From positions 660,001 to 692,000 of the forward strand of contig JAFGBS010000009.1 in assembly GCA_016933055.1 (NCBI GenBank): a DNA stretch of 32,000 nt. The letters run 5' to 3'. Below the pieces are notes generated by a model, which searched no databases, was not told the DNA's origin, and was given only the letters and a program-made list of their open reading frames with translations. The DNA comes from Promethearchaeota archaeon. Lineage in GTDB: Archaea > Asgardarchaeota > Lokiarchaeia > Sigyniarchaeales > Promethearchaeaceae. Positions 1 to 32,000 of the stretch are shown here, piece by piece. Position 1 is the first letter of the stretch. The number at the start of each line of letters is the position of its first letter. The position numbers and the translations under genes are program-made.

Positions 1-504
1 TAACGAAACTCCTGCCATCACCTTAGCCATCTTATCAGGTCTTGTATAGGGGGTTGTAATATCAGATATAATTGCTCTAATAATCGGGAGCTGACCACCG
101 AATACGCCATCTAATAATCGGGCTCCAATTACGATATAGATTCCATATGGTCCTTCTGCAAGAGCCAAAATGATAAAAGCTACGAATGTTCCGGCTTGAG
201 ATATAATAAGTATAGGTCTTCGACCGTATTTATCACTTAGTTTTCCCCATATCGGACCAAAAATCAAGGAGGTAAACGAGTTTGCACTGATAATTATCCC
301 AACCATGAATTTACTTGCTCCAAAGTAATCAGCGATGGTAGGTAAAAGTGGAAGAGTTAGCGTAAATCCCAAAACGTCCACAAGAATAGATAAAAATAAG
401 GCAAACATAAGAGACTTCTGATTAAGACCATAATTCTTTAAAACTTCATTCATTTCTTCGTCGGTCGTAATCTCGAGTTTGTGTTTGAAGTTTTCGTCTT
501 CCAT
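1..504 (-). CDS. MFS transporter, DHA1/TetA-like (3' end outside the window)
   Basis: Not in ORF track. Hand translation from ATG at 504 is open to base 1: MEDENFKHK...FALFLSILVDVLGFTLTLPLLP...GKLSDKYGRRP (MFS motif A)...ARLLDGVFGG. Confidence 0.85.
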   Translation of the reverse strand, partial: MEDENFKHKLEITTDEEMNEVLKNYGLNQKSLMFALFLSILVDVLGFTLTLPLLPTIADYFGASKFMVGIIISANSFTSLIFGPIWGKLSDKYGRRPILIISQAGTFVAFIILALAEGPYGIYIVIGARLLDGVFGGQLPIIRAIISDITTPYTRPDKMAKVMAGVSL

Positions 505-651
505 TTTTTTTATTATTGACCCCACTATAACAAACTTACGGATTGTGAGGATCATGTTACAGATTATTTGACACAGGAGATCAATCAACCAAACATACAC
601 GTGTATTATTAAAGGGATGACTCCTATGGTTATCTATCTTTCAAACAAAAA

Positions 652-1617
652 ATGGAAATGAGTAATATTATGGAATTGAAAGGTAGAAATGTTCTAGTCA
701 CGGGTGCTGCTGGTTTTATTGGGAGTCATCTTGCAGATCGTTTACTTGCTGAAGGAGCAAGAGTCACGGGAATTGATAATTTATCAGAGGGTTCTTTAGA
801 AAATCTTAAAAAATCACTTCAAGAAACCAATTTTAAATTTCATAAAGGAGATATTCGGGATAGAGAATTTCTGCACACAATTGTGGATAAGATTGATATC
901 ATTTTTCACCTTGCCGCATTCACCAGTGTTAGAAGATCCATATCCAATCCATTAGAGTGCAACGAAATTAATGTAACGGGGACGTTAAATCTCTTAGAAT
1001 TAGCTAGAAAATATGATGTCAATAAATTCATATATTCCTCAAGCGCTGCTGTATATGGTAATACACCTCAATTGCCTATTGATGAAGATGTTCAACCAAA
1101 ACCTTTATCCCCCTATGGCATATCTAAACTAACAGCGGAGCAATATGTTCTTATTTATAATGAACTGTATGATATTGAAACCACTGCATTACGATATTTC
1201 AATGTATATGGTCCTAGGCAAAAATTATCAGAATATTCTGGAGTTATCACAATATTCTTAGAACGATTGAAAAATCACCAAGATCTGGTTATCTATGGGG
1301 ATGGAAATCAGACTCGTGATTTCATCTATATAACAGATGTGGTAAATGCAAACCTGAAAGCTACTAAAACCAAAAGTCAGGGAAATATTTTTAATATTGC
1401 GACGGGAGACCGTATATCCATTCGAGAACTCGCAGAAATAATCGTAAAACAAAGTGGGAAATCCAATACGAAAATTATTCATGATCCCCCAAAACTGGGA
1501 GATATTATCCATAGTTATGCAAATATCGAAAAATCAAGACAAAAATTGGATTTTTCTGCACAAATATCCATCAATGAGGGATTGCGAAAGGTAATACAGT
1601 GGTATATGAAGAACTGA
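652..1617 (+). CDS. NAD-dependent nucleotide-sugar epimerase/dehydratase (extended SDR, GalE/WbpP-like)
   Basis: TGAAGFIG Rossmann motif, HLAA, SSSAAVYG, catalytic YGISK, LRYFNVYGPRQ, TRDFIYITD. Exact substrate cannot be determined; the start could be a slightly downstream Met. Confidence 0.9.
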   Translation: MEMSNIMELKGRNVLVTGAAGFIGSHLADRLLAEGARVTGIDNLSEGSLENLKKSLQETNFKFHKGDIRDREFLHTIVDKIDIIFHLAAFTSVRRSISNPLECNEINVTGTLNLLELARKYDVNKFIYSSSAAVYGNTPQLPIDEDVQPKPLSPYGISKLTAEQYVLIYNELYDIETTALRYFNVYGPRQKLSEYSGVITIFLERLKNHQDLVIYGDGNQTRDFIYITDVVNANLKATKTKSQGNIFNIATGDRISIRELAEIIVKQSGKSNTKIIHDPPKLGDIIHSYANIEKSRQKLDFSAQISINEGLRKVIQWYMKN

Positions 1618-1766
1618 CTTCTATGCTGTAATATCCAAAAATCTTTCTATGTAAGACATCGTACTTAAGTTCGCACTTCTGTCAATTTGCCAATCCTAAT
1701 TCCTACCATATAATTGAACAAATGAGAAAGACAAATTTATATAAAAATATAGAGAAACAGGAAAAA

Positions 1767-3431
1767 TTAGCTCAATTGCTCGTATAACTGAATTAATCGG
1801 TCTTTTACGACTTCACTACGATACTCCGGAAGTATTATAGGAGCATATTTCTTGGGTTTAAGATTTAGTGCATCCAGTGCTTTCATTGTATTATGCACAT
1901 GATTCAGAGTTAACTTTCGAGGTATAGAATTTTTCCTATATTCTTTCGCTGCTGTAATACCCGCTCTTCGACCAAAAACGTTGATTTCTAAAAGAGAGTT
2001 ACCCATTAACCGATTCTTACCATGCACTCCTCCTGAGACCTCCCCCGCAATAAGTAAACCCTTAATGCTTGAATAGCAGTTTGAATCAAGATCTACGCCA
2101 CCATTCTGATAGTGGAGTGTGGGATACACCAGAATCGGGTCCATAGTTATATCAATGTCAAAACGCTTGAACATTCTGTACATTGCACTAAGATTTTGCT
2201 GAATAGTACCTTTCCCTTTAAGTTCTTCAATCAGGGGACTATCTAACCAAATTCCTCGCATTCCTGTGGGAGTCTCAATGTAGTTGTGGGTTGTTGTACA
2301 AATTTTTATTAAAGATGCTGCCTCTACATCTCGTGGTTCTAACGGATAGCAGATTTGTATTCCATCTTTTCCAAGAACTTGCCCCCCCAAACTCCTTACT
2401 TTTTCAGTAACCAGTAAACCTACAATCTGTTCAGGGTAAGCAGCACCTGTTGGGTGGAATTGGGTTGAATCAAGATCTCGGAGTTTTGCTCCCGCTCGAT
2501 ATGCCATTACCACGCCATCCATGGTTGCACCGTAGTGATTTGTCGTTGCAAAGCCTCCCACATGTAAACGACCAAATCCTCCTGTTGCCATCACGACAAC
2601 TCTCGCTCGAACAACAAAATACCTTTTGGTTTCTATATTATACAATATAGCCCCTGTAACTCTCCCCGAATCATCTGTAAGTAATTCTATTGCAGGTGAG
2701 AATTCTAGATAAGGTATACCTTGATTAATGGCTTCATCTTTTAAGGTTCGGAATATTTCCATTCCGGTATAATCTTTCGCACAGTGCATTCGATTTCGAG
2801 AAGTACCCCCTCCGGGAACTTCCACAAAATTCCCATCATCATCACAATCATAATTAACACCGAGTTCTTTGTGCCATTTAATTACTTTAGGAGCATCTCC
2901 AACAAGAGCTTTTACAAGTTCAGGTTTATTTTCGAAATGACCGCCACCAATTGCATCTAAATAATGAATGTAGGGATTGTCTTCTAGTCGATCTGCTGCT
3001 TGAATGCCACCTTGAGCCATTACACTGTTACAATCTCCGAATCGTAATTTTGTAACAAGTAGTATGTCTTTCTTAGGAACATCCGAATATTTAGCCCATA
3101 AAACTGCGTTTGTTCCCGCTCCTCCTGCTCCAATAATCAATACTCCTACATCATAATCGATTTGATTTAGGTCTATATCGTTTGGGTTGATAATTGGATA
3201 ACTTTCCAAGACATCTGCTACTTCATTAGGCACATTGTCTCCCTTATTGGGACCCCATGAAATATTTCGTTTATATTTTGGATTATAATCGGGATGAAAT
3301 TGATCTAATACTATCTTTCGATCTTCCATGGTCAAATCAGCAATGATCTGATCTCGTCGCTTGTTTCGGGTTTTATTTACATTATCTATACTTCTACGCA
3401 TCTCTTCCGTATAACCACCAATCAGCTTCAT
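1767..3431 (-). CDS. frdA: Fumarate reductase/succinate dehydrogenase-family flavoprotein (TfrA/FrdA-like, soluble)
   Basis: IIGAGGAG FAD motif. Dicarboxylate-site motifs QFHPT, VTEKVRSLGG, EPRD, PTLHYQNGG, HGKNRLMGNSL. Start placed at ATG 3431 (MKLIGG), preceded by GGAGGAGGAG at 3441-3450; the track's 3473 start overlaps the upstream gene. Confidence 0.88.
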   Translation of the reverse strand: MKLIGGYTEEMRRSIDNVNKTRNKRRDQIIADLTMEDRKIVLDQFHPDYNPKYKRNISWGPNKGDNVPNEVADVLESYPIINPNDIDLNQIDYDVGVLIIGAGGAGTNAVLWAKYSDVPKKDILLVTKLRFGDCNSVMAQGGIQAADRLEDNPYIHYLDAIGGGHFENKPELVKALVGDAPKVIKWHKELGVNYDCDDDGNFVEVPGGGTSRNRMHCAKDYTGMEIFRTLKDEAINQGIPYLEFSPAIELLTDDSGRVTGAILYNIETKRYFVVRARVVVMATGGFGRLHVGGFATTNHYGATMDGVVMAYRAGAKLRDLDSTQFHPTGAAYPEQIVGLLVTEKVRSLGGQVLGKDGIQICYPLEPRDVEAASLIKICTTTHNYIETPTGMRGIWLDSPLIEELKGKGTIQQNLSAMYRMFKRFDIDITMDPILVYPTLHYQNGGVDLDSNCYSSIKGLLIAGEVSGGVHGKNRLMGNSLLEINVFGRRAGITAAKEYRKNSIPRKLTLNHVHNTMKALDALNLKPKKYAPIILPEYRSEVVKDRLIQLYEQLS

Positions 3432-3432
3432 T

Positions 3433-4167
3433 TTATTCGTCTCCTCCTCCTTTCTTCTGATCCATAAAATCACGTGTTGTATACCGTTCTTTCAGTTTTT
3501 TTTTATCTATAGTCATCAATTCTTGAAATCCCTCCTCATATTTCCCGTCTTCTAATTCTTTCACTCTGATTTCTAGATACTTCGGAGTAGGGATATTATA
3601 TTTTCCATGCAATCGACGTGCGAGCATCGCTACATGGTATTGAGGGATTTCTGCTGGACATCTTATAGTACAAAGCCCACATTGCACGCAATCAAATGAT
3701 TCTTCCGCGGCCTTTGCTAATTTTCCATGCAAACAGTCTTGGATATAATTCATAACATTGATTTCTTGAGGACAAACACGCGTACATGCATTGCATGATA
3801 AGCAGCGTGCCACTTCTGGGTAGTATCGAAGTATAGAGTTTGCAGAAGGGCGGAGATCGTCAATTTTATATTTTGGCTTAGGTGCAGGAACGAATGGTAA
3901 TTGAGTTAAAACCATTCCATCCTCTACGGGTGTTTGACAAGCGAGTGCTGCATATATTCTGAAGTCGCCAGCCTTTCTATAAACGGTTGAGCAAGCCCCA
4001 CAGAAACCTGCTCTACAACCCGCTCCACGAGTGATTTTAAACCCCGCATATTCCATTGCTTTCATAATGGTAAGGCCAGTAGGAACGTCATATCTGCTAC
4101 CCATTATATATATCCGAACTTTTTCTGGTTCAGCTGACTGCTTTGTTTCTGATTTCGTTTTTGACAT
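3433..4167 (-). CDS. frdB: FrdB/SdhB-like iron-sulfur subunit ([2Fe-2S] plus two CxxCxxCxxxCP clusters)
   Basis: GCRAGFCGAC...ALAC [2Fe-2S] motif; CLSCNACTRVCP and CVQCGLCTIRCP; immediately upstream of the flavoprotein. Confidence 0.82.
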   Translation of the reverse strand: MSKTKSETKQSAEPEKVRIYIMGSRYDVPTGLTIMKAMEYAGFKITRGAGCRAGFCGACSTVYRKAGDFRIYAALACQTPVEDGMVLTQLPFVPAPKPKYKIDDLRPSANSILRYYPEVARCLSCNACTRVCPQEINVMNYIQDCLHGKLAKAAEESFDCVQCGLCTIRCPAEIPQYHVAMLARRLHGKYNIPTPKYLEIRVKELEDGKYEEGFQELMTIDKKKLKERYTTRDFMDQKKGGGDE

Positions 4168-4177
4168 ATTAATCCTT

Positions 4178-5110
4178 TTATTTTGACTTCTTTCGACCTA
4201 TTAATCCTAATTCCTTCAAAAAAGGCTTTGGATTTACAAGGTGTTCTTCAAAATGATATAATTTCATTGGTTTAATACCCAAGGCAAGAGCCATGAGTTG
4301 TGTAAAATAAAATATCGGAAGACTATTCTTCATTTTTCCGTTTTTAATTAATTCTATTTGTTCATGTTCTAAATTATATCTGCACAAGGGACATGCAACA
4401 ATAATAGAATTTGCATTGCGTTTTTTTGCAGCATCAATGAGTGTATGCACTTGGATATTCACCAGATCTTCCTCTCCGACTATATGGTAACTCCCACAAC
4501 AGAATTTGAAAAAAGGCCAATCAATTACTTCTGCTCCTAATGCCTGTACGATACTTTCCATAACTGTGGGGGCTTCTTGATCATCAATCTTAGCAATTTC
4601 TGGATGTAACAGCATACATCCGTAATAAGAAGCGATACGCATACCTTTTAAAGGCTTTTCCACAGATTCCATGATCGTTTCATACCCAATATCATCCCGT
4701 AAAATTTCTAGGAAATGTTTTACTTCCATATCACCTTTGTATTCTAAATTATCATATTCTAATTGCCAATTGATGGGTTCTAATTTATCTGTATCTTCCT
4801 TAACTTCAGCGTTAACAATTTTTAACGTTGAATTACACATCGAACATAGGGTAACTACTTGCTTATGTATTACCTCTTTAGAAGAATTCTCGAGGTTTTT
4901 TACATGTTCCGCTGCTCTTGCCAAATTCCGAACGGGTGCAATTCTTTTCATTAGATTATCTGTAGTCTGTGTATGTATAGTGCCACAGCAATTCCATTCA
5001 GGCATTTCCACCAATTCAGCATTGAGCTTCTTGGATACTGCAATCGCCGTTTCTTCGAAACCTACTGAATTTGTTTTTAGATTACATCCGGGAAAATAGG
5101 AATATTTCAT
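4178..5110 (-). CDS. hdrB: Heterodisulfide reductase subunit B (two CCG domains)
   Basis: YFPGC...WNCCG...CSMC and YYGC...FCCG...CPLC, two complete CCG cysteine sets; next to hdrC. Confidence 0.92.
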   Translation of the reverse strand: MKYSYFPGCNLKTNSVGFEETAIAVSKKLNAELVEMPEWNCCGTIHTQTTDNLMKRIAPVRNLARAAEHVKNLENSSKEVIHKQVVTLCSMCNSTLKIVNAEVKEDTDKLEPINWQLEYDNLEYKGDMEVKHFLEILRDDIGYETIMESVEKPLKGMRIASYYGCMLLHPEIAKIDDQEAPTVMESIVQALGAEVIDWPFFKFCCGSYHIVGEEDLVNIQVHTLIDAAKKRNANSIIVACPLCRYNLEHEQIELIKNGKMKNSLPIFYFTQLMALALGIKPMKLYHFEEHLVNPKPFLKELGLIGRKKSK

Positions 5111-5127
5111 AATTGGATCCTTTCCGT

Positions 5128-5541
5128 TTATAATTCGGATTTCTTTCGGTAACTACCTACTAAAGCTATATTAGGTAGATTCTTTTTCATTTCATCCGTT
5201 AATTCTATGCGTTTTAATCTTTCTGGCTCATTTCGTAATGTATATTCTCTCACGGCTTCCATTACAGCAGCAATGTCAACCTCTCTCGGACACCTTACAG
5301 TACATGTTAAACACGAACTACATACCCACGGAGAATTTGCACTCAATACCTTTTCTTTTTGACCAGTTTTTATATAGCTAATCACTTGATTTACGGTAAG
5401 ATCCATTTTGTATACAAATGCACATCCAGAACTGCATTTGCCGCAATCATAACAAAGATACACATTTGATCCAGATATCTCTTCTATAGTATCGATGAAT
5501 TTCAAAGCTTCCTTATCCATCTTGATATACTCAAAGGGCAT
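5128..5541 (-). CDS. hdrC: Heterodisulfide reductase subunit C (2x[4Fe-4S])
   Basis: CYDCGKCSSGC and WVCSSCLTCTVRCPREVD; size and position next to hdrB. Confidence 0.9.
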   Translation of the reverse strand: MPFEYIKMDKEALKFIDTIEEISGSNVYLCYDCGKCSSGCAFVYKMDLTVNQVISYIKTGQKEKVLSANSPWVCSSCLTCTVRCPREVDIAAVMEAVREYTLRNEPERLKRIELTDEMKKNLPNIALVGSYRKKSEL

Positions 5542-6034
5542 TAAATAATACCTCTCTTTTGTTTAATATCTTCCTAATCTGATTATATACAGTTTTCTGT
5601 ATTGATTTTAATTGATTTCGAATTTCAGGACTCAATGTGTCACTGAACTCCTGCACATATTGTATTTCTATCCCAATTATCGTAATTTTTTCTTTAGGGG
5701 GTATATTTTTAAATGTCTGATAACCCCATTCAAGTGCGGTAAAAAAATCCATGTTATGAAAATCTGATACATGGTGCGCACTTAAAAATTGGTCTGGGTG
5801 TAAAACTCTCACGGTTCCGGGGCGATTTTTTTCCGTAATTATTGAATCTATAATTATTACTTGATCATAGCTTTGAAATAATTCCACTAAACCGATTCCT
5901 GACAGGGATACATCTGGTTGGATTTTCACATTAGGAGAAAAGAGATTAGTTTGTTGTAACCATTCTACTATTTTGATGCCAATAGCATCGTCTCCCACTA
6001 TTGGATTTCCCAAACCGATGATCAGAGTTTTCAT
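5531..6034 (-). CDS. [NiFe]-hydrogenase maturation endopeptidase (HybD/HycI family)
   Basis: N-terminal IIGLGNPIVGDDAIG motif, VIIIDS, SAHH; directly downstream of the large subunit. Confidence 0.88.
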   Translation of the reverse strand: MKTLIIGLGNPIVGDDAIGIKIVEWLQQTNLFSPNVKIQPDVSLSGIGLVELFQSYDQVIIIDSIITEKNRPGTVRVLHPDQFLSAHHVSDFHNMDFFTALEWGYQTFKNIPPKEKITIIGIEIQYVQEFSDTLSPEIRNQLKSIQKTVYNQIRKILNKREVLFNAL

Positions 6035-6035
6035 A

Positions 6036-7523
6036 TTAATTCAATCGCTTTAATTCTCGTATTTTGTTTTTATTTTCGTCATAGATTTCGACGACCATTG
6101 GCATATGCCCATACATTGCGTGAGTTGCGCAAGCTAAACAAGGATCGTACGCTCTAAATGCCATCTCGATTTTATTTAAATCATCCTCATTATATTGGCC
6201 AGCATGAACCATTGCCTCCGCTGCTTGTTTCACGCTGATACAAATGGGACCATTATTATTCGTGGTAGCTACGATGATATTTGCTTTGATGACTTTTCCC
6301 TCATCATCAGTTTTATAATGATGATACAGCGTTCCTCGAGGGGCTTCTATCACACCTACACCCTCACCTGTTATATTTTTCTTTTCCACGGGGATTCGAT
6401 AATCATTGGAATAAATATCCTTGTCTTCTGCGAGTTCAACCATCCTCTCACCGCAATGCAAAATCTCAATTAAACGAGCCCAGTTAAACCCTAAGGTGTG
6501 GTGGGCAGGTTTTCCACCAAATACCTCATACATGTGTTGCATAGCTTCATTTGCAAGTGGAGTTTTAATATTATCAACAACATTAAGGCGTGCAAGTGAG
6601 TTCACTCTATATATTCCGCTGTCGGGACCATATACCAACCCTTTCCATCCTATTTTTTTCAAGAAGGGGAATTTTAAATAAGTCCATGGTTCTACATGCT
6701 CTGCTATGTAATCAAGGTAGTCTTTCGCTTCGAACTTGAATTTTTCCTTTCCATTACTATCCACAACTCTTACTATATTGCTATGGTAAAAATCTAATGC
6801 ATTATCATCGTCAACGACCGACATATAGTAGGAATCCATTTTGTATGCGTCAGAATTGATGAGATTCATCATCTTCTTGTTTTTTCGAACCTCTTGTTCC
6901 CATACTTCTAATCCTAATTGTCCAAATTCAACAATATATTTCCCCCATTTCCATAGTTTTTCTGCATCCTCCTTAGTAATACCTTTACTAATTCCCCCTG
7001 GTAATGCGGTTACGGGATGGGTCGCTTTTGCTCCGGTCATTGCTTGTGCTTCTTGGGCATAGGCACGCGCTCGTATTGCTTTTTTAGCAACTTCGGGAAA
7101 TTGATGTGCAATCCCTAATATATTATGAGTTCCTGGTTTGGATTTTTCACCTAAAATAAGATCTGGAAGAGCGAATGCATAATAGTGAAGGATATGACTA
7201 TGTACTACATGTGCCAAAGCCATAATTTCTCGTAACATTTTTCCCGTTTTAGGAGGTTCAACATTATATATCTGATCGGCAGCTTTTGCAGGAGCCAAAT
7301 GATGGGGGGTTGGACATACGCCACAAATACGGGGAGTTATCCTTAATACTTCTTCTATGGGCCTACCTTGCAAGAACCGTTCAAAGCCACGTAATTCTAC
7401 TACTTGATAATATGCATTCTCAACTCTACCTGCATTATTCAATAAAATCGTAATTTTCGCCAATCCTTCTAAGCGAGTAACAGGGTGTATTGTGACAATA
7501 TTTTTGGTTTTCTTCTTATCCAT
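6036..7523 (-). CDS. mvhA: Group 3c [NiFe]-hydrogenase large subunit MvhA
   Basis: VTRLEG, L1 RICGVCPTPH, EAPRGTLYHHY, L2 RAYDPCLACATH followed by a cleavable C-terminal tail; context with mvhD/G and hdrABC. Confidence 0.93.
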   Translation of the reverse strand: MDKKKTKNIVTIHPVTRLEGLAKITILLNNAGRVENAYYQVVELRGFERFLQGRPIEEVLRITPRICGVCPTPHHLAPAKAADQIYNVEPPKTGKMLREIMALAHVVHSHILHYYAFALPDLILGEKSKPGTHNILGIAHQFPEVAKKAIRARAYAQEAQAMTGAKATHPVTALPGGISKGITKEDAEKLWKWGKYIVEFGQLGLEVWEQEVRKNKKMMNLINSDAYKMDSYYMSVVDDDNALDFYHSNIVRVVDSNGKEKFKFEAKDYLDYIAEHVEPWTYLKFPFLKKIGWKGLVYGPDSGIYRVNSLARLNVVDNIKTPLANEAMQHMYEVFGGKPAHHTLGFNWARLIEILHCGERMVELAEDKDIYSNDYRIPVEKKNITGEGVGVIEAPRGTLYHHYKTDDEGKVIKANIIVATTNNNGPICISVKQAAEAMVHAGQYNEDDLNKIEMAFRAYDPCLACATHAMYGHMPMVVEIYDENKNKIRELKRLN

Positions 7524-8528
7524 TTATTTATCCTCCTTGTCAGAATGCAATTTTGAAATTAGAGAACTTCCATAAGTAAACCGATAAAACGTTCCTAATG
7601 GATCAGGAATACGTTGCACAATTTTCTCCAGTTGTTCTTCGGTCATTCCTTCTTCCGTATCCACTTCGAGCAAAGAAGTTAATGCTGAAATCATTTTTAA
7701 TCCATGGTCTTTAACTTTAACTGTCGGTCCCATGCACCCACGACATCCTACATTCATTTTTGTGCATAACGCTCCGCATCCTGAGCGAGTGGCTGGACCC
7801 ATACATATAATTCCTTGAGGAATCAAACATTTATCTGGATCGATTTTTTTGGTTTCTTGAGGTGAGAAAAATGCATGATAAGAAATTTGCTCGGGTTTTT
7901 CTCGACCGCATTCCTCACATAAAGTTCCCTCTCCAGCAATTACAGTTCCTTTGGGTGGTAATGTTCCTGTTTCCGAAAATTTCTTTAATACATCAACCAC
8001 CTTCTCAATTAATGGTACCATTGGGGGGCATCCTGGAACATAATAATCGACATCTATCACAGAGTTCAATGCACCAGCATCTTTGAGCATTTTAGGTAAA
8101 GTTAATTCATCCCCGCTCTTCAATTCTATTATCTCAAGAGGCACGGTTCCTTGTGGATTGTCCATGGATGGAACTTGTTCATACACTAAGTCAAATAATG
8201 ATTGATCATATGGTAAATTATCTAAACTTGGAATACCACCAAAATTAGCGCATGCGCCGAATGCTACAACAACCTTAGCTTTCTTTCGGAGAATTTCAGC
8301 CATTTCTAGGTCTTCTGATGTTCGTATAGCTCCATGATAAATGCCAATATCCACTTCTCCATCCTCCAAAGCAAGCAAGTCGTCAATTTTGAAATCCATT
8401 GCTGTGGGCCAAAATACAAACTCGCATAAATCGTCAACTTCGAATATTTTCTCGTTCAAATCAAGGATTGCAACGTCGCAACCTGCACATGTCGCTCCTA
8501 AAACAATTGCAGTCTTCAATTTCGCCAT
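7524..8528 (-). CDS. mvhG: Group 3c [NiFe]-hydrogenase small subunit MvhG
   Basis: CAGC, FGACANFGGIP, PGCPP and a C-terminal Cys cluster (CEEC...CMGPATRSGCGALC...GCRGCMGP). Confidence 0.93.
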   Translation of the reverse strand: MAKLKTAIVLGATCAGCDVAILDLNEKIFEVDDLCEFVFWPTAMDFKIDDLLALEDGEVDIGIYHGAIRTSEDLEMAEILRKKAKVVVAFGACANFGGIPSLDNLPYDQSLFDLVYEQVPSMDNPQGTVPLEIIELKSGDELTLPKMLKDAGALNSVIDVDYYVPGCPPMVPLIEKVVDVLKKFSETGTLPPKGTVIAGEGTLCEECGREKPEQISYHAFFSPQETKKIDPDKCLIPQGIICMGPATRSGCGALCTKMNVGCRGCMGPTVKVKDHGLKMISALTSLLEVDTEEGMTEEQLEKIVQRIPDPLGTFYRFTYGSSLISKLHSDKEDK

Positions 8529-8977
8529 TATCTCTTTCCTCCTTTACGGTATGGCTCTAAATACTTAAGATCTTCCACCATTTCAGTAGTAATTTTCGCA
8601 AATTTGGCAGCTTCCGTAGCAGATATCCATTCCAGTCGAAATCGTTTAGGATTCACTCCAATCTGTTCAAGTAGTTTGGATAAAATAGTCATACGTTTGT
8701 AAGCTTTATAATTGCCGGTTTTATAGTGACAATCTCCAAGGTGGCAACCCGTGATTAAGACCCCATCCGCACCTTCTAAAAATGCTTCAATAACTAGTTG
8801 AGGATCAATTCGTGATGAACAATTTACCATAATAGGAAGCACATTTGGAGGATATTGTAACCGAGATGTTCCAGCTAAGTCTGCACCTTTTCCAGAACAC
8901 CATCTGCATAAGAACATTATAATTTTCGGGTTGGTATTTTTAATTTCCTTATGGGATCGCTGCATTGTGGATGTCAT
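8528..8977 (-). CDS. mvhD: Methyl-viologen-reducing hydrogenase subunit D ([2Fe-2S])
   Basis: CRWCS..GADLAGTSRLQYPP, CSSRID, GADGVLITGCHLGDCHY, RFRLEWISATE. Confidence 0.94.
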   Translation of the reverse strand: MTSTMQRSHKEIKNTNPKIIMFLCRWCSGKGADLAGTSRLQYPPNVLPIMVNCSSRIDPQLVIEAFLEGADGVLITGCHLGDCHYKTGNYKAYKRMTILSKLLEQIGVNPKRFRLEWISATEAAKFAKITTEMVEDLKYLEPYRKGGKR

Positions 8978-10947
8978 TGTGCCATTTCCTCCCCTTTCAA
9001 AAGCGCCTTAATGCTTGCGCTGATGGACCTATAGGTAGAATTCTTCAGCTCAATGCTCCCCGATGGGCATGCAGCAGCACAAGAACCACACCCCTCACAT
9101 AATGCTTCACGAATCAGCACCTTATTTGATGTAGAATCATAATAGATAGCGCCGTATGGGCATACATGGATACAGGTATGGCATTTACCGCATGTTGTTT
9201 GTTCAATTTCAGCAATTTGTGGTGGTCTTTCCAAGGTTTTGTGAGATAATATTGTAATAGCTTTCGCTGCGGCTGCAGAAGCATTAGAAACTGTTTCAGG
9301 AATATCTTTGGGCCCAGATGCGGTTCCTGCAACAAATACTCCTGAAATTGCTGTTTCCACTGGTTTTAATTTCGGGTGTGCTTCTTTAATAAATCCTATA
9401 CTATCACATGATAATTTTAGAATACTAGAAATTTCTTTTGTTCCCTCACTTGGGATCAATCCATTTGCAAGAACGACCATGTCTGCATGTAATTCTACAC
9501 CTTCTCCCGCAATAGTGTTTACACCTCGAATTAAGATTCTATTTCCATCTTGTAATAGTTCCGAGACTTTTCCTCGAATATATATTACTCGTTCTTCTTC
9601 AGCAGCACGCTTATAAAATTCCTCATAATCCTTTCCGGCCGTTCGAACGTCGATATAAAAATTAATTGCCGTAGCATTGTGATTTAGGTGTTTAAATTGT
9701 AATGCATGCTTTGTTGCGTACATACAACAAATTTTCGAACAATAAGGAAGATGTTTAGCTGGATCTCGTGAACCCGTACAGTGAATGAATACAACCGTTT
9801 CAGGTTCCTTTCCATCGGATGGACGACGAATCACACCCGCAGTAGGACCGTTAGCTGACAATAAGCGTTCAAATTCTAAACCAGAAATTACATCTGGTAT
9901 GAGTCCATATCCATATTCCCCAATACTTTCGATTGGATAGGGTTCATAACCAGTAGCGACGATAATAGCGCCAAACGTATCTTCCATAATTTCCCCTCTC
10001 ATATCAAAATCCACTGCATCTTGTTCACATACTTCGGCGCATTTACTACAGATAAGAGGGTCAATTCCCAAGCAAGTTTTTGGGTCGATAACATAATAAG
10101 CGGGGACTGCTTGAGGGAATGCGATATAGATTGCTTTGCGGGGGGATAATCCCATATTGTATTCATCATGTACGACGACGGGACAAACCTCAACACAATC
10201 ATTACACATATTACACATTTCAGTGACATATCTGGGATTTTTACGGATTCTAACTTTAAAATTCCCTACAAATCCATCTACCACTTCTACTTCGGCACAT
10301 GTTAGAAGTTCAATTTTAGGATGATGACTTACCGCAACCATTTTTGGAGTTAATATACATTGCGAACAGTCAAGAGTTGGAAAAGTTTCGGCCAGTTGGG
10401 ACATGTGTCCACCAATTGAACTGGCTTTTTCGATTAGGGTCACATCATAACCCGAATCCGCAATGTCTAACGCAGATTGAATCCCTGCAATCCCTCCGCC
10501 TATAACAAGCGCTTTTTGTGTTACTGGGATCTCTAATGCAGTCAGAGGTGTATTCATTTTAACTCGCTCAATTGCAGATTCGATAATCTTGACGGCTTTA
10601 TTGGTCGCATCTTCTTTATTTTCATGCACCCAACTTACTTGCTCCCGAATATTAGCCATTTCTAATAGATAGGGATTCAAATCCGCTTCTTTTGTAGCAG
10701 ACATAAATGTTGGTTCATGCATATCACGTGAGCAAGCCGCTACTACCACTCTATTCAAATCTTTACTATGAATTGCCTCTTTCAGTAGATTTTGCCCAGG
10801 ATCGGAACACATATACATGTTTTCTTCTATAAAAGCAACATCATGCTTCTTTTTTATCTCTTCAATTGCTTTATCGATATCTACTGTGTGTGCAATATTT
10901 CTTCCACACCGACAAATAAACACCCCGATTCTTTTTTCCTCTGACAA
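8974..10947 (-). CDS. hdrA: Heterodisulfide reductase subunit A (bifurcating FAD/Fe-S subunit)
   Basis: IGVFICRCG, CSDPGQ, MANIREQVSWVH, VIGGGIAG, TFPTLDCSQC, HCTGSRD...CSKICC, inserted and C-terminal ferredoxin domains. TTG start. Confidence 0.95.
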   Translation of the reverse strand: MSEEKRIGVFICRCGRNIAHTVDIDKAIEEIKKKHDVAFIEENMYMCSDPGQNLLKEAIHSKDLNRVVVAACSRDMHEPTFMSATKEADLNPYLLEMANIREQVSWVHENKEDATNKAVKIIESAIERVKMNTPLTALEIPVTQKALVIGGGIAGIQSALDIADSGYDVTLIEKASSIGGHMSQLAETFPTLDCSQCILTPKMVAVSHHPKIELLTCAEVEVVDGFVGNFKVRIRKNPRYVTEMCNMCNDCVEVCPVVVHDEYNMGLSPRKAIYIAFPQAVPAYYVIDPKTCLGIDPLICSKCAEVCEQDAVDFDMRGEIMEDTFGAIIVATGYEPYPIESIGEYGYGLIPDVISGLEFERLLSANGPTAGVIRRPSDGKEPETVVFIHCTGSRDPAKHLPYCSKICCMYATKHALQFKHLNHNATAINFYIDVRTAGKDYEEFYKRAAEEERVIYIRGKVSELLQDGNRILIRGVNTIAGEGVELHADMVVLANGLIPSEGTKEISSILKLSCDSIGFIKEAHPKLKPVETAISGVFVAGTASGPKDIPETVSNASAAAAKAITILSHKTLERPPQIAEIEQTTCGKCHTCIHVCPYGAIYYDSTSNKVLIREALCEGCGSCAAACPSGSIELKNSTYRSISASIKALLKGEEMAQ

Positions 10948-10963
10948 TGTTCTCTACTTTCCC

Positions 10964-11506
10964 TCATCCTTTATGATTCTTGCCAAGATTGAATGCCTTG
11001 ATATTATTTTCAATAAATCGAGCTCGAACCTTATCTTTCATAACTTTCATAAAATCTTTTTCTTTAAACAAATCCGTATTAGCACACACATATCCCAACA
11101 TACAGATGTTCGCGTAAAGCTTACTTCCGAGGGTTTCTGCTAATGCAGTTGCAGGTATCTTAAAAATCTTAGATGCCTTCTTTGCATGAGCATCTAAGAT
11201 AACCAGATCTTCCTCCACAAACATAACTCCCCTTTCCTTCATTCTTCCTATATATTTTGTATATGCTTCTTCTGACATACAAACGAAATAATCATAATGA
11301 GTTGCTTTAGGAAAATCAATTTCGGTAGTATCAATTACGACATCCGAACTGCTTGCTCCTCCTCTACTTTCCGGTCCATAGGATTGAGTCATGATTGCAG
11401 TCTTTCCCTTTTCGTGCAATGCAATTGTTTCACCCACAAGCCGACCCATGAGGGCTATGCCTTGCCCTCCAAATCCCGCAAATCGCACTTCAATACGATC
11501 CGACAC
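10964..11506 (-). CDS. korC: 2-oxoacid:ferredoxin oxidoreductase gamma subunit
   Basis: FAGFGGQGI, QSYGPESRGGASSSDV, NICMLG. GTG start. Confidence 0.9.
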   Translation of the reverse strand: MSDRIEVRFAGFGGQGIALMGRLVGETIALHEKGKTAIMTQSYGPESRGGASSSDVVIDTTEIDFPKATHYDYFVCMSEEAYTKYIGRMKERGVMFVEEDLVILDAHAKKASKIFKIPATALAETLGSKLYANICMLGYVCANTDLFKEKDFMKVMKDKVRARFIENNIKAFNLGKNHKG

Positions 11507-11509
11507 TAT

Positions 11510-12379
11510 CTACAACTCCGGTTTTACATTTTTCGCCATTTTATGCAGGCGTAATAAATTATCAGTTAAAGTTGGTTTTTGGATCTCCACAAATTTTCCT
11601 ACAATAATCGGACCATCCTTTTGTATTTGTGCTTTCATGGGATCAATTCCGTGTTGGAGAATCGTTCTATTTTTAAAGTTCTCTAATATGGTTAAACCAT
11701 CTCGTAGTTGGTTTCTACGACCATATGTGGTTGGGCATGCTCCTAGAATTTCAACAAATGAGAATCCTTTATGCAATAAAGCCTCGACGAAACTTTCTTT
11801 CATTCTTCGAACATCTAAAGCTGTCCAGCGGGAGACATACGTTGCACCACACGAAGCTGCAAGCGCTGGGAGGTTAAAAGGCTCCTCTATATTACCGTAT
11901 GGGCTGGTTGTTTGATATTGCCCAATATAGCTCGTTGGTCCTACCTGACCTCCTGTCATTCCATATTGAAAATTATTCACACAAAAAACTGTAATATCCG
12001 CATTCCTTCGAGCAGCATGAATTAAGTGATTTCCACCAATGGACGCGATATCTCCATCCCCGGAGATAACAATCACCTTTCGGTTCGGATCAGTAATGCC
12101 TAAACCAATAGCGAAGGGGAGAGCTCGACCATGAGTAGTATGAAAAGAGTCGAAATTTAGATATCCCGCAGCTCTCCCCGTGCATCCAATACCTGAGACT
12201 ATGGCGATATTTTTGGGGTCAATTTCGGATTCGATGATAGCTTCAATAACTACGGTCGTTATACTTCCCAGTGAGCAACCCGAGCACCATATATGTGGAA
12301 TTCGACCGGGTCGTAAATAGGAGTCCAAGGGATGGGCTTCTGCATCTAAAATCATACTATTTGATTCTTTCTTAATCAT
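11510..12379 (-). CDS. korB: 2-oxoacid:ferredoxin oxidoreductase beta subunit (TPP-binding)
   Basis: WCSGC, SGIGCTGR, HTTHGRA, SGDGD, NNFQYGMTGGQ, CPT. Confidence 0.92.
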   Translation of the reverse strand: MIKKESNSMILDAEAHPLDSYLRPGRIPHIWCSGCSLGSITTVVIEAIIESEIDPKNIAIVSGIGCTGRAAGYLNFDSFHTTHGRALPFAIGLGITDPNRKVIVISGDGDIASIGGNHLIHAARRNADITVFCVNNFQYGMTGGQVGPTSYIGQYQTTSPYGNIEEPFNLPALAASCGATYVSRWTALDVRRMKESFVEALLHKGFSFVEILGACPTTYGRRNQLRDGLTILENFKNRTILQHGIDPMKAQIQKDGPIIVGKFVEIQKPTLTDNLLRLHKMAKNVKPEL

Positions 12380-13548
12380 ATCTTTTCCTCCATTTCTTTT
12401 AGGATCTCTGCGGGTGTGTGTATTGATCCCCCCAATTTGAGTATTCCATATACATCCGCCTTCTGTTTTGCTGCAGCTCTTTGTACTTCCCGAGTGATTT
12501 GTCCATTATTAATTTCCACAACAAATATTACTTTGGCTTTTTTTGCCATTTCTTGTATTGCTTCATCCGCAAAAGGCCATATTGTAATTAATCGCAACAA
12601 TCCCGCTTTTATTCCTTTATTACGGGCAAGATTTACAGCACCTTTCGCTGCACGTGAGCTTATACCAAACGAAATTAAAACATATTCTGCATCTTCCAGC
12701 AAATATTCTTCAAATTTAATAATATCGTTCTTGTTCAGTAAAATTTTATTACATAAGCGTTTTACAATCTTTTTCTGCGCGCTGGCGTTTATAACCGGGT
12801 ATCCTCTTGCATCATGAGTGAGTCCAGTTGTGATAGTTCGATATCCCTCTCCAGCTACGGCCATTGGAGGAATTAGATCTTTATCGGCTTCGTATGGAAG
12901 ATGTATTTGTTGTCCGGGTTTATCAGATGGCTTTTTGCGATTCAATCTCTTTACTTGACTTCTTTTTGGGATTACTAATCGTTCACTCATATGCCCAATG
13001 GTTTCATCCATCAATATGGTTACTGGAACACGATATTTTTCCGCATAATTAAACGCATCTATTGCTAAATCGAAACATTCTTGAACGCTATTTGGGGAAA
13101 GTGCTATAATTTCATAATCTCCATGAGACCCCCAACGTGCTTGTTGAACATCCTGCTGACCGACTAAGGTGGGTAATCCAGTCGATGGCCCCCCCCGTTG
13201 CACATTAACAATTACACAAGGGGTTTCCATCATCACCCCGAGACCAATATTCTCCACCATAAGAGAATACCCAGGACCAGAAGTTGCTGTGCAGGATTTC
13301 CATCCTCCCCAACTGGCGCCAAGAACTGAAGCGATTGAGGCTAATTCATCCTCAAATTGCACAAAATGTCCTCCCACTTGCGGGAGACGTTCTGCCATAT
13401 GCTCCGCCACTTCTGAACTCGGTGTAATTGGATATCCTCCAAAGTACTTGCATCCCGCAGCTAGGGATCCTTCTGCAACAGCAAGATTTCCAGTTGTGAA
13501 ATATTCTCCAGTTAATATATCCGGAATTTCTTCAGTTTTCTTACTCAC
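12376..13548 (-). CDS. korA: 2-oxoacid:ferredoxin oxidoreductase alpha subunit
   Basis: TGNLAVAEG, YPITPSSE, QFEDELAS, TATSGPG, NVQRGGPSTGLPT. GTG start overlapping the korD stop (GTGA). Confidence 0.92.
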   Translation of the reverse strand: MSKKTEEIPDILTGEYFTTGNLAVAEGSLAAGCKYFGGYPITPSSEVAEHMAERLPQVGGHFVQFEDELASIASVLGASWGGWKSCTATSGPGYSLMVENIGLGVMMETPCVIVNVQRGGPSTGLPTLVGQQDVQQARWGSHGDYEIIALSPNSVQECFDLAIDAFNYAEKYRVPVTILMDETIGHMSERLVIPKRSQVKRLNRKKPSDKPGQQIHLPYEADKDLIPPMAVAGEGYRTITTGLTHDARGYPVINASAQKKIVKRLCNKILLNKNDIIKFEEYLLEDAEYVLISFGISSRAAKGAVNLARNKGIKAGLLRLITIWPFADEAIQEMAKKAKVIFVVEINNGQITREVQRAAAKQKADVYGILKLGGSIHTPAEILKEMEEKI

Positions 13549-13856
13549 TTTTTCTCCCCCTTATCAGGTATTTTAACGAATATTGCAAATTCTGGACAAA
13601 TTAACTCGCAAAAATGACATTCTGCACATTCATCAAACGAATCTCCTTTCTTTAATCGAGGTGGATGGAAACCCTTTTGGTTGATCTCATCTGAAACTTC
13701 AAGAATTTGTTCTGGACAATAATTTATACAAAATCCACATTCTTTGCAACGTGATTTTATTACAAATATTTGAGGTTTTGCATGACTCCACTTATCTAAA
13801 TCAACGAAAGCGGGCCATTCTGCTTTCTTCTTCTTGCGATCAAAACTTGCATTCAT
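13545..13856 (-). CDS. korD: 2-oxoacid:ferredoxin oxidoreductase delta subunit (2x[4Fe-4S] ferredoxin-like)
   Basis: CKECGFCINYCP and CAECHFCELICPEFAI; first gene of the operon. Confidence 0.88.
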   Translation of the reverse strand: MNASFDRKKKKAEWPAFVDLDKWSHAKPQIFVIKSRCKECGFCINYCPEQILEVSDEINQKGFHPPRLKKGDSFDECAECHFCELICPEFAIFVKIPDKGEKK

Positions 13857-13916
13857 TTCTACTGATCCTGCTGGATGGTTGGTTCACTGATGGTAACCTA
13901 AAGCAAATTCTTGTTT

Positions 13917-13932
13917 CTTATAAGTTTTATTA
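13917..13932 (-). promoter_or_regulatory. Candidate BRE/TATA box of the kor-hdr-mvh-frd operon
   Basis: Minus strand reads TAATAAAAC-TTATAAG, about 60 nt upstream of the korD ATG: purine-rich BRE-like run directly before TTATAA. Confidence 0.5.
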
Positions 13933-13950
13933 AGATGAGCGAGCGGTAAA

Positions 13951-13970
13951 ATTCCCATTATTATGGGAAT
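13951..13970. promoter_or_regulatory. Perfect inverted repeat ATTCCCAT-N4-ATGGGAAT (candidate operator)
   Basis: 8-bp arms at 13951-13958 and 13963-13970 in the divergent intergenic region, about 27 nt upstream of the candidate TATA. Function is inferred. Confidence 0.45.
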
Positions 13971-14253
13971 AAGTCATCATCTGTGTCTCGATTAGTTAAC
14001 ATTACTTCGTATGTGGATTATATAAAATTATTATACTTTGAGTAATCATATTTCACCGAGGTTAAAGAAAATTAAAAGAATCTTAATGCATCCGATCTAA
14101 AAAATGAATAAGCATCTTAGCACATTGCTTTTAAAAAAGCAGATATTTTATTAAAGGTTAAATTACTGCATCTTTCAAATAGATCTGAAAAAAAAACCAA
14201 CAATCCTAACGTCACATATATACTTAAATAATTTCCAAAGTTTTAATATAGTT

Positions 14254-14988
14254 ATGAGTTCTCGAACCACGATAGCATATAAACCTTTAATTAATGCAGG
14301 TACCGCTATTTTAACCATAAGATTATTTACAACAATTTATTCTGGGTCTATAATAATATTGGTTGTTCTTATACCATCGATTTCTTCAATTCTTTCTATT
14401 CTTCTGCAAGTTCCTACTTACATTGGGTTCTTAGCTAGTCTGTTATTGTTAATATTCATTCTCAAAACATTCCAACGAATGGAAATAGACCCTAGAATAA
14501 CATCAGATAATAAAAACAGAATAAAAGTTGGTAAAATATCTACACTCATTTTAATAATCATTCTTTCATTAGTTGGCATATTCTACATGGTAGTCGTTAT
14601 TTTCTATGTTGAGCTAAGTCTCATAACTCTATCGGAAATAATGGCATATATTTTGATCTATTCATTGATTGTTCTTGAGATAATAAATGGGATCTTCGTC
14701 ATAATCACCTTTGTATGTTTAAGCAAGATCCTTTGGGGGTTTGATGATCTAGTGGAATTAAGGATCTTTCTCCATTTTACAAGATGGTATGGGATTTTTG
14801 TTGCAATAGGTCAATTGATTGCTGGCATAACTCTAATTGTTCTCTTACCTACAGGTAGTACTGTATTTATAGAGATACTCTTAATTGTATCTCTTACCAG
14901 TTCAATTTTTACTGGTATAGCCGGAATTTTCCAAATTGTTATTGCTATCGGATTCATCTTAATTGGAAGACGACTAAACATCTCTTAA
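14254..14988 (+). CDS. Hypothetical integral membrane protein (about 6 TM segments)
   Basis: 244-aa ORF, almost wholly hydrophobic segments; fills the gap and is followed by a T-tract at about 14995-15001. No family recognised. Confidence 0.7.
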   Translation: MSSRTTIAYKPLINAGTAILTIRLFTTIYSGSIIILVVLIPSISSILSILLQVPTYIGFLASLLLLIFILKTFQRMEIDPRITSDNKNRIKVGKISTLILIIILSLVGIFYMVVVIFYVELSLITLSEIMAYILIYSLIVLEIINGIFVIITFVCLSKILWGFDDLVELRIFLHFTRWYGIFVAIGQLIAGITLIVLLPTGSTVFIEILLIVSLTSSIFTGIAGIFQIVIAIGFILIGRRLNIS

Positions 14989-15067
14989 TACTCTTTTTTT
15001 TGCAATTATCCTGATTGGTGTTAATATATATAGGAGATTAATGAGAAATAGAAAAAAAAATAGTGGT

Positions 15068-16510
15068 TTATTCCAATACATTAAAAGTTTGTAACATGGT
15101 ATATTCTGGGCTACGAAAGGTTAAGATTGCAGTACTACCATTGATTTCAACATCCAAATACCCATGTTGTCCACTTAGATACCATATTGATCCTGTACCT
15201 TGTTGACTCACTACTTTAGTTGTATAATCGGGATCGGGATGACCACCAAAGGCTCCAATAATGTTGTAAACGATACCAGAATTGTTTAAAATCTCCATAT
15301 GATGATTATGTCCAGAAAAAACCATATCAATATCGTGTTCAATAAAGAGATCCTCGAATTCGGAGATCATAGCTTGATTATCCCACCAAGATTCTCCGTC
15401 AACAAAATAACCGGATGAATAATACATCGCATGATTCATTATCAGAACCCAATCATCATTTGATACCCCATTAAGTTCACTTTCAAACCATCTTCGTTGG
15501 GCTCTTGTATAGCTCTCGGTACCCCATTCCAAATCCAAAACAAACACATGAATTCCGTTGATGTTGATGTGAAAATAATCTCTTGGACTATTAGGAATTA
15601 GTTCGGGGGAAAAATAGTCTCTCCATAGAGTTTTACCACCAAACATGGTATCATGGTTACCAATCATGGGTCGATAAGGGATGCTGGTCACATAAGGGGA
15701 CATGAATTCCATTGCTTCTTTATATTGAGCATCAAATAAACCATATTCAACCATATCTCCCAAATTAAATAGTACATCATAATTATGACTTATGATATTT
15801 TCTAGGATTCCATATGTAGCTGTACGATTGGCATTATCAGCCCCAAAATGCAAATCAGAAGACACAGCAAAATGCAAATAGTTGGGAGTATCGATTGGTG
15901 TAGTGAAATTATACACATTACCATCATTAATTTTATAGTAATACGTTGTGTTTGGTTCCAAAGTATCGAGAAGAAACGCATGAGTCTTAGATGAGGATGT
16001 TTCAGTTTTTTCAATCAGTTCTAATGCAAGAGTAGTACCCCAATAAAGGGTATTGGTAGTTTTTTCTTGTGTATAAAAAGTCACCGCCATATTAGGGACA
16101 TTATTTATGCCTACTCCTCCTAATAAAAGTAATTGTGGAGCTTTGTCTCCCACGCGCCTTAAGGATACTGTTCCTAAGTACCCAAATCCTCCAAGAGATA
16201 TAATTAATCCCAATATCAAGAATACCACCGTTATTCGGGATGGTAATCGTTTAATTTCAGTTCTTCCAATCGATGCTACTAAAAAATCTACTCCTACCAG
16301 CATAAAAAGGAGAATATCTAATACAATTATATAAATAACATATTTTCGAACCCAATTCACCCAAGAAATCAATCCTATGTCTCCGGGGATAGCGAAGATA
16401 TATATAATCAACCCGCTAAACATGAGAAGGGGTATAATCAACAAGCTTAATCTAAAAATTAGTTGTTTTTTGGAAAGATTCTTGTAATATGTTCGAATTT
16501 TTGAGAACAT
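15068..16510 (-). CDS. Membrane-anchored calcineurin-like metallophosphoesterase with FN3/PAP-N-like domain
   Basis: Three N-terminal TM helices; LYWG...HAFLLDTLEPNTTYYYKI (FN3-like); SDLH, LGDMVEY, GNHD, MNH, GHNH metal-binding motifs. Confidence 0.85.
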   Translation of the reverse strand: MFSKIRTYYKNLSKKQLIFRLSLLIIPLLMFSGLIIYIFAIPGDIGLISWVNWVRKYVIYIIVLDILLFMLVGVDFLVASIGRTEIKRLPSRITVVFLILGLIISLGGFGYLGTVSLRRVGDKAPQLLLLGGVGINNVPNMAVTFYTQEKTTNTLYWGTTLALELIEKTETSSSKTHAFLLDTLEPNTTYYYKINDGNVYNFTTPIDTPNYLHFAVSSDLHFGADNANRTATYGILENIISHNYDVLFNLGDMVEYGLFDAQYKEAMEFMSPYVTSIPYRPMIGNHDTMFGGKTLWRDYFSPELIPNSPRDYFHININGIHVFVLDLEWGTESYTRAQRRWFESELNGVSNDDWVLIMNHAMYYSSGYFVDGESWWDNQAMISEFEDLFIEHDIDMVFSGHNHHMEILNNSGIVYNIIGAFGGHPDPDYTTKVVSQQGTGSIWYLSGQHGYLDVEINGSTAILTFRSPEYTMLQTFNVLE

Positions 16511-16628
16511 AATTACTTTTTCTGTACGTAAGTCTAAAAAAATTTACATCATTATATATTGCAAAAATAGAAATTGCGAAAAATATAATAATTTCTAAAT
16601 TTTGTGGCTGTATCCAAGAAGGAAGAAA

Positions 16629-18140
16629 TTATAATTTCGAATTTTCATTTTTTTTTTTTGCAATAGCTTTTAATTTCAGTTCCAATGCTTTTTTCATACG
16701 ATTATAGCGTTCTCCCACAATAGGGAAAAAATAAATTGCGAACCATCCCACAAACATGCAAATAGCTGGAATTAATCCGATAACCATTCCCGATGCACTG
16801 GCCAATGCATTATAATCTCGTATTTCTGGAGGTAACTGATAGGTTGCAGGAACAAGGATTGCTAAAGCGATCACATCAGCAGCCCAATGGGAAGGTTTCG
16901 AGAAAAGAGCTGTCAAACCAATGTAATTACCTGCTTTATTGGTTCCTGTTCGGTAGTAATCATCATCAATAATATCACTCATAAATGGGTCTAAATAGAT
17001 GAATGGTCCTGGTATTCCCATTGCAATAATAAATGCACCAATATATCTCACAAATGTTTGCCCACCTAACCATAAGGTTAATCCTCCTACCACATAATTT
17101 GTGGTAGCAAACAAAAGTGAATTACGAATGCTGGAATTTTTATTAATTAACAATAATATCGCAACTCCCACAATCGCACCCCCAACTAAAGAACCAATAA
17201 AAATATACATCTCTATAGGATTATCTCTAAATGCAAAATCAATATAATTAGGAAGATTTGAGGTGAAAATATGGTAAGTAAGTACGTGTCCTACATCATA
17301 TACCATATAGCATATGAATCCGGGACTATTAAACCGGAATTTTCCCTCTTTAAACGAAAAACCGATAATACTCCAAACAGTTTTAAAAAATGGTAAATTT
17401 GACCGACCGAATTCTGCGGGTTTATCTATCTCACGGATTGAATAACTCATAAAAACAAATGATCCTACGACCACTATTCCAATTATGGTAATTACGATAG
17501 AAAATAAGATCTTATTCCTTTCCGAGGGAAAAGCCACGAGTGCGTTCGGAATCACTACACCTGTAGCAACCCCAACTAATGATAGTGCAATTGCAGCGTA
17601 TTGAACTTTACTTCGCTTCCGGTGGTCCAAGCTTAATCTATTAAGCATTCCACTCTTTGCAACTATCACAATAGTATAAAATGTATCAAATAACAATAAT
17701 ACCACTAACAGATAAAGGGATAGAGGAGAAACTTGGATTCCTTTGATAGTTAGAAAATTGAATTCAAAAAACGGTGTAGAAGATATTCCTTCAATGGGAT
17801 TCAGCATAAAAATAAAGGAAATGCCCAATAGCGGACCTAAAAACCGTATATATGGAGTAAATCTACCAATCCGGGTATTGGTACGATCTACAATAGCCCC
17901 CGAAATAGGATCGTTGATTGCATTCCAAATTGTAAACACTAGCATGAAAAATGCATAGGTGCTTGCATTGATTCCCATCCAGTTGGGGTCAGTATAGAAT
18001 TTGAAAAGCGTGCTACCAAAAATCGAAGCGCACAAAGCACCAGCCATAGTGCCAAGTCCAAAACCAGCTATATCTCTCCTTTTGACTTCTACTACATCAA
18101 CTTTTGGTATGTAGTATTTTTGTTTTCGGTTTGCTTTCAT
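16629..18140 (-). CDS. MFS glycoside-pentoside-hexuronide (MelB-like) cation symporter
   Basis: WNAINDPISGAIVDRTNTRIGRFTPY signature; DPFMSDIIDDDYYRTG; about 12 hydrophobic segments. Confidence 0.85.
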   Translation of the reverse strand: MKANRKQKYYIPKVDVVEVKRRDIAGFGLGTMAGALCASIFGSTLFKFYTDPNWMGINASTYAFFMLVFTIWNAINDPISGAIVDRTNTRIGRFTPYIRFLGPLLGISFIFMLNPIEGISSTPFFEFNFLTIKGIQVSPLSLYLLVVLLLFDTFYTIVIVAKSGMLNRLSLDHRKRSKVQYAAIALSLVGVATGVVIPNALVAFPSERNKILFSIVITIIGIVVVGSFVFMSYSIREIDKPAEFGRSNLPFFKTVWSIIGFSFKEGKFRFNSPGFICYMVYDVGHVLTYHIFTSNLPNYIDFAFRDNPIEMYIFIGSLVGGAIVGVAILLLINKNSSIRNSLLFATTNYVVGGLTLWLGGQTFVRYIGAFIIAMGIPGPFIYLDPFMSDIIDDDYYRTGTNKAGNYIGLTALFSKPSHWAADVIALAILVPATYQLPPEIRDYNALASASGMVIGLIPAICMFVGWFAIYFFPIVGERYNRMKKALELKLKAIAKKKNENSKL

Positions 18141-18325
18141 GCAATCAACGAAATGCTTTTACTAAAACAATTGTCTATAAGATTAAATATTACTATGGAT
18201 GAATGATTTAAAATTCATTTAATTTTAGGAATTGAAATATGTGATTTTTTTCCGATTCAGATGCTATTAGATGGATAACGATTGAATCACGTACCTAAAT
18301 GCTTAATTTTAAAAAATAACTTGGA

Positions 18326-19288
18326 TTATCCTTGCAAAGAATTAATTTTGTTTTTAAAACGTGCCCGTTTTTCAAGGTCTTCCTCTTTTTCAGCAACTTC
18401 CATTAAAGCTTTTATAATTTCATCTCGGGATTGGAAGATTGACTTCATCATTTCCTGTACTCGTTGATCCTTGGGACGTAGAAGGAAAGTCTTAGCTACT
18501 GCGGCCGGACCAATGTGGATTATTGCTTTTACGCTTTCTTCAACGACTTCTTCATATGGATCCTGCAATTTATGAATAAGTGCTTCTACAGCTCGAGGAT
18601 CACCAATCTGACCCAATGCTATTGCAGCATCTCTTCTCATATACCAAATTTTATCATTTAACGCCTCTATTAGAGCTGGTACCGCTTTTTCTGAACCTAT
18701 GTTTCCTAAAGAAAGTGCTACAGCACAGCGAACGGTTCCCGTATCATCGTTTAATTCTGCTACTAAACCGCCTACTGCAGATTCATCCTTAATTTCACCC
18801 AAAGCTTTGATTGCGTTAATCTGTACATCATGATATCGCATTCCTTCTGTTTTCAAAGTTTCTGTTACGGGTTTATCTTGATCAACATAAGAGTCAGAAC
18901 CTGATTCTGTATATACTTTTGCCCCCCCTCCTTTAATTAACCGCAACAATGGCTGAACTGCACGGGAATCTTTTATTTTTCCCAAAGCCCATGCCGCATT
19001 TAATTTTACATAATAATCATCTTCGAATAAAGCTTCACTCAGGGCGTTTACTGCTTGTGGGTCTCCTATTTTCCCTAATGTACGAGCTATATTATTACGT
19101 ATAACATTATTTGGTTCACTTGGAAGCATATGGATGAGCTCAGACACCGCACTTGCAGCTTTCTCTCGTTTTTCTCCTAAGGAAAATACAGCTTTTTTTC
19201 TAATATCTTCATTAGGATTCTTTAGATCACATATCCATTGAGCAATTTGAGGGTCCACTGGTTCCGACATTCTTTCTGTTCTTTCCAT
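18326..19288 (-). CDS. HEAT-repeat (PBS-lyase/EZ-type) protein
   Basis: Repeated units AV.AL..AL.D....VR..AA.ALG.IGD..AV. Start is probably ATG 19288 or 19270; the track's GTG 19342 looks over-extended. Confidence 0.85.
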   Translation of the reverse strand: MERTERMSEPVDPQIAQWICDLKNPNEDIRKKAVFSLGEKREKAASAVSELIHMLPSEPNNVIRNNIARTLGKIGDPQAVNALSEALFEDDYYVKLNAAWALGKIKDSRAVQPLLRLIKGGGAKVYTESGSDSYVDQDKPVTETLKTEGMRYHDVQINAIKALGEIKDESAVGGLVAELNDDTGTVRCAVALSLGNIGSEKAVPALIEALNDKIWYMRRDAAIALGQIGDPRAVEALIHKLQDPYEEVVEESVKAIIHIGPAAVAKTFLLRPKDQRVQEMMKSIFQSRDEIIKALMEVAEKEEDLEKRARFKNKINSLQG

Positions 19289-19453
19289 GTAGTTTATTCT
19301 TAATATGCGAAGATTATTAATATAATTTGTCTCATTTCCCACTTATATCGAACGTTCGCAACCTCTAATTTAAGTTAGTAAATTGGGAATAAATACTTAT
19401 TAACGTGTGGTTTTTATTACATTACTAAAGACTGTAAAAACTGGGTTTAGATA

Positions 19454-19990
19454 GTGAGTAAAGAGGCTGTAAACTACCAACAAAATTATGTGTTAAAGGT
19501 TTGTGTCGTAGGAAACGGTGGCGTGGGTAAAACTTCAATAGTAATGCAGTATTGCGATGGTGTGTTTAGAGAGAATTATATAATGACCATAGGATCAAAT
19601 TTCGCAGTGAAAAACCTTCCTCTACCTGACTTGAACACCTATGTAAAATTACAGTTATGGGATATTGCCGGACAGAAACATTTCTCTTTTGTTCGACCCC
19701 CATTTTACCGTGGTGCTTCTGCAATTATCTACGTTTTCGATATCACGCGAAGAGATTCCTTTTTGGATATTCCCAATTGGAAAACCGAAGTGGAGCGTAT
19801 TGTTTCAGACAAACCTTTCATTTTAATTGCTAACAAAACAGATCTGGCAGATGAACGTGTGGTTTCTAAGAAAGAAGGAGAAACTTTAGCGAAAGAAATT
19901 GGTGCTTTGAAATATTTTGAAACCAGTGCAAAAGAATTTGATAACATAGATGAGCCTTTCTTATTTCTTACAGAAAAAATGCTGGAATAA
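19454..19990 (+). CDS. Rab-like small GTPase (Ras superfamily)
   Basis: G1 GNGGVGKT, G2 MTIG, G3 WDIAGQ, G4 NKTD, G5 ETSAK; RabF-like IGSNF, KLQLW, FYRGA, YVFDIT; no C-terminal Cys. GTG start. Confidence 0.93.
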   Translation: MSKEAVNYQQNYVLKVCVVGNGGVGKTSIVMQYCDGVFRENYIMTIGSNFAVKNLPLPDLNTYVKLQLWDIAGQKHFSFVRPPFYRGASAIIYVFDITRRDSFLDIPNWKTEVERIVSDKPFILIANKTDLADERVVSKKEGETLAKEIGALKYFETSAKEFDNIDEPFLFLTEKMLE

Positions 19991-20010
19991 ATGCTTATCG
20001 GGATAATCCT

Positions 20011-20571
20011 ATGAGTCCAAAAAAACGTGAATATATCGATCCTGAAATTACCAATTTACGTATTCCGAACATTTCGAATCCTCCTTCTTCTGATGGTTCT
20101 GATGATTTCACTATTATCCAATTGAACACTTTACAAAATCGCACCCGAGAATTGGATCGAATTACCCAGATGGCACGCGAAGGAGTGTTTCGAAAAAATC
20201 TTCTTCTTCTTAGAAAAGAGAGAAATTTATTAACGGCTATCCAACATGAACAACTTAGGAATTTCGAAACTGCAGCTCTTTGCTACGAACGAGCAGCCAC
20301 TTTTGCTGAACGTTTAGATTTATTTGATGAATCAAACCTTTATCGTCAAAAATACAAAAGCATTCAAAAGAAACATCGAAAAATGGAAAAATCTCGTAGA
20401 AAGAAACCAATGCATAATAAGAAGGATACTGGGAGATATAGTAACGATGTTCTCGAATCGAAACCGATTTTACCCAAAGGTGTAACCATTCCCATTGTGC
20501 ATAAAGCTATCGCAGAGAAATTCCAAAAAATGCGTAGTGAATTAGAAGAAGATGAAGAAGAGTTATTTTAA
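20011..20571 (+). CDS. Hypothetical protein with central MIT/TPR-like helical hairpin and charged low-complexity termini
   Basis: 186-aa ORF 20 nt after the GTPase stop, same strand; contains AIQHEQLRNFETAALCYERAA; acidic C-terminus EEDEEELF. Confidence 0.7.
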   Translation: MSPKKREYIDPEITNLRIPNISNPPSSDGSDDFTIIQLNTLQNRTRELDRITQMAREGVFRKNLLLLRKERNLLTAIQHEQLRNFETAALCYERAATFAERLDLFDESNLYRQKYKSIQKKHRKMEKSRRKKPMHNKKDTGRYSNDVLESKPILPKGVTIPIVHKAIAEKFQKMRSELEEDEEELF

Positions 20572-20593
20572 TTTCTCTAATTCTATACTATTG

Positions 20594-20601
20594 TTTTTTT
20601 T
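20594..20601 (+). terminator. Oligo-T (T8) archaeal-type terminator candidate
   Basis: T8 tract 22 nt after the stop of the 20011-20571 CDS. Confidence 0.45.
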
Positions 20602-20763
20602 ATTTAGAATAAAATACCTATTCAGTATCTAGTTGATTGAACATTCTTTTCCAAAATCCCCGATTTGTGATAAATAATACAATATTCGCTAATAGCTGGA
20701 TAAGTAATCTTTTTTGGTTGGTATTGACACTAGTTCCTAGAATCAATAGAAAATTGATGTTTG

Positions 20764-21387
20764 ATGGGAACACTAAAAAAATTCGCTGATTGGTTAAGCG
20801 GGAATAATAAGAACACACCGCAAAAAATGATCACTAAGCTAACAATCTTCCAAAAACGGTTACAGAGACAATCTGCAAAATTGAATTCCCAAGCACGGAT
20901 AGCAAGACGGAAAGCAGTCGAATTCCGGAAAAAAGGTGATGTTTCAGCAAGTCGCGTACACATGCGATCTTCACTTCAGCAAAAGAATTGGGCTGTTGGA
21001 ATTGATAATTATGTTTTACAGATTCAAGGTTTACAATTCAAATTAGAGCAGGCAAAGGCAGTGGGAGATATCAATGAAATTATGAAAGGCATAGCCAAAG
21101 TCGTTGGTCAACTCCAAACTGTAGTCAGTGCGCCCCAAATCAATGAATTAATTGAGGAGATAGATCTGGGGATGCAAGATTTTGATGTTATGCAGGAAAT
21201 GACCGCCTCTGGCATGGAAGCTATGCAAGTAAGCACAGAAGTCACTGATGCGGATATTGATAAAGCGTTACAAGAAGTAGATGCAGAAATATCGATTGAA
21301 ACTGGGGAAGCACTACCCTCAGCAGTCGGAGATAGCAAAATATCTGATTTAGAGAAAGAAATAAAACGTTTAAAAGAAAATAAATAA
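20764..21387 (+). CDS. ESCRT-III protein, Vps2/24/46 (CHMP1-3)-like Snf7-family subunit
   Basis: Basic N-terminal helical hairpin (QKRLQRQSAKL...ARRKAVEFRKKGD...SRVHMRS), acidic C-half (EVTDADIDKALQEVDAE), terminal ISDLEKEIKRLK resembling MIM1. ATG 20764 preferred over TTG 20761. Confidence 0.85.
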   Translation: MGTLKKFADWLSGNNKNTPQKMITKLTIFQKRLQRQSAKLNSQARIARRKAVEFRKKGDVSASRVHMRSSLQQKNWAVGIDNYVLQIQGLQFKLEQAKAVGDINEIMKGIAKVVGQLQTVVSAPQINELIEEIDLGMQDFDVMQEMTASGMEAMQVSTEVTDADIDKALQEVDAEISIETGEALPSAVGDSKISDLEKEIKRLKENK

Positions 21388-21404
21388 TATTTTTCCCATC
21401 TTAC

Positions 21405-21935
21405 CTACTTTTTTTGAGAATAAAAATCCTCGAGTTTCATTTTAATTATTTCTAGGTATTCTCTAACTTGGTGTAAGAGATCTTCATATTCTTTTTCAGT
21501 TTTCACGAAATATGGATCGGGAATATCTTTACGCTCTCCGATAGCCATGTTTGAAATTTGTACAAACTTATCGCGATGTTGCTTTGGAGTCAACAATTTA
21601 TGGGAATGCGACATACCTATTATTAGATCCGCTTCTTCCAACATATTCGGATAATCTTTTTTATAACGTGGGATATGCTTATTCACTTCTTGTTCATCAA
21701 ATCCTTCCTTAACCAATACTTTAGTAGTTCGAGGATCAATTTGAGAATTTTTAAACTGCAATCCTCCTGAATGAATCTTGAGACCATTGTCCTTCAGAAC
21801 AGGGGATTCTTTCACCATTTTACTGAAAACATAATCAGCGTAAGCACTTCTGCATATATTTCCGCTGCACACCCATAAAATATTAAGAGGTTTTTTTGGG
21901 GAGAATTGACTTAAAACATCCGTAGAGGTACTCAT
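21405..21935 (-). CDS. Low-molecular-weight protein tyrosine phosphatase family protein
   Basis: P-loop VCSGNICRS and general-acid loop DIPDPY. Start placed at ATG 21935 (MSTSTD); the track's upstream 38 aa look non-homologous. Confidence 0.88.
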   Translation of the reverse strand: MSTSTDVLSQFSPKKPLNILWVCSGNICRSAYADYVFSKMVKESPVLKDNGLKIHSGGLQFKNSQIDPRTTKVLVKEGFDEQEVNKHIPRYKKDYPNMLEEADLIIGMSHSHKLLTPKQHRDKFVQISNMAIGERKDIPDPYFVKTEKEYEDLLHQVREYLEIIKMKLEDFYSQKK

Positions 21936-22033
21936 AAATGGAGATAGGAGAGATATTTTATAAATTAGGTCGTGTTGTGATTTACATCTTAGTAATATAG
22001 TGAGATTGCATTTCCATAAAATCAAAATCGGAG

Positions 22034-22505
22034 ATGGGATACAATACAATACAAATTATGTGGGGTGGGGGGGACGTTTGACCATTTGCATCTACATGAT
22101 GGACATAAATTATTGTTAAAAACCGCATTTCGTCTTGGTAAGCATGTTGCTATTGGTCTTGTAACTGATGAATTCGCCAAAGAAAAAGAATTTGCGAACT
22201 TAATCGAACCATACACAGTGAGAGAAAAAAATATCATAAAATATATTAGTTCAATAAATCCCGAATATTCAAACCGATGCACTATAATCCCTCTTAAGGA
22301 TTCCTTTGGTCCCTCGATCACGAATCCAGACATTGAAATCCATGTATCCAGCGAAGAAACTTACAAAGTAGCATTCGAAATAAATGAAATTCGGGCTCAA
22401 AGAGGATTACAACGGATGGTTATTGTTATTATTCCTCTTGTTCTTGGTGAGGATGGAACGAGAATTTCTTCTACGAAAATTCGAAAAAAACTCAGTAAGT
22501 TATAG
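22034..22505 (+). CDS. coaD: Archaeal-type phosphopantetheine adenylyltransferase; 5' end lacks an in-frame canonical start
   Basis: GGTFDHLH..HDGH, IGLVTDEF, DSFGP, VSSEET, EINEIR..RGL, RISSTKIR. The conserved YKLCGV strand lies upstream of the track's GTG 22065; the nearest ATG (22034) is out of frame. Confidence 0.8.
22039..22053 (+). repeat. Pentanucleotide tandem repeat (ATACA)3 inside the coaD 5' end
   Basis: ATACA at 22039-43, 22044-48 and 22049-53, followed by a G4-T-G7 tract at 22062-22073. Confidence 0.85.
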
Positions 22506-22631
22506 CCTTTAATTGATCTCATTTTTTTCCTTGCTTAATCCTAAAGTTAAAAGGGAATTTTTTATTACAACAAAGTGCGAGTGGCACAACCCACACGCTA
22601 AATAGTTAGTCCAAAAAGAAGTGAGACATGA

Positions 22632-24188
22632 ATGACACAATTGCGTATAAAAGAAATTAGTCTTCATGTTCTTAAGGAATTGCGGAAATTCAATAAACCA
22701 ATCGAAGCACGCGATTTATCCAAGAAAACTGGATTGGAATACGAGGTCCTCATGACCCAAGCAATTCATGAGCTTCAAACTTTGGAATCACCCTTGGTGG
22801 ATTTCAAGGAAAAAGAAGTAACAGAGTTAATTCCAACTGAAGAACTGAAAGACTATGTAAAAAATGGACTGCCAGAACGGCAATTAGTAAACTTTCTTGT
22901 GGATAACCAGTTTGATGAAATTTCGATTGAAGAATTTCAAACACTTATGGAAATGGACAAATCCTTTTTCTTTATTGGACTAACTAATGCGAAGAGAAAT
23001 CGATGGATAATGCAATCCAATGCAACTGACTCACCTACTATATATCTGAATAACCAAGAAGCCCCTCTCTCAAACCTTGAAAAATTAATTGAGAAATTTA
23101 AGAGGGAAACAGTAACTGTGGAGGAACTCCCGAAAGAACTCAAAGATGAAGTCAACCAATTACTCAAAAGAAAACTTGTGACCAAAAAAACGTATACAAA
23201 TAGAACAATAATTTTAACAGAACTAGGGAAGAAAATTGACCTTGATTCCTTCATGGTTATTGGAGAAGAAATCCCAAGGTTAACCGCAGAAATGCTTTCG
23301 GACGGCTCATGGCGAGAAAACATTCATAAACTTAAAAAATTTGAAGTACAAAATGCAGGTCCTCGTCTATGTGCAGGAAAACTTCATCCTATGACCGTAT
23401 TGATAAACAAAGCACGAGAAGTGTTTCTGTCAATGGGATTCACGGAAATCAAAGGACCTATAGTAGAATCTGCATTTTATAATTTTGATGCATTATTTCA
23501 ACCCCAAGATCATCCCGCTCGGGAAATGCACGATACGTTCTATCTAAAACATCCGGCAAAGGCAAAATTACCCTCTAAAAAAATAGTTAATGCTGTTAAA
23601 AAAACACATGAAGGCGGGGGTAATTCAAAATCTCTTGGTTGGGGAGGAAAATGGAGTTCCGAAATTGCAAAAAGAGTGCTCCTAAGAACCCATACTACTG
23701 CTACTACGATACGAAGATTATCTAAAATTGCACAAAATAAGGAATCTCTTCCAGTAAAAGTATTTTCCTTGGATCGAGTATTTCGTAATGAAAGTGTGGA
23801 TGCAACTCATCTTGCCGAATTCATGCAAATTGAAGGCATAGTAGTTGGAAAGAACCTCAATTTATCTCACCTCAAAGGTTATCTGACGGAATTTTATAAG
23901 AAAATGGGATTTGAGAAGTTGATCATGCATCCAGATTTTTTCCCTTACACCGAGCCCTCCCTCGGTGTGACCGTGTATGTAGAAACTCTTGGTAAATGGC
24001 ATGAAATGGGGGGGAGTGGTATTTTTCGTCCAGAAGTCACTTATCCTCTGGGCATAAAGGAACCTATTCGAGTCCTAGCGTGGGGAATGGGATTTGAGCG
24101 CTTAGCAATGCTTTCGTTACAGAGAAATGATATACGAGATTTGTACCGGAGTCCACTGAAATGGCTCAAAGAAATCCCATACAATTAG
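22632..24188 (+). CDS. pheS: Phenylalanine-tRNA ligase alpha subunit (archaeal/eukaryotic type, long N-terminal domains)
   Basis: HPAREMHDTFY, LLRTHTT, motif 2 VFRNESVDATHLAEF, FPYTEPS, motif 3 WGMGFERLAM. Confidence 0.97.
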   Translation: MTQLRIKEISLHVLKELRKFNKPIEARDLSKKTGLEYEVLMTQAIHELQTLESPLVDFKEKEVTELIPTEELKDYVKNGLPERQLVNFLVDNQFDEISIEEFQTLMEMDKSFFFIGLTNAKRNRWIMQSNATDSPTIYLNNQEAPLSNLEKLIEKFKRETVTVEELPKELKDEVNQLLKRKLVTKKTYTNRTIILTELGKKIDLDSFMVIGEEIPRLTAEMLSDGSWRENIHKLKKFEVQNAGPRLCAGKLHPMTVLINKAREVFLSMGFTEIKGPIVESAFYNFDALFQPQDHPAREMHDTFYLKHPAKAKLPSKKIVNAVKKTHEGGGNSKSLGWGGKWSSEIAKRVLLRTHTTATTIRRLSKIAQNKESLPVKVFSLDRVFRNESVDATHLAEFMQIEGIVVGKNLNLSHLKGYLTEFYKKMGFEKLIMHPDFFPYTEPSLGVTVYVETLGKWHEMGGSGIFRPEVTYPLGIKEPIRVLAWGMGFERLAMLSLQRNDIRDLYRSPLKWLKEIPYN

Positions 24189-24199
24189 GAGGTTGAAAA

Positions 24200-25903
24200 A
24201 TGCCAACACTCGATTTTACCATAAAACAAATGTCCAAATTAGTCGGGAGAGAACTTTCTATTGAAGAACTGGAATCAGATCTACAGTGGATAGCATTAGA
24301 TATAGAAGCGATTGACGAAAAAGATGGAGTTATAAAAGTGGAATATCAACCTAATCGACCCGATTATTCATCCCCGGAGGGAATCGCTCGTGCACTTAAA
24401 GGATATTATGAATTAGAAATGGGATTAGCTCAATTTGAAGTTAGAGAAAATTCCGATCTAATTTGTTTGGTGGATAATAAAGTCAAAAAAATTCGTCCGT
24501 ATATTGTGATGTGTGCAATTAAGGATATACATATGGATGAAGAACAAGTCGCCACTTTAATGAATATTCAAGAAGCTTTACACCATGCACTAGGTAGAGG
24601 TCGTCAAAAAGTAGCTATTGGAGTGCATGATTTTGATAAAGTTAATCCTCCTTATCAATATACAACTGTAAAGCCTAATGCGATTAAGTTTCGACCACTA
24701 CAAATGGAGAAACTTGAGTTGACACCTCAGGAAATACTTGAAGAACACCCCAAAGGAATTGAATACGCTCACATTGTGAATCAATTTGAGGAATACCCTA
24801 TTATTTTCGATCGGGATAATAATGTTATTTCCTTTCCCCCCATTATTAATGGGATATTAACCACTGTTACTGATAAGACTCGCAATATTCTGTTAGATTT
24901 GACAGGAACAGACCTTCGTTTGGTCACTTATTCCATGAATATTCTTGTCACTACTTTTGCGGATATGGGGGGGAAAATAGAATCCGCTAAGGTAGTGAGT
25001 TTTGATGGTACAGAAAAATGTTATCCTGATTTAACTCCTGAAAAATGGACAATTAAAAAGAGCTATATTAATTCGTATATTGGGCTAGAATTAACCTCGG
25101 AAGAGATGATCCATTGTCTAAAAAAGTGCCGAATGGATGCATTTCCAGGTAAGAAAAAAGGAACCTTAGAGGTGTTTGTTCCAGCTTATCGTTCAGACTT
25201 TATTCATGAAGTAGATTTCACTGAAGAAGTCGCTACAGGGTATAACTATAAGCAAATTGAACCGGTCTTATATGAGGGAGGAAGTATAGGTAGCTATCAT
25301 CCGATATTTAAGCTCCAAGATAAAGTAAAGCAGATAATGGTAGGTGCTGGATATCTGGAGACATTTAACTTTATGTTAACTGCAAGAGAAACCTATAAAA
25401 CATTGAAGATTCCCTTTGATGAAAAGCATAATGTTATAATAGACAATCCCGTCTCCAAAGAATATAATACCACACGCACTATGTTAATGCCGGTACTTAT
25501 GCGTTTACTGCAGTTCAACCGTTCCGAAGAAAAGCCTATCAAAATTTTCGAAGTGGGGGATGTGATAATATTCGATGCCTCATCGGAAACTGGAGCCACA
25601 CAGAAATTACATGTATGTGCTTTAACACACCATTCTTCAGCGGAATTTACCGAAATTCGAAGTCTCCTTGATTTTCTCACTCAAACACTCGGAATTTGGA
25701 ATGATTTAGAGGTGAAACCTTCTGATAATCCAACATTTATATCAGGTCGTACGGGTGAAATTTGGATAAAAAATTCTAGAGTAGGAATAATTGGAGAGAT
25801 CCATCCCGAAGTTTTAGAAAATTTTGGTTTACGATTTCCCGTAGCCATTTTTGAATTGGATCTATCTCTCGTATTACCTGAAAAAGATCAACAGCTAGAA
25901 TAA
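24200..25903 (+). CDS. pheT: Phenylalanine-tRNA ligase beta subunit (archaeal type)
   Basis: PNRPDYSSPEG, RQKVAIGVHD, SFPPIIN, RSDFIHEVDFTEEVA, GIIGEIHPEVLENFGL; SD GGAGGT at 24188-24193. Confidence 0.97.
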   Translation: MPTLDFTIKQMSKLVGRELSIEELESDLQWIALDIEAIDEKDGVIKVEYQPNRPDYSSPEGIARALKGYYELEMGLAQFEVRENSDLICLVDNKVKKIRPYIVMCAIKDIHMDEEQVATLMNIQEALHHALGRGRQKVAIGVHDFDKVNPPYQYTTVKPNAIKFRPLQMEKLELTPQEILEEHPKGIEYAHIVNQFEEYPIIFDRDNNVISFPPIINGILTTVTDKTRNILLDLTGTDLRLVTYSMNILVTTFADMGGKIESAKVVSFDGTEKCYPDLTPEKWTIKKSYINSYIGLELTSEEMIHCLKKCRMDAFPGKKKGTLEVFVPAYRSDFIHEVDFTEEVATGYNYKQIEPVLYEGGSIGSYHPIFKLQDKVKQIMVGAGYLETFNFMLTARETYKTLKIPFDEKHNVIIDNPVSKEYNTTRTMLMPVLMRLLQFNRSEEKPIKIFEVGDVIIFDASSETGATQKLHVCALTHHSSAEFTEIRSLLDFLTQTLGIWNDLEVKPSDNPTFISGRTGEIWIKNSRVGIIGEIHPEVLENFGLRFPVAIFELDLSLVLPEKDQQLE

Positions 25904-25913
25904 TTTTTTTTTT
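25904..25913 (+). terminator. Oligo-T (T10) terminator candidate of pheST
   Basis: T10 immediately after the pheT stop, in a convergent gap with secE. Confidence 0.55.
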
Positions 25914-25963
25914 CAATTTCAATTAATTCTTGTTTCGTAAAAATAAGATGAAGGGGATAATTG

Positions 25964-26155
25964 TTAATCAAAAGCTCTGGTGATCACTTCAGAGATTAAT
26001 TGTATAATGTAACTAAGCCCACCGATAATAGCTAATCCAACAAGAGAAATTTTTACCGTCAATCCAAATTCCTTTTTTGTCGGTTTTCTACCAGTTTGAA
26101 AAATTCTCTTGGTTTCTAGCCAGAATTTTTCGAGTCGAGATAGTAGTTTTGCCAT
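25964..26155 (-). CDS. secE: Protein translocase SecE/Sec61-gamma
   Basis: 63 aa; RIFQTGRKPTKKEF signature followed by one C-terminal TM helix (ISLVGLAIIGGLSYIIQLI). Confidence 0.92.
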   Translation of the reverse strand: MAKLLSRLEKFWLETKRIFQTGRKPTKKEFGLTVKISLVGLAIIGGLSYIIQLISEVITRAFD

Positions 26156-26173
26156 ATGTACTCACTTAATTAG

Positions 26174-26198
26174 AAAAAAAAGGATCAAATGATCCTTT
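26174..26198 (-). terminator. Hairpin plus U8 element between dnaG and secE
   Basis: Minus strand AAAGGATC-ATTT-GATCCTTT (8-bp stem, 26179-26198) running into a T8 tract (plus-strand A8 at 26174-26181). Confidence 0.5.
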
Positions 26199-26262
26199 GT
26201 GATTGTTTTTTGTTCATATTATTATAATTTTATTCTTTCCGATCAATTTATCACCAAACATT

Positions 26263-27615
26263 TTAGACATAATCCCGAAATAGATATAATTTCACATTTT
26301 GGTGTTTTTCCATATCGAGATTCTTTACATAATTTACCGCAAAAATACTTTTTACTCCACGTTCGGAAGCTTTATCAAGCAATCTTTGACTTACAACCCC
26401 ATCTAAAATTAATACTGATAAACTCTCTGTGGCATCTATTGTCGAATACACCTTGGTATTTCCTACACGGAATAACTCTTTTTTATCGCCATCTAAACCT
26501 AGTGCTTCATTGGTTGCAAGGATAGATTTTATTTGTTCAATTATTGCCGGATCAACATTATCCTTGGGAATACTATCTCGACGAGTTGGAGGTTTTCTGG
26601 TTTTACTGGGAAACTTGGATTTAGAGCTGGGAAACTGACTTCTACGGCGCTTATCCGTTCTCGAATGTTGTCCATCATTCCTAGAACTCTTAGTTCTAGA
26701 TCCATAATCTCTCTTACTATCATTTCGATGATTATGATCGTTTCCGTTTTGTTTTATTTCCTTATCCTTATTTATGAGATATTCTTGTAGCGTGACTTTG
26801 TTTTTCAAATATTTTATTATCTCTTTCCTAGTCAAGTCTTCAACCATTTCTCCTCGAATCGCGGGTTGTGCAATATAATCAATATCTGCTACTTGAAGCA
26901 ATTCTTCTAGAATCATCTGGCCTCCTCGATCATTATCTACGAAAGCAATTGTAGACTTCTTTTTAGATAATTCGATAATAGTTTTGGGGACACTGGTTCC
27001 TTGAGTAGCAATTGCATTTTTGAATCCAGCACGCATAAGAGCTTTAACATCTGCAGCACCTTCACAAATGATAATTTGTTGGGATGATTCTACATCTTCC
27101 CCCGCAGGCAGTTCTTCCGGACCATAATGAACCAATTCCCCCGTACGGAGTTTAGATAGGATAGATTCCCCTACTTCCTCCTTTAAAGGTGTGTTCTGCT
27201 CCCATTGCTGCAATAGTTCCGTAGCTCGATCCATAATCTTCTTACGCTTGTCTTCTCGAATATCTTGGATTTGAACCAATTGCATTTGAGCGGAACAAGG
27301 TCCAACGCGGTCTACAGATTCAATAGTTGCCGCAAGAATTGCAGTTTCTACTCGATCAAGGCTGGAAGGAATTAGAATTTGTCCTTTGCTTATCCCTTTT
27401 TCTGCTTTATTCTGCTGCACTTGGATACGCCCGATTCTGCCACTCTTTTGGAGTTCTCTTAATTCCAAATCGTTTAGGAGACCTTCAGTTTGGCCAAATA
27501 AAGCTCCTATGATGTCGAAATCGCTAACAATGCCCTTTACGTTGTAGTCTATTTTTATGATGTATTTAGTTGTAGTAAATTGATCTTGGTCTTTTGAATC
27601 AACTATATTTACCAT
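26263..27615 (-). CDS. dnaG: Archaeal DnaG (TOPRIM; exosome-associated primase-like protein)
   Basis: TTKYII, DIIGALFGQTEGLL, LRELQKSGRIGRI, SSLDRVETAILAA..E..DRVGPC, CEGAADV, DNDRGG, DGVVSQRLLD. ATG 27615 has SD GAGGTGA. Confidence 0.95.
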   Translation of the reverse strand: MVNIVDSKDQDQFTTTKYIIKIDYNVKGIVSDFDIIGALFGQTEGLLNDLELRELQKSGRIGRIQVQQNKAEKGISKGQILIPSSLDRVETAILAATIESVDRVGPCSAQMQLVQIQDIREDKRKKIMDRATELLQQWEQNTPLKEEVGESILSKLRTGELVHYGPEELPAGEDVESSQQIIICEGAADVKALMRAGFKNAIATQGTSVPKTIIELSKKKSTIAFVDNDRGGQMILEELLQVADIDYIAQPAIRGEMVEDLTRKEIIKYLKNKVTLQEYLINKDKEIKQNGNDHNHRNDSKRDYGSRTKSSRNDGQHSRTDKRRRSQFPSSKSKFPSKTRKPPTRRDSIPKDNVDPAIIEQIKSILATNEALGLDGDKKELFRVGNTKVYSTIDATESLSVLILDGVVSQRLLDKASERGVKSIFAVNYVKNLDMEKHQNVKLYLFRDYV

Positions 27616-27926
27616 TGTAGTCACCTCGATCCAGCATTTTCCTACTATCAATTGTCTTGAGCAATTGAGATCATTGGTAATCTGTTTTGGGACATAATCC
27701 CGTGATTTTAATTATGAAACTGTGAGGTGAATGCTGGACGAATTGTTTTAAGCTAATCTACTTATGATTCCCTTAACGAGCTCAGTTAAATTCGTCTTGT
27801 TTAACCGTAATATCGTTATTGTGATGAAATCGTAATAGTTTTGGTATAATATTCAACCATTTTGGCTGAACTAACCGTTTTCGGCTATGAAAATAAGCGA
27901 TTCCAATCTTAAAAATTTTTCCTCTA

Positions 27927-29303
27927 TTATTTTGCGATAGCTTTCTCTTTAGGGATTTCAATTTTTTCAACTAAATGAGGCTGAATTAGTTTCAAACTGA
28001 TAATAAATGGAATGATTAAAGCTAATTCTACAAATATAGAGATAATAAAAGGCAATTGTGCTTTTAAATCAAACACAAATCCACCAATAATGGGACCTAT
28101 AGTAGCTCCAATCCGAGAAAGCCATGACACCATTCCAAATATTTTCCCTCGGTGTGCTTTGGAGACTCGACTAAGAAAATTCTGAAATATCAACCCTCCT
28201 GCCATTGCAAATGAAATATCTACCAATAAAAGGATGCCAAATGACCATCCATTAATCAAATTGATCAGTATCAATGTAAATAATGCTCCAAGCGTTGAAA
28301 CTATCGGCATTCCAATCGTGGGTTTAATCTTATCACAAATTTTACCGATAAGAGGGGATAAAATTTGTCCTAAGACTGGACCAGGAAAGTAAATAAGCAT
28401 AATATATACATCATCAGAATTGATCCAATCCCTCAAAATATCGCCTGGAATGATATAATCCCTGACATATATTTGCGTGAATGGTTCTGCTATAGTTTGG
28501 TTCACTGAACTGAAGAATACAGTAATTCCAAAGACGAGAAAAGCGATAAAGAGCGCTTTTGAGAAACGACTTGTATCAGATGTATCGTGGGATGGAACTG
28601 CATCTTTTAGAGCTCGAATTTCTGGATTTGTAATCAATCCATTTCGAATAATCTCATCAATAGTGATATTCTCATCTACTTTCTTGTAAAATATGATTCC
28701 GGCATAAATATTTGCCAAAAAAAACAATATAAGAGGGGAATATTGGAGAGTTAAATTACCAGGTAAGTAGTAATTAACGCTAGCGAAAATACCTATACTT
28801 ATAATACTGCCTACTAAGTTACCTAAACCAATCAACCCAAATCTTCGCCCAAATGCATAGGATCGTTTGGTTTTATAGGATTTTTGGGAAATTAAGGCAT
28901 CCAGAGGAGGCCAAAACAAAGCTACAGAAAAACCCAGAATAAAAGCTCCGATGACGAAGATTTCTAATCTTTTCAATAAAATTCCACTATATATAACCAA
29001 ATAACTAGAGCCTCTACCTATAGATCCGATTAGTACAAGTAATTTTTTATTCAATATTTTATCTGTAAGCCATCCAGAAAGAGGAGATGAAAGCAAAGCT
29101 CCAAATATTTGTGCTGACCAGATAAAACCTAACTCTCTACCTCCAACTTGGAGAATTGTATCTGCAACTTGAGGAATAATAAAACCGAAGAAAAAAAACC
29201 CCAAGGAGTTCCAAAAGACAATTCGGAGCATTTTGTCAAAATCAGGAGTGAAATATTGCGCATCCGCATGTTTGTTTTTCCGATAATTCTTAAACAATTT
29301 CAT
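27927..29303 (-). CDS. MFS transporter (substrate unknown)
   Basis: About 12 TM segments; motif-A-like GWLTDK and GKICDKI; RGKIFG...GATIGPIIGGFVFD. Confidence 0.88.
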   Translation of the reverse strand: MKLFKNYRKNKHADAQYFTPDFDKMLRIVFWNSLGFFFFGFIIPQVADTILQVGGRELGFIWSAQIFGALLSSPLSGWLTDKILNKKLLVLIGSIGRGSSYLVIYSGILLKRLEIFVIGAFILGFSVALFWPPLDALISQKSYKTKRSYAFGRRFGLIGLGNLVGSIISIGIFASVNYYLPGNLTLQYSPLILFFLANIYAGIIFYKKVDENITIDEIIRNGLITNPEIRALKDAVPSHDTSDTSRFSKALFIAFLVFGITVFFSSVNQTIAEPFTQIYVRDYIIPGDILRDWINSDDVYIMLIYFPGPVLGQILSPLIGKICDKIKPTIGMPIVSTLGALFTLILINLINGWSFGILLLVDISFAMAGGLIFQNFLSRVSKAHRGKIFGMVSWLSRIGATIGPIIGGFVFDLKAQLPFIISIFVELALIIPFIISLKLIQPHLVEKIEIPKEKAIAK

Positions 29304-29396
29304 TTAATGAGGGACTCCTACCGTTAATGGTTGGTACAACCCGTAACTTAAAGGATTTTCCGAAAGAATTTTTATGATTTTGAATTCTCTTTGATA

Positions 29397-30479
29397 ATGC
29401 AACTCTTGATTTTCGGTGGTAAAGGTGGTGTAGGTAAGAGTTCAATATCCGCAGCTACTGCTGTAAAATTATCTGAACTTGTTCCGAAAACTAGTAATAT
29501 TTTACTTATTTCATTTGATATTGCCCATAATCTCTCTGATTTATTTGAAAGACCAATTGGGAATGAATTAACTCAAATTTTACCTAATTTATGGGCTATT
29601 GAACCGGATCCTGAATTGTATGCCCAGAAAGTCACCCAACGATTCGGAGAACTTATGCGCGAATTCATATCCTCCATGCCTATAGTCAGAAAAATGCCTA
29701 AATTGGAAGAATATATAGAAAACACATTCACAACCAAATCTATGACATTATCCATGAAAAACGCACTATTCTTCCAAAGAATCATTGATGCCGACGACAT
29801 TATTGAAGATATGAAAGATGCTGATTCTGCTATTCAAAATTTCGATTTATTACAGAAAATGAAATTTGATTATATCGTAGCGGATTTCCCTCCCACAGGT
29901 AATATGATTTCCCTATTTGAGGTACCTAAAAATACCATACAGATTGTATTGAAATCCACACTTACACTGTTCTCGGAAATGAAAGAATTTTTCAAGAATA
30001 TTCAAAAAGCAACAAAAATCTTGAATCCATTTTCAAAAGGCACAACAGAAGACCAGAAAAATCGTTCTAAAGAAATCCTTGAAATAATTAATAATGTAGA
30101 AAAACGTGCAGAACGAGTGACTAACTTAATGCGGGAATCGGGGTCTTTACGGCTAGTAACAATTCCAGAAAAACCAAGTTATGAAGAATTAAAACGAGCA
30201 AGAGACCTCACAACATCGTATATTAATCTAGATGCAGTTCATATTAATCGAATTATCCATGAGAAATATCACCGATGTGAAATGTGCAGAAAAGTTCGTA
30301 AGATCCAAAATAAATATATTCAAGCTATTGAGTCAGATTTTTCTAATATAATGATCTGGAAATCCCATATGCTTCTTGAAGAACCCATCGGATTAAATGG
30401 ATTAAAAAAGCTAGGAAATGAAATTTTTGGTTCTATAATTGACGCACAATCAATTCTAAAACCAGAACCAACTCAGTGA
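29397..30479 (+). CDS. ArsA/Get3(TRC40)-family ATPase, single domain, Get3-like
   Basis: Deviant Walker A GGKGGVGKS, SFDIAHNLSD, DFPPTGN, VTIPE, CEMC at 30276-30287 followed by QNKYI...EPIGLNGL. ATG 29397 preferred over TTG 29391. Confidence 0.88.
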   Translation: MQLLIFGGKGGVGKSSISAATAVKLSELVPKTSNILLISFDIAHNLSDLFERPIGNELTQILPNLWAIEPDPELYAQKVTQRFGELMREFISSMPIVRKMPKLEEYIENTFTTKSMTLSMKNALFFQRIIDADDIIEDMKDADSAIQNFDLLQKMKFDYIVADFPPTGNMISLFEVPKNTIQIVLKSTLTLFSEMKEFFKNIQKATKILNPFSKGTTEDQKNRSKEILEIINNVEKRAERVTNLMRESGSLRLVTIPEKPSYEELKRARDLTTSYINLDAVHINRIIHEKYHRCEMCRKVRKIQNKYIQAIESDFSNIMIWKSHMLLEEPIGLNGLKKLGNEIFGSIIDAQSILKPEPTQ

Positions 30480-30632
30480 TTTGTATCAATTCATGAGTTT
30501 CCAATGCATTATTTTTCAACGGTTAAATAGCTGTTTAATTTAGTAATTCCTAAACAATCTCAAAAAACACCTATGATCTGAATGCACAAGTTTCATATTA
30601 ATTCTCATATGTAGATAAGTAAAGTCGATAAA

Positions 30633-30974
30633 ATGATAAAAATGACTCTATCTAAAGTTTTGGAATATCCCGAAGGAATTGATCAAGTAGCGTTTAATGC
30701 GAGTGTATCTGATGGGAAAGTTCTAATCGATGTGTATACGGACTGGTGTGGGCCTTGTAAACGAGTAAAACCGATTTTTAAGGAATTATCCCAAGAATTC
30801 CCTGATGTCAAATTTCTCTCTCTCGATCTAGATAACGCAAGATGGATTGGAGAGAGATTTGAAATCCATGCAATTCCTACCTTCCTGTTTTTCAAAGACG
30901 GCCAAATGATCTATAAGCACCTCGGTGCGATGGGTAAAGATGGATTTATTCGATTGATCGAGGCTAAATTTTGA
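30633..30974 (+). CDS. trxA: Thioredoxin
   Basis: DVYTDWCGPCK active site and AIPTFLFFKDG cis-Pro loop; start at 30633 or 30642. Confidence 0.93.
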   Translation: MIKMTLSKVLEYPEGIDQVAFNASVSDGKVLIDVYTDWCGPCKRVKPIFKELSQEFPDVKFLSLDLDNARWIGERFEIHAIPTFLFFKDGQMIYKHLGAMGKDGFIRLIEAKF

Positions 30975-30975
30975 A

Positions 30976-32000
30976 ATGTCAGAATTACATCAGGTACAAG
31001 AGTTTACCAAAGAAATTTCAGAAAAAGAGTTTAAATCCATATTAATAGATAATGATTTAGTTGTTGTTGACTGCTATGCCGATTGGTGCTCTCCTTGCTT
31101 GCAATTTAGACCGATATTTGAGAAACTTTCTAATGAATACACGAATATTAAGTTTATTTCAATAGACACTGATGGAACACAATGGATTGGGGAGAAATAT
31201 GACATAGATTCCATTCCCCGGTTCCTCTTTTTCAAAAATGCCCATTTAGTTTATGAGCATAAGGGTGCCTCACCGCTAGAGGTTTTTGAATATTTTATAA
31301 AAACTAAACTCCTAGGATTGCAGCTTTTAGATGAAATTAAAGAGGGTATTACCGAATCCGAATTTGAGGAACTCATAAAGGAATACGGGAAGCTAATAGT
31401 GGAGTTTCATCCCAGTGAGGACGATGAATCTGAACAACTGAAACCATTTTACATACCATTAATGGAAAATTATCCCGAAATAAAATTTCTTATAATAGAG
31501 TTAGATAGCAAGAAAACTCAATGGGCTCGAAAACGGTTCAATATAAAGGATCACTTTCCGTATTTCATAATATTTAACAATGGAGAAAATGTGTTATCTC
31601 ACCACATTCATCATCCAGAAGCGATAAAATACGCAATCGAGGAAAAATTATTAGGTAGAACACCCTTCACCCATGATTCACTTATGCCGGAGGAAAAATT
31701 TGACACCATAATCAATGCATATGAAAATGCTATTGTATTTATTATGAAAGAAGGCAGCAATACGAGTTCCACATTGCGGAATTATTTGTTCCACGTTGCT
31801 GAAAAATTTCCTGACCTCCCTATGGTTGCTTTAAAACTCGAAGAAAATCCCTGGTTAGTGGATAAATTCGGATTAGAAAAAGCTGAATTCACTCGATATG
31901 GAGAGGAAGGGAAAAAAATTCCATATTTCATATTTTATAAAAATAGTGAGATTGTTCATGAAACAGGACCAGTTGTTCCCACGCAATTTGAAGATACAAT
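30976..32000 (+). CDS. Tandem multi-thioredoxin-fold protein (one CxxC domain plus at least two Cys-less domains; 3' end outside the window)
   Basis: Not in ORF track. Hand translation from ATG 30976 is open to the end (341 codons): WCSPC at 31084-31098, then two repeats with the Trx pattern (EF..LI....LIVEF...YPEIKFL.I.LD..QW...F.I..FPYFIIFNNG) lacking CxxC. Confidence 0.85.
   Translation, partial: MSELHQVQEFTKEISEKEFKSILIDNDLVVVDCYADWCSPCLQFRPIFEKLSNEYTNIKFISIDTDGTQWIGEKYDIDSIPRFLFFKNAHLVYEHKGASPLEVFEYFIKTKLLGLQLLDEIKEGITESEFEELIKEYGKLIVEFHPSEDDESEQLKPFYIPLMENYPEIKFLIIELDSKKTQWARKRFNIKDHFPYFIIFNNGENVLSHHIHHPEAIKYAIEEKLLGRTPFTHDSLMPEEKFDTIINAYENAIVFIMKEGSNTSSTLRNYLFHVAEKFPDLPMVALKLEENPWLVDKFGLEKAEFTRYGEEGKKIPYFIFYKNSEIVHETGPVVPTQFEDT

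Follow-up and report, generated by a model that had tools for sequence, protein, structure and literature searches.

In methanogens, MvhADG-HdrABC reduces a disulfide and the thiol:fumarate reductase TfrAB re-oxidizes the thiols, an established mode (Heim et al. 1998, as cited in PMC11237513). [quoted passage not shown] Rubin-Blum et al. (2019; PMC6315080) reported the NADH-driven gene set frdBA-hdrCB-korDABC-hdrA-flxDCBA and hypothesized that one complex bifurcates to OGOR and fumarate reductase, and a Flx-Hdr-linked fumarate reductase was proposed for Pseudoclostridium thermosuccinogenes (PMC7282089, citing the preprint of Koendjbiharie and van Kranenburg 2019 for the operon). These proposals represent an independent arrival at the same bifurcation idea. 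In its Flx (NADH) form the concept is in the literature, and the operon described here is the H2 version; the first-pass annotation could not say whether its layout had been described, and the NADH-driven counterpart shows that it is not without precedent.

We analyzed a stretch of 32,000 nucleotides (the window) from a Promethearchaeota archaeon (contig JAFGBS010000009.1). On sequence evidence, we lean towards reading 13 of its genes as one operon for a putative soluble fumarate reductase, driven by H2 through flavin-based electron bifurcation, and for a 2-oxoacid synthase that would use ferredoxin.

Gene content and layout of the array

The 13-gene array claimed in the first-pass annotation was recovered as 13 consecutive minus-strand ORFs (1767-13856; all coordinates here refer to the minus strand), with Pfam and NCBIfam identities in agreement, in the order korDABC, hdrA, mvhDGA, maturation protease, hdrC, hdrB, frdB-like, and frdA-like. 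The 12 junctions from korD to frdA measure -4, -4, +3, +16, -4, -1, 0, +1, -11, +17, +10, and +1 nt, the last value (frdB-frdA) presupposing that frdA starts at ATG 3431. This start, with GGAGGAGGAG just before it, replaces the GTG 3473 chosen by the ORF finder, and GGAGG-type motifs were identified within the 3' end of the upstream gene for most of the 13 genes. None of the intergenic gaps is long enough to hold a promoter. A 397-bp AT-rich spacer (13857..14253, GC 0.29) upstream of korD contains TATA-like elements, as read from the sequence, including AAAACTTATAAG about 60-70 nt 5' of the korD ATG, and is the putative promoter region of the operon, while a T-rich tract directly 3' of the frdA stop (1720..1766, TAATTTTTCCTGTTTCTCTATATTTTTAT...) is a putative archaeal terminator. 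Sites in a sigma-70 and hairpin scan, which does not cover archaeal signals, were no commoner than in shuffled sequences, and sense-strand T-runs within the operon were at chance level. Given the tight packing and the conserved gene order, we infer that the 13 genes are co-transcribed.

The first four genes encode a four-subunit 2-oxoacid:ferredoxin oxidoreductase. The delta subunit KorD (13545..13856) is a 2x[4Fe-4S] ferredoxin-like protein (Fer4 families) with OGOR_delta as its best NCBIfam match (56 bits; the cut-off of 125 bits was not reached). The alpha subunit KorA (12376..13548; POR_N and PFOR_II) passed a sole model, the generic 2-oxoacid model NF006412 (546.7 bits, over the 411-bit cut-off), scored 394.6 bits against the OGOR alpha model NF007206 (cut-off, 579 bits), and matched 1yd7 (392 bits) and the OGOR 8ys5 (270 bits) in the PDB. 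The TPP-binding beta subunit KorB (11510..12379; TPP_enzyme_C) was closest to the 2-oxoglutarate ferredoxin oxidoreductase beta model (234 bits, under cut-off), and the gamma subunit KorC (10964..11506) matched PF01558 POR and NF006323 (169 bits). Every score of KorA, KorB, and KorD against OGOR-specific models lay under cut-off, and the closest named Kor relatives are OGORs; KorDABC most likely acts in the reductive carboxylation of succinyl-CoA to 2-oxoglutarate.

HdrA (8974..10947, TTG start), an FAD/Fe-S flavoprotein and the presumed bifurcation site, scored 785 bits against NF040770 HdrA2 over model positions 1-643 and 632 and 604 bits against HdrA models. It is followed by MvhD (8528..8977; PF02662 FlpD, E 1e-50; VhuD, 115 bits), the [2Fe-2S] connector between hydrogenase and HdrA, and by the [NiFe]-hydrogenase small subunit MvhG (7524..8528; Oxidored_q6; VhuG, 172 bits) and the group-3c-type large subunit MvhA (6036..7523; NiFeSe_Hases; VhuA, 414 bits). 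The Ni-Fe ligands of MvhA are intact, with the motifs RICGVCPTPH and DPCLACATH, the latter followed by a 27-aa C-terminal tail for cleavage, and the next gene encodes a hydrogenase maturation endopeptidase (5531..6034; PF01750 HycI; TIGR00072, 92.6 bits, over cut-off).

Fe-S chain, flavoprotein, and proposed electron path

The HdrC-like (FrdF-like) protein (5128..5541; 137 aa, 2x[4Fe-4S]) matched Fer4_8/Fer4_17 and CoB_CoM_SS_C (61 bits), and all 8 of its Cys are kept in 54-55 of 55 family members. The HdrB-like (FrdE/SdhE-like) protein (4178..5110; PF02754 x2; HdrB model, 156 bits; SdhE model, 142 bits) has two complete CCG motifs for two non-cubane [4Fe-4S] clusters, with all 10 Cys kept in 58-59 of 59 members; both proteins scored far under the methanogen cut-offs. 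The FrdB-like Fe-S subunit (3433..4167) harbors an SdhB-type [2Fe-2S] motif and two CxxCxxCxxxCP [4Fe-4S] motifs, and its 12 ligand Cys are kept in 77/77 members. It resembles SdhB and the N half of TfrB, and the domain and motif check identified neither a [3Fe-4S] site nor a CCG domain. TfrB, a natural fusion, matches FrdB on its SdhB-like N half (E 1.5e-9) and HdrB on its HdrB-like C half (E 2.8e-7), which implies that FrdB and HdrB work together.

The FrdA-like flavoprotein (1767..3431; 554 aa, FAD_binding_2) shows the fumarate reductase fold in its FAD and capping domains, carries a family-conserved N-terminal extension of about 95 aa, and lacks a C-terminal PF02910 domain. Its AlphaFold model (pLDDT 85.8) showed an FrdA/SdhA fold, with E. 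coli FrdA as the top PDB match (TM 0.66). Of the three paralogues that the genome encodes, FrdA diverges most, and it fell far under every curated cut-off, including that of the TfrA equivalog (294 vs 718 bits). The catalytic set (equivalents of E. coli FrdA H232, T244/E245, R287, H355, and R390) does not vary among 36 homologues, and the two His/Arg pairs that bind carboxylate, like the Arg that donates the proton, are the same across two domains. L-aspartate oxidase was rejected as an identity, with Gly at the NadB Glu121 position and a true NadB elsewhere in the genome. The covalent-FAD His position is occupied by Asn, which predicts non-covalent FAD. With non-covalent FAD, His44 mutants of E. 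coli FrdA and fumarate reductases of the soluble type reduce fumarate but hardly oxidize succinate.

We infer from these assignments a single bifurcating complex. H2 would be oxidized by MvhAG, with MvhD relaying electrons to the HdrA flavin; the high-potential pair would then pass through an Fe-S wire from HdrC (2x[4Fe-4S]) via HdrB (two non-cubane clusters) and FrdB ([2Fe-2S] and 2x[4Fe-4S]) to the non-covalent FAD of FrdA, which would reduce fumarate to succinate, fumarate replacing the CoM-S-S-CoB of methanogens. The low-potential pair would go to ferredoxin, or to KorD directly, and KorDABC would most likely spend it on the carboxylation of succinyl-CoA to 2-oxoglutarate. H2 thus probably reduces fumarate and ferredoxin together in the Asgard host. 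The 1:1 electron stoichiometry of the two sinks, proposed in the first-pass annotation, is arithmetically correct, and 2 H2 + fumarate + Fd(ox) yields about -69 kJ by our own arithmetic from standard potentials. The earlier proposal of an H2-driven reductive module holds for gene identities, linkage, and arithmetic, but is not supported for its thiol route or its reverse mode.

Conservation, host genome, and alternative readings

A synteny check of 80 related loci bore out the conservation of the kor-hdr-frd linkage across phyla. We identified frdB adjoining frdA in 73 of 74 informative loci, and hdrC and hdrB directly upstream of frdBA in 50 of 63; of the 45 loci for which 7 kb or more lay upstream, 35 had hdrA, 34 mvhD, 15 kor, and 13 mvhA. 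The genes hdrC-hdrB-frdB-frdA form a conserved four-gene module in Asgard, TACK, Methanofastidiosa, Caldisericota, and Syntrophobacteraceae. Heimdall loci of the AB_125 type carry FlxDCBA (an MvhD-like protein, two Fe-S proteins, and an FAD_binding_6/NAD_binding_1 protein) in place of MvhDGA beside the same core, so that the donor modules, Mvh or Flx, appear to be swapped on a common core. In Syntrophobacteraceae the module occurs without hdrA, and bifurcation is hence not intrinsic to it. The module in a genome taken to be that of S. fumaroxidans MPOB (4.979-4.983 Mb; 51/54/39/39% identity to FrdA/FrdB/HdrB/HdrC) fits frdABEF Sfum_4092-4095, with the proteins in the same clade.

The host was correctly annotated as a non-methanogenic Asgard archaeon: its PheRS-alpha is nearest to Promethearchaeota, and in the genome (91% complete) McrA was absent, no ComA scored above cut-off, and CoM synthesis was not detected. 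The operon was probably transferred into the host lineage, because frdA nests among Heimdallarchaeota genes while the genome looks Loki-lineage. The TCA partners listed for checking, sucCD, fumarase, and an Mdh-like gene, are present, as are aconitase, ATP-citrate lyase, and icd. A separate ACL-type TCA cluster encodes canonical SdhAB and a two-subunit Kor beside sucCD and aclBA, with fumC also there, so the operon enzymes could act on other substrates.

Under such a reading, the substrate of the FrdA-like protein would be some other acid, unsaturated or dicarboxylic, or else HdrB would reduce some disulfide with FrdBA in an accessory role, Kor would use another 2-oxoacid, and clustering would reflect shared ferredoxin/H2 redox balancing only. 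The divergence of the FrdA family (new N-terminal domain, missing C-terminal domain, scores well under cut-offs), the generic model as the only one passed by KorA, and the canonical SdhAB/KorAB set and about eight OFOR alpha subunits encoded elsewhere fit this. We nevertheless consider it unlikely given the invariant His/Arg pairs and proton-donor Arg, the fumarate response of the S. fumaroxidans orthologue, the OGOR affinity of Kor, and the same gene set in rTCA clusters and a succinate producer's operon. Less likely again is that Kor is a neighbor with its own transcript, only hdrA to frdA belonging together; indeed, we rate this lowest of all the readings weighed here. It would account for kor in just 15 of 45 informative loci, for a korC-hdrA gap (16 nt) among the two largest, and for the TTG start of hdrA, but the kor link recurs, in varying gene orders, in Heimdall, Bathyarchaeia, Thermoplasmata, and Nitrososphaerota/Thermoproteota loci and in Gammaproteobacteria too, and every spacer is too short for a promoter.

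The first-pass annotation invoked fumarate reduction with thiols, in which MvhADG-HdrABC would reduce a disulfide and FrdBA would re-oxidize the thiols as a thiol:fumarate reductase. Such a shuttle is the methanogen mode and is assumed in Asgard papers (PMC9723677, PMC9635834), and HdrB, which keeps both CCG motifs and has complete disulfide-site motifs, may still act on a thiol/disulfide substrate. Because FrdB lacks the thiol-oxidizing CCG domain of TfrB and neither comA nor mcrA was found, a CoM/CoB shuttle is unlikely, somewhat below the substrate alternative in our estimate, and electrons more likely reach fumarate along the predicted direct wire HdrA-HdrC-HdrB-FrdB-FrdA; the single HdrB of the operon and the missed TfrA cut-off also stand against the shuttle. 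To the module run backwards, with oxidation of 2-oxoglutarate (as reduced ferredoxin) and succinate joined at HdrA to release H2 for a syntrophic partner, we assign a lower probability than to the shuttle. In principle, both group 3c hydrogenases and Hdr can work in either direction, MK-D1 and further Asgard archaea have been proposed to evolve H2 with Hdr-Mvh (PMC9723677), the 1:1 stoichiometry is compatible, and the module is present in syntrophic propionate oxidizers. This direction is disfavored, however, by the Asn of FrdA and by thermodynamics (by our own arithmetic, about +69 kJ under standard conditions and, at 1 Pa H2, still about +12 kJ), and S. fumaroxidans uses SdhABC for succinate oxidation.

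Comparison with described systems

The array shares all six subunit types of methanogen MvhADG-HdrABC, with intact cofactor motifs and presumably the bifurcation logic, and differs in its short HdrC, the extension by FrdBA, and a genome without CoM/CoB/Mcr context. Like Methanothermobacter TfrAB, the reductase is soluble and anchor-less, has [2Fe-2S] and 2x[4Fe-4S] with an HdrB-type CCG module, and would serve the reductive TCA branch together with Kor; TfrB is, in contrast, a single fused polypeptide, its Asgard counterpart being split into FrdB and HdrB with HdrC added, and FrdA has termini unlike those of TfrA and missed the TfrA model cut-off. FrdABEF of S. fumaroxidans has the same four genes in the same order (hdrC/frdF, hdrB/frdE, frdB, frdA) and no membrane subunit, but has no hdrA, mvh, or kor beside it.

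The rTCA "cluster 1" of tubeworm symbionts and Thioflavicoccus mobilis (frdB-frdA-hdrC-hdrB-korDABC-hdrA-flxDCBA-aclBA-idh; PMC6315080) likewise combines a four-subunit Kor, HdrA, HdrC, HdrB, and separate FrdB and FrdA under the same published hypothesis, with a two-subunit Kor elsewhere in the genome, as in the Asgard genome; its FrdA is likened to the Asgard FrdA by gene set. Its donor is FlxABCD (NADH), whereas the Asgard operon has the MvhADG [NiFe]-hydrogenase with a protease, a different gene order, and ACL in a different cluster. The "succinate operon" of P. thermosuccinogenes, a real succinate producer, joins fumarase, Flx-Hdr, and fumarate reductase (PMC7282089). It shares with the Asgard operon, by gene content, a fumarate reductase linked to Hdr, which has been proposed to drive ferredoxin reduction as succinate is formed, and differs in its NADH (Flx) donor and in having no Kor.

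Gene content and layout of the operon

ORF finding in the window (contig C17, positions 660001-692000, of a 3.76-Mb host genome in 36 contigs that is 91% complete) recovered 13 ORFs in succession on the minus strand between 1767 and 13856, in the order korDABC-hdrA-mvhDGA-protease-hdrC-hdrB-frdB-frdA. From korD to frdA, the junctions were -4, -4, +3, +16, -4, -1, 0, +1, -11, +17, +10, and +1 nt, and purine-rich GGAGG-type motifs were found inside the 3' ends of upstream genes. The ORF finder had placed the frdA start at a GTG at 3473, with a 41-nt overlap with frdB; the ATG at 3431, after GGAGGAGGAG, is a plausible replacement giving a protein of 554 aa, and the last junction is +1 nt because of this move. 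With consecutive ORFs, tight junctions, and gene identities from Pfam and NCBIfam searches, the 13-gene minus-strand layout described in the first-pass annotation was confirmed.

An AT-rich spacer of 397 bp with TATA-like elements lies 5' of korD; at the other end, there are T-runs past the stop codon of frdA. Within the operon, sense-strand T-runs occurred at chance level (12 observed vs 12.8 +/- 3.6 in shuffles), and a scan for sigma-70 promoters and hairpin terminators, which is unsuited to archaea, returned sites no commoner than in shuffles. Nothing argues for internal signals splitting the operon, the scans used being uninformative for archaea. A search of public sequencing runs with sequence words matched no RNA run and only two DNA metagenomes, of which one is probably the source sample; in two metatranscriptomes of the same study next to nothing matched. 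We infer that the 13 genes are co-transcribed.

Divergent from the promoter region is a 244-aa ORF (14254-14988, plus strand) with no Pfam family, located in the kilobase with the lowest GC content of the window (0.29). On the other side, an NAD-dependent epimerase/dehydratase gene (652-1617) is convergent with frdA, whereas in the two Heimdall-type loci checked, a histidine-phosphatase-family gene is found 3' of frdA (L006:11725-12294 and L013:11726-12292), so the unit is bordered differently downstream.

HdrA matched the HdrA2 model with 785 bits. The hydrogenase large subunit MvhA (VhuA, 414 bits) carries both Ni-Fe ligand motifs, RICGVCPTPH and DPCLACATH, and a cleavable C-terminal tail, and a hydrogenase maturation protease is encoded in the operon. 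MvhG matched VhuG with 172 bits, and MvhD matched FlpD at E 1e-50. The HdrC-like protein is short with 8 Cys, and the HdrB-like protein has two complete CCG motifs and 10 Cys, both scoring below curated equivalog cut-offs. Elsewhere in the host, hdrA-mvhD pairs occur three more times and another Mvh-like [NiFe] hydrogenase is encoded, at 129000-172100 on contig C11 and 95600-97950 on contig C2. An HdrB-like CCG gene precedes the small-subunit gene of this second hydrogenase and likewise its large-subunit gene, and it may be another Hdr-wired hydrogenase.

The korD, korA, korB, and korC genes encode a 2-oxoacid:ferredoxin oxidoreductase of four subunits (delta-alpha-beta-gamma) with TPP and Fe-S domains. 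KorA passed NF006412 (546.7 bits vs a cut-off of 411 bits). The best specific models were those of 2-oxoglutarate:ferredoxin oxidoreductase (OGOR) alpha, beta, and delta, all below cut-off (394 vs 579, 234 vs 364, and 56 vs 125 bits, respectively), and the named PDB relatives of Kor are OGORs.

FrdA and FrdB

Operon FrdA, a flavoprotein of the fumarate reductase family, contains PF00890 only; the C-terminal PF02910 domain is absent, the chain stops ~60 aa past the last FAD segment, and an N-terminal extension of ~95 aa precedes the FAD motif. It missed every curated model widely, the best being TfrA NF004900, the subunit model for methanogen thiol:fumarate reductase (294 vs 718 bits, model positions 6-421 of 546). 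Its residues were compared in an alignment that also contained FrdA and NadB of E. coli and SdhA and NadB of the host. The position of covalent FAD attachment (E. coli His44) is Asn. The catalytic set is intact, with E. coli FrdA H232, T244, E245, R287, H355, and R390 corresponding to H326, T342, E343, R346, H440, and R474, and it is invariant in 36 homologues spanning both domains, as are a number of positions in the N-terminal extension, an HPDY motif among them. The best match of the AlphaFold model (pLDDT 85.8) was E. coli FrdA (TM 0.66).

L-aspartate oxidase was rejected as an identity for FrdA because the NadB-specific Glu121 position is Gly; this position is Glu in both NadB sequences and Phe in Syntrophobacter fumaroxidans FrdA, E. 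coli FrdA, and host SdhA. The TIGR00551 score was 241 against a 453-bit cut-off, and a true NadB (692 bits) is encoded elsewhere in the host genome. In-frame TAA flags in three homologues proved to be terminal stop codons only.

FrdB (244 aa) combines a [2Fe-2S] motif of the SdhB type with two [4Fe-4S] motifs, both of the four-Cys form CxxCxxCxxxCP; Pfam searches and motif reading identified neither a [3Fe-4S] site nor a CCG domain in it, and no membrane anchor gene was found within the operon. The N half of the TfrB model matches FrdB and its C half matches HdrB, placing the parts in two genes. The last four genes are neither a standard Frd nor a standard Tfr, and given the TfrB matches, the module resembles a Tfr split into FrdA, FrdB, and HdrB, with HdrC added.

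Distribution and origin of the module

Scanning one genome per species, we found 216 relatives of FrdA, and all 13 operon proteins were matched to the 80 loci analyzed, with informative loci as denominators. The frdB gene adjoins frdA in 73 of 74 informative loci, and hdrC and hdrB are directly upstream in 50 of 63. Among 45 loci with at least 7 kb upstream, 35 had hdrA; mvhD (34/45), kor (15/45), and mvhA (13/45) were counted over informative loci. Fe-S ligand Cys residues are kept family-wide (8 in HdrC, 10 in HdrB, and 12 in FrdB). Archaeal carriers include Heimdall-, Thor-, and Njord-labelled Asgard MAGs, Methanofastidiosa, Thermoplasmata, Bathyarchaeia, Culexarchaeia, and Korarchaeia-like Thermoproteota, and further carriers belong to Caldisericota, WOR-3, Desulfobacterales, and Syntrophobacteraceae.

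The electron-donor module of the hdrCB-frdBA core is interchangeable. AB_125-type Heimdall loci have korABC, a MvhD-like gene, two Fe-S proteins, and a FAD/NAD-binding protein (FlxDCBA, an NADH-type donor module), followed by hdrA-hdrCB-frdBA. In these loci (L001-L007 and L039, ~2600-5950 in each), a FlxDCBA-like NAD(P)H module, comprising a MvhD-like protein, two Fe-S proteins, and a FAD_binding_6/NAD_binding_1/DHODB Fe-S protein, replaces the mvhDGA of the window, with kor and hdrA-hdrCB-frdBA kept. Two other loci, L010 and L013, have the order korC-hdrA-mvhDGA-hdrA-protease-hdrCB-frdBA. Of their two hdrA genes (~470-7450), the copy before mvhDGA is 77% identical to hdrA of the window and the copy before protease-hdrCB-frdBA 63%. 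The window operon is a compact single-hdrA Mvh version that has kept only the first hdrA.

The first-pass annotation had named a lack of conservation of the kor-hdr-frd linkage in relatives as an outcome that would refute it. The synteny search instead found the linkage across archaeal groups, with kor recurring in Bathyarchaeia (L026), Thermoplasmata (L032), Nitrososphaerota-labelled loci (L051 and L052), and Thermoproteota (L055, labelled Crenarchaeota). The gene orders differ, which argues for selection on the linkage over simple inheritance.

For the PheRS-alpha gene of the window (22632-24188), Promethearchaeota were nearest at 60-63% identity, with Heimdall/Hod at ~53%. FrdA, however, shares 79% identity with Heimdallarchaeota-labelled proteins and is nested in their clade (support 100/98 and 100/100). 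With operon FrdA as the query, no match came from 6 genomes of the same family or 69 of the same order, but one was obtained in 25 of 28 genomes from a family sharing only the phylum with the host. Recent transfer found no support in composition, GC3 being ordinary and native-like despite an operon GC of 0.39 (genome 0.353). These sequence relationships suggest that a Heimdall-type donor was probably the source of the operon, through a transfer that was not recent.

Predicted electron flow and relation to known systems

In the host genome (91% complete), McrA had no match and ComA reached only 19.5 bits, below cut-off; the host does not belong to the methanogens and is unlikely to use a CoM/CoB shuttle. 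Of the Wood-Ljungdahl pathway, CdhC is present. A separate TCA/reverse TCA cluster (host locus C16:124000-143000) comprises acnA, a gene resembling FMN-dependent 2-hydroxyacid dehydrogenases, fumC, sdhB-sdhA, and korB-korA for a two-subunit Kor, with sucC-sucD, aclB/aclA-like genes (ATP-citrate lyase type), and icd placed divergently. Its sdhB-sdhA pair is canonical (TIGR01812, 736 bits, above cut-off), and no membrane anchor for this SdhAB was noticed. FMN-dependent L-lactate dehydrogenase/oxidase models match only the C-terminal ~140 residues of the 364-aa product encoded between acnA and fumC (positions 4410-5504 of the locus, minus strand), which might be a malate or 2-hydroxyacid dehydrogenase. 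Of the companion functions named in the first-pass annotation, sucCD, fumC, and an Mdh/Ldh-family gene are all present; CoM synthesis was not detected. Operon Frd and Kor are extra paralogues with at most 30% identity to the C16 copies.

We consider it somewhat probable that the operon encodes an H2-driven Mvh-Hdr-Frd mechanism in which Kor is served by the low-potential electron pair. H2 would be oxidized at MvhAG, with MvhD carrying the electrons on to the flavin of HdrA. From there, the high-potential pair would travel through HdrC, HdrB, FrdB, and the FAD of FrdA to fumarate, and the low-potential pair would go to ferredoxin or KorD. The direction and substrate of Kor are the weakest links of this proposal.

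Reduction of fumarate through thiols, as in Tfr, is disfavored relative to a direct wire because FrdB has no thiol-oxidizing CCG domain, the operon has a single HdrB, TfrB joins both parts in one polypeptide elsewhere, and no CoM genes were found. The suggestion that the operon might run backwards, confurcating electrons into H2 for syntrophy, is likewise rated low on energetics and cofactor attachment. With standard potentials of -414 mV for H2, +30 mV for fumarate, and about -500 mV for ferredoxin, arithmetic gives ~-69 kJ per 2 H2 for the forward reaction, whereas the reverse is still endergonic at 1 Pa H2 (~+12 kJ). Asn at the covalent-FAD position leads us to expect non-covalent FAD, and enzymes of this kind (E. 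coli FrdA His44 mutants and soluble fumarate reductases) reduce fumarate but oxidize almost no succinate. The first-pass interpretation is partly supported: its gene set and kor-hdr-frd linkage stand, and its thiol route and reverse mode are disfavored. An improbable elaboration of the direct wire is that the 12 structural products form one soluble super-complex, with HdrA passing electrons directly to KorD without free ferredoxin and through HdrCB-FrdB to FrdA. If true, H2 would drive both fumarate to succinate and succinyl-CoA plus CO2 to 2-oxoglutarate, the two hardest reductive-TCA steps, thiol-free, and the role of "heterodisulfide reductases" in non-methanogens would be explained by what they reduce in this machine.

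The substrates that soluble Hdr-Mvh/Flx complexes reduce in organisms other than methanogens have long been in question, and metabolic models of Asgard archaea and many uncultured anaerobes give these complexes a central place. Read from sequence, the operon and the broadly conserved hdrCB-frdBA core point to fumarate as a candidate high-potential acceptor. If so, fumarate reduction in these organisms would be energy-conserving and ferredoxin-generating without a membrane step, and together with Kor it would cover the two difficult reductions in the reverse TCA cycle, or in its reductive branch.

Like MvhADG-HdrABC, the operon has a hydrogenase small subunit and a [NiFe] large subunit with Cys motifs near both termini, MvhD, the HdrA flavoprotein, HdrC with 2x[4Fe-4S], and HdrB with two CCG motifs; unlike in that system, neither McrA nor an above-cut-off ComA, as would go with a CoM-S-S-CoB substrate, was found in the host genome. 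It differs from TfrAB in that FrdA falls below the TfrA equivalog cut-off and FrdB is not fused to HdrB-like CCG domains. Compared with canonical complex II (SdhABCD/FrdABCD), it is without PF02910, the covalent-FAD His, the [3Fe-4S] center, and anchor subunits, but FrdA keeps the dicarboxylate-binding and catalytic residues.

A search of the family of Desulfoferrobacter identified the four genes at 4.979-4.983 Mb of a 4,990,251-bp chromosome, very probably that of S. fumaroxidans MPOB (PMC3570798), with 39/39/54/51% identity to HdrC/HdrB/FrdB/FrdA and no second copy in that genome at E <= 1e-100. With 4,098 protein genes in S. fumaroxidans, Sfum_4092-4095 would be expected at this position; these genes have been described as frdABEF, for a "type E" enzyme without a membrane anchor whose transcripts and proteins go up with fumarate as electron acceptor (PMC5947623). 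The last four genes of the operon match FrdABEF in content and order, and the proteins are similar over their full length and belong to one clade; in the FrdA tree, the S. fumaroxidans sequence groups with the family's other Syntrophobacteraceae sequences. By analogy, this expression response is the best available evidence for the family's predicted fumarate reduction.

Archaeal papers note Tfr beside Hdr only in passing, assuming CoM/CoB (PMC9635834, PMC9723677), no discussion of Tfr or fumarate was found in a survey of HdrA contexts (PMC12054007), and no publication on the 13-gene, Mvh-driven layout came up in the literature search. The concept is already published for NADH-driven bacterial versions, of which the predicted H2-driven Asgard form is a variant. 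Pseudoclostridium thermosuccinogenes does produce succinate, and its "succinate operon", which combines fumarase with Flx-Hdr and a fumarate reductase, was proposed to couple succinate formation with ferredoxin reduction (PMC7282089). Tubeworm symbionts and Thioflavicoccus have the cluster frdB-frdA-hdrC-hdrB-korDABC-hdrA-flxDCBA-aclBA-idh (Rubin-Blum et al. 2019, PMC6315080), for which that paper proposed a single complex that bifurcates electrons to OGOR and to fumarate reductase. Like the symbionts, the host carries both Kor types. By gene content (supplementary table of that paper), the operon resembles this cluster in its co-directional kor, hdrA, hdrCB, and frdBA with a donor module, the donor being Mvh in the window and Flx in the bacteria.

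Follow-up and report, generated by a model that had tools for sequence, protein, structure and literature searches.

Which electron acceptor does the Hdr module of an Asgard archaeon serve, and is a thiol needed on the way to it? The question is raised by a 32,000-nucleotide stretch of the Promethearchaeota contig JAFGBS010000009.1 (hereafter, the window), in which genes for HdrABC and an [NiFe] hydrogenase share an operon with a two-gene fumarate reductase-like pair, frdB and frdA. The operon suggests fumarate, rather than a methanogen-type disulfide, as the electron sink.

Thirteen genes, korDABG-hdrA-mvhDGA-hycI-hdrC-hdrB-frdB-frdA, form a single co-directional run of about 12 kb on the minus strand and, according to the ORF coordinates, neighboring genes either overlap or are separated by at most 17 nt. 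The run starts with a four-subunit 2-oxoacid:ferredoxin oxidoreductase comprising the ferredoxin-like delta subunit KorD with two [4Fe-4S] clusters (13545..13856; Pfam Fer4_7/Fer4; 51% identity to the syntenic-cluster KorD), the alpha subunit KorA (12376..13548; Pfam POR_N and PFOR_II), whose gene overlaps korD by 4 nt, the TPP-binding beta subunit KorB (11510..12379; Pfam TPP_enzyme_C) and the gamma subunit KorG (10964..11506; Pfam POR). KorA scores 546.7 bits against NCBIfam NF006412, above the cut-off of 411, and 394.6 bits against the 2-oxoglutarate synthase model, below the cut-off of 579. The FAD/Fe-S subunit HdrA (8974..10947), which in characterised HdrABC complexes is the site of flavin-based bifurcation, scores 785 bits against NCBIfam HdrA2 and 632 bits against HdrA, both below cut-off. 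It is followed by MvhD, the [2Fe-2S] connector between the hydrogenase and HdrA (8528..8977; Pfam FlpD, E 1.1e-50), the small and large [NiFe] hydrogenase subunits MvhG (7524..8528; Pfam Oxidored_q6) and MvhA (6036..7523; Mvh/Vhu type; Pfam NiFeSe_Hases; NCBIfam VhuA 414 bits, below cut-off), and a HycI-type hydrogenase maturation protease (5531..6034; Pfam HycI, E 6e-13). Because none of the NCBIfam cut-offs for TfrA, FrdA, HdrA, HdrB, and HdrC is reached, functions are assigned here from superfamily features. For all 13 proteins, the syntenic counterparts in other phyla are closer than the paralogues encoded by this genome (e.g., KorB, 54-58% against 40% identity, and HdrA, 54-59% against 45% for the product of the second hdrA of this genome). 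A scan for sigma-70 promoters and terminators, a method not applicable to an archaeon, gave no excess over shuffled sequences.

FrdB and FrdA are members of a separate and highly conserved family, which occurs in at least 579 archaeal and bacterial species genomes and is nearly always linked to hdrC-hdrB, hdrA, mvhD(GA), and korDABG. In the 44 loci of at least 15 kb, frdB (44) is accompanied by hdrB in 37, hdrA in 38, mvhD in 32, mvhA in 20, and korA in 25, and 25 of the 44 combine Hdr, kor, and the two-gene fumarate reductase. The cassette hdrC-hdrB-frdB-frdA is contiguous in that order in 49 of 83 loci. In loci of the methanogen-related lineages Methanofastidiosia and Theionarchaea, the cassette has no hdrA nearby, and for these it is simpler to assume a Tfr-like thiol:fumarate reductase. 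Stand-alone frdBA loci might suggest that FrdBA can work without HdrB; this idea was rejected because all five such genomes carry a cassette-type hdrB elsewhere (313-361 bits, compared to 173-206 bits for other HdrB paralogues). The statement that the cluster is missing from a sister genome does not hold as such, since in that genome, which is of the same genus, 70 aa of the frdA 3' end survive as a remnant.

FrdB (3433..4167; 244 aa) has the SdhB/FrdB layout, namely N-terminal [2Fe-2S] cysteines followed by a two-cluster ferredoxin domain and an adjoining flavoprotein gene, with the frdB end 1 nt from the frdA start. The [2Fe-2S]-type pattern is C51-x4-C56-x2-C59-x17-C77 (nt 3937-4017), and the two four-cysteine motifs are CLSCNACTRVCP (residues 122-133, nt 3769-3804) and CVQCGLCTIRCP (residues 160-171, nt 3655-3690), exactly where the sequence-only reading had placed two full [4Fe-4S] motifs (about 3655-3804). 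All 12 cysteines are invariant across 31 family members from many phyla, so that the pattern is not due to chance. The second motif has four cysteines, and the three-cysteine [3Fe-4S] motif (CxxxxxCxxxCP) is absent. A contrast with quinone-linked SdhB had been claimed, and it is found within this very genome: another contig encodes a canonical SdhAB, with an SdhB that has a Fer2_3 domain and a [3Fe-4S]-type motif of this three-cysteine form, so the FrdBA of the window is not the ordinary Sdh/Frd of the cell. In archaeal type E SdhB, a second [4Fe-4S] cluster likewise takes the place of [3Fe-4S].

By sequence comparison, FrdB is only distantly SdhB-like: it scores 28.6 bits against TIGR00384 (SdhB/FrdB; cut-off 88), and the Pfam search gave Fer2_4/Fer2 and a 4Fe-4S dicluster domain, with no match to Fer2_3 and, in agreement with the earlier claim, no CCG domain. 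Against the TfrB model NF004898 it scores 37 bits (cut-off 385), with residues 24-90 alone aligning (model positions 19-85). The dicluster half is HdrC-like (phmmer against 7bkb_C, E 1.7e-5), and in Foldseek searches the FrdB model has target-normalised TM scores of 0.41-0.43 with HdrC chains compared to at most 0.29 with FrdB/SdhB chains; the global matches are weak (TM at most 0.33), probably owing to an arbitrary orientation of the two domains in the model. The C-terminus had been described as a charged tail of about 55 aa, a description that has to be abandoned: the extension (nt 3436-3654) is conserved, its helices (residues 176-230) are predicted with pLDDT of 84-94, and the last 59 residues hold 13 K/R and 13 D/E. 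Longer, fused FrdB-CCG forms were not found among the close relatives searched, which is weak evidence.

FrdA (1767..3431; 554 aa from the ATG at 3431, the length of the database copy as well) matches FAD_binding_2 only in Pfam. Alignment with E. coli SdhA and M. smegmatis Sdh1 shows that the substrate and catalytic motifs HPT, TE-x2-R, RD, H-Y, and NRL are retained; the catalytic positions are also conserved relative to the SdhA and NadB of the same genome and are invariant in 10 family members, and all six fumarate/succinate-binding positions are conserved in the alignment. The histidine to which FAD is covalently attached is replaced by asparagine (nt 3027-3029), which is invariant among the family members aligned. 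In complex II, non-covalent FAD supports fumarate reduction and not succinate oxidation. The termini of the protein are remodelled: the N-terminus carries about 95 extra residues that are specific to the family, RSLGG stands in place of the RGEGG motif, and the chain stops about 70 aa past NRL with no match to Succ_DH_flav_C (PF02910) in the Pfam search. Among NCBIfam models, FrdA scores best against TfrA (NF004900; 294 bits, cut-off 718), followed by SdhA/FrdA (TIGR01812; 252 bits, cut-off 567) and NadB (241 bits, cut-off 453). Structure prediction from a 10-sequence alignment was poor (mean pLDDT 58.6).

The HdrB-like protein (4178..5110; Pfam CCG x2) contains two complete CCG motifs (nt 4835-5086 and 4382-4618), with the ligands C9, C41, C42, C89, and C92 and C165, C204, C205, C240, and C243, and the HdrC-like protein (5128..5541) contains two CxxCxxCxxxC(P) motifs for two [4Fe-4S] clusters; in 31 sequences, all 10 HdrB and all eight HdrC cysteines are invariant. 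The alignment of HdrB to solved HdrB chains (E 1e-37 to 1e-30) covers these chains from end to end, and HdrB scores are 156 bits against the HdrB model TIGR03288 (cut-off 345) and 142 bits against the SdhE model (cut-off 500); HdrC scores 61 bits against NCBIfam HdrC, below cut-off. Judging by identities of 42% and 40% to the cassette copies, compared to 29-32% to same-genome paralogues, HdrB and HdrC of the window are classified as orthologues of the cassette copies. In HdrB of M. thermolithotrophicus, Arg14, Arg201, and Arg240 bind CoB (PMC13261682); the window HdrB has N14, G212, and H249 in their place, and of the 31 family HdrB sequences, 0, 2, and 0, respectively, have Arg there. Furthermore, the loop that reads CCGAGGG in methanogen HdrB reads CCGSYH here.

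When HdrC, HdrB, and FrdB were modelled together, the complex prediction scored 0.65, compared to 0.00 for the best of three controls; of 80 solved complexes 58 attained the mark, as did 2 of 110 mismatched pairs. The runs share at least 91% of contacts, and the partner has a pLDDT of at least 75. In the model, which was built without metal clusters, HdrB residues 8-9, 12-13, and 40-41 (including the ligands C9 and C41) contact FrdB residues 120-126 (including C122 and C125), which places the first [4Fe-4S] motif of FrdB against the N-terminal CCG cluster of HdrB. The C-terminal tail of HdrC (residues 112-137) is also predicted to be in contact with FrdB, and the predicted footprint of FrdB on HdrB covers residues 12-13, adjoining CoB position 14. 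Given that the dicluster half of FrdB is HdrC-like, part of the docking score may reflect the solved HdrB-HdrC interface.

The sequence-only reading had proposed to look in the rest of the genome for a second CCG protein, for anchors, and for thiol-cofactor pathways. At least 11 CCG genes are present outside the operon, so that the description of HdrB as the single CCG protein is right for the operon, as the Pfam search shows, but not for the genome. The absence of a membrane anchor from the operon holds, as none of the 13 proteins has a convincing hydrophobic stretch (highest Kyte-Doolittle 19-residue mean, 1.67), and matches to Sdh_cyt, ComA, and DsrC were not found in the genome, which is 91% complete; no protein in it scores above the NF004898 cut-off for TfrB. 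The genome also encodes succinyl-CoA synthetase and fumarase, and the path from fumarate to 2-oxoglutarate is therefore complete.

We prefer, and hold to be rather probable, the reading that the products of the 13 genes work together as a single soluble redox machine: a bifurcating fumarate/ferredoxin reductase driven by H2, with a thiol-free wire HdrA-HdrC-HdrB-FrdB-FrdA. Gene content, cysteine ligands, catalytic residues, conservation and linkage across the family, and the lack of anchors are observed; the direction of electron flow, bifurcation, fumarate as the substrate, and 2-oxoglutarate as the product of Kor are inferred, and the docking is predicted. Under this scenario, the MvhAGD hydrogenase would oxidise H2 and deliver the electrons to the HdrA flavin, where each pair would be split. 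The low-potential electron would go to ferredoxin, and the reduced ferredoxin would drive the co-encoded 2-oxoacid (probably 2-oxoglutarate) synthase in the carboxylation of succinyl-CoA. The high-potential electron would travel through the two HdrC clusters to the non-cubane pair of HdrB and, where HdrB and FrdB touch, cross directly to FrdB, passing its two [4Fe-4S] clusters and its [2Fe-2S] cluster before it reaches the non-covalent FAD of FrdA, where fumarate would be reduced to succinate. FrdB would thus take the place of CoM-S-S-CoB on HdrB, and a diffusible thiol would not be needed. For the more specific proposal that the non-cubane clusters of HdrB are an electron relay without disulfide chemistry, that FrdB occupies the heterodisulfide crevice, and that the complex is a thiol-free, soluble H2:fumarate,ferredoxin oxidoreductase, we put the chances at about even.

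The intact CCG motifs of HdrB are not obviously needed by a pure relay and equally fit a thiol/disulfide site. They could belong to a split thiol:fumarate reductase with a shuttle, in which free HdrC-HdrB-FrdB-FrdA would reduce fumarate with electrons taken, at the HdrB CCG site, from a thiol pair or dithiol protein, a separate MvhAGD-HdrA-HdrCB would re-reduce the disulfide, bifurcating to ferredoxin, and HdrB would do double duty. Methanogen TfrB indeed fuses the same parts (FrdB 24-90 corresponds to TfrB 19-85, HdrC to 121-224, and HdrB to 264-466), the hdrA-less cassettes and the invariance of the 10 HdrB cysteines fit as well, and the published model of a similar bacterial cluster left a thiol (DsrC) route open (PMC6315080). 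Nevertheless, the CoB-binding arginine triad is lacking in the window HdrB and across the family, a search of the 91%-complete genome gave neither ComA nor DsrC, the family is widespread among bacteria that are not known to synthesise CoM or CoB, and a single HdrB would have to form the very disulfide that it also consumes; the predicted footprint of FrdB falls on the HdrB and HdrC elements that form the heterodisulfide crevice in methanogens, and the lack of fused FrdB-CCG forms among close relatives points, weakly, the same way. On this evidence, we consider a shuttle unlikely. The sequence-only reading had left both options standing, and each survives in part. Its split Tfr/type E Sdh sharing HdrB fits the conserved, self-contained cassette, but the scores for TfrA, TfrB, and SdhE all fall short of their thresholds; its direct transfer without a thiol shuttle is favoured by the docking, the loss of the CoB arginines, the failure to find ComA, DsrC, or TfrB, and the spread of the family in bacteria, but the route would lead via HdrB, not around it.

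The machine could also run in reverse, with ferredoxin reduced by Kor upon 2-oxoglutarate oxidation and electrons of succinate from FrdAB joined at HdrA for H2 formation in syntrophic amino-acid degradation. Models of Asgard metabolism treat MvhADG-HdrABC as an H2-evolving confurcating complex (as quoted in PMC9723677), Kor is encoded in the same operon, and both Kor and Frd are reversible in principle. Such confurcation is nonetheless improbable: the asparagine in place of the covalent-FAD histidine in all aligned family members disfavours succinate oxidation, as known from complex II, and from textbook potentials of about -500 mV for ferredoxin and +33 mV for fumarate/succinate we calculate a mean of about -230 mV, far above H+/H2 unless H2 is extremely low. 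That FrdA acts on a substrate other than fumarate (L-aspartate, for example, or a different enoate or dicarboxylate), with Hdr supplying or removing electrons, seems very improbable. This possibility draws on the shortfall from every curated cut-off (TfrA, SdhA/FrdA, and NadB), on the remodelled termini with RSLGG for RGEGG, and on the fact that NadB (L-aspartate oxidase) has the same catalytic and active-site residues; the genome, however, already has its own NadB, TfrA is the best-scoring model, all of the fumarate/succinate-binding positions are conserved, and the obligate Fe-S partner and recurrent Kor linkage fit adjoining steps of the reductive TCA branch.

How far does the preferred complex differ from known systems? 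The sequence-only reading had called it undescribed, which goes too far. In 2019, Rubin-Blum et al. (PMC6315080) predicted a HdrABC-FlxABCD-KorABCD-TfrAB complex from an rTCA cluster that is found in Thioflavicoccus mobilis and in tubeworm symbionts, namely that of Escarpia laminata and Ca. Endoriftia. There as here, hdrABC, a four-subunit kor, and a two-gene anchor-less 'tfrAB' are interspersed in one cluster, and HdrA is proposed to bifurcate to Kor/ferredoxin and to fumarate reductase, directly or via a thiol. The input there is the NADH-oxidising FlxABCD, whereas here it is the [NiFe] MvhAGD with a HycI-type maturation protease, and the hosts are Gammaproteobacteria rather than an Asgard archaeon; the likeness is one of gene sets and proposed logic, and both complexes are predictions. 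An Hdr-linked novel fumarate reductase has also been proposed for Pseudoclostridium thermosuccinogenes, whose 'succinate operon', as outlined in PMC7282089 (citing Koendjbiharie and van Kranenburg, 2019), encodes fumarate hydratase, Flx-Hdr, and a two-gene reductase. It resembles the window operon in that an anchor-less pair directly follows the Hdr module and is proposed to couple succinate formation to ferredoxin reduction, and differs in having Flx instead of Mvh and, as described there, no kor genes; its reductase did not appear among the named relatives of one bacterial family member. The window operon would thus encode a Mvh-fed variant of the complex predicted in print in 2019, in bacteria (PMC6315080).

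Compared to methanogen MvhAGD-HdrABC, the H2:CoM-S-S-CoB,ferredoxin oxidoreductase (PDB 5ODC, 8RVU, 9SFI, 7BKB), all six subunit types are encoded in the window and both CCG motifs and both HdrC clusters are retained, whereas every curated Hdr cut-off is missed, the CoB arginines are lacking, the CoM marker ComA was not found, and two extra subunits, FrdB and FrdA, follow HdrB. TfrAB, the Methanothermobacter thiol:fumarate reductase (Heim et al., 1998; cited in PMC6315080 and PMC8163825), is likewise soluble and anchor-less and consists of a flavoprotein and [2Fe-2S], two [4Fe-4S], and CCG modules. Its TfrB, however, is a single polypeptide of 488 positions with its own CCG domains, whereas in the window hdrC, hdrB, and frdB are separate and there is one extra dicluster module. 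Type E SdhABE(F) (succinate:quinone or methylmenaquinol:fumarate reductase) also has a CCG protein, the 'anchor' SdhE, adjoining SdhB-like and SdhA-like subunits, and the window HdrB scores nearly as high on SdhE as on HdrB. The SdhE cut-off is nevertheless far off, HdrB here has an HdrC partner and an HdrA/Mvh context, and nothing points to a quinone site or to association with the membrane.

Genes for HdrABC-MvhADG are common in non-methanogens, including Asgard archaea, for which published models assume CoM-S-S-CoB or H2-evolving confurcation. The operon offers a concrete, testable acceptor for Hdr, fumarate, and a membrane-free means of storing the energy that fumarate reduction releases, in the form of low-potential ferredoxin that would serve the CO2-fixing synthesis of 2-oxoglutarate. 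What is new is that the predicted docking of FrdB on the N-terminal CCG cluster of HdrB, combined with the lost CoB arginines, makes the question of thiol-free or not directly testable. The answer matters for the hydrogen metabolism that models of eukaryogenesis assume and for the energy balance of reductive TCA pathways. If the proposal is true, two reductive TCA steps would be energetically coupled by a thiol-free complex and 2-oxoglutarate synthase, and fumarate would be the long-missing acceptor of the 'orphan' Mvh-Hdr complexes in Asgard archaea and many other non-methanogens.

The operon comprises 13 co-directional genes on the minus strand (window positions 13856 to 1767), all overlapping or separated by no more than 17 nt, which encode a four-subunit 2-oxoacid:ferredoxin oxidoreductase (korD, 13545..13856, korA, korB and korG), HdrA (between the kor genes and mvhD), a [NiFe] hydrogenase (mvhD, mvhG and mvhA), a HycI-type maturation protease (between mvhA and hdrC), HdrC (5128..5541), HdrB (4178..5110) and, downstream of the latter, an Fe-S protein and a flavoprotein, the product of the last gene, which we denote FrdB (3433..4167) and FrdA (1767..3431). 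The plus strand immediately upstream of the operon carries a 244-aa ORF (14254-14988) with no Pfam match.

The segment 3433-5541, which spans frdB, hdrB and hdrC, had been singled out in the sequence-only reading as encoding an anchor-less FrdB with two complete four-Cys motifs and no CCG domain, and this observation is confirmed. FrdB (244 aa) combines a [2Fe-2S]-type pattern (C51, C56, C59, C77) with two four-Cys motifs, CLSCNACTRVCP (nt 3769-3804) and CVQCGLCTIRCP (nt 3655-3690), located where the reading had placed them, and all 12 of these Cys residues are conserved without exception in 31 family members drawn from many phyla. The dicluster half of FrdB is HdrC-like, and the similarity to SdhB is only distant. 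No CCG domain was detected in FrdB; HdrB, which retains both five-Cys motifs, is indeed the sole CCG protein of the operon. The absence of a membrane anchor also holds, given that none of the 13 proteins contains a convincing hydrophobic segment and that a search of the 91%-complete genome did not detect Sdh_cyt. What had been described as a charged C-terminal tail of FrdB is, however, a conserved helical extension that is confidently predicted.

FrdB-FrdA is distinct from the ordinary complex II of the cell. The genome also encodes NadB and a canonical SdhA (FAD_binding_2, Succ_DH_flav_C and the covalent-FAD His), adjoined by a canonical SdhB that matches Fer2_3 and carries a three-Cys CxxxxxCxxxCP ([3Fe-4S]-type) motif; FrdA is only 29-30% identical to this SdhA and to NadB, and meets none of the curated cut-offs (for TfrA, 294 bits compared with 718). 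In contrast to the canonical enzymes, FrdA is extended at the N-terminus by a conserved stretch of about 95 aa and lacks the C-terminal domain; the FAD-linking His is replaced by Asn, and all dicarboxylate-binding and catalytic residues are kept. The canonical genes belong to a TCA island (contig C16, ~128400-139000) that consists of fumC, sdhB, sdhA and a two-subunit korAB, with divergent sucC and sucD beside it. No anchor gene adjoins sdhAB in this island, and several HdrD-like dicluster-CCG proteins encoded in the genome could serve the canonical enzyme.

Relatives of FrdA with 53-89% identity are found in Asgard archaea, Thermoplasmata, Thermococci, Theionarchaea, Methanofastidiosum, Culexarchaeia and Mnemosynella, and in many bacterial phyla including WOR-3, Acetothermia, Thermotogae, Chloroflexaceae and Aminicenantes; altogether, at least 579 species genomes hold one. 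Among the 83 loci analyzed, frdB and frdA are adjacent wherever the contig permits, and in 49 the cassette hdrC-hdrB-frdB-frdA is contiguous, with tiny gaps. Linkage was counted in the 44 of 80 species-genome loci that extend over at least 15 kb, which include hdrB in 37 cases, hdrA in 38, mvhD in 32, mvhA in 20 and korA in 25. A Thermococci MAG and Ca. Heimdallarchaeum aukensis share the complete 13-gene order, and all 13 proteins are closer to their syntenic counterparts than to paralogs from the same genome; for example, HdrB shares 42% identity with the cassette copy of Methanofastidiosia and 29-32% with its HdrB paralogs. In all five cases of stand-alone frdBA, a cassette-type hdrB is encoded elsewhere in the genome (313-361 bits, compared with 173-206 bits for other paralogs).

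Several variants of the cluster were observed (loci L028, L029-L031, L035-L036, L052/L057/L059 and L060 of the compared genomes): a Thermoplasmata cluster lacks mvhGA and retains the HycI protease; some Heimdallarchaeota MAGs encode korABG-mvhD-hdrA-hdrCB-frdBA with no hydrogenase; hdrA is doubled in two MAGs; in some bacteria, frdBA directly follows hdrA-mvhD, with hdrCB upstream of kor; and a Spirochaetota locus encodes a double HdrA of 1003 aa together with two additional ferredoxin-like proteins. The analyzed genome itself contains several Hdr systems, given the presence on contig C11 (136756-140888 and 166683-172972) of a second mvhD-hdrA-hdrB-hdrC set and a second [NiFe] hydrogenase (mvhA-like, mvhG-like), the latter interleaved with two further HdrB-like CCG proteins, and of an HdrA-MvhD fusion on contig C2 (95619-97949).

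Within Asgard archaea, the FrdA family is patchy (60 of 301 genomes of the phylum sample at E<=1e-120) although in some families almost all genomes carry it (25/28, 5/5, 5/5, 6/7 and 8/11); no copy was found in the six remaining sampled members of the window's family, nor in 69 genomes belonging to a sister family. Given that the nearest representative copies (79%) come from the family that includes Ca. Heimdallarchaeum aukensis, an organism related to the analyzed genome only at the phylum level, this distribution suggests transfer or repeated loss. In a same-genus genome (G239:C4:13251-13460; locus L109, 6252-6461), frdA is reduced to its last 70 codons (80% identical). A conserved gene for an MFS transporter, which borders the cluster in the window, lies a few kb away, and the following 2 kb, which reach the contig end, have no match in the window's genome. 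The pattern resembles a scar left by deletion of the cluster, a rearrangement or an assembly break. Contigs from a 2017 hot-spring metagenome run contain 47% of the sampled words of window positions 1767-11000, so a close relative of the cluster lives in a habitat other than the sediment metagenome that is the probable source of the genome.

Given the absence of a CCG domain, FrdB itself cannot oxidize a thiol, and electrons must reach it by protein contact. In the complex prediction, HdrC, HdrB and FrdB, modeled without metal clusters, scored 0.65 versus 0.00 for the best of three controls (among solved complexes 58 of 80 reach the mark, and among mismatched pairs 2 of 110), although similarity between FrdB and HdrC could have raised this score. 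The runs share at least 91% of contacts, with partner pLDDT of at least 75, and place FrdB residues 120-126 (including C122 and C125) on HdrB residues 8-9, 12-13 and 40-41 (including the ligands C9 and C41), with the C-terminal tail of HdrC also within the interface. The model thus supports binding among the three proteins.

In methanogens, HdrB and HdrC build the heterodisulfide crevice, where Arg14, Arg201 and Arg240 of HdrB bind CoB (M. thermolithotrophicus numbering; PMC13261682). The window HdrB aligns N14, G212 and H249 with these positions, which are Arg in 0, 2 and 0, respectively, of 31 cassette HdrBs, and in these proteins the loop CCGAGGG is replaced by CCG(S/A)Y(H/N/Q). The genome search for thiol-cofactor markers and anchors detected no ComA, DsrC or true TfrB, and likewise no Sdh_cyt, in the 91%-complete genome. 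The intact CCG motifs of HdrB would, however, also be compatible with disulfide chemistry, and the stand-alone cassettes in methanogen-related lineages with a Tfr-like enzyme. Given the predicted docking, the loss of the CoB-binding Arg residues and the missing ComA, DsrC and TfrB, the mechanism with the better support is a direct route through HdrB that involves no diffusible thiol, and we regard it as reasonably probable; electrons would pass from HdrA via HdrC, HdrB, FrdB and FrdA to fumarate. The interpretation in the sequence-only reading, namely a split Tfr or type-E Sdh sharing HdrB or transfer from HdrC to FrdB, is partly supported: direct transfer is favored, with HdrB as the predicted conduit.

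The same reading considered such a bifurcating complex undescribed; related Hdr-linked fumarate reductases are already in print. Rubin-Blum et al. (2019; PMC6315080) reported interspersed flxABCD-hdrABC, korABCD and tfrAB genes and proposed that the products form a single complex, with HdrA bifurcating electrons toward Kor and TfrAB, directly or via the DsrC thiol; Koendjbiharie et al. (PMC7282089) reported an operon in which a novel fumarate reductase is linked to Flx-Hdr; and Adam et al. (2022; PMC9635834) noted, in Mnemosynella, synteny between Tfr and an Hdr-like complex, and locus L049 of our family set comes from this organism. In the literature searched, we found neither a description of the 13-gene version fed by Mvh nor any biochemical test.

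The operon represents a hydrogenase-fed variant of a predicted, widespread Hdr-linked soluble fumarate reductase. With regard to direction, non-covalent FAD in complex II argues for fumarate reduction, and H2 evolution from succinate and ferredoxin is unfavorable at standard potentials. Given that fumarase and succinyl-CoA synthetase are encoded in the genome, the operon would cover two reductive steps around succinate, from fumarate to succinate and from succinyl-CoA to a 2-oxoacid, and bifurcation could let the former pay for the latter.
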